Shown here one piece after another: positions 1 to 64,000 of a DNA stretch of 64,000 nt. The first letter of the stretch is position 1, and each line of letters begins with the position of its first letter. The notes under the pieces were generated by a model. The model ran no database searches and was not told where the DNA came from. It saw only the letters and a list, made by a program, of their open reading frames with translations. The DNA is taken from assembly GCA_039915645.1 (NCBI GenBank), contig JBDSMX010000106.1, positions 2,973 through 66,972 on the forward strand, read 5' to 3'. The DNA comes from Gemmatimonadales bacterium (lineage in GTDB: Bacteria > Gemmatimonadota > Gemmatimonadetes > Gemmatimonadales > GWC2-71-9). Made by a program: the position numbers and the translations under genes.

Positions 1-1085
1 GAGAGCCCCAAAGCGGTGAGCCGTTTGCGAAGAATGCGGTCGGCCGCCTTCGCCTTGTCATATGCATCGGGCCACGAGTAGACCAGCGACCCGACGGCCT
101 TGTAGCCGTAGAAGTAGGCGACCGACACCTTCAGCATCGGCGTCCGAGGGCTGCCCGTGATCCCGGAAACCTTGACCCGGTCCTTGCCTGTCTTCTTCAG
201 CTGGATCGAGGTGAAATCGACAATGCCATCCGGCGTGATGTAATTGGTCGGGTCACCCATTTCGTAGACCAGCTGTTCGGAAACCGATGCGATGTTGACG
301 ACGCCGCCGGTCCCAGGATGCTTGGTCACGGTGAAGGTGCCATCAGGCTCTGCCTCGGCCAACGGGAAGCCGACATCTTCGAGCCGCTTCACCTTGCGCC
401 AGTCGCGGAGCAGGTTCCCGCCCGAACTCTGGGCGCCGCATTCGAGGATGTGCCCCGCGATCGTGCCGGCGGCGATGCGGTCCCAGTCATCGGGAGACCA
501 GCCGAACTCGTGGACCAGCGGTCCGAGAGTGAGGCCGGTGTCGGTCACGCGCCCGGTGATCACGATGTTGGCGCCGCGATCGAGTGCTTCAACGACCGGC
601 ATCATCCCCAGATAGGCATTCGCCGAACGGACCTGATCGCGCACATCACTGAGCGGCCGGCCGGTATCCATGTTGGCGAAGAGTTCTCCGTCGGCAGTCA
701 GCGCGTCGAGGCGATCGAGCAGATCGTCGCCCGTGACCAGCGCGATCCGGATCTTGTCTCCAACGCCGAGACGGTTGGCGGCGGCCCGTACCGCCTCGGC
801 GCAGCCTCGCGGATTGACGCCGCCGGCATTCGAGATCACCCGGATGCCGCGCGAGGCCACATCGGGGAGAATCCGCTCCATCTGCGTCACGAAGTCGCGT
901 GCGTATCCGGCGTTGGGATCGCGCGATCGCTGCTTTTGCAGGATCGACATGGTGACTTCGGCGAGGTAGTCGAGCACGAGGTAGTCGATCTCACCACCCT
1001 GCACCTGCCGGAGCGGGGCCTCGAGCCAGTCGCCCCAGAATCCTTGCCCTGCAGCGATCACCACGCGCTCTTTGCGCTTGCTCAT
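1..1085 (-). CDS. AtuA-like protein (DUF1446 family); start at 1085, 3' end runs off the window
   Basis: Hand translation of the minus strand from ATG 1085 stays open to nt 1 ([66 protein letters not shown]). It is absent from the ORF track because no stop lies in the window. ATGA overlap with the stop of the upstream S8 gene. Confidence 0.7.
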
Positions 1086-3925
1086 TTCGGAATCCCTCCC
1101 TGCAATGCGATTTCGCGCGTCCAGATGGTGTCTTCGCCTTCCTGCGCGAGCACGAGAATGACCGGTGTGAACCCCGCCGGCAATTCGAGCGGCAGAGGGC
1201 CGGTGTGAAATCGTTGTTCCAGTGTCCTGCCTGGCGCGAGCGCCTGCGCGGCCCGCCCGCCGTCGTCGAGCCCGATGACCCGCTCGGCGTAGAAGCGGAC
1301 CTTCAGGTCGAGCTGCCAGGTCGTGGAATCCGTGACGGCAAATGCCGGCGCGAGCAGGAGTACGAGAGTATCGCCCGCCAGGCGAGCCGGAAGCTCCGGT
1401 GCCGCGCGGGCGAAGGCATAGTTGATCGGCGCCGATGCGATCTTGCGCCCGCTGCGGTCCTGAAAGGTGAACCCGAAATCGGTGAAACGGTCCCACTCCG
1501 CGCGCGGCATGCGGGCATCCACCTGGACCCGTGTCGCCCAGCTGGGCACTTTCACGGCAAGCCGAACAGGCGCAGCCGTTGTGCGACGCACCAGGATCGA
1601 TTGTTCCGCACCGACCAGACCGGCGCGCAACCGCAACGACACCGAGGAACCAATCAGGCTGCGTGCGGTTACGCGAAGTGAGTCGCCGGTGCGGGACGCC
1701 TCGAGTCGAGCCGGCGCACGGCGCACGGTCACGGTCGCAGCCGATGGCGCAAGCCTTCCCGAGGTAACCGCGACCTCGTAAAGCCCCGACTCGACGTCGC
1801 TGGCACTGAGGTCGAAAAGCGCGGCCCCATCGCCTGACCCCGCCGGGATTGCGGCACCATCACGAAACGGCATGCCGCCAGGTTCGTGCAGCGAGGCAGT
1901 GACCTGTGCATCGCCCTGCAAGGTTTCGACTTCGATCTGCATTCCACGACCGGTGTCGGCGGGAATCAGCACCCGGGCCACACCACCGGCCGCCACTCGA
2001 AGCGGCTGGGACACGACTCGGGCAATCGCTGGCAACGGCACCCGGACGACGACCGGCACCCGGGCGAGGATGCCATAGGAACTGTCGCGAATTCCGAGCT
2101 GCACTGCGGCGAACTGTACGCCCGGTTTGACGCTCGCGGCATCGACTCGTACGGTGAACTCGCCGCGACCATTCTGCAGTGCAAGCGTCGGCGGCACCTT
2201 GACCCACGGTTCCGTCGGTGTGAGTTGCAGCAACAGCGGCCCCGTCCCATCGCGCCGCTTCACAATGACGCGAGTCGACAACTCCCGGGCAGATGCCTCG
2301 GCACTTGTGGTGAGCCAGACGGCCCCGCGCGCTTGCAGTGCCCCAACCTCAATAGCGAGATCAGGAAGATCACGTGCCTGCGCCAACCACTCCCAGGCGC
2401 GAGTGAGGTCCGGCGTTCCGGCCCCTGCGTCCGACACCGTCGCCGCCGGTGGCAATGTGGAAGCGTTGCGCAGCGCCTGCGCGATCATCGTCGCATCGAT
2501 TGGCCGTCGCGCTGCGGGCAAGGAGGAGAGGAGTCGCGCGGCGAGGCCCGATGCGTACGGCGTCGCCATGCTGGTCCCGCTTTCCTGTTCGCCGCCGATG
2601 GCGAAATTGGGCACTGTTGAATACGCGATTCCGGGCACCACCAAGTCCGGGGCAGCCAACTCGCCGCCTCGACTCGAGAAGTCCGCGACTGGATCACTGC
2701 CGCTTTCCCGCGGCTCGAATCCTTCGAAGTTGCCCGGGTCCGTTGCGCCGATCGAGAGCACCCTGAACGCGCTGCCGGGAAAACCGACCGTGCTCAGTCC
2801 CGGACCATCATTGCCAGCGGCAACCAGCATCACGACATCCCGGTTCGCTGCCAGGATCGAATCAAAGCGGGCATCGATCGCGGCCCGGCCTTCGACTTCA
2901 TTGCCGACGCCAAACGAAAGATTGACCACCAACGGAAGGCGCCGCTCCCGCGCGAACGCGATGGCATAGCGTAGCGCCCGGAGCATCGACCCCGACACCG
3001 TCACCGCGCCTTGCGCATCGTTCGCGATCTTGAGGCCGAGGAGTCGCGCACCGGGCGCGACACCGTCGAATCCCTTGACGTCGTAGAGATCGTGTCCAGC
3101 CGCGATGCCCGACACGTGGCTACCGTGGCTGCTGGTATCGAAGAAGAGATCGAGCCCGGGCACTCCGGCGGAGTCGCTGAGGTTGACTGCGATCGACACG
3201 GGAGCGGGAAGATTGGTCGAGGTCCATCCGAATGCTTCGCGTGCGACGGCGTAGTCGCGGACGGGACGGTCGTTCGCGAATGAACCATCGCCATTGGCAT
3301 CGGCGAAAACGATCCACCCGGAACCGCCGTGGACCACGACAAGCGGCAGCGAATCGCCGACCGTGCCGTTGCCGTTGATGTCGGCTGCGGGGGCCTCACC
3401 AAGACGAAGCTCGTCGAGCGTGCCGCCCCAGATCGCCGCCCCGTCGGCCATCGCCGCGACGCGTCCAGCCCCAAGCATCGCGTGGCCGTTGACGATCAGC
3501 GTGTCGCCCCTGCGCACGACCGGCTGCAGAGCAATACGGCCCTCGCCGGAGAAGTCGCGCAGGTCGAGAATCTTGGATTGGCCATTGGTGGTGAGCTGCA
3601 GGCCAGGAATCGACGGATCGATGCCGCTATCGAGAATGGCGATCAGAACGCCGCGCCCGTCGAATTCCGGGTGAGCCTGGGCAAAACGGGGAATGCCGCT
3701 GGCCTTGAGCGGCATCATCCCGATTGATGCGGCCATTTCTGGTGCCGTGCTTCGTTGCGGTCGCGCCACCGGAGCCACGGTCGCCGCGGGTCCACTCGGC
3801 GGCGCGGGCGGTAGCGCCGGGGAGGGCGCGGACTGGGGCAGTTGCGGCAGTGGCGCCACCGCCGTGCGCGCCGCCGGTGAGCAGGCCACGACCATCAGAA
3901 CCAGACTGCTCCAGCGACGCTTCAT
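1082..3925 (-). CDS. Subtilisin-family (S8) serine peptidase, probable lipoprotein, with a roughly 170-aa insert between catalytic Asp and His (tripeptidyl-peptidase-II-like layout)
   Basis: 947-aa ORF. Catalytic motifs are ILDSGID (Asp), [13 protein letters not shown] (His) and [12 protein letters not shown] (Ser). The N-terminus [15 protein letters not shown] looks like a signal peptide plus lipobox. Confidence 0.85.
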
Positions 3926-3927
3926 GT

Positions 3928-5565
3928 TCAGCCGCGCAGCCCGTCGAGAACGAAGGGCCCGAGGTGGGGTCCGGCATTGTGTGACGTCACTCGCAGCAGG
4001 AACGCCAGCATATCACGGGTTTCCTCCGGCGTGATGATGGCATCCACGAAGCCCCTCGCCGCAGCATAGCGCGCATCGAGCTGCGCCTCGTAGTCGCCGC
4101 GCATCGCATCGACCGAGGTCTGGGTTCCGGCATCGAGTGGTTGCTTGGCCTGTTGCGCCTTCTGGATCGTCGGACCGTGCACCGCCATCACGGCGGCCTC
4201 GCCTTCCATCACCGCCATCCGCCCGGTGGGCCAGGAGACGATGAAGTCGGGATCGAATCCCTGGCCCGCCATGGCGTAGTAGCCTGCGCCGGAGGCGTGG
4301 TTCACCGTCAGCACCAGCTTCGGTACCACGGTGGTTGCCATCGCCTCCACAAAGTGGGCGCCGGCGCGAATGATTCCTTCCTGTTCTGCCTCGGGCCCGA
4401 CCATGAAACCGCTGACGTCCTGCACGAAAAGAATCGGCATCCGTTCGCGGTTGGCGGTCTCGATGAAATAGGCGACCTTCTCGGCGCTCTCGGTGTAGAC
4501 GATGCCACCAAATCGCGGCCTTTCGCCTTCCCTGCCCTTGATGATGCCTCGCTGGTTCGCGATCACGGCAACGGGATGCCCCTCGATCCGGGCATGGCCG
4601 CAGAGCATTTCACGAGCGACATCGGGCTGGAACTCATCGAGCTTGCCGTCATCGAGGACCGCATCGAGGACGTGGCGCATGTCGTAGGAGAGCCGGTGAT
4701 CATGTGGCAGCACGTCGTACAGCGTCGTCGCGGCGGTCTTCGCTGCTCGTGCCGGTGTCACGGCGTGCTGCAGCCCGGGAGTGACGGGTAGCCGACTGAC
4801 ATACTCACGGATCTGCGCCACGCAGTCGACATCGGTCTTGGCCCGATAGTGCGCCACGTTGCTCACCTGCGTGTGCATCTTCGCGCCGCCGAGCGATTCG
4901 GAGTCCACCGTCTGGCCGGTGGCGCCCTTCACGAGGTTCGGCCCGCCCAGTCCCATGAATGAGGTGCCTTCGACCATGAAGATCACATCGGAGAGCGCCG
5001 GCAGATAGGCGCCACCGGCGATGCAGCTGCCCATCACAGCGCTGATCTGCGGCACGTGGAGGTAGCGACGCATCAGCGAGTTGTAATAGAAGATGCGTGC
5101 CGCGCCATACTGCCCCGGAAAAACACCACCCTGATACGGGAGATTGACGCCAGCAGAATCGACGAGGTAGATGATCGGGATCCGCTGGCGCATGGCGACT
5201 TCCTGCGCGCGCAGGATCTTGGTAATCGTTTCCGGCCACCACGAGCCGGCCTTCACCGTGGCATCGTTGGCGACGACGACGACGTCGCGGCCGGCGACGA
5301 CACCCACGCCAGTGATCACACCGGCCGCAGGCGCCTCACCATCGTAGCGATCGTAGGCGATGAGTAGGCCGAGTTCGCACCAGGCTGCGCCCGGATCGAG
5401 CAGCGCAGTGACCCGTTCACGAGGAGAGAGTTGCCCTTTGGCGTGCATCTTCTCGACACGCTTGGGCCCGCCGCCCTCACGCAACCGGGCGGCGAGGGCG
5501 AGGTACTCATCAGTCAGCGCGCGCAGTCGGGTGACGCGCGGTGCGTCAGTCTTCGGTTTCGTCAT
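3928..5565 (-). CDS. Acyl-CoA carboxylase carboxyltransferase (beta) subunit, methylcrotonyl-/geranyl-CoA carboxylase beta-like
   Basis: 545-aa ORF resembling the carboxyltransferase family along its length (VVANDATVKAGSWWP, IYLVDSAGVNLP, AVMGSCIAGGAYLPA, two crotonase-like halves). No biotin-carrier or alpha subunit is present in the window. Confidence 0.8.
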   Translation of the reverse strand: MTKPKTDAPRVTRLRALTDEYLALAARLREGGGPKRVEKMHAKGQLSPRERVTALLDPGAAWCELGLLIAYDRYDGEAPAAGVITGVGVVAGRDVVVVANDATVKAGSWWPETITKILRAQEVAMRQRIPIIYLVDSAGVNLPYQGGVFPGQYGAARIFYYNSLMRRYLHVPQISAVMGSCIAGGAYLPALSDVIFMVEGTSFMGLGGPNLVKGATGQTVDSESLGGAKMHTQVSNVAHYRAKTDVDCVAQIREYVSRLPVTPGLQHAVTPARAAKTAATTLYDVLPHDHRLSYDMRHVLDAVLDDGKLDEFQPDVAREMLCGHARIEGHPVAVIANQRGIIKGREGERPRFGGIVYTESAEKVAYFIETANRERMPILFVQDVSGFMVGPEAEQEGIIRAGAHFVEAMATTVVPKLVLTVNHASGAGYYAMAGQGFDPDFIVSWPTGRMAVMEGEAAVMAVHGPTIQKAQQAKQPLDAGTQTSVDAMRGDYEAQLDARYAAARGFVDAIITPEETRDMLAFLLRVTSHNAGPHLGPFVLDGLRG

Positions 5566-5572
5566 CGGCAGT

Positions 5573-6007
5573 TCAGGGGCGGACGTTGATGCGCGCCCAC
5601 TCCTGGATGTAGGTCACCAGATCGCCAGTGGGCGTTCCAGGACCGAAGAGGCGCCCGATCCCCTGCGAATGCAGGGCATCCATGTCTTCCTGCGGGATGA
5701 TGCCGCCACCAGTCACCAGCACATCCGGTCGGCCCATCTCTTCGAGCAGCTTCCGGACCCGCGGGAAGAGCGTCATGTGCGCCCCCGACAGGATCGACAG
5801 ACCCACCACGTCAGCATCTTCCTGCACCGCGGCGGTCGCGATCATCTCCGGCGTCTGGTGCAGGCCGGTATAGATCACTTCCATCCCCGCATCACGGAGC
5901 GCTGCCGCGACGACCTTGGCTCCGCGGTCGTGACCGTCGAGTCCTGGCTTGGCCACGAGCACGCGGATGGGGCGAGTGAGCGGTGGGGCATCGGCAACTG
6001 CCATCAT
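5573..6007 (-). CDS. B12-binding small subunit of a split acyl-CoA mutase
   Basis: Start re-assigned to the ATGATG at 6007, 10 nt after the stop of the upstream gene; the tracked ORF start at 6124 would overlap that gene. DxHxxG cobalamin motif ([12 protein letters not shown]) and SILSGAH; 144 aa. Confidence 0.85.
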
Positions 6008-6017
6008 GAATGCGACC

Positions 6018-7175
6018 TCACTTGAAGCGAAGCAGGCCCGCGAGGCCGTCGACGGCCTCGGCAGCCTGCGTGTCGTAGAGCACGTCGAGGGCGACCCGCT
6101 GACGCAGCGCTTCCTCGATGGCATCGTCGATCACATCGACCGAAGGAACCACCTCGCCGTCGTCACGCAGATCGCGCGCGAGGGTGGAGAGCCGGCCCGT
6201 GGCCATCGAGCGAAAGCCGCTGACCGTGGCATCGCCACGCACTAGCAGCAGCCTGACCTGACCCTGCGAGAGCGCCTTGAGGGTCTCCCGGACGCCGTTG
6301 ACCGCCCAGCCGGTGCCGAGTCCTTCGGCGAGCTCCTCCACGTGACGCGTCTCCGAAATCCCGGCGTGGTGTTGCCGGACGTCCATAGTCAGATGATGCA
6401 CCGCATCCGGGGTCGCATCCTTGGGCGAGAGCCGAGCGAGTCCGATGAGTCTGTCGGCGACATAGTTGTGGAGATAGGGCTCCAGCGCACTGGCATCGTT
6501 TCCTGCACCGGCGATCACGACCTGATGGCCCGGCGAGGCGCGATCGAGTTCGAAGAGTGCCCGTGCCACCGACTCGAGATGCTGCTTCTTCTCGTTCTGG
6601 ATCCGGTTGTGGAAGGCGTGCTCGCCCGTCGCGTTACCGCGCGCGCCGACGGAGTGGAACCGACCACCGCGGGTCACCTCGGTGGTGACCTTGCGCACGA
6701 CTTTGGCCGCGTACGCCGTGACTTCCCAGATCAGGGCAGTCGCCCGATCCAGTGTCACGGTGAAGAGCCGACCGAACTCCTCCTCGCTCGAGGCGAGTTC
6801 GCGCACGAACGGCGTCCGATCCACGGCCAGGCGCGAGCGATGCACACGCGGCAAGGGGCGCACTTCGAAAAGCTTCGCTCCCGACGAGAGAAAGATCGCC
6901 ACGCCCTGCGTCTCGGGCAGCCGGTCGACATCCGACAGATACTCGAGCATCAATGCGAGGTCGCTCTTGATTGCTTCCTGCTGCGGCTTGGACCATCCCA
7001 TCGAGGGCAGCGCGTATTCCAGTTCCTTGATCCGGTTTTTGACCTTGACGAGGTATTTGCGACGCGCGCGATCACGCGGCTCGATCTTGAGGTAGCAGGT
7101 GATGACCGGGTGATTGCCGGGCTTCATCCGCAGCAGGTCTTTTCCGGGGGCGCGCTCTCGAGTGGTGGTGGCCAT
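6018..7175 (-). CDS. eRF1/Pelota-like protein (bacterial aeRF1-superfamily, Vms1/baeRF-type), function unknown
   Basis: 385 aa from ATG 7175, with a GAGGA Shine-Dalgarno in the 17-nt gap after the mutase large-subunit stop. Features: N-terminal [13 protein letters not shown], central [26 protein letters not shown] loop without GGQ, C-terminal [14 protein letters not shown] and [11 protein letters not shown] resembling eRF1/Pelota domain 3. Assigned from remembered family patterns, not from a search. Confidence 0.6.
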
Positions 7176-7192
7176 GATAAATCCTCGCTCTG

Positions 7193-8887
7193 CTAGAAGA
7201 ACACGGGCTCGCGGTAGGCGCCCCAGACTTCCTGGAGCACGTGCCGGATCTCGTAGAGGGTACAGTAGGCACGGGCACAATCGAGCATGGCTGGAATGAT
7301 GTTGACGTCGGCCCGCGCGGCAGCCTCCAGCGCGGAGAGACGGGTTGCGACAAGCGCGCTATCGCGAGTCGCGCGCATCCGGGCCATCCGGGCGCGCTGG
7401 GACACTTCTGCCTCGGCGTCGATCTTGAGAATCTCGATCGGTGCCTCGGTCTCTTCGACAAACGCATTGAGTCCGACGACCGTCTTCTGCCCGGTCTCGA
7501 CCTCGCGCTGGAACCGGGATGCCGATTGCGCGATCTCCCGCTGGAACCAGCCCGACTCGATTGCCGGCACGACGCCGCCGAGGGTCTCGACGTGCGCGAA
7601 GATCGCCTCGGCCTCGGCCTCTAGGCGGTCCGTCAGCGCTTCCACCAGATACGAGCCGCCCAGCGGGTCGGACGAATTCGGCACGCCGGTTTCGTAGGCG
7701 AGAATCTGCTGGGTGCGCAACGCAACGCGCACGGCGGTTTCGGTGGGCAGCGCCAGGGTTTCGTCAAGCGCGTTGGTGTGGAGCGATTGCGTGCCACCAA
7801 GCACCGCCGCCATGGCTTGGTAGGCGACGCGCGCCACGTTGTTCAATGGCTGCTGTGCCGTCAGCGAGACACCTGCGGTCTGGCAGTGGAACCGCATCTT
7901 GAGCGACCGTTCGTCTTGCGCACCGTACCGCTCTTTGAGGTGGCGGGCCCAGATGCGACGTGCGGCGCGCATCTTGGCGATTTCCTCGAAGAAGTCGTTG
8001 TGCACGTCCCAGAAGAAGGAGAGCCGGGGCGCGAACTGATCGACATCGAGACCTCGAGCCATCCCGTGCTCGACGTAGGTGAAGCCGTTGGCGAGCGTGA
8101 AGGCCAGTTCCTGCGCCGCGGTCGACCCGGCCTCGCGAATGTGGTATCCGGAAATCGAGATCGAATTCCACTTCGGCGTGTGGCTGCTGGTCCACTCGAA
8201 CAGATCGACGATGATCTTGAGCGACGGTTCCACCGGGTAGATCCAGGCGTGCTGGGCGACGAACTCCTTGAGGATGTCGTTCTGGATGGTTCCCTGCAGC
8301 TTCGCGATGGGGACACCCTGTCGCTCGGCGGCGGCGACGAAGAAACAGAAGAGAATCGCTGCCGGCCCGTTGATGGTCATCGAGACCGAGACCTGATCGA
8401 GCGGAATTCCCTCGAACAGCGTTTCCATGTCGTCGAGCGAGGAGATCGCCACACCGCACTTGCCGACTTCTCCCTCCGACCGCGGATGATCGGAGTCGTA
8501 GCCCATCAGCGTCGGAAAATCGAATGCAACCGAGAGTCCGGTCTGCCCGCGCTCGAGCAGGAACTTGTAGCGCTGGTTGGTATCCTCGGCGGTGCCGAAG
8601 CCAGCAAACTGTCGCATGGTCCAGAGGCGCCCGCGATACATCGTGGGGTGGATGCCACGCGTGTACGGGTAGTCACCAGGAAGCGGAGAAGCGGCGCTGA
8701 CATCGAGGGGAGTGTAGACCGGCTCGATCGGAAGGCCGGAGATAGTCGTGAAATCGCTATCGGAGCGGACCGGCAATTTCGCCGTCGCGGCCTTCCATGC
8801 CGCGATCTCGGCTCGGAGTCGTACCAGTTCGTCTTCCTGCAAGGCGAGGCGATCGAGCAATGAATCGTGGGATGCCAGACCGGTCAT
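7193..8887 (-). CDS. Acyl-CoA mutase large (catalytic) subunit, methylmalonyl-/isobutyryl-CoA mutase family
   Basis: 564-aa ORF with [45 protein letters not shown] and [12 protein letters not shown]. It has no fused B12 domain, so the mutase is split. Substrate is not assigned (see findings). Confidence 0.85.
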
Positions 8888-9924
8888 ACCCGGGCTCCTT
8901 CCTTCAGCGTGGCGACGATCTCGGCTGCCAGTTCATACGGGCTCAGCTGGCCCGCGGTGACATCGTCGAGGCGCGCCGCAATGGTGTCCTCGGCGTGGGA
9001 TTCCTGCCAGACCCAGCGTCGGGTCGCACGGTCGACGACTTCGCGGGTCCGTTCGGCGAGTCGTTCGCGGCGCCGCTGTTCGAGCGCACCGCTGCTCTCC
9101 ATCCAGTCCCAGTGCCTGTCGAGGGCGGCGATCAATTCCTCCACCCCCTCACCTTTCGCCGCGACTCCCAGCAGCACGGGCGCTCGCCAACCGTCATCGG
9201 AGGGATGCCCATCCACTGGCGCGGCCGCGGCCTTGCTCTTCAGCGCGCCGTGGTGCGCCGGCATGTTCCGGAGCGCCTTCCCCATCCGCAGGTCGAGCGC
9301 CAACTCCACTTCGCGACGAACCTTGTCGGCGCCGGGTCGATCGGCCTTGTTCACGAGGAAGCAGTCGGCGATTTCCATCACACCGGATTTCAGAGCCTGG
9401 ATCCCGTCACCCGACTCCGGCACCAGGACCAGAATGGTGCTGTCCGCCATTCGGGCGACGTCCAGCTCCGATTGCCCGACACCGACGGTCTCCACGAGGA
9501 TACGATCAAATCCGGCCGCGTCGAGGAGATCGCACACCTCACGAGTCGCAGTCGCGAGCCCTCCAAGCGAGCCGCGGGTCGCCATCGAGCGGATGTAGAC
9601 CCCGGGATCGAGGGCGATCTGCTCCATGCGGATGCGGTCACCAAGCAGCGCGCCGCCCGAGAATGGCGAGGTTGGATCGACCGCCACGACGGCCACGCGC
9701 AGCCCGGCGGTCCGGTAGGCGGAGACAAGCCGCTCGGTCAGGGTCGACTTCCCGGCGCCGGGAGGGCCAGTGATGCCAATTCGGCGAGCACGCCCGAGGC
9801 GGGGATGGATTGCTGCCAGAAGTTCTTCGAAGCCGCTGCGGCCGTTTTCCACTACCGAGACCGCGCGGGCCAGTGCCGCGACTTTTCCAGCCAGCAATTG
9901 GGTCAACAACAGGTCATCCGCCAT
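8884..9924 (-). CDS. meaB: MeaB/ArgK-type G-protein chaperone for B12 mutases
   Basis: Start re-assigned to ATG 9924 ([11 protein letters not shown]..), just after the mgtE stop at 9951. P-loop [23 protein letters not shown] and NKAD. ATGA overlap with the mutase start. Confidence 0.85.
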
Positions 9925-9950
9925 GCTGGAAATTACCACTATTACAGGAC

Positions 9951-11291
9951 TTAGAGCAAAATCGCCGTGGCGAGTCCGAGCAGGAGGCCGAAGCCGCAGA
10001 CGTCGGTGAAAGTGGTAACAAAAATCGATGATGCGATTGCCGGATCGACGCCAAGGCGTTCGAGCAGCACCGGAACGAACGACCCAGCAAACCCGGCGAC
10101 GAAAAGATTGCCGCTGAGCGCAAGGAAGACCACCAGCCCCATCCGCCACGTCGAGCCGAGCAGGACCGAGACCCCGGCAACCACGATGCCGATGGCGACG
10201 CCGTTGATGATCCCCACCAGAATTTCCTTGGTGATGATCGCCCGGCTCTGGTCAATGGGTACCTGCCCCAGGGAGAGACGGCGTACCGACACTGCCAGCG
10301 CCTGCGTGCCGGCGTTGCCCCCCATCCCGGCAACGATCGGCATCCAGATCGCCAACAAGGGGATTCTGGCGATGGAGTCGTTGAAGTAGAGCACGACTGC
10401 CGCCGCGAGGAATGCCGTCAGAAGATTGACGTAGAGCCAGGGGAGTCGACTCCGCACTGCACTCGACCACCGCGCCGAGAGCTCTTCGTCCGGCGAGACA
10501 CCGCCGAATCGCAGCAGGTCCTCGGTCGCCTCGGCCTCGGAAACGTCACTGACGTCGTCGTAGGTGACCCGGCCGAGGAGTCGGCCGTTGGGATCCACCA
10601 CAGGAAGCGCGACGAGGTCGTAGCGTGACATGATCCGGGCGACTTCCTCCTGGTCGACTTCGGCGCCGACGCGGATGTCGGCGTCCTCCATCACATCGCG
10701 CACCAGGCGGGACTGAGCGGTGATCACGAGCTGCTTGAACGACAGCGAGCCGACCAGGCGACGCGCGGTATCAACGACAAAGATTTCGGTGACGTCATCA
10801 ACATCTTCTGCCTGCCGGCGGACCGCCTCCAGCGCCAGTGCCACCGTGTCAAGATCCGTCACCGTGACGAGGTGCGTTGTCATCAGACCGCCGGCCGTTT
10901 CCTCATCGTAGCGAAGCAGGCGGTCGACGTCGGCGCGATCCTCGACACCGGCAAGAATCCGCTCCTGCTCTTCGGGCTCGAGTTCACCGAGCAGGTCAGC
11001 GGCATCGTCGTCCTCGAGCTCATCGACGATCTCGGCGGCCTGTTCGGTATCGAGTGCCGCAACGATTTCTTCGGCGTGCGCTTCGGCCGGCAGCTCGACC
11101 AGCGCCTGCGAGGAGAGCTCTGGCGGGAGCGCGCGGACCAGGGCGAGACGCTCATCCTCGTCGAGGGAAGCGAGGACGTCGGCGAGGTCGGCCGGCTCCA
11201 GTTCCCAGGCCAGCTGAACGAAGGTTTCGAGTCGCCCTTCGCGGACGAGCAGCACGAGTTCGTCGAGCCGGCTATCAGCGGCCGGATTCAT
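9951..11291 (-). CDS. mgtE: Magnesium transporter MgtE
   Basis: 446-aa ORF with an acidic N-terminal MgtE_N region, a CBS pair and a TM domain carrying GMGGNAGTQ. ATGA overlap with the upstream gene. Confidence 0.9.
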   Translation of the reverse strand: MNPAADSRLDELVLLVREGRLETFVQLAWELEPADLADVLASLDEDERLALVRALPPELSSQALVELPAEAHAEEIVAALDTEQAAEIVDELEDDDAADLLGELEPEEQERILAGVEDRADVDRLLRYDEETAGGLMTTHLVTVTDLDTVALALEAVRRQAEDVDDVTEIFVVDTARRLVGSLSFKQLVITAQSRLVRDVMEDADIRVGAEVDQEEVARIMSRYDLVALPVVDPNGRLLGRVTYDDVSDVSEAEATEDLLRFGGVSPDEELSARWSSAVRSRLPWLYVNLLTAFLAAAVVLYFNDSIARIPLLAIWMPIVAGMGGNAGTQALAVSVRRLSLGQVPIDQSRAIITKEILVGIINGVAIGIVVAGVSVLLGSTWRMGLVVFLALSGNLFVAGFAGSFVPVLLERLGVDPAIASSIFVTTFTDVCGFGLLLGLATAILL

Positions 11292-12478
11292 CCCGCGATC
11301 CGGTCGAGATCGAGTGGCGCCGCGGTGCCGCGCCGCACCACGAGACGCTCGATGCGCGTCGGTGAAGCCTGCATCACGTCGATCTCGAGGCCGCGCAGCG
11401 CGAAGCGTTCACCCGCCACTGGAATCCTGCCCACCAACTCGGCAAGCAATCCTCCGAACGATGCGGCACCGCGAGCAGGGAGTTGCACTCCGAAATGCTG
11501 CGCCACCATCTGGGGAGCTTCCGAGCCGTCGAGCTCGAGGAGACTGCCGGAGACCGCGGTCACGACCGGTGGATCGCCCTCTCCCTCTTCGGAGATCTCG
11601 CCGATGAGGCCCTCGAGCAGATCTTCGAAGGTCACCAGGCCAGCCGTGCCGCCGAACTCATCGAGCACGATGGCGAGATGCCGGTGGTCGCGCTGCATGT
11701 CGAGCAGCAGATCGCCAGCGAGGCGACTGACCGGCGCGTACGAGACCGGGCGCACCGGCAGCACATCATCCGGGCGCTGCTTGAAGAGGTCGAAAGCATG
11801 CACCATTCCGGTGATGTCATCGAGCGTGCCACGATAGACCGGAACGCGGGTATAGCCGGATTCCGCGAAGGTGGCGAGAACCTGTGAATGCGTGGCGTCG
11901 GCCGGCACGGCGATCATCTCGGTCCGCGGTGTCATGATCTGGCGCACCGAGCGCTCGGCGAAGGTCATGACACCGCCGACCATCACCAGCTCCTCACCAC
12001 CGAGCCCGGTGGCGTTCCCTTCACGCGCAAGCGCACGGACATCGTCGGCGGGATCGCTGTTGCGCGCAGGAAGGACGAACGCGAGCAGCGCGCTCCAGCT
12101 GCGCAATCCCGACCCCATCCATTCGAGCGTCCGTTCAGCGCGCGGCGCGGTGAACCACCGCGGCAGCAGGTAGCCCCCGAGCAGGGTGGTGGGCACCAGC
12201 AGGAAGGCGATGATGAGCACGAGTTGTGGCAGCAGCAGTTCGCCAAGCAGCCCGGGAACAACCGCGCCAATCAGGGCGACACCCAGCGAGGTGGCCGCGA
12301 CCGATGCCGCGACCTGCCGCTGCGTCGCTGACACCCACTCGAGCGAATCGTCGCCACCGCGGAGTCGACGCGAAATGGTTTCCGCGAGGGTCGCGCGCGC
12401 GGTCGTCACCAGAGCCGCTGCGCCGGATGAGCCGAAGAAGGCCACCAGCAGGCCGGCGATCAGGAGCAGCCAGTTCAC
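11288..12478 (-). CDS. CNNM/CorC-family protein (DUF21 TM domain + CBS pair + CorC_HlyC)
   Basis: 396 aa with N-terminal TM helices, IMTPRTEMIAV, a CBS pair and a C-terminal transporter-associated domain. GTG start in a GTGA overlap with the upstream paralog. Confidence 0.8.
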   Translation of the reverse strand: MNWLLLIAGLLVAFFGSSGAAALVTTARATLAETISRRLRGGDDSLEWVSATQRQVAASVAATSLGVALIGAVVPGLLGELLLPQLVLIIAFLLVPTTLLGGYLLPRWFTAPRAERTLEWMGSGLRSWSALLAFVLPARNSDPADDVRALAREGNATGLGGEELVMVGGVMTFAERSVRQIMTPRTEMIAVPADATHSQVLATFAESGYTRVPVYRGTLDDITGMVHAFDLFKQRPDDVLPVRPVSYAPVSRLAGDLLLDMQRDHRHLAIVLDEFGGTAGLVTFEDLLEGLIGEISEEGEGDPPVVTAVSGSLLELDGSEAPQMVAQHFGVQLPARGAASFGGLLAELVGRIPVAGERFALRGLEIDVMQASPTRIERLVVRRGTAAPLDLDRIAG

Positions 12479-13668
12479 TGAGTCGCCTCCTGCTCGATCG
12501 GCATCTCGGCAGTATGTGGCGCCCAGAATGCGACCCGCCGAATGCGCCGTCGCACCACGAGTTCAATCACCACTTTCCAGCCATCGATCTCCATCGCCTC
12601 ACCGGCGCGCGGCACGCGTCCAAGCGCCGCGAGCACGAGTCCGCCCACAGTGGCGACATCCTCGCGCTCGAAGTCGTGCTCGAGCTCGGCTTCGAGATCG
12701 GCAAGCGGCACGCCGCCCTCGACGACCCAGTGTCCATCCGGCAGTTGCTGAACCGGCTTCACTTCGTCGACATCGTGCTCGTCCTGAATTTCGCCAACGA
12801 TCTGCTCCAGAATGTCTTCAAGTGTGACCAGTCCAGCGGTACCGCCGAACTCGTCGACCACCACTGCCAGGTGACCCGGGCCGCGCTGGAAATCCCGCAA
12901 TTGGCGATCGAGTGTCTTGGCCGTCGGTACGAACGATGCCGGGCGAATCAGCGACTGCCAGTCGTCGGTCGGCGGCGGCGCGGCGTAGAGGCGTGGCAGG
13001 ACGTCCTTGGCATAGATCACGCCGATCACGGCATCCGGGTGACCGTCGAGCACCAGCAGTCGCGCATGCTCACTCCGTCGCAAGGTCGCGACGACCTGCG
13101 GCTCGGTCTCGTCGACCTGCACGGCGATGATGTCGAGCCGCGGCGTCATCACCTCGGCCACCTGCATCTCGGCCAGCGAGAAGACGCCGAGTGCCATCTC
13201 CTGGGGCGAGTGCCCGTCGGGACGGGCTGTGACGCGCGAGGGATCAACGCGGCCCCCGTCGAACCGGGTCGCCATCCAGAGGAGTGGAGCGAAGAGTGGG
13301 CGCGAGGCGAGCGCGAGTTGGCGCGCGTAGGGTACGATTTCCGGTGCCAGCGTCGCGAGGAGTCGCGGCGCGAGATCGCCGACGGTCCAGACCAGGACGG
13401 CGACCAACAGCACGCGGATGAGCGCGAGTGCTGGCGGATAGGCCCACCAGGCAACCGCGGTAGCTGCAATTGCAGCGGCGGCGGTAAGGGAGGCGAGATG
13501 AATGACGTGGAGCACCCGTTCCGGCGGGAGTTCATCCGCACTCGGGTCGCGCGCGAGCGCTCGTGCGCCAAGCTCGGTATCGCCTTCGCCCGCGAGGGCG
13601 ACCAGCCCGGCCCAGAGCATCACGATACCGGCGATCGCGGGCCACATCGCCTGCAGCAGCGCGGTCAT
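12475..13668 (-). CDS. CNNM/CorC-family protein (DUF21 + CBS pair + CorC_HlyC), tandem paralog
   Basis: Same architecture as the neighbouring gene (VMTPRLDIIAV). Start placed at ATG 13668, which forms an ATGA overlap with the ybeY stop; the tracked start at 13704 is also possible. Confidence 0.8.
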   Translation of the reverse strand: MTALLQAMWPAIAGIVMLWAGLVALAGEGDTELGARALARDPSADELPPERVLHVIHLASLTAAAAIAATAVAWWAYPPALALIRVLLVAVLVWTVGDLAPRLLATLAPEIVPYARQLALASRPLFAPLLWMATRFDGGRVDPSRVTARPDGHSPQEMALGVFSLAEMQVAEVMTPRLDIIAVQVDETEPQVVATLRRSEHARLLVLDGHPDAVIGVIYAKDVLPRLYAAPPPTDDWQSLIRPASFVPTAKTLDRQLRDFQRGPGHLAVVVDEFGGTAGLVTLEDILEQIVGEIQDEHDVDEVKPVQQLPDGHWVVEGGVPLADLEAELEHDFEREDVATVGGLVLAALGRVPRAGEAMEIDGWKVVIELVVRRRIRRVAFWAPHTAEMPIEQEATQ

Positions 13669-14096
13669 GTGAGCGCCCTGACATAATGCTCCTGCTTCTG
13701 CCACATCGGCGATGCGGTCCGCCCTTCACCCTCGGGATGATCGTAGCCGAGGACGTGGAGCGTGCCGTGCACCACGAGCCGCACCAGCTCCTCGCGGACG
13801 CGAATCCCGCGGCTGTGCGCTTCGCGCGCGGCGACCGCAGGACAGATGTAGAGATCGCCCGTGAGCGAACCGTCCGGCATCGGCAACGAGAATGAGATGA
13901 CGTCGGTGGCCCAGTCGTGGTCCTTGTACTCGGCGTTGAGGTTCCGCATTCGCCGTGGACCGAGAAAGGTCACCACAAAGGATGCGTCGCGACGCTCGCC
14001 GTCGAGCACCCGCGTGACTGCCTCGCGAACGACGCGCGTCGGCAATTTCCCTGCGGTGCCACCCACCACCACATCGGCGCGCGCGGGGCGACTCAT
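13665..14096 (-). CDS. ybeY: rRNA maturation endoribonuclease YbeY
   Basis: Zinc motif HGTLHVLGYDH. ATG at 14096 overlaps the phoH stop by 1 nt (TGATG); a TTG at 14099 is the alternative start. Confidence 0.9.
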   Translation of the reverse strand: MSRPARADVVVGGTAGKLPTRVVREAVTRVLDGERRDASFVVTFLGPRRMRNLNAEYKDHDWATDVISFSLPMPDGSLTGDLYICPAVAAREAHSRGIRVREELVRLVVHGTLHVLGYDHPEGEGRTASPMWQKQEHYVRALT

Positions 14097-15052
14097 CAAC
14101 CCGCCTGATCCTCCGCGTACGCGCGGATGATGTCACGCACCAGACGATGACGCACCACGTCCTCGTCTGTGAGGTAGTGAAAGCCGATCCCTTCGATCCC
14201 CGGCAGCACGCGCTCGATCTGCACGAGGCCACTGTCCTCCCGCCTCGGCAAGTCGATCTGCGTCTTGTCGCCGGTCACGACCACCTTGCTGTTCACTCCC
14301 AGGCGCGTGAGGAACATCTTCATCTGGGCGATCGTGGCGTTCTGCGCTTCGTCGAGGATGATGAACGCGTCGGCGAGTGTCCGGCCACGCATATATGCCA
14401 GCGGCGCGATCTCGATCGTGCGGGTTTCCAGCGCCTTCTGGACCTTCTCGTGCGGCATCATGTCTTCGAGCGCATCGTAGAGCGGACGGAGATACGGATC
14501 CACCTTCTGCTGCAGGTCGCCGGGAAGAAAGCCGAGCGACTCGCCGGCCTCGACCGCTGGCCGAGCGAGCACGATACGCTTGACCCGCTTGCGAGCGAGT
14601 GCTTCGACAGCCTTGGCCACCGCGAGATAGGTCTTCCCCGTCCCTGCGGGCCCGATGCCGATCACGATGTCGTGATTGTTGATGACGTTGAGGTATTCCC
14701 GCTGCCCTGCCGTCTTGGCCATGATGGCGCGACGCATTCCCGGAATGACCACCTTGAGGCCATCACCGGCCGTCGCCACTTCCGCCACGTGCCCATCACT
14801 TGCGAGGCGATACACGTCCTCAGGCTCGATCGGCTGTCCCGCACGCGCCAGGTCGATGAATCCCTGAACCACCGGCGTCGCACGTTCGATCTGCGCCAGA
14901 GAGCCGAGCAGCGTGATGGCATCGCCACGCTGGGAAATTCGCACGCCGATCGCGCGTTGAATCTCCGCGAAGTTGGCTTCATTCACGCCCGCAAGCAGGA
15001 GAGGATCCGCCCCTTCGGCGTTGAGCGTATGGCGGATGTCCTCACTATGCAT
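14096..15052 (-). CDS. phoH: PhoH-like ATPase (YbeZ)
   Basis: Walker A GPAGTGKTYLAVA and the conserved phoH-ybeY-corC order. Start taken at ATG 15052 (MHSEDIRH), an 8-nt overlap with aspS. Confidence 0.85.
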   Translation of the reverse strand: MHSEDIRHTLNAEGADPLLLAGVNEANFAEIQRAIGVRISQRGDAITLLGSLAQIERATPVVQGFIDLARAGQPIEPEDVYRLASDGHVAEVATAGDGLKVVIPGMRRAIMAKTAGQREYLNVINNHDIVIGIGPAGTGKTYLAVAKAVEALARKRVKRIVLARPAVEAGESLGFLPGDLQQKVDPYLRPLYDALEDMMPHEKVQKALETRTIEIAPLAYMRGRTLADAFIILDEAQNATIAQMKMFLTRLGVNSKVVVTGDKTQIDLPRREDSGLVQIERVLPGIEGIGFHYLTDEDVVRHRLVRDIIRAYAEDQAG

Positions 15053-16826
15053 TCGGTGTCCCCACGGTAGTCTGGAGATGCAAGGCGGCAAGATCCTTTG
15101 TGGCGACGGTCACGGGCGCCCCTTCGAAGAGTGCCCGGGCAGCCGCCGTCTTAGGAAACGCAATCACGTCACGGAGCGAGGGCGCACCCGCGAGCAGCAT
15201 GGCAATGCGGTCGAAGCCCAGTGCAAATCCGCCATGCGGTGGTGCGCCCGAACCCAGTGCGTTGAGCAGGAATCCGAAGCGACGCTGCTGCTCCTCGGCC
15301 GGGATCCCCAGAAAACGGAACACTGTTCCCTGCAACACCGGATCCGTAATCCGGATCGAGCCGCTGCCGAGTTCACTGCCGTTGTAGACGGCATCATAGT
15401 GAAGCGCGCGGCAGCGCTGCGGTTCCGTTTCGAGATACTGCAGGTCGTCTGGATGCGGAGACGTAAACGGATGGTGGGTGAACACCCAGCTGTCGGTTGC
15501 GGTGTCATGCTCGAAGAGCGGGAAATCCACCACCCACGCAAAAGCGTGCTTCACCTTCGGCACCACACCGGGGTGACGGGTGAGCGCCGTCCGCACGGCG
15601 TGGAGTGCCGGATGGGTCACCACGTCCTTGCCGACCACGGCGACGAAGAGGTCACCGACCGCAGCTCCAGTCTCGGTCAGCGCCTTTGCACCGATCGCCT
15701 TGACGCCCTGCCCTTCCCAACCGGCCTCGGCGCGTCTGGCCCAGATGAGTCCCCCCGCGCCAGCTCCCTTGGCGGTTTCGCCGAGCTGGTCGAGTTCCTT
15801 GCGACTGATGGTCCCGAGTCCCGGAGCCACTATCGCGCGGACCCGCCCGCCGGTCGCGATGCCCTCGCGGACAAACTCGGCGGCATCGTCCCCGATCTTC
15901 GCGGTGACATCCTGGATCTCGAGACCGAAACGCAGGTCCGGCTTGTCGATCCCGAACCGTTCCATCGCATCGCGGTGGGTCAAGCGCTGAAACGGGACCG
16001 AGGCCGATTCCCCGGCTTCATCCCAGAGCTCGAGCAGGACCTTCTCGATCACCGGAAGGATGTCCTCCTGTCCGACGAACGAGGCCTCGAGGTCAATCTG
16101 CGTGAACTCCGGCTGACGATCGGCGCGGAGATCTTCATCGCGGAAGCAGCGCGCGAGCTGGAAGTAGCGATCGAAGCCGGCCACCATCAACAGCTGCTTG
16201 TAGATCTGCGGCGACTGGGGCAGCGCGTAGAACTCGCCCGGATGGACTCGCGAAGGCACGAGGTAGTCACGGGCGCCCTCAGGCGTCGGCTTGGTGAGGA
16301 TCGGCGTTTCGATTTCGAGGAAGCCGAGGTCGGTCAAGGTTCGACGCGCCCGCTGCAGCAAGCGGTGGCGCATGATGATGTTGGCCTGGAGCTCGGGGCG
16401 ACGGAGGTCGAGCACCCGGTGCTCGAGCCGCAGCTCTTCCGATGCCAGCTCCTCGCCTTCGCGTCGGGCAACCTGGATCGCCGGGGTCACCGCCGGCCCG
16501 ACAACCCGGATCTCCCGGACCTGCACTTCGATTTCGCGCGAGGTCATGCCGGCATCCCGGGCCGGTTCATGACGAAGCGCAACCACACCTTCGACCAGCA
16601 CCACAGTCTCGGCACCAAGGGTCGCCGCGCGCGAGAGGACCTCCGGCGAGGTCCACGAGGGGTCGCAGGAAAGCTGGACCAGCCCATCCCGATCGCGCAG
16701 ATCAAGGAAGACGATTCCACCGAGATCGCGGCGCCGGTGGATCCAGCCGCCGAGACGAACGGTAGCGCCGAGCTCGGCGCGGGTCAGTGAACCAGCGCGA
16801 TGGGTACGGAGAGAGGTGCTGTGCAT
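15045..16826 (-). CDS. aspS: Aspartyl-tRNA synthetase
   Basis: 593-aa class II synthetase with an N-terminal OB fold (GWIHRRRDLGGIVFLDLRD), FRDEDLRADRQPEFTQID and GGFALGFDR. Confidence 0.95.
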   Translation of the reverse strand: MHSTSLRTHRAGSLTRAELGATVRLGGWIHRRRDLGGIVFLDLRDRDGLVQLSCDPSWTSPEVLSRAATLGAETVVLVEGVVALRHEPARDAGMTSREIEVQVREIRVVGPAVTPAIQVARREGEELASEELRLEHRVLDLRRPELQANIIMRHRLLQRARRTLTDLGFLEIETPILTKPTPEGARDYLVPSRVHPGEFYALPQSPQIYKQLLMVAGFDRYFQLARCFRDEDLRADRQPEFTQIDLEASFVGQEDILPVIEKVLLELWDEAGESASVPFQRLTHRDAMERFGIDKPDLRFGLEIQDVTAKIGDDAAEFVREGIATGGRVRAIVAPGLGTISRKELDQLGETAKGAGAGGLIWARRAEAGWEGQGVKAIGAKALTETGAAVGDLFVAVVGKDVVTHPALHAVRTALTRHPGVVPKVKHAFAWVVDFPLFEHDTATDSWVFTHHPFTSPHPDDLQYLETEPQRCRALHYDAVYNGSELGSGSIRITDPVLQGTVFRFLGIPAEEQQRRFGFLLNALGSGAPPHGGFALGFDRIAMLLAGAPSLRDVIAFPKTAAARALFEGAPVTVATKDLAALHLQTTVGTPNA

Positions 16827-16920
16827 TGACCGAAACTAACGCGCCCGGGAGGGGGACGAAAGGAAAGCTCCGACTCAGGTGACTCGCCGCAAGTGGGCCA
16901 AGGACTTAGGTTTCCGCGAT

Positions 16921-17985
16921 ATGTCCACGCCGCTGACCTTGCTCGATCTCGCCCCCGCCGACGCCAACGAACGACTGCGCGCCTGGGTCGCCTCCGAGGG
17001 GCTCCCTGCCTACCGCGCCGGGCAGCTGCTCCGACGGCTGTGGGTGGCACCCGTTTCGTCCTGGCTGGAGGCCACCGAGCTCCCCAAGGCATTGCGGGAA
17101 CGCCTCGAGGAGGCCTGGCCGCTCCCCCGGCTGGTTCCCGACGTGATCCAGCAGTCACAGGATGGGACGCGAAAGTATCTCTGGACCCTCCCGGATGGCG
17201 AGAAGGTCGAGTCGGTGCTGATCCCTTCGGCCGGACGCAGGACCCTGTGCATCTCATCGCAGGCTGGGTGCGCCCTCGGCTGCGTCTTCTGCGCTACCGG
17301 GCTCATGGGCTTTCGTCGCAACTTGACGGCGTGGGAAATCGCCTGCCAGGTCCGTGAAATCGTCCTGGCAACACCCGACGACAAGCCCACCAACATCGTC
17401 TTCATGGGAATGGGCGAGCCACTGCTCAATTGGCCCGCAGTCGACGCGACGCTTTCGATCCTGAATCACCCCGATGGCTTCGGCATCGGGGCACGGCACA
17501 TCACGGTGTCGACGGTGGGAATCGTGCCGGGAATGAAGGCACTCGCAGCGCGACCGGAGCAGTTCCGGCTCGCGATCTCGATGCATTCGCCGAACGCGGC
17601 CGATCGCCAATCGCTGATGCCGATCGAGAAGAAGTACTCCCTCAAAGAAGTGCTCGACGTTGCGAAGACGTTCGCCAAGCGAATCACCTTCGAGTATGTG
17701 ATGATCGCCGGACGCAACGATCGCGACGAGGATGCGGCGGTGCTGGCATCCCTCGCCCGCAAGCTCGGCGCCCACGTCAACCTGTTGCCGTTGCATCCTG
17801 GCGGTGCTCCCGGACTGGTGCCCACCACCGTCCCGCGCATCAAGGAGTTCCGCGAGTACCTGACCGACTGCGGGATCGAAGCCGTGGTGCGGCGTTCGCG
17901 GGGACTCGATATCGATGCCGCGTGCGGACAGCTCAGGGTGCAGATGGAAAAGCGTCGCCGGGCCGACCAGACTGCGACGACCTAG
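16921..17985 (+). CDS. rlmN: 23S rRNA/tRNA A-C2 methyltransferase RlmN (radical SAM)
   Basis: Radical-SAM cluster motif CALGCVFCATG and the downstream GMGEPL. ATG 16921 is preferred; the tracked GTG at 16879 is possible. Confidence 0.85.
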   Translation: MSTPLTLLDLAPADANERLRAWVASEGLPAYRAGQLLRRLWVAPVSSWLEATELPKALRERLEEAWPLPRLVPDVIQQSQDGTRKYLWTLPDGEKVESVLIPSAGRRTLCISSQAGCALGCVFCATGLMGFRRNLTAWEIACQVREIVLATPDDKPTNIVFMGMGEPLLNWPAVDATLSILNHPDGFGIGARHITVSTVGIVPGMKALAARPEQFRLAISMHSPNAADRQSLMPIEKKYSLKEVLDVAKTFAKRITFEYVMIAGRNDRDEDAAVLASLARKLGAHVNLLPLHPGGAPGLVPTTVPRIKEFREYLTDCGIEAVVRRSRGLDIDAACGQLRVQMEKRRRADQTATT

Positions 17986-18006
17986 ACTCCTCTTCTTCTC
18001 GCAGGA

Positions 18007-18414
18007 ATGAGGTCGAGCGTGCCGAATACGTCATTCAGCCCTGCCCTGTTGGTCGCGGTGGCCGTCGGAAGTGCCATTGGCGGCGTGGCTCGCTACCTCA
18101 TGACGCTGCTGGTGCAGCCGCGCGATGTGGCCTTTCCGCTCGGCACGCTCGCCGTGAACATCCTCGGCTGCTTCCTCATCGGCGCCATCGCGCAGTACTC
18201 GCTCGCCCCCGGCCGTCTCTCACCCGAATTGCGCGTGTTGCTGATTTCAGGGTTCTGCGGCGGCTTCACCACCTTCTCCACCTTCTCGTTCGAAAGCCTG
18301 GAGCTCATCCAGGCCGGCGCGTGGTCCCGCGCCCTCGTCTATGCACTTGCCTCGGTCGGAGTCGGCATCGCCGCCGTCTACGTCGGGACGCTCACGGTGC
18401 GCGCCGCGACCTGA
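18007..18414 (+). CDS. crcB: Fluoride channel CrcB/FluC
   Basis: 135 aa with four TM segments, GTLAVNILGCFLIG and GFCGGFTTFSTFS. Confidence 0.9.
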   Translation: MRSSVPNTSFSPALLVAVAVGSAIGGVARYLMTLLVQPRDVAFPLGTLAVNILGCFLIGAIAQYSLAPGRLSPELRVLLISGFCGGFTTFSTFSFESLELIQAGAWSRALVYALASVGVGIAAVYVGTLTVRAAT

Positions 18415-18435
18415 TCGCCCTGCGGGTCTGTCGAA

Positions 18436-19419
18436 CTACCTCAACTTGACCCAGGCCGCAATATCCGCGATCACCGAGGGATCGACGTGTCCGGGAACGG
18501 CGTAGTCGTTCGGGGATGGAGGTCCCTTTCCCGCGATGAAGAGATGGCTCAACGCGTCGTATCGTCCGACGGTGGTGTTGTCGCGTGGGCCGAGCGCGCG
18601 AAGGTAGTCGGCGAGTTGATCGGGCGTCACCTGATAGTCGCGCATTCCCTGCAGGATCAGCAACGGCACCTTCACGTCGCGCATGGCAACGGCCGCGTCA
18701 TAGGCGTTGAGATCGAGAAAATACTTGGCGGGTGCACCGAGGATGATCTGCAGATTGGTCGAATCGGCGGGCACCAGTGCGCGAATGCGGGCCAGGCGCG
18801 GGGCGAGCATTTGTTGTTGCGCCTTCACTGCCTTGAGGGTGACCGAGTCTCCGGTCGAGACCGACGCGATGTAGGCGAGCTGCCGATCGACCTGATCGGC
18901 CAATGATGCGCGTGTTGCACCGGCGAGCAGCACGATCCCCGCGAGTTTGCCGTCGGCCTTGGCGATGCGTGGCGCCAGTATTCCGCCGAGCGAGTGGCCG
19001 ATCATGACGGTGCGTCCCGCGTTGACTTCCGGTTGGGCGCGAAGCACGGTGAGCGCGCTCACGGCGTCCTCGACCGTCTCATCCCACACCGTGAACGGCT
19101 TCCCTGCAAACCACATCGGCGCGACCTTCGACCGCTTGTCGTAGCGCAGGACCGCAACGCCCTGTTGCGCCAGGCCCCAGGCGATGTCGCGGTACGGCTT
19201 GTCCGGCCCGATGGTGAGATCGCGATCACCGGCGCCAGAGCCGTGGACAATGATGAGTGCAGGAAAAGGACCTTTCCCCGCCGGAATGGAAAGCGTCCCC
19301 GGCAGCGGAACCGGACCGGGAATCATCACGGCGCGCTCGACGACACCGGTGGGTGGTTCCTGGGCTTCGAGTCGCGGGGCACAGAGCGCGAGCAGCAGGA
19401 CGGGAATGATTTGCCGCAT
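18436..19419 (-). CDS. Secreted alpha/beta-hydrolase (serine hydrolase)
   Basis: Start re-assigned to ATG 19419 (MRQIIPVLLLALCAPRLEAQ, a signal peptide). Nucleophile elbow GHSLGG. The tracked 92-aa N-terminal extension is Arg/Trp-rich and looks like junk. Confidence 0.7.
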   Translation of the reverse strand: MRQIIPVLLLALCAPRLEAQEPPTGVVERAVMIPGPVPLPGTLSIPAGKGPFPALIIVHGSGAGDRDLTIGPDKPYRDIAWGLAQQGVAVLRYDKRSKVAPMWFAGKPFTVWDETVEDAVSALTVLRAQPEVNAGRTVMIGHSLGGILAPRIAKADGKLAGIVLLAGATRASLADQVDRQLAYIASVSTGDSVTLKAVKAQQQMLAPRLARIRALVPADSTNLQIILGAPAKYFLDLNAYDAAVAMRDVKVPLLILQGMRDYQVTPDQLADYLRALGPRDNTTVGRYDALSHLFIAGKGPPSPNDYAVPGHVDPSVIADIAAWVKLR

Positions 19420-19456
19420 GGTGCATCCCTTCGGGAAAAGTGATTGGAACGAGCGG

Positions 19457-20434
19457 TCAGCCGCCAACGCGATTCGGGATCGGACGCCCCTCGAAACAGG
19501 CCGCCAGGTTTTCCAGCGCCAGGAAGCCCATCGCCTCCCGTGTTTCACGCGTCGCCGACCCGAGATGGGGCAACAGGACGACTTGCTCCATTCCGAGATA
19601 CCGGCGGTCCACATTCGGCTCACCACGGTAGACATCGAGTCCCGCCCCAGCGAGGTGCCCCGACAGCAGCGACGCCACCAGTGCGTCATCATCAACGATA
19701 TCGCCGCGCGCCGTGTTCACCAGAAATGCCCCCGGCTGCATCAGCGCGAGACGAGTTCCGTTCATCAGGCCACGGGTCTCCGGTGTGCTGGGACAATGCA
19801 GCGAGACGATGTCACTGTTGCCAAGGAGCGACTCCAGCGTCGGGCATTGTTCCGCGCCGACCGCCGCCAACTCGGCCTCGCCAAGTCGCGTCCGGTTGTA
19901 GCAGAGGACGCGCATACCGAAACCGAAGTGCGCCCGCCGAGCCACCGCACTGCCGATCCGTCCCATTCCGATCAACCCGAGGGTCTTCCCGGTCACCTGA
20001 CGGCCAAGCAGATGGGTTGGTGCCAAACCCAGCCAGCGTCCGCCACGCAGTTCCCGCTCCCCCTCTCCAGCACGCCGTAGCGTCATCAGGATAAGCGTCA
20101 TGGCCAGATCCGCGGTGCAATCCGTGAGCACACCAGGCGTATTGGTCACGACGAGGCTGTGGGCACCAGCGGCAGCGAGATCGATGTTGTCGACACCCAC
20201 CCCGCAATTGGCGAGGATGCGAGCCCGGAGCGGGTAGGCGGAGAGTACCTCCGCAGTCATCCTGTCGGTGACCGTGCAGAGCACTCCGTCCGCGGTGGCG
20301 AGTGCTCGTTGCAGCGCCTCCGCCGACATCGGGCGGTCGTCAGTGGAAAGCACGGCGTCGAACCGATCCCGCAGCGCGGTTTCGACCGCGACTGGCAGGC
20401 GTCTGGTCACAACGACACGCGGACGCACGCTCAT
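19457..20434 (-). CDS. D-2-hydroxyacid dehydrogenase (glyoxylate/hydroxypyruvate reductase-like)
   Basis: Start re-assigned to ATG 20434 (MSVRPRVVVTRRLP), with GGAG 8 nt upstream. NAD motif GLIGMGRIGSAVARR. Confidence 0.8.
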   Translation of the reverse strand: MSVRPRVVVTRRLPVAVETALRDRFDAVLSTDDRPMSAEALQRALATADGVLCTVTDRMTAEVLSAYPLRARILANCGVGVDNIDLAAAGAHSLVVTNTPGVLTDCTADLAMTLILMTLRRAGEGERELRGGRWLGLAPTHLLGRQVTGKTLGLIGMGRIGSAVARRAHFGFGMRVLCYNRTRLGEAELAAVGAEQCPTLESLLGNSDIVSLHCPSTPETRGLMNGTRLALMQPGAFLVNTARGDIVDDDALVASLLSGHLAGAGLDVYRGEPNVDRRYLGMEQVVLLPHLGSATRETREAMGFLALENLAACFEGRPIPNRVGG

Positions 20435-20507
20435 CCAGAGCTCCAGGCAAAATGTTCCCCACGACCGATCTGGCTGTAATATTGGCGGTTCCATCCCTGG
20501 AGTCACT

Positions 20508-21815
20508 CTGACCGCGCCACATTCGCATTCCCAGCTCCTGCGCGAGTGCTTCCTTGCCGGGGTCGCTGCGGTCCATCCGGAGCGATGCCTGCCCCCGGCA
20601 CTGGCGGCGATACCGGTGGCTACGGGGCCAACGGCGTTGTTGGCCGTCGGCAAGGCCTCGGCCGGCATGGCCAGGGCAATCAGCGCCGAACTCGCCGGTC
20701 GTGGAACGGCACCGATCTCGTCGTTGATCGTCGGGCTCGAACCGGGAGCTGGGCAGCTTCTGGGTGATCATCCCGTTCCCGGTGCACGGTCGGCCCGAGC
20801 GGCGGCCGCGATCGGGGAGTGGGTGGCGCAACTGCCACCCCAGACCGAAGTGCATGTCGCCATCTCGGGTGGCGCGACTTCACTGATGGCCGCACCACTC
20901 GCCGGCCTCGCCGGAACCGACCTGCAGCAGACCTTCGCAAATCTGCTCGGCTCCGGCCTCGATGTGACGATGGTGAACGCCATCCGGAAACGGCTTACAC
21001 GCTGGGGTGCGGGCCGTCTCGCAGCAGCGATCGCGCCGCGACGGACCTTCGCGTGGGTGATTTCGGATGTTCCTGGCGACGACCCGGCAACAATTGGCTC
21101 CGGGCCGTGCAGCGGCGATCCATGGCAGAGTGCGGCGCTGAGAGCAGCACTCGAGGCGCACGGGGTCTGGCAAGCGCTTGCGCCCGCCATCCGCACAGCG
21201 ATCGAAGTCGAGACGCTGAAACCGGGCGCTCGCGAGCTCGGCGATGTGCAATTGCAGATCGTCGCCCGGAACCGCGACGCCCTCTCGGCAGCGGCGACTT
21301 TTGCCGCGGGGCGAGGCTGCGCGGTGCGCGAGTCGACGCGTCGCATCACCGGCGAAGCGCGCACCGGTGGGGAAGAGATCGCCACCGAACTGATTGAGTC
21401 GCGCCGCCAGATGCGGGCGCCACTCGAGGTCACTGTCTGCGGCGGTGAATCCGTGGTCAGCCTCGGCGAAGTGTTCGGCGTCGGTGGAAGGAATCAGGAG
21501 CTGGCACTCGCAGCCGCGCGCAGCCTTGCCCAGGCGGAGACAGGCGACGAGACGCTTCTCCTCGCTGCGGGCACCGATGGGAAGGACGGTTCCTCCGGCG
21601 CTGCTGGCGCGCTCATCGATGGGCGGACGTGGAGCGCCATCAGACTGGCGGGGCACGACCCCGACGCCTTGCTCGATCGCCACCAGTCCGATCTCGCGCT
21701 GGCCGCGGCCGGTGCCCAAATCGTCACCGGGCCAACCGGCACCAATGTGATGGATCTGGTCATTGGGCTCAACGCGAAACGGGTGCACCCCGAAGTATTC
21801 GAGGCGCACCCGTAG
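20508..21815 (+). CDS. Glycerate 2-kinase / hydroxypyruvate-reductase-type protein (DUF4147 + MOFRL)
   Basis: Motifs LLAVGKASAGMA, VCGGESVV, GVGGRNQELALAAA, AAGTDGKDGSS and TGPTGTNVMD. The start is uncertain. No ATG, GTG or TTG lies in frame between the divergent gene start (20434) and the conserved N-terminus. CTG 20508 is preceded by GGAG at a 5-nt spacing. Confidence 0.7.
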   Translation: MTAPHSHSQLLRECFLAGVAAVHPERCLPPALAAIPVATGPTALLAVGKASAGMARAISAELAGRGTAPISSLIVGLEPGAGQLLGDHPVPGARSARAAAAIGEWVAQLPPQTEVHVAISGGATSLMAAPLAGLAGTDLQQTFANLLGSGLDVTMVNAIRKRLTRWGAGRLAAAIAPRRTFAWVISDVPGDDPATIGSGPCSGDPWQSAALRAALEAHGVWQALAPAIRTAIEVETLKPGARELGDVQLQIVARNRDALSAAATFAAGRGCAVRESTRRITGEARTGGEEIATELIESRRQMRAPLEVTVCGGESVVSLGEVFGVGGRNQELALAAARSLAQAETGDETLLLAAGTDGKDGSSGAAGALIDGRTWSAIRLAGHDPDALLDRHQSDLALAAAGAQIVTGPTGTNVMDLVIGLNAKRVHPEVFEAHP

Positions 21816-21870
21816 CGAGAAAGCAGTTGAGTACCGGCCCACATCCGGGGCGCGGCACTCCAGTCAGCGA

Positions 21871-22260
21871 CTAGCGGAGCAAGCGCGCTGCCGAGACCTC
21901 GGCGATCGCCACATCGGGCGACCGCTGGACGAACTCGAACAAACGCTGCTGGAAATCGCTGCCATCCTCGTCGGCCCGCACCATCAGCCTGGCCTCATCG
22001 AGAAGGCTGGGGACCCGGGCGTCGGCGTCGGGGGAATCCTCCAGCATGGCCTCGTCCATCGCCACCAAGAGGGCCGTCAGCGGGCGCAACCAGGCGAACC
22101 AGGGATCGTGAATCGCAAGCTGGAGCACATCGGCGGAACCAGGGACCCGGCCATGCATCCGCTCGTAGGCCATCCGCTCCGCGTCGAGCAAGTTGCGGTG
22201 CAGATTCAGCATCGCCTCACGCACGGGTCCAAGTCGCAGCTGCAGATCGGATGATGTCAT
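21871..22260 (-). CDS. Hypothetical protein, 129 aa, predicted helical, no recognisable family
   Basis: ORF with good codon bias. Start chosen at ATG 22260 because AAGGAG lies 7 nt upstream (22268-22273). Confidence 0.55.
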   Translation of the reverse strand: MTSSDLQLRLGPVREAMLNLHRNLLDAERMAYERMHGRVPGSADVLQLAIHDPWFAWLRPLTALLVAMDEAMLEDSPDADARVPSLLDEARLMVRADEDGSDFQQRLFEFVQRSPDVAIAEVSAARLLR

Positions 22261-22277
22261 ACAAGCACTCCTTCTGG

Positions 22278-22292
22278 GTGACGTCATGTCAC
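22278..22292. promoter_or_regulatory. Inverted repeat GTGAC-N5-GTCAC containing the perfect palindrome TGACGTCA; candidate operator upstream of the hypothetical gene
   Basis: Read directly: gtgacgtcatgtcac at 22278-22292 and TGACGTCA at 22279-22286, about 20 nt upstream of ATG 22260 in the 77-nt gap (22261-22337) after the LytR_C gene. Confidence 0.25.
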
Positions 22293-22337
22293 TCGCAGCT
22301 TAAAACGTGCCAGAGGTCGGAAAGGTTCCTGCGAGGA

Positions 22338-22769
22338 CTAATGCCCCTTGGGAACCGCGAAACGTCGCCCAAGCAGGACAGTCACGTCCACCATTCGGGA
22401 ACTATCGACCTGATGGATCACCTCGGCGTCGCCGAGGGCCTCAACGATCCGGCCCACACCGGCCGTGTCATTTCGGCGGACCAGCACCTGATTCCGGTCC
22501 CGTCCGCGGTGCGCAGAATCGGCATTCCCGAGGTAAACCACATCGAGACCGGCGCGGCGCAGCAGCAGCATGCCAGCACGGCCAGCACCGATCACGCCCC
22601 CGGAATTGAGCACCTCGATCTCGACCCGATGCGGCAGCGGCTGCCAGACCCGGACCGGGTCTGGACCCGTCGGGCGTGGCGTTGGCCGCATCAGTCGACC
22701 CACGACCAGGGCAAGCAGGAGGAGCCCGATTCCGCCAGCCACCCACCAGCCCGGGGGGCGCCGAATCAC
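22338..22769 (-). CDS. LytR_C (LytR cell-envelope-related C-terminal) domain protein with an N-terminal TM anchor
   Basis: 143 aa with TM helix WWVAGGIGLLLLALVVG followed by VEIEVLNSGGVIGAGRAGMLLLRRAGLDV...VTVLLG, which fits the LytR_C pattern. Confidence 0.6.
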   Translation of the reverse strand: MIRRPPGWWVAGGIGLLLLALVVGRLMRPTPRPTGPDPVRVWQPLPHRVEIEVLNSGGVIGAGRAGMLLLRRAGLDVVYLGNADSAHRGRDRNQVLVRRNDTAGVGRIVEALGDAEVIHQVDSSRMVDVTVLLGRRFAVPKGH

Positions 22770-23332
22770 AGGACCGCTGCGCGAAACGCCATTGACTCAG
22801 GGGGCAGCGTCCAGCCCTGGGCGATGGCGTAGTCGAGCCTCCGGCGGACCACGTCGCGAAGGACCGCGTCGGGCTCCTCGGGATAGCGCACCGCCAATGC
22901 TGCGCGGTCGGCCCGGTCGAACGCTCGCCCCGGCTCGAGGAAATCGGCACAGTAGAGCGCTCGCCCGATCCTTCCCCACCCCACCCACCCGACCGAATGC
23001 CAGCGAACCGCGCTCAGGACATCAGCGTCGCGTTCGCCCTCCAGCTCCGCGCGCGCCGCAGCCGCTGGACCGTGACGCAATTCGACGGGCCCCTCGACCG
23101 TGGGTGCCCACCGACGCATTTCGGCTTCCGGAGCATCTCGAAGTGCGTCATGCAGCCAGACGGCGCGGAGCCAGCGCGCGCCCTCGTCGGGCGAGAGGCG
23201 GAGGATGGTGACCCAGCTGCGCATCAGTTGCACGACGCGCTCGATGTGCTCGCGGCGCGCCGGTGTGACGACGGCCCAGGACGGCAAGCCATCCTGGGCC
23301 GAGCGAGCTGGATCATCGTGCTCGGGGGTCAA
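22766..23332 (-). CDS. HD-domain phosphohydrolase (YqeK-like)
   Basis: 188 aa with an HD motif (WLHDALRD), HGPAAA, VRWHSVG and YCADFLEPGR, resembling the YqeK family. 4-nt overlaps on both sides. Confidence 0.55.
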   Translation of the reverse strand: MTPEHDDPARSAQDGLPSWAVVTPARREHIERVVQLMRSWVTILRLSPDEGARWLRAVWLHDALRDAPEAEMRRWAPTVEGPVELRHGPAAAARAELEGERDADVLSAVRWHSVGWVGWGRIGRALYCADFLEPGRAFDRADRAALAVRYPEEPDAVLRDVVRRRLDYAIAQGWTLPPESMAFRAAVL

Positions 23333-23703
23333 GCCGATCCGGCAGGCGGCGCGACGATCCGGTTTGATGCGTCGACGAAGACCACCGCAGGGCGGAAGGC
23401 CGGCACGTCCGGTTCATCGATGTCGCCGTAGGCAATCAGAATCACCAGATCCCCAACCATGCCAAGACGTGCAGCGGCGCCATTCAACTGCACGACGCCA
23501 CTCCCCGCCGGACCCGGAATGACGTAGGTCGTGAAGCGCGAACCGTTGTTCACGTTGACGACCTGGATCTCTTCGTAGACCACCAGATTGGCAGCCGCGA
23601 TCAGATCAGTATCCAGCGTCAGCGACCCCTCGTAATGCAGGTCGGCCGACGTGATGGTTGCCCGGTGAATCTTCGACTTCATGAGGCGACGACGCATGCT
23701 CAC
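23329..23703 (-). CDS. panD: Aspartate 1-decarboxylase
   Basis: MKSKIHRATITSADLHYEGSLT, including the Gly-Ser self-processing site; 124 aa. Confidence 0.95.
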   Translation of the reverse strand: MSMRRRLMKSKIHRATITSADLHYEGSLTLDTDLIAAANLVVYEEIQVVNVNNGSRFTTYVIPGPAGSGVVQLNGAAARLGMVGDLVILIAYGDIDEPDVPAFRPAVVFVDASNRIVAPPAGSA

Positions 23704-24563
23704 GCGCTCGGCTCCTTGAGGATCACATTGTCTATCAATCGAGTGGTACCGACTCGTGCCGCGACGGCGACGATGGTGCCCGGTTCGGCCCGCACGACTG
23801 GCGCAAGCGACTCCGGGTCGGCGAGGGCAATATAGTCCGGCGTCACATTCCGGGTTGCCGCGAAGATCTGCGCCGCGACCGCGCGGAGCGTCTCGGCATC
23901 CCGCTCCCCGGCGCGCCAGCGCGCTTCCACGGCGCGCAAGGACTGCGACAGCGACAAGGCTTCGATCCTGGCTTCGGGTGTGAGGTAGACATTGCGCGAC
24001 GAGAGGGCGAGTCCGTCCGGCTCACGCACCGTCGGCAGCACCCGCAGCGCGAGGGGGACGTCGAGATCCCGGACCATCTTGCCGATCAGCGTGACCTGCT
24101 CGATGTCCTTCTGTCCGAAACCCGCGACATCAGGCTGCACAATGTTGAAGAGCTTGGCGACCACGGTGAGGACCCCGTCGAAATGCCCCGGCCGATGAGC
24201 GCCTTCCCACCGTGACGCGGTGGCGCCGGCGACGACACGGATTTCGGCGCCCGGCGGATACATCTCGTCAGCCGTCGGCACGAAGAGCAGTTCGACGCCG
24301 CGCGAGGCGGCGAGTCCCCGGTCCCGTTCGATGTTGCGCGGGTAGCGCGACAGATCCTCGTTCGGACCAAACTGCAGCGGGTTCACGAAGATGCTCATCA
24401 CGACGAGATCGCAGGCCGCGCGAATGTCATCGACCAGTGCGAGGTGGCCGTCGTGAAGGAACCCCATCGTCGGAACGAAGCCGATGCGCCGACCATTGCG
24501 TCGTTCGTGCGCGAGTCGCTCCCTGAGGGCCGCAATCGTGGTGAATTCTTCCATACCTGTCAA
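23700..24563 (-). CDS. panC: Pantoate-beta-alanine ligase
   Basis: GFVPTMGFLHDGHLALV (HxGH) and FGQKD; 287 aa. Confidence 0.95.
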   Translation of the reverse strand: MTGMEEFTTIAALRERLAHERRNGRRIGFVPTMGFLHDGHLALVDDIRAACDLVVMSIFVNPLQFGPNEDLSRYPRNIERDRGLAASRGVELLFVPTADEMYPPGAEIRVVAGATASRWEGAHRPGHFDGVLTVVAKLFNIVQPDVAGFGQKDIEQVTLIGKMVRDLDVPLALRVLPTVREPDGLALSSRNVYLTPEARIEALSLSQSLRAVEARWRAGERDAETLRAVAAQIFAATRNVTPDYIALADPESLAPVVRAEPGTIVAVAARVGTTRLIDNVILKEPSA

Positions 24564-25366
24564 TCGAAGGAGTGGGCGTCGTCGGGATAGGCGCCGGTCC
24601 GGACCTCGGCGGCGAACTGTGACACGGCATCCCGCACTGTCCCGGCCAGTTCCGCATAACGCTTCAGGAAGCGCGGCGTGAAGGTGTCGTTGAGGCCGAT
24701 CATGTCGTGCAGCACCAGCACCTGACCATCACAGCCATTGCCCGCGCCGATGCCGATGGTGGGGATCGCCAGCGCCTGGGAGACCTGCGTGGCGAGACCC
24801 CGCGGCACGAGTTCGAGTACCACCGCGCTCGCCCCCGCCTGTTCGAGCGCACGGGCGTCATCAAGCAGCTTATGCGCGGCCGGTTCATCCCGCCCCTGCA
24901 CGCGATATCCGCCAAGCGTATTGATCGCCTGCGGCGTGAGGCCGAGGTGTCCCACGACCGGAATGCCGCGATCGACGAGCAAGCGGACCGTCTCGGCCAT
25001 CGGCGCACCGCCTTCGAGTTTCACCGCATGGCAGTCGGTCTCGGCGAGCACCCGGCCCGCGTTCCGGATCGCTTCCTCCGGCGAGACCTGGTACGAGAGG
25101 AACGGCAAGTCGACCACGATCGGCGTGCGCTCGGTTCCGCGGCGCACGCTGGCGGCGTGGTAGATCATCTGATCGAGCGTGGCACTGAGCGTCGAGCGAT
25201 GGCCCGCCAACACTTCGTTGAGCGAGTCACCCACCAGCATGATGTCGACGCCCGCGCTCTCGAGCAGTCGCGCGAAGAGCGCATCGTAGCAGGTCAGCAT
25301 CACCAGCCGACGTCCGTCTCGCTTGCGGGTCGCGAGATCGGGCATCGTCAACGGTCGGTCAGCCAT
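24560..25366 (-). CDS. panB: 3-methyl-2-oxobutanoate hydroxymethyltransferase
   Basis: LVMLTCYDA, VGDSL and GIGAG motifs. Start taken at ATG 25366 (8-nt overlap with folK); 25384 is also possible. Confidence 0.9.
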   Translation of the reverse strand: MADRPLTMPDLATRKRDGRRLVMLTCYDALFARLLESAGVDIMLVGDSLNEVLAGHRSTLSATLDQMIYHAASVRRGTERTPIVVDLPFLSYQVSPEEAIRNAGRVLAETDCHAVKLEGGAPMAETVRLLVDRGIPVVGHLGLTPQAINTLGGYRVQGRDEPAAHKLLDDARALEQAGASAVVLELVPRGLATQVSQALAIPTIGIGAGNGCDGQVLVLHDMIGLNDTFTPRFLKRYAELAGTVRDAVSQFAAEVRTGAYPDDAHSFD

Positions 25367-25775
25367 GGGCCTCCACAACGGCAATCTGCCGCGCCCAGAA
25401 ATTTCGATCGCGCAGCCCGGGATGCGGGAGCACGAGGTCGGGGAGATCGCAACTCACGTCACCGAAATAGACCAGATCGAGGTCGAGCGTGCGAGAACAC
25501 CACGGCGTGTCGCGAGTACGTCCGGCCTCGCGCTCGATGGTGTGACAGGCTTCAAGCACTGCCGCGGCCGAGCACGACGTCTCCAGCAGCACCATCTGGT
25601 TCAGGTACGATGGCTGCGCCAGTCCGCCGAGCGGTGATGTCTCTTCCACCTCGGACGCTGCCACCAGCGTCGTATCCGGCAATTGCATCAATCGTTCACG
25701 CGCCAGAGAGAGGGCCGCGGCCCGATCACCGAGGTTGCTGCCGAGGGCAATGCAGGCGCGGACAGCCAACGTCAT
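25359..25775 (-). CDS. folK: 6-hydroxymethyl-7,8-dihydropterin pyrophosphokinase
   Basis: 138 aa with IALGSNLGD, RTLDLDLV and LPHPGLRDRNFW. ATGA overlap with the trpA stop. Confidence 0.85.
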   Translation of the reverse strand: MTLAVRACIALGSNLGDRAAALSLARERLMQLPDTTLVAASEVEETSPLGGLAQPSYLNQMVLLETSCSAAAVLEACHTIEREAGRTRDTPWCSRTLDLDLVYFGDVSCDLPDLVLPHPGLRDRNFWARQIAVVEAHG

Positions 25776-26578
25776 CGCCCCTCGATGGCAGCCCGGAGTT
25801 CGCCCAGGAAACGCCCGGCAGCAGACACCCCATGACTTCCCAGCACGTCGACGAGCGCACTTCCCACGACGACCCCGTCGGCGATGCCACCGACCACACG
25901 GGCCTGCTCCGGCGTCGAAATACCGAAGCCCACAGCAACAGGGAGCGGAGTTGCTGCGCGCACGCGCGCCACTGACTCCTCGAGTCCGCTGGCAAGTTCG
26001 CGCGAGGCACCGGTCACACCGAGACGCGCCACCAGGTAGATGAATCCCTGTCCGCCATTCACGGCGCGGGCCACTCGCTCGGGCGCCGTGGTCGGTGCCA
26101 CGAGGCGAATGAGGTCGAGCGGGGAGCGCTGGACCGCTGTCTCGACCGTGGCATCGGCACCCGCCGGCAGATCCGTGAGCAGCAACCCCGCGACGCCAAT
26201 CGACGCCGCATCGGCAAGCAATCGCTCGACACCATACTGCAATACGGGGTTCAGGTACGAGAACAACACCACCGGCGCCCTGAGTTCCGCCCGGGCGATC
26301 AGGTCGAGCGTCTTCGGCAACGACATCCCGTTGGCGAGCGCGCGAAAGGTCGAGGCCTGGATGGTGGGCCCGTCAGCGAGCGGATCGGAAAATGGCACGC
26401 CGACTTCAATGACGTCGGCATGCGCGTCGGTCACCCGCAGCGCTTCGAGGGAGTCATCGAGCGTCGGGAACCCTGCCGTGAGGTAGGGCACCAGTGCCGG
26501 TCGCCCGGCCGCGCGCAATGTGGTCCAGGTGCGGTCGAGCCGCGAATCAGACGAAGAAATCACCGACGACAAGGCCAT
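25772..26578 (-). CDS. trpA: Tryptophan synthase alpha chain
   Basis: PYLTAGFP and IEVGVPFSDPLADGPTIQ. The start is ambiguous: ATG 26578 is chosen, with GTG 26563 and ATG 26626 as alternatives. All three overlap the 3' end of the HD-GYP gene. Confidence 0.85.
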   Translation of the reverse strand: MALSSVISSSDSRLDRTWTTLRAAGRPALVPYLTAGFPTLDDSLEALRVTDAHADVIEVGVPFSDPLADGPTIQASTFRALANGMSLPKTLDLIARAELRAPVVLFSYLNPVLQYGVERLLADAASIGVAGLLLTDLPAGADATVETAVQRSPLDLIRLVAPTTAPERVARAVNGGQGFIYLVARLGVTGASRELASGLEESVARVRAATPLPVAVGFGISTPEQARVVGGIADGVVVGSALVDVLGSHGVSAAGRFLGELRAAIEGR

Positions 26579-27989
26579 AACGGTCCGGAGAAGTGACTTT
26601 GACAATGGTGCGCGGATAGCCGCCATCGGCCCGCACGGTCGACAGGTCGATCAACTCGCCCGGGGCAGGCATTCTGGCACCGAGCGCACTCACTGCCAGC
26701 CGGACCAGTGGGCGGTGGAGCTGCTCGGGGTCAGAGCTCGGTCCTGCCACCACGGCCACCTCGAAGGTATCGAGGATGACGCAGGTCCCGACAGGATAGA
26801 TACCCAGCAGGTTGATCAGCGCCTTCACCAGGGTCGGATCGTAACCGCGCCCGGGGTTGAGCCACATTTCTCGAAGCACCGCATCGGGTTCGAGCGGCTC
26901 ATTCTGATAGGCGCGTCGGGTGGTGGCGGCATCGTAGCCGTCAGCGACAGACACCAGTCTGGTGAAGAGCCCCAGCCGGCGTGGGCGAATCGCCCGCGGA
27001 TAGCCGCTCATGTCCACTTTCATGTGGTGCTCATGCGCGGCAAGAATGGCGCGGTACGGCAGCTCCTCGCCCTCGCGCATCTTGAACAAGGTCAGGGTAC
27101 CGAGCCAGGGATGCGCCTGCATTCGCTGCCACTCGGAGTCATCGAGCGACCCGGCCTTGTTGAGCAGCTGGATATCGAGGCGTGCCTTGCCGATGTCGTG
27201 GAGCAGCGCCGCCAGCCCGAGATCGTAGAGCTGCATCCGTTCGAGCCCCAGGCGCTTGCCGAGGGTGACGGCGAAGATGGTCACGTTCACCGAGTGGGTG
27301 AAGGTGTATTCGTCGTACTCCCGCAGGGTGGTGAGTCCGGTGATCGAGAGCTCGTTTTCCATCACCTGGTCGACAATCAGCTGAATCGCCCGCTTCAATC
27401 GCCGCGTGCTCGGGGCCCGACCCATGCGAACACCCTGCACCACATCGCGCGCCACCGACACGCCCTGGGCATAGGTGCGCTTGGCGCGTTCCAGTGCCTC
27501 GTCACCTTCGTTGGCATCCTCGGCCTGTTCCCCGACCGCGTCCACCGAGAGTCGCACGATATCCGCCTGCTGCATCCGCTGACGCAGAATATCGAGGCGT
27601 TCATCAGGCTCGGCGTCGGGTGGCAGCGCACCAAGCGCATTGAGCCACGCCTGCCACTCTCGCCGGGTCACGCCATCATCCACGCGCAACAGCCCGACCC
27701 CGCAACTGCGCATCAACCCGACGAATCCGCTGAATGCCGCAAAGTTGTCGAGTCCGAGTCGCAGCCGGGTCTGGTTGATGAAGATGAAATCGCCGGTCAG
27801 ACGAACCTCGATGAAGCCCTCGAGCTGGAGAACGGACATCGCGGTGACATAGAGCTCGTCGAGCGATCGCTGGACGGTGGCGTTCTCGAGCGGATAGAGC
27901 TTGAGGGCACGCTGGGCGCTGTGAATCGCAACGAGGAGCGCCCGCCCCGATTGGCGAAGGAGTGCGTCATCCCGGACGGGAGTGGTCAC
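26547..27989 (-). CDS. HD-GYP domain protein (putative cyclic-dinucleotide phosphodiesterase) with an uncharacterised N-terminal module
   Basis: LLHDIGK and AHEHHMKVDMSGYP (HD...HHExxDxxGYP) appear intact. GTG 27989 forms a GTGA overlap with the HEAT-protein stop; the tracked TTG at 27998 is the alternative. Confidence 0.8.
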   Translation of the reverse strand: MTTPVRDDALLRQSGRALLVAIHSAQRALKLYPLENATVQRSLDELYVTAMSVLQLEGFIEVRLTGDFIFINQTRLRLGLDNFAAFSGFVGLMRSCGVGLLRVDDGVTRREWQAWLNALGALPPDAEPDERLDILRQRMQQADIVRLSVDAVGEQAEDANEGDEALERAKRTYAQGVSVARDVVQGVRMGRAPSTRRLKRAIQLIVDQVMENELSITGLTTLREYDEYTFTHSVNVTIFAVTLGKRLGLERMQLYDLGLAALLHDIGKARLDIQLLNKAGSLDDSEWQRMQAHPWLGTLTLFKMREGEELPYRAILAAHEHHMKVDMSGYPRAIRPRRLGLFTRLVSVADGYDAATTRRAYQNEPLEPDAVLREMWLNPGRGYDPTLVKALINLLGIYPVGTCVILDTFEVAVVAGPSSDPEQLHRPLVRLAVSALGARMPAPGELIDLSTVRADGGYPRTIVKVTSPDRYGLVVGDFFV

Positions 27990-29680
27990 GCGATCCAATC
28001 CCGGAGGGCGGCATTGGCCGCACTGCGCACGACTGCTTCCTTGTCGGAGGTGAAGCGGTCGACCAGCAACCGCGCCTCGAACGTGTGCACCTTGGCGAGC
28101 GCGAAAATGGCGCAGGCCCGGACTTCGGGCGGGGTTTTGCGCCGGAAGATCCCGCGCGGCTCGAGCAGTTCCTGCAATTTCGGAATCGCGGCTTCGCCGG
28201 CGAGCTGGCCGTAGGCTTCATAGACCGTTCGGCGTTCGCTGCGCTCCCAGCCGTGATCCTTGCCATCGAGGAGCATCGCTTCGATCCGGCGCACGGCACC
28301 GCCGGAGCCACCGCGCGACACGAGCACCGACAACGCGGCTTGGCGCACCGCGCGTTCGTCGTCATCGAGTGCCGTTTCGACCGCGTTGACCGACGTGGGC
28401 GTGGCGAACTCACCCAGTGCGCGAACGGCGGCGAGCCGGATCGCGGGTGAACCATCCTTCAGGTGCACCACGATCGACGGAACCAGCTGGCTGAGTCCGA
28501 GGCGCGATGCAAGTGTGATGGCAGGCTCGATGACATCGCTGGGGCCACTATCGAGCAGGGCGGCGAGGGCCGACGGTTGTGCACGCGCGAGTTGCTCGAC
28601 GCTGGGCTCAAGCGCGCGCCGCACGTTCGCATCGATGGTCCGGCCAAGATGGGCCAGCACCATCGGGAGGGCGACCGGCTTCAGTTCGCGGAGCACCTCA
28701 CCCACATCCTCATCACTCGGACGGGTCCGCGAATCTTCCAGCGCGACGAAGACCTGCTCGAGAATGTCCGGTTGCGACAAACGATCCTCGAACGAGAGCA
28801 ACGCATCGTGCAATTGCTGATCGAGCCCTGGTGCGCGCACCGCGATCACCCGCAGCTCACGCAGGATGCGGGCAACCGCGCGGAAGCCTCCGGTCGAGAG
28901 CTGGGCGGGCAGGATGTCCTCGAGCAGTGCGACAACTTCGCGACGGACGTCGGGCTCGCGCTGTGCCTCGAGAATGTCGAGCAACGCGTCGATCGCGGCC
29001 TGGCGGATGTCGCGACGATATTCGTCGTCGAGATCGCTCTGGATCAGGCGAATCTCGGCTTCCTCGAGGAAGAACGGCGTCGAATCGAAATCGGCGGGAT
29101 CGATGACGCCGAGCGGACTCCCGGCCGGTGCCTCCTTGGCAGCCGAGACTTCATGCTGCGCCTGCTCGGGTTCCGGCTGACGCTCCCGCGCATCGCTCTC
29201 CTGCAGAAACTCGATCCCTTCGCCGAGCACCTCGATGAAGGCGTAGGAGACCAGCACGAAGTCCTGTTCCCAGAGCAGCGTCAGGAGGTCATCGCCGGCA
29301 TCGGCGGCGAGCAGTCGGGAGCGATTCACCACGTCGAGGAAACGGACGATTTCTTCGGTCTCGACACCCGGAAGCAGAGTGAGTCGTCGCAATCCGTCCT
29401 TGTAGAGCTGCCAGGCGAGTCCTTCGTTCCGGGTGCCCTGCCGATAGACGTTCGCCCCTTCCCAGGTGATCTCCCCTTCCTGAATCTCGAGCACGAGCCG
29501 CCCGGTGATGCCCCACACCGGTGCGAACGCTCCTCCCACCTGCTCGAGCGCTCGCGAGTACATCGGATTGTTGGGGAGGTACATCTGCAGCGCACGCTGG
29601 CTTTTCACGAGGACGCGCAGCAACTCCTCGATCGCGCGAAGATCCGCGTCCGTCGGTCCTGCGTGCGGTGCGACTGTCAC
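27986..29680 (-). CDS. HEAT-repeat protein with an N-terminal module paralogous to that of the adjacent HD-GYP protein
   Basis: The C-terminus carries HEAT/PBS-lyase-like repeats ([58 protein letters not shown]). Start re-assigned to GTG 29680, a GTGA overlap with the trpB stop. The tracked 55-aa extension would lie inside trpB. Confidence 0.7.
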
Positions 29681-30879
29681 GGCGTCCCGTGGAGAAGCGC
29701 GGCGACATGGGCCACGTCCTTGTCGCCGCGGCCGCTGAGACAGAGGAGCACGATTTCCTCGGCGGTCCAGCGGCCGCGCACCGATTCGATCCAGGCGATG
29801 GCGTGGGCGGTCTCGAGGGCCGGGATGATCCCCTCGAGTCGGCAAAACTGCTGGAAGGCCGCGAGCGCAGCGGTGTCGCCGATGGCAGTGTATTCCACGC
29901 GACCGGAATCGTGCAGCCAGCTGTGCTCCGGGCCGACCCCGGGATAGTCGAGTCCAGCCGATACCGAGTGCGCCGGCGATACCTGTCCATCGGCGTCCTG
30001 CAGCAGATAGGAGAGCGATCCGTGCAGCACTCCGGGCGAGCCGGCGGTGAGTGTCGCACTGTGATGGCCGCTGGACACGCCTTCGCCCGCTGCTTCGACA
30101 CCGACCATTTGCACGTCGGCGTCACTGAGGAATCCGGCGAACATGCCCATGGCGTTCGATCCGCCGCCGACACACGCCACAACCGTCTTCGGCAACCGAC
30201 CGGTGAGGGCGAGCAGCTGCTCGCGTGATTCGCGGCCGATCACCGATTGGAAGTCGCGCACCATTCTCGGAAACGGATCGGGACCGACCACCGATCCGAT
30301 GATGTAGTGCGTGCTCGGCACGTTGGTGACCCAGTCGCGCAGCGCTTCGTTGGTGGCGTCCTTGAGCGTTCGCGTTCCGGAAGAGACCGGCACGACCGTG
30401 GCACCGAGGAGTTGCATCCGGTAGACGTTGAGCGCCTGCCGTGCCACATCCTCCTCCCCCATGTACACCACGCACTCGAGCCCGAAGCGGGCGCAGATCG
30501 TCGCGGTGGCCACGCCATGCTGTCCGGCGCCGGTCTCGGCGATGATGCGACGCTTCCCCATCCGGCGCGCCAGCAACGCCTGGCCGATCGTGTTGTTGAT
30601 CTTGTGGGCGCCGGTGTGGTTGAGATCCTCGCGCTTGAGGAGGACGCGGGCGCCGACCAGCGCGCTGAAGCGAGGCGCCTCCGAGAGCCGCGACGGCCTG
30701 CCGACAATGTCGCGCAGCAGGGTGTGGTACTCCTCCCAGAACGCCGGCTCGCTTCGAGCCTGATCATAGAGGGCAGTCAGGTCGTCGAGTGCGGCGACCA
30801 GCGTCTCGGGGACGTAGCGCCCCCCGTACGGGCCGAACCGACCCTCGACCGCAGTCTCAGGAGGAAGTGCGAGCGTCAC
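29677..30879 (-). CDS. trpB: Tryptophan synthase beta chain
   Basis: [22 protein letters not shown] (PLP lysine) and GGGSNA. GTG 30879 is preferred because GGAG lies 6 nt upstream; ATG 30915 is the alternative. Confidence 0.95.
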
Positions 30880-31504
30880 GGACCATCTCCAGGAAACGAA
30901 TGAGCCGCTCGGCATCCTTGCGGCCCGGCGCGGATTCCACCCCGGAACTTACATCGACAGCGTCAGGGCCGACGACCCGGATCAGTTCAACAACGTTCTC
31001 AGGCTGTAGCCCACCGGCAAGGACGAAGCGGCCCGGCGGCGCGGCGCGCCGGGCGGCGATCGCGAGCGATTGGGGCAGCGCGATTCCCTTCCCTCCCAAC
31101 CCGTCCGGATGACGCGGCTCCACCAATAAGGCATCGGCGGAAGTCGCCCGCTCGGCAAGGACTTCGGCCAGTGACCCCTCGCTCTCCACGGAAGCCACCC
31201 GCCACACTTCGAGACCGGTGGCCCCGAAGCGTGCCGCGATTCCCGCGTCCGAGGCACCATGCAGCTGGACGCCCGCCAGGCCGGCCTCGGCAACGATGTC
31301 GAGGACCTCCTCGAATTCGTGCCCGGCAAAGACCCCCAGCACCGGCACCCCCGCGGCGGCGGCAACAATCTCCCGTGCCTGCGCGGCATCCACCTGGCGC
31401 GGTCCACCCGCGAAAATCACCCCGAGTCGCCAGGCGCCATGTCGAGCGGCCAGCGCAGCGTCCGCAGGTCGGGTCAGCCCGCAGATCTTTACGTCAACGA
31501 TCAC
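30857..31504 (-). CDS. trpF: Phosphoribosylanthranilate isomerase
   Basis: [12 protein letters not shown]; 215 aa, positioned between trpC and trpB. Confidence 0.9.
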
Positions 31505-32279
31505 GTCGCCTCACGGCGCTTACGCCCCGGGCACTGGTTTCCGGCTCGCCTGCGGCCGCGAGTGCAGATCCGATGAGGACAGCATCAGCGCCGGCCGCTG
31601 CAGCCGATTCGACATCGGCACGCGTCGCCATGCCGCTCTCGGCCACGGCAATGAGATCTGCGGGAACTTTCTCGAGCAGCCGCCAGGCGGCGTCACGGTC
31701 GATCGTGAAGTTGTCGAGGTCTCGTGAATTGACGCCAATGACTCGCGCGCCCGCCGAAATGGCCGCATCGATTTCGGCCGCGGTATGGGTCTCGACCAGC
31801 GTGGCAAGGCCCAGTTCCCCAGCGAAATGGAGCAACCGGGCCAGTGCCCCCTGGTCCAGCGCACGAACGATGAGCAGCGCGGCCGATGCGCCGGAGGCGC
31901 GAGCCTCGAGCAGCTGCACTTCGTCGAGGATGAAGTCTTTCCGGAGCAACGGTACTGAGACCGCATCGGCGACCGCTTCGAGGTCAGCGAGCGCCCCGCC
32001 GAAGAAGGGCCCGTCGGTGAGCACCGATACCGCCGCGGCACCGCCCCGGGCGTACGACTCGGCCAGCGCCACCGGATCGAGTCCCGGATTGATGTCACCG
32101 GCCGAGGGGGAGCGCCGCTTCACCTCAGCGATCAGCGCCACGAAGTCCTGACGCAGTGCGGCTTCGAAGTCGGCCGGGACCCCTCGTGAGAGAGCCGCCC
32201 GCTCGAGTTCCGCACCCCGGCGACGGAGGTCGGGGAGAGTGGCCCGGGTGGCAGCGAGAATGGCATCGAGTACAGGCAT
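31494..32279 (-). CDS. trpC: Indole-3-glycerol-phosphate synthase
   Basis: Start re-assigned to ATG 32279 (MPVLDAILAATR). Motifs IAEVKRRSPSAG, LRKDFI and INSRDL-like (GVNSRDL). Confidence 0.9.
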   Translation of the reverse strand: MPVLDAILAATRATLPDLRRRGAELERAALSRGVPADFEAALRQDFVALIAEVKRRSPSAGDINPGLDPVALAESYARGGAAAVSVLTDGPFFGGALADLEAVADAVSVPLLRKDFILDEVQLLEARASGASAALLIVRALDQGALARLLHFAGELGLATLVETHTAAEIDAAISAGARVIGVNSRDLDNFTIDRDAAWRLLEKVPADLIAVAESGMATRADVESAAAAGADAVLIGSALAAAGEPETSARGVSAVRRRDR

Positions 32280-32348
32280 CTTGCTCTTCGGTTTCCGTTC
32301 GGGTAGCTTCAGCTTCGGGTTCTCTTCGCCATCGCCTTGGAGGCCGTT

Positions 32349-32957
32349 GTGCCACTCACCAGGAAGCAGCGCGAGATTCTCGACTATCTCGAATCGGCCA
32401 TCGCCCGCAACGGCTTTGCGCCCAGTTTCGAAGAGATCGCCGAGCAGTTCGGGTACCAGTCGCTTGCCACCGTCCACGAGCATCTCAGCAATCTGGAGAA
32501 GAAGGGCTACATCCGCCGCGGATACAATGAGAGCCGCGCGATCGAAGTCCTTCCCCCTCGTGGCAGTGCCGGCGCCACCGAGATCCCGCTCCTCGGGTCA
32601 GTCGCCGCTGGCTACCCGATCGAATCGCTGATGAGTGGCGAGGTCGTTCCGGTCCCCGACAGCATGCTCCCGCGCCGAGGCCCCAACTATGCCTTGCGGG
32701 TCCGTGGCGAATCCATGATCGACGAGCAGATCCTCGACGGCGACCTCGTCGTCGTCAACGGACGCGAAACCGCAGACAACGGCGAGATGGTGATCGCCCT
32801 GGTCAACGGCAGCGAGGCCACGGTCAAGCGATTCTATCGCGAGCCAGGGGGTTGGATTCGCCTTCAGCCCGCCAACCCCGTGATGCGACCGCTCCGGTAT
32901 CAGGAACGCGACGTCCTGATCCAGGGTGTCGTCGTCGGCGTGATCCGGAAGTTCTAG
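32349..32957 (+). CDS. lexA: LexA repressor
   Basis: wHTH region LTRKQREILDYL..FEEIA, cleavage site VAAG, nucleophile RVRGESM and lysine ATVKRF. GTG 32349 is preceded by GGAGG at 5 nt; the tracked TTG at 32337 is the alternative. Confidence 0.9.
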   Translation: MPLTRKQREILDYLESAIARNGFAPSFEEIAEQFGYQSLATVHEHLSNLEKKGYIRRGYNESRAIEVLPPRGSAGATEIPLLGSVAAGYPIESLMSGEVVPVPDSMLPRRGPNYALRVRGESMIDEQILDGDLVVVNGRETADNGEMVIALVNGSEATVKRFYREPGGWIRLQPANPVMRPLRYQERDVLIQGVVVGVIRKF

Positions 32958-34006
32958 CGACCCGCCAATTCGCGAAGCAACGTCAATCGTTCGGCGGCCG
33001 CGCCCTCGTTGAGGGCGCGCCGCGCGGCGAGTACCGATTCCTCCCAGCTCAGCCCCTGCCCCGACACGTATACCGCAGCGGCAGCATTGTGCACCACAGC
33101 GGCAACAAGCGCGGGCATGGACTGCTCGGGACTGCGCAACAACGCCTCAATCCGCGCTGCGTTTTCCGATGGCTCGCCGCCTTCCAGCCCTTCCAGCGAT
33201 TCGCTGGCGAGCCCGAATTCAGCGGGATCCAGGCGCCAGGGCGTCACGGTTCCACTGCGGATCTCCCAGACGCTCGTCAACCCCAGCGGCGAAATCTCAT
33301 CCATCCCGACATCCGCGTGCACCACGAGCGCGTGCGTCGCACCGAGCCGCGCCAGCGCCTCCGCTATCACCGGTGCGCGGGCCAGATCCGCGACGCCGAC
33401 GACCTGCCGAGTGGCGCCAGCCGGATTGGCAAGCGGTCCGATCAGATTCATCAGGGTCGGCACGCCAAGCTCGCGTCGGATGGGCGCCACGTGGCGCATC
33501 GCCGGGTGATACGCCGGGGCAAAGAGGAAGACGAGTCCGGCACGGTTGAGCACGTCCGCTGACTCTTCCGGAGTGAGTTCGAGCGAAAGGCCCAGTGCCT
33601 CGAGCACATCGGCTGAGCCGGATCGCGACGTGAAGGAGCGGTTGCCGTGCTTGGCGACCCGGACCCCGGCCGCCGCCGCAACGAACGCCGCCGCCGTGGA
33701 AAGGTTCAGCGTACTGGTCCGACCGCCACCGGTCCCGCAGGTATCAACCAGCAGCGCCGGATCGCCCCCCGGCACGGTGCGCATGGCCTGCCGCAGGGCC
33801 CGGACGGCCCCGGCGATTTCGGCCGGCGTCTCACTGCGGGTGCGCATCGCCATCAGCGCCGCTCCGACACTCGCTGGCGTCGCGGCACCTGACATGATTT
33901 CGCCGAATGCGGCTTCGGCTTCGGATTCGCTCAGCGACTCACCCGCCGCAAGGCGAATGAGCGCCTGGCGAAGCGCGGTCGGAGGTGGGGGCTCGGGGTG
34001 GCTCAT
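32954..34006 (-). CDS. trpD: Anthranilate phosphoribosyltransferase
   Basis: Start re-assigned to ATG 34006 (MSHPEPPP). Motifs DTCGTGGG and AKHGNRS. The 3' end overlaps the lexA 3' end by 4 nt (convergent). Confidence 0.9.
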   Translation of the reverse strand: MSHPEPPPPTALRQALIRLAAGESLSESEAEAAFGEIMSGAATPASVGAALMAMRTRSETPAEIAGAVRALRQAMRTVPGGDPALLVDTCGTGGGRTSTLNLSTAAAFVAAAAGVRVAKHGNRSFTSRSGSADVLEALGLSLELTPEESADVLNRAGLVFLFAPAYHPAMRHVAPIRRELGVPTLMNLIGPLANPAGATRQVVGVADLARAPVIAEALARLGATHALVVHADVGMDEISPLGLTSVWEIRSGTVTPWRLDPAEFGLASESLEGLEGGEPSENAARIEALLRSPEQSMPALVAAVVHNAAAAVYVSGQGLSWEESVLAARRALNEGAAAERLTLLRELAGR

Positions 34007-34108
34007 CGGCGTGGGCAAGCGTATCGGCCTCGCTGGCCTTTTGTCAATATTCACAACGGTTTACGCGGGTTGCCGCCCCTCCTCGATCGGGCTACTTTCC
34101 GAGGCTCG

Positions 34109-34888
34109 ATGGAGCGCACTTTTCTGCTCGTTCTGGAGTTCGATGGAACCGGCTTCTGCGGCTGGCAACGCCAGGCTGAGGGCCGGTCGGTGCAGGCGGT
34201 CGTGGAGCAGGCACTCAGCCGGCTGGCGGGCCGTAACACGAAGGTGATCGGGGCCGGCAGGACGGACGCCGGTGTTCATGCGCTGGGGATGCCGGTCAGT
34301 GCGGCGATGCCGACGCGATGGGAACCCGAAACGTTGCTTCGCGCAGCAAATTCGGTACTCCCGCGAGACGTTGCCGTTCGCGAAATTCGCGAGGTCGTTT
34401 CCGGAACCGATGCGCGGCGTGCGGCGCTGAGCCGGCACTATCGCTTCGACATCGGTACCGACGGCGGGGGACGGTCCCCGTTTCGAGCCCGGACCGAATG
34501 GGCGCTCGGACGGCCCGTCGATGTCGAGGCGATGACGCGCACCGCCGCCCTGTTGCCGGGGGAGCACGATTTCCGTGCCTTCGCAATCGTGGGCGAACCG
34601 AAGCCGCATTACCGCTGTCGAGTCCTGGAGGCGTGCTGGACGCCGCTCGATGCCACGCGGCACCGCTTCACGATCGCTGCCGACCGCTTCCTGCACCACA
34701 TGGTGCGGATGCTCGTCGGAACGATGGTGGACATCGGCCTCGGACGACGACCGGAGAGTGACATGGCGCGCCTGCTGACGCTGCCGCACAACGCTGAAAC
34801 GAGCGCGCCTGCCCCAGCGGCCGGGCTGAGCTTTGTCGAAGCCACCTATCCCAATTCGATCTTTCTCACGGAGCGCGCCTCATGGTGA
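34109..34888 (+). CDS. truA: tRNA pseudouridine(38-40) synthase
   Basis: Start re-assigned to ATG 34109 (MERTFLLVLEFDGTGFCGWQRQ). Catalytic GAGRTDAGVHA. Confidence 0.9.
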   Translation: MERTFLLVLEFDGTGFCGWQRQAEGRSVQAVVEQALSRLAGRNTKVIGAGRTDAGVHALGMPVSAAMPTRWEPETLLRAANSVLPRDVAVREIREVVSGTDARRAALSRHYRFDIGTDGGGRSPFRARTEWALGRPVDVEAMTRTAALLPGEHDFRAFAIVGEPKPHYRCRVLEACWTPLDATRHRFTIAADRFLHHMVRMLVGTMVDIGLGRRPESDMARLLTLPHNAETSAPAPAAGLSFVEATYPNSIFLTERASW

Positions 34889-36267
34889 CGCGACGTACCG
34901 TCGTATTGCTCGCTGCCCTCTGTGCCGCCGCGTGCGGCGGTGAGCGCGGTGCCTCGGCACAACAACCGGCCGCGTCCAGCGCTGTGCGCACCATTGACGC
35001 GTCACGACGCACGGCGATCGTGGACGCCAGCGCCCGCGTTGCGCCGGCGGTCGTGTCGGTGCGCGTCACGCTCCCGCAACCGCGGCCCAGCGTGTACGAG
35101 CAGATGTTCATGCAGCAACCGCAGGGCACGCCGCAGAGTTTCGGCACCGGCTTCATCCTGCGCGCCGATGGCATCATCATCACCAACCAGCATGTGGTGG
35201 CCAACGCGCAGCAGATCACCGTCACGCTGGCCGACGGCACCGATGTGGAGGGTCGCCTGCTCGGCGAGGATCCGCTTACCGACATCGCGGTCATCAAGAT
35301 CGAACGCAAGGGACTTCCAGTCGTCACGGTCGGTCGCTCGCGTGACCTGATGATCGGCGAATGGGCCATTGCCCTCGGCAACCCCTACTCGTTCCTGCTC
35401 GGCAATTCCGAGCCGACGGTGACGGCGGGCGTGATCAGCGCCACGGGTCGCAACATCCTCCCCACGGGAAATCAGTCGGGCTCCTATCTCGACATGATCC
35501 AGACCGACGCGGCGATCAATCCTGGCAACTCCGGCGGGCCGCTCACCAACGGCCTCGGCGAAGTCATCGGCGTGAATTCCTCGATCTTTTCGGAGAATGG
35601 CGGATCGGTCGGACTTGGTTTCGCCATCCCCATCGAGCGCGTGGTTCGCGTCGCCGAAGAAATCATTCGCAATGGTGCGGTGCGGCGCGCGTGGGTCGGA
35701 CTCACCGTGAATCCGGTCGCGGGGACCAGTGACTGGAAGCAGAACGGCGGTGTACCTGTGGGTGATGTCGCCGCGGGCGGGCCGGCGGCGCGCGCCGGCA
35801 TTCGAAGCGGCGACGTACTCACCGCGGCAAACGGCAAGCGGCTGCGCAACTATCTCGATTGGGATGCGGTGCAGCTCGACCTGCACGTTGGCGACTCGGT
35901 CTCCGTGGCCGGCAAAAGCCGCGGACAGGATTTCTCCCATCGCATCGTCACGGGCGATCTCCCCTCGGTCACGGCGCAGAAGGTCCGGGTATTGCAGAAC
36001 CTCGACCTGATCACGGTCACGCCAGCGATCCAGGCCGAGCGGCGGATCCAGAGCACGGCGGGAGCACTGGTCTTCCGGGTCCCGCGTGATGTGAGCGAGC
36101 AAACCGGACTCAACGAAGGGGATGTCATCATCGGCATCAATGGCACTGCGCTCCGCTCCGCCGAGGAAATCGGTCGGGCGCTGCAGGCCATCACACCGGG
36201 CAGTGCCTTCATCCTGAACATCGAGCGTGGCGGCATGCGCGGCAATCTCCGGTTGCAACTCAATTGA
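34882..36267 (+). CDS. HtrA/DegP-family periplasmic serine protease (trypsin-like domain + two PDZ)
   Basis: Catalytic triad context TNQHVV, DIAVIK and GNSGGPL. The N-terminal hydrophobic segment with Cys (LLAALCAAAC) looks like a signal or lipoprotein sequence. Confidence 0.9.
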   Translation: MVTRRTVVLLAALCAAACGGERGASAQQPAASSAVRTIDASRRTAIVDASARVAPAVVSVRVTLPQPRPSVYEQMFMQQPQGTPQSFGTGFILRADGIIITNQHVVANAQQITVTLADGTDVEGRLLGEDPLTDIAVIKIERKGLPVVTVGRSRDLMIGEWAIALGNPYSFLLGNSEPTVTAGVISATGRNILPTGNQSGSYLDMIQTDAAINPGNSGGPLTNGLGEVIGVNSSIFSENGGSVGLGFAIPIERVVRVAEEIIRNGAVRRAWVGLTVNPVAGTSDWKQNGGVPVGDVAAGGPAARAGIRSGDVLTAANGKRLRNYLDWDAVQLDLHVGDSVSVAGKSRGQDFSHRIVTGDLPSVTAQKVRVLQNLDLITVTPAIQAERRIQSTAGALVFRVPRDVSEQTGLNEGDVIIGINGTALRSAEEIGRALQAITPGSAFILNIERGGMRGNLRLQLN

Positions 36268-37703
36268 GCACCGACCGCTGGCAGTCGCCGCTGGGAAGTC
36301 GCTATGCCTCCGCCGCGATGCAGCAGCTCTGGGGGGAAGCGCATCGTATCGGGCGGTGGCGACGCGTCTGGCTCGCCCTCGCGGAATCGGAACGCGAGCT
36401 GGGCCTTGATATTCCCGACGCCGCGCTCGAATCCATGCGCGAGCATCTCGATGACGCCGACCTCGCGTCTGCCGCGGCGTTCGAGAAGCGCTTCCGCCAC
36501 GATGTGATGGCGCATGTTCATGCCTTCGGAGAACAGGCCCCCGCCGCACGACCCTATCTCCATCTCGGCGCGACCTCCGCCTTCGTGACCGACAACGCCG
36601 ACGTGCTGGTGATGCGCGACGCGCTCGCCCTGATCCTCGGCCATCTCGTCGAAGTGGTGGCCAAGCTGCGCGGCTTTGCCGTGGCGCACGCGGCGCTTCC
36701 CTGCCTGGCCTACACGCATTTCCAGCCAGCACAGCTGACCACGGTCGGCAAGCGCGCCACGCTCTGGATCCAGGATTTCGCGCTCGACATCGAAGCGGTA
36801 CTGCACCGACTCGAGACGCTCCGGCTTCGTGGCTGCAAGGGCACCACCGGTACTCAGGCTTCCTTTCTGGAGCTCTTTGCCGGCGACCACACCAAGGTGC
36901 GCGAACTCGAGCGGCGGATCGCGAGCAAGCTCGGAACTGAGGCGGTCTTCCCGGTCACCGGCCAGACCTACCCGCGCAAGGCGGATGCCCAGGTGCTCGA
37001 CGTGCTGAGCGGCGTTGCGCAGTCGGCTGCCAAGTTCGCGAACGACATGCGACTGCTGCAGCATGAAGGCGAACTGCTGGAACCGTTCGAGAGCGAGCAG
37101 ATCGGATCGAGCGCGATGGCCTACAAGCGCAACCCGATGCGTGCCGAGCGGATCAACGCGCTGGCCCGCCACGTGATTTCGCTGCAGGCCAACGGAGCAC
37201 ACACCGCCGCCGCGCAGTGGCTCGAACGGACGCTCGATGACTCGGCGAATCGGCGCCTGACATTGCCCGAGGCCTTCCTGGCGGTGGATGCGATCCTGCT
37301 CCTGGTTGCCAACATCGCCGGTGGGCTCGAAGTCCGCGACGCGGCGATTGCCCGGCATGTCAACGAGCAGATGCCGTTCATGGCGACCGAACGCTGGCTG
37401 ATGCTCGGGGTGCAGGCAGGTGGCGACCGGCAGGCACTTCATGAGGTGGTGCGACAGCATTCGCTGGCGGTCCATGAGGCTGTTGCCGCCGGAGCTCCCA
37501 ATGACCTGATGGAGCGACTCACCGCCGACGCAGCGTTCGCCGGCATTGACCGCGCCGCGCTCGCCGCGCAGCTCGACCCGACACGTTACACCGGGCGCTC
37601 GCGAGAACAGGTTGGCGAGTTCCTCAGTGAGTTCCTCGACCCGCTGGTGATCCGGGCGACGCCGATGGCATCACCCACCGGACCCTCCGAGCTCCGCGTA
37701 TGA
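36264..37703 (+). CDS. purB: Adenylosuccinate lyase
   Basis: SPLGSRYAS and the signature [13 protein letters not shown] start in a TTGA overlap with the htrA stop. Confidence 0.95.
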
Positions 37704-38626
37704 GCACCATCCCGCTGACCACCAGCACGCTGCCGCTGCCCCTCTGGCGCAAGGGCAAAGTGCGCGAGGTGTACGAGGTCGATGCCGAACGCCTTCTGCT
37801 TGTGGCGAGTGATCGCGTCAGCGCGTTCGACGTCGTGATGGCCGAAGCGGTTCCCGACAAGGGGCGAGTGCTGACCCAGCTGTCGGCGTTCTGGTTCCAG
37901 CGGCTCAGCAGTGTCACGGACTCGCACTTCCTCACCGCGAGTACCGACGCGATCCTCGTCGAACTACCCGCCCTCGAAGCGTTCCGCGATCAGATTGCCG
38001 GTCGTGCAATGCTGGTGCGACGTACGGCACCGGTGGCCTTCGAATGCGTGGTGCGCGGCTACATCGCAGGGTCGGCCTGGGCCGAGTATCGCGAGCACGG
38101 CACCCTGGCGGGAGAATCCCTCCCGACCGGTCTGATGGAATCTTCCCCGCTCGAGCCACCGCTCTTCTCACCGGCGACGAAGGCCGAAAGCGGTCACGAC
38201 GAAAACGTGGCGTTCGACCGGATGCGGACCGCGCTTGGCGCCGATCTCGCCGATGGCCTGCGCGATGTCTCGCTCGCACTCTACGCCGCCGGTCGCAATG
38301 CGGCGCGCGAACGCGGCCTGGTGATCGCCGATACCAAGTTCGAATTCGGACTGACGCCGGCGGGCCGCCCGATTCTCATCGATGAAGTCCTCACCCCTGA
38401 TTCCTCGCGCTTCTGGCCAGCCGACGGCTATCAGCCTGGGCGGACGCAACCGAGCTTCGACAAGCAACCGTTGCGGGACTGGCTCGCGCTGGAACGCACC
38501 GCCGGACGCTGGAATGGCGACGCCCCACCGCCCTCGCTCCCCGCGAGCGTCGTGGATGCCACCAGCGCACGCTATCGTGAAGCCTACCGCCGCATTGTCG
38601 GCAGCGAATTGCCGGAGGACGCCTGA
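37700..38626 (+). CDS. purC: SAICAR synthase
   Basis: 308 aa with [15 protein letters not shown] and [18 protein letters not shown] overlap with purB. Confidence 0.9.
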
Positions 38627-39252
38627 TGCGTGTCGCCCCAGAAGGACGTCCGTTCATTGCCGTGGCGTGGTTGCTGGCGATCGCGTTCGCCGCCTTCGGT
38701 TGGTGGACCGCGACGGTACTGTGGCTGCCGATCGCGGTGTGGGTCGTGGCGTTCTTCCGGGATCCGGAGCGCACCGGACCGCGCGGCGATCAGTACGTCA
38801 TCGCCCCGGCCGACGGCAAGGTGGTCTCGATCATCCCGATGGATGAGCCCGATGTGATCGGCGGGGCCGCAACGCGCGTCTCCATTTTCATGAACGTGTT
38901 CAACGTGCATGTCAATCGCTATCCCAGCAACGGCACCATCACTTTTCGACGGTATCGCCCGGGGAAGTTCTTCAACGCGGCTGCGGAAAAGGCTGCACTC
39001 GAGAACGAGCAGAGCGATGTCGGTATCACCACGCCACGCGGCCGGGTGCTCGCCCGGCAGATCGCGGGGCTGATCGCGCGCCGGATCATCACCGATGCTG
39101 GCGAGGGCACCGTCGTCCGGCAAGGTGATCGCCTTGGCCTCATCCGTTTCGGTTCGCGTGTGGATGTATTCGTCCCTGCAGGCACCACCATCCTCGTCAA
39201 GGAAGGAGACGTGACCCAGGCCGGCGTCACGGTCATCGCCGAATGGACCTGA
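38626..39252 (+). CDS. psd: Phosphatidylserine decarboxylase proenzyme (short type)
   Basis: 208 aa with N-terminal TM helices and an FGSRVDV self-cleavage motif. TGATG junction with purC. Confidence 0.85.
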
Positions 39253-40085
39253 ACAGCGAAGGACCTGCTCCACGGCATGGCATGCGCCGCGTCGTGATCG
39301 TCGTGCCGAGTGCGTTCACCCTCGGCAACCTCTTCTTCGGTTTCTGGTCGATCGTTGCGGCCAACCATGGCAACTTTCTCTGGGCGGGATGGTTCATCAT
39401 CTTCGCCGGGGTGCTCGACACGCTGGATGGTCGCGTCGCCCGCCTGTCCAACACCGGATCACGATTCGGGGCAGAACTCGATTCGCTTGTGGACGTGATC
39501 TCCTTCGGCGTCGCTCCGGCGTTGCTGATGTATTTCCTCGAATTCAGCAACGCCGGCCGATTCGGCTGGGTGCTCTGCTACCTCTATGTGATGGCAGCCG
39601 CCATCCGGCTGGCGCGCTTCAACGTGATCGCAGCGCAAGGAGGCAAGTCCGGATCGTGGTTCACCGGCCTTCCCTCTCCGGCGGCCGGGATGACACTCGC
39701 CGCGTACTTCTCGTTCTCGCAGACCAACTGGTACAGCCAGTCATTGGCCTACCTCAACCTGCAGAACTTCGGGCTCGCCTTTCTCATGGTGGCGCTCGGT
39801 GTGCTGATGGTGAGCAACGTGAAGTATCCGCGCTGGCCGGCCGCGGGCTTCGGCTCGCCGCAAAAGCTTGCAGGTCTGGCCATCTACCTGGTCATCCTCG
39901 TCTGCGGCCTCACCGTCCCGGCCTACTTCCTCTTCCCGCTCGGCCTGACCTATCTGCTCTTCGGTATGGTCCGGGCGTTCTTCCGCGGGCTGTCCGACCG
40001 GGGTGATCTCCGGGACGGAGGCGACCAGCCACCGATAACGCTTGTCCGTCACGGCCGCTCAGCGCGCCGTCAGGAGAACGAATGA
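39243..40085 (+). CDS. pssA: CDP-diacylglycerol-serine O-phosphatidyltransferase
   Basis: CDP-alcohol phosphatidyltransferase motif [23 protein letters not shown] and multiple TM helices. ATG 39282 is an alternative start. Confidence 0.85.
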
Positions 40086-40333
40086 ACCAGCGTGTCCATA
40101 TTCGCGTGATCCCCCGTACCGGGCTGCTCGACCCGCAAGGCCAGGCCGTCGAACACGCGCTGGGTGTCCTCGGCTTCTCCGGTGTCACCGACGTGCGCAT
40201 CGGCAAGGCGATCGAGCTGAGCGTCGCGGCCGACACCCCGGCCGGGGCAGAGGCAGTCGCGCGTCGGATGTGCGAGCAACTCCTTGCCAATCCCGTTACC
40301 GAAGACTTCGTGATCGAGGTCGAGGCACGATGA
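40082..40333 (+). CDS. purS: FGAM synthase PurS subunit
   Basis: 83 aa ([19 protein letters not shown]), immediately upstream of purQ and purL. ATGA overlaps on both sides. Confidence 0.9.
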
Positions 40334-41031
40334 GTCGTGTCGCCGTCGTCCGCTTTCCGGGAAGCAATTGCGAGACCGAGTCACTCGCCGCGGTGGTGCG
40401 CGCTGGCGGGACGTCGGTCCTGCTCGATTATCGCGAGACCTCGCTGGGTGGCGCCGACGCAGTGATTCTGCCGGGAGGGTTCTCCTACGGCGACTACCTC
40501 CGCTCCGGCGCAATCGCTCGCTTCGCCCCCATCATGCAGGCGATCCAGGCGCACGCAGCTGCCGGTGGCGCGGTCATCGGCATTTGCAACGGCTTCCAGG
40601 TGCTATGCGAGGCGCATCTCCTCCCCGGAGCGCTGTTGCGGAATGCCCAGCAACGCTTCGCGGCAAGGCCTGTGGATGTCCGTATCGAACGCTCCGATAC
40701 CATCTGCACCGCAGACTATCAGGTGGGCGAAGTGATCCGGATTCCCATAGCCCATGGCGAAGGTCGCTATGCTGCCGACGAAGCCACCCTGCAACAGCTC
40801 GAAGCAGACGGCCGCGTGATGCTGCGCTATGTCAGCGTCCCGGGGAGCGATGCCCCGCACAATCCCAATGGCTCCGCTCGCGACATCGCCGGCATCTGCA
40901 ACGCGGCAGGGACGGTGGTCGGCTTCATGCCGCACCCGGAGCGCCTGGCCGAGTCGGCGCTTGGGTCGGACGCAGGGCATCGGTTCTTCACTTCACTTGT
41001 CAGTCGACTCGCCGTCGGAGCCGCCGCGTGA
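40330..41031 (+). CDS. purQ: FGAM synthase glutaminase subunit
   Basis: Start re-assigned to ATG 40330 ([15 protein letters not shown]). Nucleophile GICNGFQ and AHGEGRY. Confidence 0.95.
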
Positions 41032-43304
41032 CCGCCGTCATCGCCGCCGAAGCATTCCCGGGTGAGCGCGAGGTCACCGATGCCGTTGTGCGCGAGCACA
41101 AGCTCAACGACATCGAATACGCCGCCATTCTGAAGCTGCTCGGCCGGACACCGACGCTTACGGAGCTGGGCATCTTCTCGGCGCTCTGGTCGGAGCACTG
41201 CTCCTACAAGCACACCAAGCCGATCCTGCGGAAGTTTCCAGTGGATGGCCCGCAGGTCGTGCAGGGTCCCGGCGAGAATGCCGGCGTGCTGCGGCTCCCC
41301 GACGGCTGGGCTGTTGCGTTCAAGATCGAATCGCACAACCATCCGAGTGCCGTCGAGCCCTATCAGGGCGCGGCGACCGGTGTTGGCGGCATCCTCCGCG
41401 ATGTCTTCACGATGGGTGCCCGACCTGTTGCGGTGCTGAACTCGCTCCGCCTCGGCCCACTCGACGATGCCCGCAATCGGTACCTCTTTGCCGGCATCGT
41501 GAAGGGCGTTGGTGACTACGGCAACTGCGTCGGCGTGCCGACCCTCGGCGGCGAGGTCTGCTTCGCACCAGGATACAGCGGCAATCCCCTGGTGAACGCC
41601 ATGGCGGTCGGTCTGCTGCGCGAGACCGACCTGATTACCGCGAAGGCCGAAGGTGTCGGCAACATCCTGCTCGCGGTTGGTGCCAAGACAGGACGCGACG
41701 GAATCCACGGCGCGTCGTTCGCGTCCGAGGACCTGACCGCCGAGAGCGAGAAGCGACGGCCGCAGGTGCAGGTGGGCGACCCGTTCACCGAGAAGCTGTT
41801 GCTCGAAGCTTCGCTCGAGTTGATCACGGGCAATTACATCGTTGCGATCCAGGACATGGGCGCGGCCGGACTCACTTCCTCATCGGCAGAGATGGCGGCG
41901 CGTGGTGGAGTGGGTGTCGAGCTGGACACCAGCAAGGTGCCCACGCGTGAAGCAGGCATGACCCCTTACGAGATCATGCTGTCGGAATCGCAGGAGCGGA
42001 TGCTTGTGGTTGCCGAACCGCACCGGATCGCCGAGATCCAGGCCGTCTGCCAGCGCTGGGAGCTCGATGCCACCCCGGTCGGCCGCGTGACCGATGATGG
42101 CCTCTTCCGGATCATCCACGATGGTCGCACGGTGGCGGCGATTCCGGGACAGGAACTCGTCGATGGTTGCCCGATGTATGCACCTGCCGCGATCGAATCG
42201 TCCGCCGCCGTGGCTCGCCGTGACGCTTCACCCTCGCAGGTGGCGCCGGACCCTGTCTCTGCACTGAAGCTGCTACTGGACGCACCAACCATTGCCAGCA
42301 AGCGGTGGGTGTTCGAGCAGTTCGACAGTACGGTGCGTGCGGGGAGCGCCGTCGTTCCCGGCGGCGATGCTGGTGTGCTCCGTGTGGCCGATACCGATTT
42401 CGGACTCGCGATGACCGTCGACTGCAACGCGCGCTATGTCTTCCTCGATCCGTATGAGGGTGGCAAGGCGGCCGTGGCGGAAGCGGCCCGCAACATCGCC
42501 TGCACCGGCGCCCGCCCACTCGGGATCACCGACTGCCTCAACTTCGGCAATCCGGAGGTGCCGGAAATCTTCTTCCAGTTCACCGAGGCCTGCCGCGGGA
42601 TTTCCGACGCCTGCCGCGCATTCAATACACCGGTGACGGGCGGCAACGTCTCGCTCTACAACCAGAATCCGACCAGCGCGATCGACCCGACGCCAACCAT
42701 CGGCATGGTTGGCGTGCTCGACGACATCACGATGGCGGTGCCGAGTCACTTCTCGCACATCGGCGACGCGATCCTGCTGATCGGACATACGACAGGGCAT
42801 CTCGGCGGCTCGTCCTACTGGGCCGAAGTGCTGGATGCCGTGGTCGGCGCGCCGCCATCGGTGGACCTCTCCGCTGAGCGGGCCCTGCAGGAAATTCTCA
42901 TCGCTGCGGCAACTCGACGCTTGCTGAGGTCGGCCCACGACCTCTCCGATGGTGGCCTCGCGGTCGCACTGGCGGAGTGCTGCATTGGCGGCCCCTGGGC
43001 GACGACCACCTTTGGAGCCGACGCCGACCTGGGGCAGCACGCCGATACTGTTTCGGATGAGGGGTGGCTCTTCGGCGAGGAGGGCGCCAGAGCGCTGGTC
43101 TCCTGCGACCCGTCGCACGTGGCGGCATTGCAGAAGCTCGGCCACGACCTCGGCCTGCCGGTCCACTACCTCGGGCTTGTGGGGGCGGAGCGAGGCACTG
43201 TGACCGTCACGCGGGGAGCTGTCGCGTGGCAGTGGAGCTCAACCGAACTTCGCAGCATTCATCTCGAAGCAATTCCGCGTCGCATGTCGACTGGAGAGGG
43301 CTGA
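41028..43304 (+). CDS. purL: FGAM synthase large subunit (PurL, split type)
   Basis: GTG 41028 lies in a GTGA overlap with purQ. Motifs SEHCSYKH and [18 protein letters not shown]; 758 aa. Confidence 0.95.
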
Positions 43305-43307
43305 CCC

Positions 43308-44705
43308 ATGTGCGGTGTGATCGGGGTTTCCGGTGTCGTCGATGCAGCACGCGTCACTTATCTCGGCCTTTATGCCTTGCAGCATCGCGGGCAGGAGAGC
43401 GCCGGGATCGTGGCGGTCGACGATACCGGACGCGCCCGGATCCACCGCGCCATGGGACTGGTCTCCGATGCCTTTGACGAACCGTCGCTGACCGGTCTGC
43501 TCGGCGATGTTGCCGTTGGTCACACGCGATATTCCACCGCCGGAAGCACCATCCTCGCCAACGCGCAGCCGTACCTCGTGAACTACCACGGCGGCCCGCT
43601 CTCGGTGGCCCACAACGGCAACCTCGTCAACGCCGTCGAACTGCGGGACGAGCTGGTGCGTCAGGGCGCGATCTTCTCCTCCAACAGTGACACCGAAGTC
43701 CTGATTCACCTGATCGCCCGTTCCGATGCCCCCACGGTCGAGGGGCAGATCCGTGATGCACTCGAACGCGCCGACGGTGCCTACTCGGTGGTGATCGGCG
43801 TCGGGCGTGCGATCTACGCCGCCGTGGATTCGCGCGGCTTCCGTCCACTCTTCGTGGGCCAGCTTGACGAGGGCGTCATCGTGGCCTCCGAGACCTGCGC
43901 CTTCGATCTCGTTGGCGCCACGACGGTGCGCGAGCTCGCGCCGGGCGAGTTCATCCGGATCGAGAATGGCGAGATCGTTGACCTGCATCGGCTCTCCCCT
44001 CGCCGGGTGACTCGCTGCATCTTCGAGCTGGTGTATTTCTCCCGCCCCGATTCCACCATTTTCGGCGAGTCCGTTGATCGCGTCCGTCGGGAGCTGGGTC
44101 GCCAGCTGGCGCGGTTCCATCCGGCGCCTGGTGCCGATGTGGTCTTCTCGGTACCCGACTCCTCCAACGTGATGGCACTCGGCTACTCGGAAGTTTCCGG
44201 CGTCGCGCTGGAGCATGGGCTGATCCGCAACCACTACGTGGGCCGGACCTTCATCAACCCGACGCAGGCTCTCCGGGTCGAGAAGGTGAAGATCAAGTTC
44301 AATCCGGTGCGTGAGGTGATCGCTGGCAATTCCGTTGTGGTGATTGACGATTCGCTCGTGCGCGGTACGACCAGCAAAGGACTCGTGCGAATGATCCGTG
44401 CGGCGGGGGCACGCGAGGTGCACCTCCGACTCGGGTCGCCGCCGATCACCGGCCCGTGCCACTACGGCATCGACACACCCAATCGCGACGAACTGATTGC
44501 GGCCACCCACTCTCACGAAGAGATCCGGCAATATCTCGGCGTGGACACTCTCGGGTACCTCACGCTGGACGAGATGGTCGCTGCTGCAGGAGATCGCAAC
44601 TCCTGGTGCCACGCCTGCTTTTCGGGCGACTATCCCACCGCACCGGTCCAACTGACGCTGGGCAAGTTGCGCGAACCGGCGGTGCCTGCGGTGGCTCCCG
44701 CATGA
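43308..44705 (+). CDS. purF: Amidophosphoribosyltransferase
   Basis: N-terminal MCGVIGV (Cys1 nucleophile), a PRTase motif VVVIDDSLVRGTT and C-terminal Cys residues (WCHACFSGDYP). Confidence 0.95.
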   Translation: MCGVIGVSGVVDAARVTYLGLYALQHRGQESAGIVAVDDTGRARIHRAMGLVSDAFDEPSLTGLLGDVAVGHTRYSTAGSTILANAQPYLVNYHGGPLSVAHNGNLVNAVELRDELVRQGAIFSSNSDTEVLIHLIARSDAPTVEGQIRDALERADGAYSVVIGVGRAIYAAVDSRGFRPLFVGQLDEGVIVASETCAFDLVGATTVRELAPGEFIRIENGEIVDLHRLSPRRVTRCIFELVYFSRPDSTIFGESVDRVRRELGRQLARFHPAPGADVVFSVPDSSNVMALGYSEVSGVALEHGLIRNHYVGRTFINPTQALRVEKVKIKFNPVREVIAGNSVVVIDDSLVRGTTSKGLVRMIRAAGAREVHLRLGSPPITGPCHYGIDTPNRDELIAATHSHEEIRQYLGVDTLGYLTLDEMVAAAGDRNSWCHACFSGDYPTAPVQLTLGKLREPAVPAVAPA

Positions 44706-47371
44706 ACGATCCATTCGTCCAGCAACCCCTGGTTTACTTCTTCGGGAATGGCCGCGCCGAGGGAACCTCCGCGATGAAGGAGATTCTCGGCGGCAAGGGT
44801 GCCGGCCTCGCCGAGATGACCAACCTCGGCATCGCGGTGCCGCCTGGATTCACGATCGCTGCCACACTCTGCCAGACCTATCTCGACGCACGCTCCTTCC
44901 CTCCCCGGCTCCGCGCGCAGGTCGAACAGGCGCTGCAGCATGTCGAGGCGGCCACGGGCAAGGAGTTCGGCGGCGACCAGAATCCGCTGCTCGTCTCGGT
45001 CCGCAGCGGCGCTGCTGTCTCGATGCCCGGGATGATGGAGACGATCCTCAACCTCGGCCTCAACGATCGCACCGTGGAAGGGCTCGCCGCGCGCAGTGGC
45101 AACCCGGCGTTCGCGTGGGATTGCTACCGTCGCTTCGTCCAGATGTACGCCGCGGTCGTGTTCGACCTCCCCAAGGCTCCGCTCGACCGACTGCTCGAGG
45201 AAGCCCGCCATGCGCACGATGTCGCCCGGGAGATCGATCTTCCAGTGGCGGCCCTCAAGGCGCTCGTGGCACGGTTCAAGGCGCATGTCACCGAGTCGAC
45301 TGGCAGGCCGTTCCCTGACGAGCCGATGGAGCAACTCTGGGGTGCCATCGCGGCCGTGTTCGAGAGCTGGAACACGCGCCGCGCCATCGACTATCGCCGG
45401 ATCCACGAGATCCCCGATGCACTGGGCACCGCCGTCAGCGTCGTGGCGATGGTGTACGGCAATCTCGGCGACAATTCCGGGACCGGCGTCGCCTTCTCCC
45501 GCGATCCTTCCACTGGCGAGCGACTGCTCTACGGCGAGTATCTCTCGAATGCGCAGGGCGAGGATGTCGTCTCCGGTGCGCGGACTCCCGAGCCGATCGC
45601 GGTACTGCGCGACCGGATGCCCGCCGTATACCAGGAAATGGATCGGATGGCGCGCACGCTCGAGCGCCATTTCCGCGACGTGCAAGACATGGAGTTCACC
45701 ATCGAGGATGGTCGACTCTTCATGCTGCAGACGCGGCGAGCGCAGCGCTCGGGACCGGCCGCGTTCCGGATTGCCTGCGAGATGGTGGAAGAGGATGCCA
45801 TCTCCGAGGAAGAGGCCGTCGCGCGCATTCCGCCCCAGGCACTGGAACAGCTGCTGCATCCGATGATTGATCCGCGAGCGGCGCTCGATGTGTTGACCAC
45901 TGGCCTGCCGGCCTCGCCAGGCGCGGCCTCCGGGGTCGTCGTGTTCGATGCCGATACAGCGGCCGAGCGCGGCCGCCACGATGAGGCAGTGATTCTCGTG
46001 CGCCGCGAGACGTCGCCCGAGGATTTTCACGGCATGGTCGCCGCGCGCGCCATCCTCACTGCGCGAGGCGGGATGACCTCTCATGCGGCCGTGGTGGCGC
46101 GAGGGATGGGCAAGCCGTGCGTCGCCGGCGCGCAGGAACTCGACGTGGACGAGGCCGCTGGCATCGTGCGAGTCGGCGGACGCGAGTTCCGTGCTGGCGA
46201 CTGGATCACTCTCGATGGCTCCACGGGCACGGTGTATCTCGGCCAGGCCAAGCTGCTCGTCCCCGAAATGAGCGAGTACTACCACCGCCTGATGGGATGG
46301 GCCGACAAGATCCGGCCGATGAAGGTGCGCGTCAACGCCGACACGCCCGCCGACGCCCATCGCGGTCGTGATTTTGGCGCCGAAGGGATCGGGCTCTGTC
46401 GCACCGAACACATGTTCTTCGAGGGCGATCGGCTCATCGCGGTGCGGGAGATGATCCTCGCCGAAGACCGTGCCGAGCGCGACCGCGCGCTGGCGAAACT
46501 GCTGCCGATGCAACGCGGTGATTTCGAGTCGATCTTCCGGGCGATGGAAGGATTCCCGGTCACGATCCGGCTGCTCGACCCGCCGTTGCATGAGTTCCTG
46601 CCGAACGACGAAGCCGAACTCGTCGCGCTCGCCGGTCAACTGCACAAGCCTGTCGACCACGTCCGGCGCGTCGTGGCTTCCCTCCACGAACAGAATCCGA
46701 TGCTCGGCCTGCGCGGATGCCGTCTCGGGATCATCTACCCGGAAATCACCACCATGCAGGCCCGCGCGATTTTCGAGGCCGCGTGCACCGTGGCTGCGCG
46801 CAAGGGTCGCGTGATGCCGGAGGTGATGATCCCGCTGGTGGCGTCGGTGGTGGAATTCCGCCGGCAGGCACTCCTGGTGCGCCAGGTGGCCGAAGAGGTC
46901 TTCCGCGAACGCCAGCTCACGGTGCCCTACCTGCTTGGCACGATGATCGAGTTACCGCGGGCGGCGCTGACCGCGGATGAAATTGCGCGCGAGGCACAGT
47001 TCTTCTCGTTCGGCACCAATGACCTGACCCAGACCACGTGGGGACTGTCGCGGGACGATGCCGGTCGCTTCCTGCCCCATTACGTCGAGTCCGGGATCAT
47101 CGAGAGCGACCCGTTCCAGACACTCGATCAGGCGGGCGTGGGCAAGCTGATCCGGATGGCGTGCGAACTGGGTCGGAAGACGCGTGCCGATCTCAAGCTC
47201 GGCATCTGCGGTGAACATGGCGGCGATCCGAACTCGATCAGCTTCTGCGAGACCCTGAAGATGAACTACGTCTCCTGTTCTCCTTTCCGCGTGCCCATTG
47301 CCCGACTTGCTGCGGCGCAAGCGGCACTCGCAGCTCGCGGCACCGTCGACCGAACCAAGGCCACCGTATGA
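44702..47371 (+). CDS. ppdK: Pyruvate, phosphate dikinase
   Basis: Start re-assigned to ATG 44702 ([15 protein letters not shown]), an ATGA overlap with purF. Phospho-His loop [15 protein letters not shown] and [11 protein letters not shown]; 889 aa. Confidence 0.95.
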
Positions 47372-47862
47372 GCTCTCCGATTGTTGGTGTAGTGATGGGA
47401 AGCGATTCTGACTGGGACGTCATGCAGCACGCTGCGGCACGACTGGTCGAGTTCGGAGTACCCTACGAAGCGCGGGTCGTCTCGGCCCACCGCACGCCCG
47501 ATTTGCTCTTCAGTTATGCCGAAGAGGCGGCGGACCGCGGCCTGCGCGCGATCATCGCCGGGGCCGGTGGCGCTGCCCACCTTCCGGGGATGCTGGCAGC
47601 AAAGACCACCGTGCCGGTGCTGGGCGTGCCGGTTTCGAGCCGCCACCTCAAGGGACTCGACTCCCTGCTCTCGATCGTCCAGATGCCTGCAGGAATCCCG
47701 GTCGCCACCTTCGCCATCGGAGAGGCCGGGGCCAGCAATGCGGCACTCTTTGCCATCGCCATGCTTGCCGGCACCGACACCGGCCTCGCGGCGACCCTGA
47801 CGGCGTATCGCAGTTCGCTTGATGCCAAGGTTCGCGCGCTCGTTCTCCCGGATCCGGCGTGA
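47368..47862 (+). CDS. purE: N5-carboxyaminoimidazole ribonucleotide mutase
   Basis: [15 protein letters not shown] and [13 protein letters not shown] overlap with ppdK. Confidence 0.95.
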
Positions 47863-48992
47863 TCCTGCCAGGCGCGACGCTTGGCGTCCTGGGCGGCGGT
47901 CAGCTCGGTCGGATGTTCACCGCAGAAGCCCGCCGGATGGGGTATCGCGTCATCGTGGTCGACCCCGATCCAGATGCTCCCGCCGGTCAGCTCGCCGACC
48001 ATCATATCGCCCGATCGTACACCGACCCCGAGGCACTGAAGGAACTCGCGGAGCAGTGTGCGGCCGTAACCACCGAGTTCGAGAATGTGCCGGCCGATGT
48101 GCTGCGTGCCCTGGCCGCGCACGTTCCGGTGCGCCCTCGTGCCGATGCCGTTGCGACCACGCAGGACCGCGTCGAGGAAAAGCGTTTTCTCAACGGCATC
48201 GGCGTGCCCACCGCTGCGTGGGCGTCGTACCGCAGGGGCGACGCCGCCGATGCGGCCTGGGCAGCAGTGGGCGGACAGAGCGCGATTCTCAAGACCGCCC
48301 GGATGGGATACGACGGGAAGGGTCAGGAGATCATCGTCAGCAGCGATGAGTTGCCTGCGGCATTGGTCCGTCTCGGGAGCGTTCCCTGCATTCTCGAGCG
48401 TCGCGTTGCGCTCGAGCGAGAGATTTCTGTCATGGTCGCGCGTGGCAGCGATGGTAAGGTGGTCACCTGGCCGATCGCCGAGAACGTGCATCGTGCCGGC
48501 ATTCTCCACACCTGCGTCATCCCCGCAAACATCCCGGACGATCTGGCCGATGAGGCACGCGCATTGGCCGAACGGATCGTGACCGAACTCGATTACGTCG
48601 GCGTGATGGGGGTCGAGTGCTTCATCGCCGACGGGGGGCAGCTGCTGGTGAATGAACTCGCCCCACGTCCCCACAACAGTGGCCACTGGACCCTCGACAC
48701 ATCGGTCACGTCGCAATTCGAGCAGCAGGTCCGCGCGTTGACCGGCCTCCCCCTCGGCGCAACCGAGACGATGGCCCCGGTCGCAATGGTCAACCTGTTG
48801 GGCGATTTGTGGCGCACCGGGGAACCGCGTTGGGATCGCGTGCTGTCACTGCCCGGCGTGCGCCTTCACCTGTACGGCAAGAAGTCCGCGCGCGTCGGTC
48901 GCAAGATGGGGCACCTGACCGTGACCGCCGCCACCCCTGCCCTCGCGCTGGCTCGAGCGGAAACTGCGTGGAGTCGGCTCGCACACGAATGA
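47859..48992 (+). CDS. purK: N5-carboxyaminoimidazole ribonucleotide synthase
   Basis: 377-aa ATP-grasp protein ([30 protein letters not shown]). GTGA overlap with purE. Confidence 0.9.
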
Positions 48993-48993
48993 G

Positions 48994-50331
48994 CTAGAGT
49001 GCGAGCAGACCTTTGGCCGCCAGCCATGGCAATAGCACGTAGATGGTGAGGTCCCGGATCAGGTAGTAGGCGAAGAACGCTGCCACCACTTTCCAGCCAT
49101 AAGTCTTGCCGAGCCCGCGCAGTCCTGACTGGCGAAAGACCGCCACCACCTCGCGCATCCCGCTGGACGATCCGGCATACCAGAGGGTCGTCCCCCAGAA
49201 CGCCAACGCCATGAGACCTGCGGCGACCAGAAAGGGTCGGCCATTGCCGAAGTGGTCGTAGGTGTAGCCCGCGAGCACTGGCCCCACGACACGCGCGAGA
49301 CTGCCACTGCTCTGGTAGATCCCCATGGTGGCACCGCGGCTCTCGGGCGCCGCGCCGCGCGATGCGAGCGACGACAGCGCGGGATTGGTCACGCCGCTCC
49401 CGAACGCGAGTAGCGCCAAGCCGGAGTAGAGTGGTGCGAGGTGGAGCGACGAGCCCACCAGCAGCAGCGCCACGGCCATCAGAAGCGTGCCGGCGATGAT
49501 CAGGCGAGTCTCCCCCGCCCAGGCAGTGAGCCTGCCGATCAGACCTCCCTGCACGATCACCATCACGATTCCCATCAACGCCAGCAGCCAGCCGGTCCGT
49601 TGGGCGCCGAAGCCGTGTCGCGCCTGCACGAAGAGGGCGAGGGTGACCTCCATCTGGGTGAACGCGATCGTCACCAGGAAGAACAGCACCACGGCGGCGC
49701 GAGTACCTGCGTCGCCGAGCGTGCGCCGGAGGGCGGCGCGGTCGAATCGCCGCTCCTGATGCGCGGCTCGCACGGCGGGGTCAGCAACCGGTTCAGGCAG
49801 CTTGAAGAACGCGAACAGAATGTTCGCCGCGGAAAGCGCGGCCGCAGCGAACATCGGCACGCCATATCCGAATCGCGACAGCACGCCGCCGATGGCCGGC
49901 CCGAAGATGAAACCAAGGCCGAAGGCGGCCCCGATCATTCCCATCCCTCGGGCGCGATCTTTTTCGTCGGTGACATCGGCGATGTAGGCCGTGGCGGTGG
50001 AAATGTTCGCCCCGCAGAGACCCGCAAACGTTCGCCCCACGAAGAGCCAGAGCAGCGACGGAGCCCAACCGAGGACCAGGAGCGAGATCACGCTGCCGGC
50101 CATGCTCGCGAGCAAGACCGGACGACGGCCGATTCGATCCGATAGCCTCCCCCAGACAGGCGCAAAGAAGAACTGCATCACCGAATACGACGTCATCAAC
50201 CAGCCGAGCGTCGTCGCACTGGCACCGTAGGCCTTGGCATAGTAGGGCAGGATCGGAATCACGATCCCGAAGCCCACGAGATCGATGAAGACGACGAGGA
50301 AAATGATCAGCAGCGGACTGCGCTTCTTCAC
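48994..50331 (-). CDS. MFS transporter (drug:H+ antiporter-like, 12 TM)
   Basis: Motif A GRLSDRIGRRP and repeated TM helices. GTG 50331 forms a GTGA overlap with the ptrB stop; the tracked start is 50355. Confidence 0.8.
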   Translation of the reverse strand: MKKRSPLLIIFLVVFIDLVGFGIVIPILPYYAKAYGASATTLGWLMTSYSVMQFFFAPVWGRLSDRIGRRPVLLASMAGSVISLLVLGWAPSLLWLFVGRTFAGLCGANISTATAYIADVTDEKDRARGMGMIGAAFGLGFIFGPAIGGVLSRFGYGVPMFAAAALSAANILFAFFKLPEPVADPAVRAAHQERRFDRAALRRTLGDAGTRAAVVLFFLVTIAFTQMEVTLALFVQARHGFGAQRTGWLLALMGIVMVIVQGGLIGRLTAWAGETRLIIAGTLLMAVALLLVGSSLHLAPLYSGLALLAFGSGVTNPALSSLASRGAAPESRGATMGIYQSSGSLARVVGPVLAGYTYDHFGNGRPFLVAAGLMALAFWGTTLWYAGSSSGMREVVAVFRQSGLRGLGKTYGWKVVAAFFAYYLIRDLTIYVLLPWLAAKGLLAL

Positions 50332-52415
50332 GGCGCAAATCCCGCCGGTTCGCACTTGAGCGCCGTCAACAGGAAGGCGTAGTCGGTCGCGATCTCGCGC
50401 AGGCGGTCATAGCGACCGGAGGAGCCTCCATGCCCGGCGCCGAGATTGGTGAGGAAGAGGAGCGGGTTGTCGTCGCTTCGAATCGCGCGGATGCGGGCGA
50501 CATACTTCGCGGGCTCCCAAAACATCACTTGCGAGTCGTTGAGGGAAGTCCGGACCAGCATCACCGGATAGGGCCCGGCAACGAGGTTGGTGTATGGGCA
50601 GTAGCCGCGCATCCAGCCGTACTCTTCTGCGATTTCCGGATTGCCCCATTCATCGTACTCGCCGACGGTGAGGGGGAGCGTCGCATCGGACATGGTGTTG
50701 AGGACGTCGACGAAGGGCACCTGACTCAGGACCGCGGCAAAGCGCGACGGGGCAAGGTTCACCACGGCGCCCATCAACAATCCGCCAGCGCTTCCCCCTT
50801 CGATCGCCGTACGATCGCGACCGACATGGCCGGTCTCCGCCAGGTGATCGGCGACCGCGAGGAAGTCGGAGAACGAATTCCGTTTCTGCGCCATCCGCCC
50901 GGCGTCGTGCCACGGCTTCCCCAGTTCACCGCCGCCGCGCACGTGGGCGATCGCCACCACCACACCACGCTCGAGCAACGAGAGTTGGCCCGAGGAAAAG
51001 CTGACGGGATACGGGTATCCGTACGCACCATAGCCATGCAGGAGACAGGGCGCCGAGCCGTCTCGCGGGACGTCGGTACGTCGCACCAGCGACACGGGTA
51101 CGCGGGTGCCGTCCGGCGCGATCGCTTCGAGCCGCTCCGACACGAATCGACTGGCATCGTATCCGCCGACGACTTCCTGCTGCTTCAGCAGAACGCGGTC
51201 GCGAGTCTCGAGGTTGTAGTCATACACGGATGCCGGTGTCACGAGCGACTGGTAACCGACCCGGACCACCGTGAGATCCCATTCGGGGTTGGCGTGCAGG
51301 TACGCCTCGAAGGCCGGCTCGGGGAATTCGATGCGGTGGGTGGCGTTGTCATCGAGGCGGTGCACGGCGAGCTGGGTGATGCCTGCTTCACGCTCGCTGA
51401 CGATGAGATGCCCCGCGAAACAATCATGTCCCTCGAGCATCACCTCGGGCCGATGCGGAAGCACTTGCTCGAGGGTCGCTGCCCTGACATTCCCGACCGG
51501 GGCGCGCACCAGCCGGAAGTTGCGGCCAGCGTCATTGATGCGCAGGTAGAAGTGATCGCCGTGGTGATCGATGTCGTATTCGATATCGGCCGAGCGCGGC
51601 AGCAATTGCCGCCACGCAGTTGTCGCTTCGGCTGCGAGAAGCACGGCGCAGTCACTGGTCGTGTGGCTGCCGCGGTGCAAGACCAGCCACTCGCGACTCC
51701 GCGTCCGACCCACGGAGAGCGACACGGCCTCGTCGGCTTCCTCCTCGACCAGATCACCCGGCGCACCGCCCAGTCGTTGCCGCCAGAGCTGATTCGATCG
51801 TTTCGTGTCCGGGTCTTCGGTGACGTAGAAGAGGGTGGTGCCATCGGCGGCCCAGGCGACCGAGGTCACTCTTTCCCGGCGCAGGCCGAGGTCCCGCCGA
51901 GAGGCGAGTTCCAAGACGAACAGGGTGTACTGGCGATAGCCGGTGGTATCGAGCGAGTATGCCAGTAGCGTGGCGTCGTCACTGATCGCGAAATCACCCA
52001 GCGCGAGATACGAGGTGCCTTCGGCGAGGGTGTTGAGGTCGAGCAGCACCTCCTCGCCGCCGCTCGCCATCGATTCCCGGCGACGACAGTGAATCTGGTA
52101 CTGCTTCCCTTCTTCGGTCCGGCTGTAATACCAGTACTCCCCGCGACGTACTGGCACCGAGAGATCCGTCTCCTTGATCCGGCCGAGCATCTCGCGGTAG
52201 AGCTGTTCCTGCAACGGCTCTGTTGGTGCGAGCACGGCGGTGGCGTAGCTGTTTTCCGCTTCAAGCAGCGCAAGGACGGCCGGGTCCTCCCGATCCCGCA
52301 GCCAGGCGTAGTCATCCGGGAGGTGTTCACCGTGACGCACGACGGGGTTGGGGCGGCGATCGGCAACCGGCGGGAGGTTCTGGCTCGGCATCACGGCTCG
52401 GGTGTGGGTGGTCAC
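50328..52415 (-). CDS. ptrB: Oligopeptidase B (S9A prolyl-oligopeptidase family)
   Basis: 695 aa with DDYAWLRD at the N-terminus, a beta-propeller, GGSAGGLLMG (Ser) and GHGG at the C-terminus. Confidence 0.85.
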   Translation of the reverse strand: MTTHTRAVMPSQNLPPVADRRPNPVVRHGEHLPDDYAWLRDREDPAVLALLEAENSYATAVLAPTEPLQEQLYREMLGRIKETDLSVPVRRGEYWYYSRTEEGKQYQIHCRRRESMASGGEEVLLDLNTLAEGTSYLALGDFAISDDATLLAYSLDTTGYRQYTLFVLELASRRDLGLRRERVTSVAWAADGTTLFYVTEDPDTKRSNQLWRQRLGGAPGDLVEEEADEAVSLSVGRTRSREWLVLHRGSHTTSDCAVLLAAEATTAWRQLLPRSADIEYDIDHHGDHFYLRINDAGRNFRLVRAPVGNVRAATLEQVLPHRPEVMLEGHDCFAGHLIVSEREAGITQLAVHRLDDNATHRIEFPEPAFEAYLHANPEWDLTVVRVGYQSLVTPASVYDYNLETRDRVLLKQQEVVGGYDASRFVSERLEAIAPDGTRVPVSLVRRTDVPRDGSAPCLLHGYGAYGYPYPVSFSSGQLSLLERGVVVAIAHVRGGGELGKPWHDAGRMAQKRNSFSDFLAVADHLAETGHVGRDRTAIEGGSAGGLLMGAVVNLAPSRFAAVLSQVPFVDVLNTMSDATLPLTVGEYDEWGNPEIAEEYGWMRGYCPYTNLVAGPYPVMLVRTSLNDSQVMFWEPAKYVARIRAIRSDDNPLLFLTNLGAGHGGSSGRYDRLREIATDYAFLLTALKCEPAGFAP

Positions 52416-52465
52416 TCGGCCCCAGCACGAGGGCCGCCCGAAGATACTCGTTTCGAGGGTGGCCT

Positions 52466-53074
52466 TTGAGGGGGCCTCCCCGGCTATTTTACAGGCACCC
52501 CCTACGTGATGAGGCGCCCCTGATTCCTGCCCACCCTGAGGACGGCCCCGAGGCGATCTGCCTGCGGATCGCCGGACCGGACGACGCCGATCAGATCGCG
52601 GCGATTCATGCTGCGAGCTGGCGGAGCGCCTACCGCGGCATTCTCGACGACGAATTCCTTGATGGCCCTCTCGAGGGGTACTCGCGGGATCGGTGGCGTG
52701 CCTGGTTCACCCTCATCGGCGGGCCGCCGGCGCACCTCGTGCTGGCGGAGCGAGACGGCACCCCGGTCGGCTTCCTGTGCATCGTCCACGCGGGTGGAGA
52801 ATTCGGCGACCTGATCGCGAACCTGCATGTCCTCCTCGATGCACGCGGGATCGGGATCGGCCGTCGCCTGCTCCGGGAAGCGGCTCGACTGGCGCGGACC
52901 GAGGGCCAGCGGAGCATGCATCTCTGGGTCTATTCCGGAAATACTGAAGCGATCGCCTTCTACGACCGGGAAGGCGGCGTGGCGGAGTCCGAACAGCCTC
53001 ATCTCGCCGCCGATGGAAAGATGCGCCCGAGCTGGCGCTATGTCTGGCCGGATGTCGGGCTGCTGCTGATGTGA
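52466..53074 (+). CDS. GNAT-family N-acetyltransferase
   Basis: Acetyl-CoA loop ARGIGIGRRLL in a GNAT-sized core. Start provisionally placed at TTG 52466, the first in-frame start after the divergent ptrB gene. Confidence 0.65.
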   Translation: MRGPPRLFYRHPLRDEAPLIPAHPEDGPEAICLRIAGPDDADQIAAIHAASWRSAYRGILDDEFLDGPLEGYSRDRWRAWFTLIGGPPAHLVLAERDGTPVGFLCIVHAGGEFGDLIANLHVLLDARGIGIGRRLLREAARLARTEGQRSMHLWVYSGNTEAIAFYDREGGVAESEQPHLAADGKMRPSWRYVWPDVGLLLM

Positions 53075-53080
53075 ACCACG

Positions 53081-53113
53081 CGAAAGGCCCCCGGAAAATC
53101 CGAGGGCCTTTCG
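53081..53113. terminator. GC-rich hairpin between the convergent GNAT gene and tmRNA (candidate bidirectional terminator, no U-tract)
   Basis: cgaaaggccc (53081-53090) pairs perfectly with gggcctttcg (53104-53113), and 3 further bp can form inside the loop. Confidence 0.5.
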
Positions 53114-53127
53114 ATGCAACCTGAAAG

Positions 53128-53488
53128 TGGAGGCGCAGGGAATCGAACCCTGGTCCGCATCAGTGTCCGGGACCGCGTCTACGTGCGTAGGTATCGCTCT
53201 TAACTTGGCGCCGGTCCGGTGCGATACCAACCGATCCGACGTTGATCTCCTAAGTTCTCGTTTCCGACGGCGGAGCGACGTCAGTCACCAGCCCAGATTT
53301 GCGATCCGATGCCGACGCTCTGGGCGAGCTTCGAACAACGGAGGTACGTCAAGCGAGCGTTAGCTCAGCTTACGCGGCCATTGCCAGTTCAGAGTTGGCA
53401 GTTAAATCAGTCCAGAGAGTTTTACCAGCACTCAGGAGCTGGGCACGCGGCGAAGCCTTCTACTAACCCGTCGAAGCCAGTCGCCCCC
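53128..53488 (-). ncRNA. ssrA: tmRNA (SsrA), one-piece
   Basis: The minus-strand 5' end GGGGGCGACUGGCUUCGACGGG pairs with the 3' end ...CAGGGUUCGAUUCCCUG-CGCCUCC-A, giving a 7-bp acceptor stem with G3:U70 and a T-arm. The tag reading frame is at 53370-53399: GCC AAC UCU GAA CUG GCA AUG GCC GCG UAA = ANSELAMAA*. The terminal CCA is not fully encoded (A-C-U). Confidence 0.9.
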
Positions 53489-53548
53489 GTGCCTGAAAGA
53501 TAGTCCGCCGCCCTCCAATTATCCACATTCCACCTTCCGGACCCACTC

Positions 53549-55885
53549 ATGGCCCGCGCCAGCCTCGCCCTGCTCCTCCTCGCTGCCTCGCAGGTCGCCG
53601 CTCAGACCCTTCCGTTGCGGCAGTCCCGCCTCGATGTCAGCGCCGCGGATCCCGCCTTCCGGATTCCACTCGACTCAACCTCCGACGGTCGCTGGCTCGG
53701 TGGTGGCGTCGGCATGCCGCGGTGGGATGTCGAGGGAAAGTGGGCCTATTTCGCCTACGACACGGTGGTCAAGGTGGTGGATGGCGTGGTCCCGGAGAGT
53801 CCCTGGTGGAGGGTCTCACGGGATGGCAAGCGAATCGAGTCGGTGACTCGCGACGCAGCTGCCCGCATTCCGTTCAACGTCGCCTGGACGCGCGATGGCA
53901 CTCGGGCGGTCTGGTTCGCCCGCAACGAGTTGCGCGTATGGGAACGCGGGAAGGGGGAGCGTCTGCTGCAGCGTCGGGCAGACGGCATTTCCCCCAGATG
54001 GTCACCCGATGACCGGGAGATCCGTTATCTCAGCAACGGTGATCTCTATGCGATCGACCCGTCGAATGCCGTGGAGCGCCAGCTCACCCGCGGATTCACC
54101 AAAGGCGAACCGCCGAAGGATGCCAAGGTCAACGTCGAGCTCAAGCGGCAGCAACTGGAACTGTTCGATTTCGTGAAGCGTCGCAAAGCAGATCGCGATA
54201 CCGCGGAGGCTCGGCGCCTGCGCGATGCGGCGGCCATGCCGATCGTCATCGTCAAGAAGAAGGACGACACCGTCGGCAACCTCGAGCTTTCCGCCGATGG
54301 CAGGTACGCGACCTATGTCGTCTCTCCGAAGGTCGACGAGGTCCAGACCGTCTTTGGCGATTACGTCAACGATTCCGGTGTGGTCTACTCCCGGACGTCG
54401 CGGGCGAAGGTGGGTGCACCGATCTCGCTCGCGCGCGCAGCGATCGTGACGGCAGACTCGATGGCAATTCCCGACAGCGTGAAAGTGACCTGGGTCGATA
54501 CCACCGGATTCGGAAAGCCGGTGCGGGCACTCTCCCTCGGCTGGAATCGCCAAGGCACTCACCTCGTCGCCGAGTTTGCATCGCTCGACTACAAGGACCG
54601 CTGGGTCGTCCTGGTTGATCCTGCGACCGGCAAGCAGGTCCGGACACTCGACCACCAGCACGATGAGGCGTGGCTGCTCGAATCCTCAGGCTACTCCTGG
54701 CTTCCGGATGGTGAACGGATCGGCCTGGTTTCGGAAGTGAGCGGCTGGATGCACCTCCAGCTGATCGCAATGGATGGCAGCCACACTGCGCTGACCAATG
54801 GCGCATGGGAGGTCCGTAACGCAGCGCTCTCCCGCGATGGCACCTTCTGGCTGCTGAGCACGTCGATGGCCCACCCGAGCGAGGTCCATCTCTATCGGAT
54901 GCCGGCGATGGGGGGAGCGCTCACACGAATCGACCAATTGGGCGAAGGCGAACTCAGTCCGACACTCGCTCCGGATGAACGCGGCGCCATCGTCCGCTGG
55001 AGCAGCCCGAAGGAACTCACCGATCTCTACCTGATGCCCACACTCGAGAGCGCACCAATCCGGATCACCCGGAGCGGCAGCGACGCGTTCTGGCGGACGG
55101 CGTGGCCGGCGAGCGATTTCGTGACGTTCAATGACGACCAGGGAAAGCCGGTCTGGGCGCGGGTCTACCGACCGACGACCCAGCACGCGAACCGCCCTGC
55201 GGTTCTGGAAATCCACGGCGCAGGTTACGCCCAGGGAGTGCACAAGTCCTTTGCCGGATCGGGGGCGCACGGCGGCTCGCTGAATGCGAAATATCTCACC
55301 GACCTCGGCATCACCTATCTCGTCCTCGACTATCGCGGCAGCGCGGGTTACGGCGGGGCGACTCGTACCGCGGTGTACCGGGCCATGGGCGACCGCGATG
55401 TCGCCTCCGCGGTTGCCGCGATCCCATTCCTCCGCGACCGCTACAACGTGAACCCCGAGCGAGTGGGCCTCTTCGGTTGCAGCTATGGCGGCTTCTTCAC
55501 ACTGATGGCGCTCTTTCAGCACCCGGGGCTCTTCAAGGGCGGCGTCGCGCAGTGCTCAGTGACGGACTGGGCTCACTACAACCACTGGTACACCGCGCGC
55601 ATCCTCAATGGTGCGCCTGCAGAGGACACGACCGCGTACCGGAAGTCTTCGCCGATCCAGTACGCGGCCGGCCTGCAGGACCGACTCATCCTGATGCATG
55701 GTCTGGTCGACGACAACGTGGAGTACCAGGACGCCGCACGTCTGGTGCAGCGACTTATGGAACTCGGGAAGGATTTCGAGTTCGTGACCTATCCGATCGA
55801 AGCGCACGGATGGCGCACCAGCTGGTCCAAGCGCGACTCGCAACGCAGGATGGCGCGCCTCTGGGACGAAGTCCTGCTGCACTGA
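53549..55885 (+). CDS. Secreted S9-family serine peptidase (beta-propeller + alpha/beta-hydrolase, DPP/acylaminoacyl-peptidase-like)
   Basis: 778 aa with signal peptide MARASLALLLLAASQVAAQ, nucleophile elbow GCSYGG and C-terminal D/H context (HGLVDDNV, EAHGW). Confidence 0.85.
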   Translation: MARASLALLLLAASQVAAQTLPLRQSRLDVSAADPAFRIPLDSTSDGRWLGGGVGMPRWDVEGKWAYFAYDTVVKVVDGVVPESPWWRVSRDGKRIESVTRDAAARIPFNVAWTRDGTRAVWFARNELRVWERGKGERLLQRRADGISPRWSPDDREIRYLSNGDLYAIDPSNAVERQLTRGFTKGEPPKDAKVNVELKRQQLELFDFVKRRKADRDTAEARRLRDAAAMPIVIVKKKDDTVGNLELSADGRYATYVVSPKVDEVQTVFGDYVNDSGVVYSRTSRAKVGAPISLARAAIVTADSMAIPDSVKVTWVDTTGFGKPVRALSLGWNRQGTHLVAEFASLDYKDRWVVLVDPATGKQVRTLDHQHDEAWLLESSGYSWLPDGERIGLVSEVSGWMHLQLIAMDGSHTALTNGAWEVRNAALSRDGTFWLLSTSMAHPSEVHLYRMPAMGGALTRIDQLGEGELSPTLAPDERGAIVRWSSPKELTDLYLMPTLESAPIRITRSGSDAFWRTAWPASDFVTFNDDQGKPVWARVYRPTTQHANRPAVLEIHGAGYAQGVHKSFAGSGAHGGSLNAKYLTDLGITYLVLDYRGSAGYGGATRTAVYRAMGDRDVASAVAAIPFLRDRYNVNPERVGLFGCSYGGFFTLMALFQHPGLFKGGVAQCSVTDWAHYNHWYTARILNGAPAEDTTAYRKSSPIQYAAGLQDRLILMHGLVDDNVEYQDAARLVQRLMELGKDFEFVTYPIEAHGWRTSWSKRDSQRRMARLWDEVLLH

Positions 55886-55912
55886 TGGTTCGTGGTACGC
55901 TGTAACGACGGA

Positions 55913-55937
55913 CTGACTCCGCTTCGGGCGGAGTCAG
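55913..55937. terminator. Hairpin between the convergent S9 peptidase and corA genes (candidate bidirectional terminator)
   Basis: ctgactccgc (55913-55922), loop ttcgg, gcggagtcag (55928-55937): a perfect 10-bp stem. Confidence 0.5.
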
Positions 55938-55941
55938 GTCG

Positions 55942-56847
55942 CTAGGTGAGCCAGCCCTTCTTCCGGAACCAGAGCCAAATGCCGGCGGCCACGGCGAGCA
56001 TCATGCCGAGCACGGCCGGATAGCCCCACTTCGCCGACAGCTCCGGCATGTAGTGGAAGTTCATGCCGTAGACGCCGACGATGAAGGTGAGCGGCAGGAA
56101 GAACGCCGAGAACACCGTCAGGACCCGCATCACTTCATTGGTGCGGTGGGATGCCATCGCGAGGTGAACCTGCAGTAGCAGGTTTACCTCTTCGAGCAAT
56201 TGGTCGGCCCAGAAGAGGTAGGCATCCACTGACTCTCGCAGGTCCTGGAAGAGCGGTTCGGTACGCCCGGCCGGAGGGACCAGCTTCTGCAGGACGTTGG
56301 TGGTCTGGAAGAGGATCCGGCGAGTGAGTGAGACGCGCCGCTTGAGATTGTGCGCCTGCTGGAGCGATGGCGGCTGGCCCCGATCGAAGATCGCGGCCTC
56401 GAAACGGTCGAGCGTCTGCTCGTCGCGGGCGAGCGGGGCGTCATAGGAATCGAGCGTGGCGTGACCGAGCCCATAGAGGAGCGGCGTGAGTTCACACGAT
56501 TCATGGCCGGTCGGTGCACTGAAGCGGTCCCGCAGTCGCGAGACTTCGTGCAACTCCACCCGATGCACCGTGATCATGAAATCGAGCCGGAAGAAGACCG
56601 CGACCTTCCTGGTCAGCTCCTGGATGGTACCCGCATCGTCCGGGGCAGCGTCATCGTGGACGCGCAGGATGAGAAAAGTCGCGTCGCCGAGTCGTTCGAA
56701 CTTGGGGAGATGATCGGGGTCGAGGCAGTCTTCCACCACGGTGGGTGGCAAGCCATACTGCTGAGCGAGTTCCTGCAGCTCTTCACGCGTCGGACCGACG
56801 ACATCAATCCAGGTGAAGCCATCGGGGCCGGCCACGCGGTGATGCAC
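55942..56847 (-). CDS. corA: CorA-family magnesium/cobalt transporter
   Basis: 301 aa with two C-terminal TM helices and the YGMNF signature. Confidence 0.9.
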   Translation of the reverse strand: MHHRVAGPDGFTWIDVVGPTREELQELAQQYGLPPTVVEDCLDPDHLPKFERLGDATFLILRVHDDAAPDDAGTIQELTRKVAVFFRLDFMITVHRVELHEVSRLRDRFSAPTGHESCELTPLLYGLGHATLDSYDAPLARDEQTLDRFEAAIFDRGQPPSLQQAHNLKRRVSLTRRILFQTTNVLQKLVPPAGRTEPLFQDLRESVDAYLFWADQLLEEVNLLLQVHLAMASHRTNEVMRVLTVFSAFFLPLTFIVGVYGMNFHYMPELSAKWGYPAVLGMMLAVAAGIWLWFRKKGWLT

Positions 56848-56852
56848 GTGCG

Positions 56853-57842
56853 CTACGCGGCCTCGACCAGGGACTCGCGCTCGAGGTAGTCGGCGAAGAT
56901 CCGTTCGGCTTCCACCATCGAGGTCACGTGGAAGAGGCGGCCGCGCAGCGTGCTCGAGGCATGGAGCCCCTTGGTGTACCAGCCGAAATGCTTGCGGAAC
57001 TCGACCACGGTGTGCGGGGTATCGCCCTGCAGCTCGATCGCGAGGTGCGCGTGCTCAAGGGCCACGGCCAGGCGTTCGGCCGGCGTCGGCGAGGCCGGTT
57101 TCGGCAGGCCATCGAGCAAGGCACGGGCTTCACGAAAGAGCCACGGGTTGCCGAACGAGCCACGTCCAATCATCACGCCGGCACAGCCGGTGTGCTCGCG
57201 CATCCGCAGCGCATCCTCCGGCGTCACGACATCACCGTTGCCGATCACCGGGATGTCGAGCGCCTCGACGCACATCGCGATATCGTCCCAGTTCGCCTTG
57301 CCGCTGAACATCTGGGTGCGCGTCCGGCCGTGGAGGGTGAACACCGCGGCACCGGCATCCTGCATCCGGAGGGCGATGCCGACCGGATTGCGCGAGTCAT
57401 CCGACCAGCCGCTGCGCGTCTTGACGGTGACCGGCAGGTGAGTCGCAGCCACGCAGGCGCGGATGATCCGATCGACCAGGTCCATGTCGCGGAGGCAGCC
57501 GCTGCCGCCATTCCGCTGGACCACCTTCTTGACCGGGCAGCCGAAATTGATGTCGATGAAGTCCGGAGCGTAGTGCTCGGTCACGAGTGCCGTGGCCTCG
57601 GCCATGGCATCGGCGTGGGAGCCGTAGATCTGGATGCCAAGCGGCCGCTCGACTTCGTCGAACTCGCACCCCTCGAGGGTCTTCGAGATCCGCCGGCGAA
57701 TGGCCTCCGAGTTGAGGAACTCGGTCAGGACGACGTCGGCCCCCATCCGGCGGGAGATCCGCCGGAACGGGGGTTCAGAGACCCCGGCCATCGGGGCAAG
57801 AAAGAGCGGGACCGGCGAGCCGGTCCGATAGGGGAACTCCAT
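56853..57842 (-). CDS. dus: tRNA-dihydrouridine synthase
   Basis: Start re-assigned to ATG 57842 (MEFPYRTGSPVPLFLAPMAGV). DINFGCP supplies the catalytic Cys. The tracked 158-aa N-terminal extension is Arg/Pro-rich and crosses the ptsN promoter region. Confidence 0.85.
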   Translation of the reverse strand: MEFPYRTGSPVPLFLAPMAGVSEPPFRRISRRMGADVVLTEFLNSEAIRRRISKTLEGCEFDEVERPLGIQIYGSHADAMAEATALVTEHYAPDFIDINFGCPVKKVVQRNGGSGCLRDMDLVDRIIRACVAATHLPVTVKTRSGWSDDSRNPVGIALRMQDAGAAVFTLHGRTRTQMFSGKANWDDIAMCVEALDIPVIGNGDVVTPEDALRMREHTGCAGVMIGRGSFGNPWLFREARALLDGLPKPASPTPAERLAVALEHAHLAIELQGDTPHTVVEFRKHFGWYTKGLHASSTLRGRLFHVTSMVEAERIFADYLERESLVEAA

Positions 57843-58003
57843 GCCGGCAAATGTAGTGGGAGGGGGGCGACCATCGGCAGGCCCCCGCCCAGGGGCCTGG
57901 CTGGCCTCAGGAGGGGCCCGATGCGCCCAAAGCGGCTGTCCGACCTCCCGGGCGGGGCCGGACGCGTTGAACCCATCCCAGACCGTAGTTACCGTTCCCG
58001 CCC

Positions 58004-58456
58004 ATGCAACTCCTCCCCCGCTTCGCGAACGATGCCATCGACCTCGACCTTGCCGCGACCTCCAAGGAGGAGGTACTGGCCGCGATGGTCGCCCTGCTGC
58101 ACATCGATGACGAGCCGTCCGAGGTGCTGCGCCGGATGCTGCAGCGCCGCGAGCAACTCGGGTCCACGGGGGTCGGTCGGGGGATCGCCATTCCGCACTG
58201 CCGCTCGCTGGTGGTGCCGCAGCTACGGATGGCCTACGGGCGAATACCGGCGGGCCTCGGCTACGACGCGATCGACGGCAAGCCGGTGCACCACGTCTTC
58301 CTGATCGTGGCACCACCGGTGGAAGTGTCGAACGACTATTTGCCGGTGCTGGGCCGACTGGCCCAGTTCGCGAAGGATCCTGAGGTGCCGGAGCGGTTGG
58401 CCGCGCTCACCACTCCGGCGGAGTTCTTCACCCTGCTCGAAGAAAAGGGCGCCTGA
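58004..58456 (+). CDS. ptsN: PTS EIIA(Ntr)-type regulatory protein
   Basis: 150-aa EIIA type-2 fold pattern with the phospho-His loop GRGIAIPH. Confidence 0.75.
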   Translation: MQLLPRFANDAIDLDLAATSKEEVLAAMVALLHIDDEPSEVLRRMLQRREQLGSTGVGRGIAIPHCRSLVVPQLRMAYGRIPAGLGYDAIDGKPVHHVFLIVAPPVEVSNDYLPVLGRLAQFAKDPEVPERLAALTTPAEFFTLLEEKGA

Positions 58457-60010
58457 CTATTCCCACTCGATCGTCGCAGGGGGTTTGCTGCTGATATCGT
58501 AGACAACCCGATTGACGCCGCTGACTTCGTTCGCAATCCGATTCGAGATCACCGCCAGTACATCATGCGGGAACGGGAACCAGTCGGCGGTCATCCCATC
58601 ACGTGACGTAACCGCGCGTAATCCGATCGTCTGGTCGTAGCTCCTGAAGTCGCCCATCACCCCGACCGAGCGAATCGGCAGCAATACCGCGAACGCCTGC
58701 CAGATGGTGTCGTAGAGCCCCGCCTCGCGAATCTCCTCGATGAAGATCGCATCCGCCTTCTGCAGCAGCTCGAGTTGCGACGGGGTGACCTCGCCCAGAA
58801 TCCTGATCGCGAGCCCCGGTCCCGGGAAGGGATGGCGACCCACCATTTCCTCGGGGAGCCCGAGTTCGCGGCCCACCTGACGCACCTCATCCTTGAACAG
58901 CTCGCGCAACGGCTCGATCAGCTTGAACGGCAACCGCTCGGGCAGGCCGCCGACGTTGTGGTGCGTCTTGATCGTGACCGAGGGGCCGCCGGTGGGTGAG
59001 AACGACTCGATCACGTCCGGATAGAGTGTCCCCTGCACCAGGAAACCGACGTTGTCGCCCACGGCCTTCGCTTCCTGCTCGAAGACATCGATGAAGCGAT
59101 GACCGATCAGCTTTCGCTTGGTCTCAGGATCGGTCACCCCGGCGAGGTCGGCGAGGAATTCCTTCGAAGCATCCACGGTGCGGAGATCGATGCCGAGGTT
59201 GCGCCGAAAGGTCTGTTCGACCTGCTCGCGCTCGTTGAGCCGCAACAGTCCATGGTCGACGAAGATGCAGGTCAGCCGGTCGCCAACAGCGCGGTGCACG
59301 AGTGCTGCCGCCACCGACGAGTCGACACCACCGGAGAGGCCACAGATGACGCGTGTGGTCGGACCGACCAGCTCGCGGATGCGGGCCACCTCGCTCTCGA
59401 CGAAGTGTTCGGGAGTCCAATCAGGCGAGCAGCCGCAGATCTCGAAGAGAAAGTTGCCGAGGATCTCTCCGCCCCGCGGCGTGTGCGCGACCTCAGGATG
59501 GAACTGCACCGCATGCAGGGGAAGCGAGTCGTGCTGAATGGCTGCGATCGGCGAATTCTCGCTCGAGGCCGTGACATGCCACCCCGGCGGCGCCGCGTTC
59601 ACATGATCGCCGTGGCTCATCCAGACCGGTGTAGTACCGCCCGAGGTGAAGCCCCGGAAGAGCGTCCCGCCTTCGACCTTCACATCGGCTCGCCCGTATT
59701 CGCGACGTGCTGCGCTGACCACGCTGCCACCGGAAAGATGCGCCAGCAGCTGCATCCCGTAGCAGAGCCCGAGTACCGGTGGCCCAAGCGTCAGCAGGTC
59801 AGGGTGCGCCGTCGGCACGCCGTCACCGTAGACCGAGTTGGGACCGCCGGAGAGGATGATCCCCTTCGGCTTCCAGGCACGGATCCAGTCGATGTCCCGC
59901 GACGGAGGGTGGATCTCGCAATAGACGCGCTGCTCACGCACCCGGCGGGCGATGAGCTGGGTGTATTGCGAACCGAAGTCGATGATCAGGATTCCGTCTG
60001 GATGGCTCAC
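58457..60010 (-). CDS. guaA: GMP synthase (glutamine-hydrolysing)
   Basis: GATase [10 protein letters not shown]-loop SGGVDSS and a C-terminal ATIEWE. Confidence 0.95.
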
Positions 60011-61308
60011 GGCAACTCATCGGCAAAAGGGTCGGCAACTTCATCGTGGAACAACGCGGTCAGTCGCTCGCGGGGCTTCACGACCGCCCACCGTCCGTCA
60101 TCCACCAACACTTCGGCGGCACGCGCGCGACTGTTGTAATTCGAGCTCATCACGAAGCCATACGCCCCGGCGCCGAGCACGGCGAGCAGGTCGCCGGCAA
60201 CCACGGGAGGGAGATCGCGCTCGAGGGCAAGGAAGTCGCCGGTCTCGCATACCGGGCCGACAACGTCCATGGCGATCGACGACTGGTGCGACTCCTCGAC
60301 CGTGAGGATGTCATGCCAGGCCTTGTAGAGCGATGGCCGCAGCAGGTCATTCATTCCGGCGTCGACGATGGCGATCTCGCGCCCACCCGAATGCTTCCGA
60401 TGGACCACGCGGGTCAGCAGCAGACCGGCGTTGCCAACCAGGTAGCGACCCGGTTCGACGCCAATGGTGCAGCCGCTTGCCGTCAGTCGATCGCGGAGCG
60501 GGGCGAGCCATTCGTCCGGGCTCAGTGGTGATTCATCGTGATAGCGGATCCCGAGACCGCCGCCGATATCGAGCACCTCCGGCGTGTGCCCCGCGGCCCG
60601 CACCCGCTCAAGCAGCGCCAGCATGCGATCGAGCCCGGCCTCATACGGAGCGGCATCGAGCAGCTGCGACCCCAGGTGCATCGCCACAGCGCCGAGGCGG
60701 AGGCCGGGAGTTTCCTCGAGGACCGCAAGCGCTTCGTCGAGCTGATCGGTGGCGATGCCGAACTTGACGCCACCCTTGCCGGTGGAGATGTACGGGTGGG
60801 TGTTCGCCGTGACATCAGGGTTGAATCGGATGCCCACCGAGACCTGCGCGCCGCGAAGGTCAGCGAGTAGTCCGAGTCGACGCAGTTCGGCGAGTGACTC
60901 GACATTGATGTGGCCAACGCCCGCCGCCATTGCCGCCATCAGCTCTTCGTCGGTCTTCCCTACCCCGCTGAAGACGATGTGCGCGGCAGGAATACCTGCC
61001 GCGAGCGCGCGCAGCAGTTCGCCACCGGAAACGATGTCAGCTCCGGCTCCGAGCTTCCCGAGCAGTCGCAGGACCGCGAGGTTGGAATTCGCCTTGACCG
61101 CATAACAGATCCGGTGGGGCAGCGCACCGAACGCCGCATCGAGCGCACGGTAGCGCGCAGCGATCGTCGGCGCGTCGTAGCAGTACGCCGGCGTACCTGC
61201 CTGTTCGGCAATCTCACTCAGCGGCACACCGCTCATCGCAAGTGCGCCGCCCTCGAGCCGGGTGAGCCCCGCCTCGGCGAGTCGAGGGTCTAGTATGCCT
61301 TGGCCCAC
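60007..61308 (-). CDS. lysA: Diaminopimelate decarboxylase
   Basis: CYAVKANSN (PLP lysine), GGGLGI and CETGD. 4-nt overlap with guaA. Confidence 0.9.
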
Positions 61309-62738
61309 AGAGCCTCAACCGTGGCGGGCCGCCCGGTCCAGATACAGGTGGTCGGCGCTTCGGCGCTGCGGAACTCCGCATCGGGAAGATTCCGAATCGT
61401 CGCCTTGGTCTGCTCCTTGATCTCGGCCTCGACCGCCGGATCACCGCACCAGCCGGCATAGACAAAGCCCTTGTCGGCGGCAATCCAGTCGATGAACTCC
61501 TGCTTCGACTTCGGATTGCGCAACGTGGCCGCTTCACGGCGAGCCACGGCGGCGTCAAACAGCGCCTGCTGCATGGTCTCCATTTCGGCCTTGAGTCGAT
61601 CGACGATTCCTGCTTGTGGAATCGGCTCCTTCCCGCCGGTTCGCCGGGCAAGCATGGCGCTTCCGTTGGCGAGGTCGCGAGGACCGAGCTCGAGCCGGAG
61701 TGGGACGCCACGCGATTCCCACTCGTAGTACTTGGCGCCGGGCTTCATCCCTTCCCGCTTGTCGCTATTGGTGCGGATGCCGCCAGCACGGAGCTCGGCC
61801 ACCAGAAGGTCGGTTGCCGCGAAGACCTCGTCCCGCTCGGTATCGGTCTTCCAGATCGGCACGATCATCACCTGCCACTGCGCCAGGCGGGGCGGACAGA
61901 CCATTCCGGAATCATCGCCGTGGACCATGATCAGGCCGCCGATCATTCGTGTCGAGACACCCCACGACGTATTCCACACGTGATCGAGACCACCGTCGGC
62001 AGTCTGGTACTTCACGTCGAAGGCCTTGGCGAAGTTCTGGCCGAGGTTGTGGGACGTTCCGGCCTGAAGGGCCTTGTTGTCCTGCATCATCGCTTCGAGC
62101 GAATAGGTACGCAGCGCGCCAGCGAAGCGCTCGCTGTCGGTCTTCCGACCAGTCACGACCGGCATCGCCATCCACTCTTCCATGAAGGTCCGGTAGAGGC
62201 CGAGAATCATCAGCGTCTCGGTCTCGGCTTCAGCCTCGCTGGAGTGCGCGGTATGTCCTTCCTGCCAGAGGAATTCAGTCGTGCGAAGGAAGAGCCGGGT
62301 GCGCATCTCCCAGCGGACCACGTTGGCCCACTGGTTGATCAGCAACGGCAGGTCGCGCCAGCTCTGGATCCACTTCGAGAACATCGCGTAGATGATGGTC
62401 TCGGAGGTCGGACGCACCACCAGCGGCTCCTCGAGCTCCTTGCCGCCGCCGTGCGTCACCACCGCGACTTCAGGTGCGAAGCCCTCGACGTGCTCGGCTT
62501 CCTTCGAGAGGAAGCTTTGCGGAATGAAGAGCGGGAAGTAGGCGTTCTGGTGACCGGTCGCCTTGAACATGTCGTCGAGCGCCCGCTGCATGTTCTCCCA
62601 GATCGCGTATCCGTTCGGACGAATGACCATGCAGCCACGCACCGGCGAGTAGTCCGCCAGCTCGGCCTTCATGATCAGGTCGTTGTACCAGGCAGAGAAG
62701 TCCTGCGCCCGCGTAGTGATTGCTTTCGACTCGGCCAT
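61290..62738 (-). CDS. proS: Prolyl-tRNA synthetase (archaeal/eukaryote-like short type without an INS editing domain)
   Basis: 482 aa. The N-terminus [35 protein letters not shown] and the C-terminal zinc-domain-like end AKAY are typical of the type-3 ProRS layout. Confidence 0.9.
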
Positions 62739-62741
62739 CGG

Positions 62742-64000
62742 TCAGCTCTTCCCGGAAAGTAGGTCGCGACACACGCGGGTCAGATCGGCAAGGGCGACGC
62801 CCTGCTGCGATTTGTCCGCGAAATTCTTGAGCTGCACTTCGCCCTTGGCACGGTCATCCGGCCCGATCACCACGGCCAGCCTGGCGCCACGTGCATCGGC
62901 GACCTTGAGCTGCTTGCCGAGGCCGCTGGTGTGGAAGGCGTACTCGACCCGCAGCCCCGCATCACGCAACTGGTGCGCGATCGCCAGCACGAACGGCTCG
63001 TCCTCCGAGGTGACCGAGGCGACAAACAAGTCCACGCTCGCAGGCGCATCGGGCTTGAGCCCGCGCTCCTTCAGCAACTCGCCCAGCACCACGTCACCCA
63101 TGCCGAATCCAAGCGCGGGGAGATCAACGCCGCCGAGGTTGGCGAGCAAGGTGTCGTAGCGACCACCGCCACAAATTGCGCGGAGGGTGCGCTGGGCATC
63201 AAACAGCTCGAACACCGTGCCGGTGTAGTAGGCGAGCCCGCGCACGATCGACAGATCAAGCTCGATGAATTCGCTGAGGCCCATCGCTGCCAGCGCGTCG
63301 ATCGCCAGTCGCAACGGTTCGCCTGCTGCGAGCGCTGCCGGATACGGTGCGAGCGCCGCCGCGAGGTCGGTCCAGTTGCGCTTGTCGCGAAGCGACTCGA
63401 CGAACTCGAGAGATCCAGCTCGATCGGCGCCCGCAGCATCGAGAAACGCCTGCTTCCGACCGGCGTATTCCGAACGTCCCAGCTTGTCGAGGGCGTGCAT
63501 CAACAGGGGACGATGCTCCGGCGCAATGTCGAGCGCTGCCAGAATTCCGTCGAGGAGGCGTCGATCTGAGAGTCGGACCTTGAAGTCTGCCGCCGTGAGC
63601 CCGAGCTCACGCATCAGATCGATCGCCAGCGCGATGATCTCTGCATCGGCGAGTGGTCCCGCTTCGCCGATGAGGTCACAGTTGAGCTGGAAATGCTCGC
63701 GCAGCCGACCGCGCTGCTGTCGCTCGTAGCGGAACAGCTGCGGGATCGAGAACCACCGAATCGGCTTCTTGAGACCGTTGGCGCGCTCGGCCACCATGCG
63801 CGCGAGGGTCGGCGTCATCTCGGGCCGGAGCGAGACCTCGCGACCACCCTTGTCGGTGAAGTTGTAGAGCTGTCCCACGATCTCGTCGCCGCTCTTCGCC
63901 GTGTAGAGGTCGAGCGGTTCGAGAGGAGGGCCATCGTATTCCTCGAAACCGTATCGCATCGCGACCCGGCGCCAGGCCCCGAAGATATGGGCCCGGAACG
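62742..64000 (-). CDS. hisS: Histidyl-tRNA synthetase; 5' end lies outside the window
   Basis: Motif 2 FRYERQQRGRLREHFQ and motif 3 GGGRYD, plus an anticodon-binding C-terminus. The frame stays open upstream of the tracked Met (..FRAHIFGAWRRVAMRYGFEEY..) to nt 64000. Confidence 0.9.
   Translation of the reverse strand, partial: FRAHIFGAWRRVAMRYGFEEYDGPPLEPLDLYTAKSGDEIVGQLYNFTDKGGREVSLRPEMTPTLARMVAERANGLKKPIRWFSIPQLFRYERQQRGRLREHFQLNCDLIGEAGPLADAEIIALAIDLMRELGLTAADFKVRLSDRRLLDGILAALDIAPEHRPLLMHALDKLGRSEYAGRKQAFLDAAGADRAGSLEFVESLRDKRNWTDLAAALAPYPAALAAGEPLRLAIDALAAMGLSEFIELDLSIVRGLAYYTGTVFELFDAQRTLRAICGGGRYDTLLANLGGVDLPALGFGMGDVVLGELLKERGLKPDAPASVDLFVASVTSEDEPFVLAIAHQLRDAGLRVEYAFHTSGLGKQLKVADARGARLAVVIGPDDRAKGEVQLKNFADKSQQGVALADLTRVCRDLLSGKS

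Follow-up and report, generated by a model that had tools for sequence, protein, structure and literature searches.

The 64,000-nt stretch of DNA analyzed here (the window) came from a Gemmatimonadales MAG and carried on its minus strand, in this order, meaB, the large-subunit gene of a B12-dependent acyl-CoA mutase (mutL), an open reading frame (ORF) of 385 amino acids (7175..6018), and the B12-binding small-subunit gene (mutS). The 385-aa ORF is called the baeRF gene below, after the family to which it was assigned. The features of the locus were as follows.

1082..3925, minus strand: S8/tripeptidyl-peptidase-II-like peptidase (PF00082, PF21223)
3928..5565, minus strand: acyl-CoA carboxyltransferase, MCC-beta/AccD1-like (PF01039, E 1e-129)
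5573..6007, minus strand: mutS, B12-binding small subunit, 144 aa (PF02310, E 1e-26; TIGR00640, 174 bits)
6008..6017, minus strand: 10-nt spacer between baeRF and mutS, sequence read directly
6018..7175, minus strand: baeRF gene, 385 aa, ATG start, from the ORF and its translation; predicted family 10, Balon-like member of the aeRF1 superfamily
7176..7192, minus strand: 17-nt spacer between mutL and baeRF, sequence read directly
7193..8887, minus strand: mutL, large (substrate-binding) mutase subunit, 564 aa (PF01642, E 5e-226)
8884..9924, minus strand: meaB, MeaB-type G-protein chaperone (PF03308, E 2e-93; TIGR00750, 328 bits)
9951..16826, minus strand: upstream codirectional array of aspS, phoH, ybeY, two CorC/CBS genes, and mgtE (Pfam)

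The gaps within the operon were 17, 10, 7, and 2 nt, with one overlap of 4 nt. The mutL ORF (8887..7193) ended in TAG, and the 17-nt spacer that followed it, CAGAGCGAGGATTTATC, contained the Shine-Dalgarno sequence GAGGA 6 nt 5' of the baeRF ATG. The baeRF stop codon, TGA (6020..6018), was overlapped by GAGG, and the mutS ATG followed after 10 nt. The carboxyltransferase gene lay 7 nt 3' of mutS, and the S8 peptidase gene lay 2 nt 3' of the carboxyltransferase gene. At the other end, the 3' end of meaB, the start of which was inferred (ATG at 9924), overlapped the mutL start by 4 nt, and the genes of the upstream array (9951..16826) overlapped or had very short gaps. A longer ORF of 420 aa with a TTG start (7280..6018) was rejected because the N termini of orthologs aligned with the ATG at 7175.

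A scan of positions 800-14500 specific to sigma-70 promoters and intrinsic terminators returned no promoters and no terminator-like sites, which weakly suggests a single long transcription unit. In an Rfam scan of the whole window, no cobalamin riboswitch or other leader was detected, and the sole match was a tmRNA at 53125-53488. The short spacers and Shine-Dalgarno sequences would in practice tie baeRF expression to the operon, and the gene is probably translationally coupled with the operon genes. The first-pass annotation had described this gene order and the two gaps around baeRF, both of which were confirmed in the sequence, and had proposed cotranscription of the gene with its neighbors, with which the tight spacing is compatible.

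Mutase type and neighboring enzymes

The large subunit carried an ICM-type signature, with RQF, KEFVAQ, and SVAFD at the specificity positions, and the nearest solved structure was HcmA (4r3u). Phe and Gln occupied the positions of Tyr89 and Arg207 of methylmalonyl-CoA mutase (MCM), which we take to be substrate-specificity residues. An assignment of the flanking enzyme as MCM was rejected on the basis of the specificity positions; the mutase appears to be of the ICM type, its substrate specificity being a prediction. The small subunit carried the DGHDRG His-on motif. The mutase had earlier been described as split: two subunits are indeed present, but there is nothing unusual in this, since enzymes of the ICM/HCM class natively consist of two subunits. 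A large subunit of ~560 aa is likewise combined with a B12 subunit of ~140 aa in IcmA/IcmB, which has a MeaB-like chaperone, and in HcmA/HcmB; the icm and hcm loci as described contain no aeRF1-type gene.

The top PDB match of the carboxyltransferase was one unspecified carboxyl-transferase chain, followed by AccD1, one PCC beta chain, and MCC beta; these last three scored 344 to 372 bits, whereas most PCC beta chains reached ~255 bits. Judged by its gene content, the operon looks like one for the scavenging and catabolism of peptides and branched-chain acyl-CoAs.

Fold and family of the 385-aa protein

The Pfam family PF18854 (baeRF_family10) matched aa 122-266 of the protein with 31.5 bits, above the gathering score of 27.1 (E 2.5e-7), and it matched all 61 aligned relatives, with a best E value of 3e-33. 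Three NCBIfam ribosome-hibernation-factor families also gave weak matches (E 2e-12 to 7e-9), but their scores, 42.6 bits for NF052287, 35.1 for NF052288, and 46.9 for NF052289, were far below the respective cutoffs of 330, 480, and 320; the relatives in alignment A2 had a best E value of 5e-32, and none was shown to reach these cutoffs. No Pfam or NCBIfam match was found between the protein and B12-mutase accessory families (MeaB/MeaI/MeaH, adenosyltransferase).

An AF2 model of the protein (pLDDT 76.9) was compared with known structures by Foldseek. The best matches were the Balon chains 8v9j_z, 8v9l_z, 8v9k_z, and 8rd8_B, and TM scores against ribosome-bound Balon (Msmeg1130, Rv2629, and P. 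urativorans Balon) ranged from 0.56 to 0.69, the top match having an E value of 2e-18 and TM scores of 0.65/0.69. Against aRF1/eRF1, the TM scores were lower, at 0.27 to 0.47 (0.24 to 0.47 with Pelota included), with E values from 1e-15 to 1e-4 over ~300 to 400 aligned columns for aRF1, eRF1, and Pelota. The Foldseek probability was 1.0 for Balon, aRF1, eRF1, and Pelota alike. The family profile aligned over its full length to MSMEG_1130 (E 6e-32), aRF1 (3e-23), Rv2629 (1e-18), and P. urativorans Balon (4e-13), and it also matched Pelota (4e-15). The model and the profiles both recovered the three-domain fold of the aeRF1 superfamily, consisting of an N domain, an RNase-H-like middle domain, and a Pelota-type C domain.

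Sequence profile and predicted structure place the 385-aa protein in baeRF family 10 as a divergent member, most similar to the Balon hibernation factors, which include AOC03_06830 of P. urativorans, MSMEG_1130 of M. smegmatis, and Rv2629 of M. tuberculosis (Helena-Bueno et al., Nature 2024, PMC10901736). The eRF1/Pelota-type fold proposed in the first-pass annotation was thus borne out by the family match above the cutoff and by Foldseek, and the motifs quoted for it (aa 22-34, 168-186, 299-312, and 375-385) are all present. Its description of such proteins as essentially uncharacterized has been superseded by the 2024 Balon work (PMC10901736), and NCBIfam now holds three models.

Domain architecture and the loop in place of GGQ

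The following parts of the protein were delimited.

6816..7175, minus strand: N-terminal domain, ~aa 1-120, limits approximate (A1 invariants, secondary structure of the model, profile alignment to aRF1 and MSMEG_1130)
6411..6815, minus strand: middle domain, RNase-H-like release-factor core, ~aa 121-255 (PF18854 match, model)
6618..6674, minus strand: extended loop replacing the GGQ loop, aa 168-186 (A1 invariants, pLDDT, A2)
6021..6410, minus strand: C-terminal domain resembling Pelota/eRF1 domain 3 (weak eRF1_3 match at aa 275-385, alignments, model)

In alignment A1, the N domain had an invariant basic block, YLK.EPRDR.R.KY..K.KNR, and no NIKS, and Arg or Lys was invariant at ~25 positions of the protein. 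In A1 and A2, the N domain showed no conserved His-Pro pair, its sole His-Pro, H21-P22, being unconserved. Balon has an HP motif in its N domain and a lasso loop and a bL27 trap in its middle domain, for which the main text of the Balon paper gives no residue numbers; none of the three was located here. The C-terminal motif GLAGLLRF[KR] (GLAGLLRFK here) is common to aRF1, Pelota, and Balon. Balon carries a beta-hairpin insertion in its C domain, on the EF-Tu side. Here, a beta-hairpin insert was predicted at aa ~318-345, where residues 320-323 and 342-345 of the model formed short strands inside GFRS..GRL...GEVVPS; the consensus of the wider family at this place is G.RC...G.L......C, and the insert is possibly a degenerate Zn-ribbon-type insert.

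The loop at aa 168-186 contained no Gln. R169, G170, R172, and E185 were invariant in A1, and aa 173-181 had pLDDT values of <50. Among class-I release-factor motifs, RGGR was present with a variable second Gly, and neither NIKS nor the Gln of GGQ or GGxSQ was found, in agreement with the earlier remark that GGQ is absent. In A2, distant family-10 members had GGWSQ.R.QRH where the Gemmatimonadota clade had G.GE[HR].

These residues bear on whether the protein could be an active ribosome-rescue or release factor, that is, a peptidyl-tRNA hydrolase or an alternative terminator that frees starvation-stalled ribosomes. Burroughs and Aravind (2019, PMC6514570) singled out family 10 for keeping a conserved, possibly catalytic Gln, and GGWSQ is indeed present in distant relatives, but in the aligned Gemmatimonadota sequences the Gly-Gly is not kept and the Gln aligns with the invariant Glu185, so that the family Gln is absent from this clade in both A1 and A2. 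The ends of the clade loop are conserved (RGG[RK].H ... G.GE[HR]); its central part, however, is variable and poorly modeled. NIKS is absent, the closest structure is the noncatalytic Balon, and the tmRNA in the window indicates that canonical rescue exists. We give the active-factor reading a slim chance, and the peptidyl-tRNA hydrolase activity suggested earlier is unlikely because of the Glu at the family Gln position.

Conservation of the locus in Gemmatimonadota

A survey of 80 species-representative Gemmatimonadota genomes yielded 66 loci that were readable on both sides. The mutL-baeRF-mutS order was present in 62 of them, down to 51% identity, and was stable over two deep subclades (51 to 90% identity). 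The order is therefore not due to chance, and the lineage-specific accident raised by the first-pass annotation, with orthologs never beside mutase or meaB genes, was not what was found. The linkage was confined to one large Gemmatimonadales clade. The gene mgtE lay upstream in many orthologous loci, and the carboxyltransferase gene was the most persistent neighbor of baeRF, also lying 3' of it at loci without mutase genes.

A literature search combining Balon or aeRF1 with methylmalonyl-CoA mutase returned no relevant paper. Neither the Balon paper nor the baeRF paper mentions mutase, MeaB, or Gemmatimonad, and a 2025 hibernation-factor preprint mentions neither mutase nor Gemmatimonad. What is new is thus the clade-specific operon context, which is undescribed; the kind of protein is known.

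The position might carry no regulatory meaning even if the protein functions like Balon, having been frozen after insertion into a permissive intercistronic site of a flexible codirectional array. The mutL-mutS gap does accept other genes, as 26 fully readable loci also had an unrelated HAD hydrolase (PF00702) in it, and the subunits of ICM-type mutases are by nature separate genes, so that an insertion between them costs little. One pair of loci (L085/L086) had an ABC1 kinase and a SulP transporter in place of meaB-mutL upstream of baeRF, and several losses of mutase genes at the locus left baeRF unaffected. Against such a frozen insertion stand the stability of the arrangement in 62 of 66 readable genomes across both subclades and the short, Shine-Dalgarno-bearing spacers, which tie expression to the operon. 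We regard it as unlikely, though the likeliest of the alternatives.

Loci lacking mutase genes

Mutase genes were missing at the locus in L023, L035, and L085/L086, and the large-subunit gene was missing in L020; baeRF was intact in all of these. Since synonymous sites are saturated at 50 to 70% protein identity, residue retention was scored instead of dN/dS: these copies retained 81 to 89 of 89 clade-conserved residues and contained zero stop codons. In a neighbor-joining tree, they were nested inside the mutase-flanked clade. An ancestral mgtE-baeRF-carboxyltransferase order without mutase genes was rejected on this nesting, which comes from a simple distance tree and is not proof; losses are much more probable than separate acquisitions of mutL on the upstream side and mutS on the downstream side, and the mutase-less order is therefore not considered ancestral. 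Four lineages thus appear, from their sequences, to have lost the mutase set partly or wholly at the locus while keeping baeRF, and co-occurrence with meaB and the mutase genes is not obligatory at the level of the locus.

Homologs at 31 to 42% identity occurred in unrelated contexts, beside Usp, FtsH, ArsA_HSP20, regulators, and a hydrogenase, and kept 55 to 69 of the 89 clade-conserved residues. Such surroundings agree with published accounts of Balon genes (PMC10901736) and baeRF-1 families (PMC6514570), in which the gene contexts are varied and often related to stress.

Retention of the gene after loss of the mutase genes suggests that the product is probably a ribosome factor coexpressed with the mutase rather than a helper of it. 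In a helper role, the aeRF1 fold would have been recruited to a nontranslational task, for example as a bridge between the large and small subunits or, together with the GTPase MeaB, in the loading or repair of B12. The gene does lie exactly between the subunit genes and near meaB throughout the clade, and one distant homolog (L089) follows an ADP-forming acyl-CoA synthetase gene. Proteins of the aeRF1 family also habitually pair with GTPases; MeaB, however, belongs to the SIMIBI class and is not related to the translational GTPases that aeRF1 domains bind. We know of no need for such a partner in the characterized ICM, HCM, and MCM systems. Intact, conserved copies remain at loci that lack either the large-subunit gene alone or meaB together with both mutase genes, and the clade-conserved residues are largely conserved in homologs from unrelated contexts. 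A mutase chaperone is accordingly unlikely, and recruitment to the mutase in any of these forms is very improbable in our estimation. The subunit-assembly or chaperone role that the first-pass annotation had offered is disfavored by the loci L023, L035, L085/L086, and L020, and its interpretation as a whole is partly supported.

In our view, there is an equally small chance that the protein connects translation with B12 acyl-CoA metabolism, physically or through regulation. It might, for example, bind MeaB or the mutase subunits, or sense acyl-CoA or cofactor status, and so gate ribosome silencing; joint action of the products would then be the reason why the gene arrangement is kept, and in mutase-less genomes the partner would be encoded at another place.

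Proposed role

We favor, with moderate confidence, a family-10, Balon-like A-site ribosome factor that is catalytically inert and coexpressed with a branched-chain acyl-CoA catabolic operon. With its three domains, the protein would mimic a tRNA or release factor and occupy the A site of the ribosome, as Balon does together with EF-Tu under stress; its C-terminal domain would probably be the part through which EF-Tu delivers it. It would neither read stop codons nor hydrolyze peptidyl-tRNA, and as a hibernation factor it would park or protect ribosomes. The baeRF gene would have landed between the ICM-type mutase subunit genes in the ancestor of the large Gemmatimonadales clade and since then would have been transcribed with meaB, mutL, mutS, and the genes for the MCC-beta-like carboxyltransferase and the S8 peptidase, so that ribosome silencing is made alongside starvation-type catabolism. 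Given a Balon-like role and operon cotranscription, the link to the mutase would be one of coexpression and not of physical partnership. Several observations count against this proposal: the NCBIfam hibernation-factor scores are far below the cutoffs, the named features of Balon were not located, the loop in place of GGQ is fairly conserved and would also suit some other activity, conservation of the mutL-baeRF-mutS order over ~50% protein divergence exceeds what simple hitchhiking would require, and the window contains no HPF/RaiA gene, the commonest neighbor of Balon genes.

If the proposal is correct, Gemmatimonadales, which are abundant in soil and mostly uncultured, express a Balon-type factor on one transcript with an operon for peptide and branched-chain acyl-CoA scavenging, which would be a simple coupling of ribosome silencing to a starvation diet. 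The known range of Balon-like factors would then also take in baeRF family 10 and a phylum unnamed in the main text of the Balon paper. Lineages with and without flanking mutase genes would serve as a natural experiment on operon position. Since the protein class and the phylum-varying contexts have already been published, the finding is mainly a well-documented case and introduces no new principle.

Comparison with known systems

The protein shared with Balon a three-domain aeRF1 architecture without NIKS or GGQ, the best whole-chain structural match together with full-length profile homology, a C domain with an LLRF-type end and, putatively, a beta-hairpin insert, and a gene context that varies from lineage to lineage. 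It differed in its identity to Balon, only 16 to 19%, in scores far below the NCBIfam equivalog cutoffs, and in lying in a catabolic mutase operon and not beside RaiA or stress genes. It passed the gathering threshold of PF18854 and had the same three-domain layout as that family, from which the Gemmatimonadota clade differed in having Glu for the catalytic-type Gln and a longer loop. With aRF1/eRF1 and Pelota/Dom34 it shared the fold, domain order, and C-terminal motif; it differed from them in lacking NIKS and GGQ, in its lower structural fit, and in being a bacterial paralog that coexists with normal rescue (tmRNA).

In M. tuberculosis, Rv1496 is presumably a MeaB homolog. The cluster mutA-mutB-mazE4-mazF4-Rv1496, as it appears in a table of PMC8477398, likewise has a translation-arresting module within a B12 mutase cluster, with gene coordinates that overlap or nearly abut. 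Unlike baeRF, mazE4-mazF4 is a toxin-antitoxin pair (mRNA interferase) without an aeRF1 fold and unrelated in sequence, and it lies between the mutase and meaB instead of between the mutase subunits.

Gene order around the baeRF gene

The first-pass annotation had described a 385-aa gene with release-factor-like motifs, separated by gaps of 17 nt (containing GAGGA) and 10 nt from the two subunit genes of a B12 acyl-CoA mutase, downstream of meaB. The coordinates, motifs, gene order, and gaps were all confirmed in the sequence, and the features are as follows.

7175..6018, minus: baeRF gene, 385 aa, ATG start, holding all of the quoted motifs
8887..7193, minus: mutase large-subunit gene (mutL), 564 aa, PF01642 (E 5e-226), upstream of baeRF
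6007..5573, minus: B12-binding small-subunit gene (mutS), 144 aa, PF02310, DGHDRG motif, downstream of baeRF
upstream of mutL, minus: meaB, PF03308 (E 2e-93), 3' end overlapping the mutase start by 4 nt
3928-5565, minus: carboxyltransferase gene, starting 7 nt past mutS
directly past the carboxyltransferase gene, minus: S8/TPPII-like peptidase gene, gap of 2 nt
1082-16826, minus: whole array, in the order aspS, phoH, ybeY, CorC, CorC, mgtE, meaB, mutL, baeRF, mutS, carboxyltransferase, S8 peptidase

The mutL-baeRF spacer (CAGAGCGAGGATTTATC) carries GAGGA 6 nt ahead of the ATG; the baeRF-mutS spacer follows the TGA, and a GAGG overlaps the baeRF stop codon. An identical protein has already been deposited from a Gemmatimonadales MAG (P0001). 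The array is co-directional and near-gapless over 15.7 kb, and its tightly packed upstream genes (aspS, phoH, ybeY, two CorC/CBS genes, and mgtE) have functions in ribosome maturation and Mg2+ homeostasis. A consensus scan of window positions 800-14500 returned zero sigma-70-like promoters and zero intrinsic terminators, weak evidence that is compatible with a single long transcription unit.

The window contained neither an HPF/RaiA gene nor a second baeRF copy, its other genes being ordinary housekeeping genes. A full-length tmRNA gene (ssrA; Rfam RF00023, 127 bits) was located at 53125-53488 (minus). Three open reading frames, 28463-29947 (plus), 35850-37475 (minus), and 47514-48716 (minus), showed coding-type GC skew at codon positions and had no Pfam match at E<=1e-5.

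Fold and family of the baeRF protein

Pfam assigned the protein to baeRF_family10 (31.5 bits, against a gathering score of 27.1); below threshold it also matched families 2, 3, and 12, as well as domain 3 of eRF1. In NCBIfam, it matched three curated ribosome hibernation factor families (Rv2629, AOC03_06830 [Balon], and MSMEG_1130) weakly but consistently, and aRF1/eRF1 also weakly, with all scores far under the equivalog cut-offs. A PDB search with an AlphaFold2 model computed from 15 orthologs (mean pLDDT, 76.9) gave ribosome-bound Balon chains as the top matches: Msmeg1130 (E 2e-18; TM, 0.65/0.69), Rv2629 (TM, 0.61/0.64), and P. urativorans Balon (TM, 0.56/0.60). Next came aRF1/eRF1, with comparable E-values but TM scores of only 0.27-0.47, and Pelota/Dom34 ranked below these. 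A profile of 61 relatives (23-70% identity), all 61 of which were assigned to baeRF_family10, gave full-length alignments to MSMEG_1130 (E 6e-32), aRF1 (3e-23), Rv2629 (1e-18), and Balon (4e-13). Taken together, the Pfam, NCBIfam, PDB, and profile matches make the predicted aeRF1-type fold solid, as had been proposed on first reading. Among characterized proteins, its nearest kin are the hibernation factors of the Balon type, which were described in 2024 (PMC10901736). That work supersedes the earlier view of such proteins as essentially uncharacterized.

The C-terminal end GLAGLLRF[KR] is common to the baeRF protein, aRF1, Pelota, and Balon, while NIKS is not present in the baeRF protein. The central loop indeed lacks GGQ; the place of the GGQ loop is taken by an extended loop (aa 168-186) with conserved flanks (R169, G170, R172 ... 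E185, N190, R191) and a variable, poorly modeled center. Family 10 reportedly often retains a catalytic-type Gln (Burroughs and Aravind, PMC6514570), and some distant relatives have GGWSQ.R.QRH at the loop, where the aligned Gemmatimonadota sequences have G.GE[HR] with an invariant Glu185. Across the alignment (window protein aa 160-205), the loop was heterogeneous, with GGWSQ.R.QRH, GGW.GYEE, and, in the Gemmatimonadota group, PGWGE[HR]. Both active and inactive members may coexist inside the Pfam family. The G.GE[HR] form with its invariant Glu speaks against the chemistry of a release factor and favors a non-catalytic mode like that of Balon or Dom34. We rate activity in ribosome rescue or peptide release as improbable, since Gln is replaced by Glu, Gly-Gly is lost, and NIKS is absent. 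For Balon itself, the main text of its description names an HP motif, a lasso loop, and a bL27 trap, with no residue numbers (PMC10901736).

Conservation of the gene order

With one genome scanned for each GTDB species, 276 baeRF relatives were found, and the best 80 loci were surveyed by tblastn with the window's proteins and then counted. All were from Gemmatimonadota except one labeled Bacillota and one labeled "uncultured bacterium."

Neighborhoods of the best 80 loci
mutL upstream and mutS directly downstream: 36
mutL upstream, one additional gene, then mutS: 26
locus truncated on one side, other side consistent: 14
exceptions: 4

The mutL-baeRF-mutS order thus recurred in 62 of the 66 loci for which both flanks could be read, over a baeRF identity range of 51-90%. 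The additional gene, inserted between baeRF and mutS in one deep subclade (clade B), encodes a HAD-superfamily hydrolase (PF00702), so that two unrelated genes have been accommodated between mutL and mutS; the hydrolase gene lies, for example, at 8058-8822 (plus) in locus L045 and likewise in about 30 other clade B loci. The locus labeled "Bacillota bacterium" (L075, JBLMWC010000099.1) has the complete Gemmatimonadales-type meaB-mutL-baeRF-HAD-mutS-carboxyltransferase arrangement and is nested in clade B; its contig is probably mis-binned or from a mislabeled MAG.

The fold, the family, and the varied operon contexts of Balon-type genes across phyla have been published (PMC10901736, PMC6514570). 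No description of this mutase linkage was found in the searchable literature, and the first-pass annotation likewise knew of none; what is new is the well-conserved yet clade-restricted setting in which this divergent representative of an established family is encoded. Of that earlier interpretation, the fold and the linkage stand, and the "uncharacterized" status and the chaperone role are not supported.

The flanking catabolic genes

The mutase has Phe at the MCM Tyr89 position (RQFAGF), Gln at the MCM Arg207 position (KEFVAQ), and Ala at the HCM Asp117 position (SVAFD), which we take to be substrate-specificity positions. Judged by these residues, its signature is isobutyryl-CoA mutase (ICM)-like, and methylmalonyl-CoA mutase was ruled out; its substrate may be isobutyryl-/butyryl-CoA, isovaleryl-/pivalyl-CoA, or another compound. 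The closest solved homolog is HcmA (4r3u). In the ICM/HCM class, the large and small subunits are ordinarily separate proteins, so the "split" mutase is nothing unusual. The closest matches to the carboxyltransferase among named PDB chains were AccD1, methylcrotonyl-CoA carboxylase beta, and one propionyl-CoA carboxylase beta entry (about 344-372 bits), compared with about 255 bits for most propionyl-CoA carboxylase beta chains. With its S8/TPPII-like peptidase, the operon looks like one for peptide and branched-chain acyl-CoA catabolism; an enoyl-CoA hydratase (ECH) gene lies further along in L085.

Loci lacking mutase genes

At several loci (L020, L023, L035, L042, and L085/86), meaB and/or mutase genes have been lost, and an intact baeRF gene is followed by the carboxyltransferase gene, its most persistent neighbor. 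Of the four exceptions in the survey, L023 and L035 read mgtE-baeRF-carboxyltransferase, with meaB and the mutase genes missing; L020 lacks the large subunit; and L042 differs upstream, where the opposite strand carries a second, divergent mutase set. A further relative, L085/86 (P0121, 50% identity), reads CorC-CorC-MgtE-ABC1-SulP-baeRF-carboxyltransferase-...-S8 peptidase-ECH without mutase genes, with ABC1 kinase and SulP/STAS transporter genes standing where meaB-mutL would be. In a distance tree, L020, L023, L035, and L085/86 were nested within mutase-flanked clades, and L042 branched at the base of the clade; this nesting indicates that the sandwich is ancestral and that mutase genes were lost repeatedly.

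Of 89 positions with conservation of 97% or more among the other clade members, L023 kept 89, L035 87, L020 85, and L085/86 81, with no stop codons. This retention without mutase genes disfavors the proposed mutase chaperone role, and we consider a mutase accessory protein very improbable; a true physical or regulatory coupling of the factor to the MeaB/mutase system has a similarly slim chance. Another rival, which we regard as rather unlikely, leaves the Balon-like function unchanged and takes the gene's position to be a frozen accident, the site being permissive; in its favor are the insertion of the HAD gene and the replacement of genes at this spot.

We lean, by a little over even chances, toward a joint account in which the baeRF protein would be a catalytically inert, Balon-like factor that silences or protects ribosomes at the A site. 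It would be produced off the transcript of a starvation-type catabolic operon, and the mutase tie would be co-expression inherited since an ancient insertion, with no physical partnership.

Eight loci of distant family 10 homologs (31-42% identity; at least two from Gemmatimonadota MAGs) had no adjacent mutase (0/8); their neighbors were Usp/YkuD, DUF4342/FtsH, AsnC/MarR/NiFe-hydrogenase, a two-component system, an ADP-forming acyl-CoA synthetase, and ArsA_HSP20. In L089 (72-3499), on one 4.5-kb contig, a 34%-identity homolog lies 27 nt downstream of the ADP-forming acyl-CoA synthetase-type gene, on this single contig a second, independent baeRF adjacency to CoA metabolism. A partial precedent for the baeRF context is found in M. 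tuberculosis, where mazE4-mazF4, a translation-arrest module, lies within a mutase cluster, between mutB and Rv1496 (PMC8477398).
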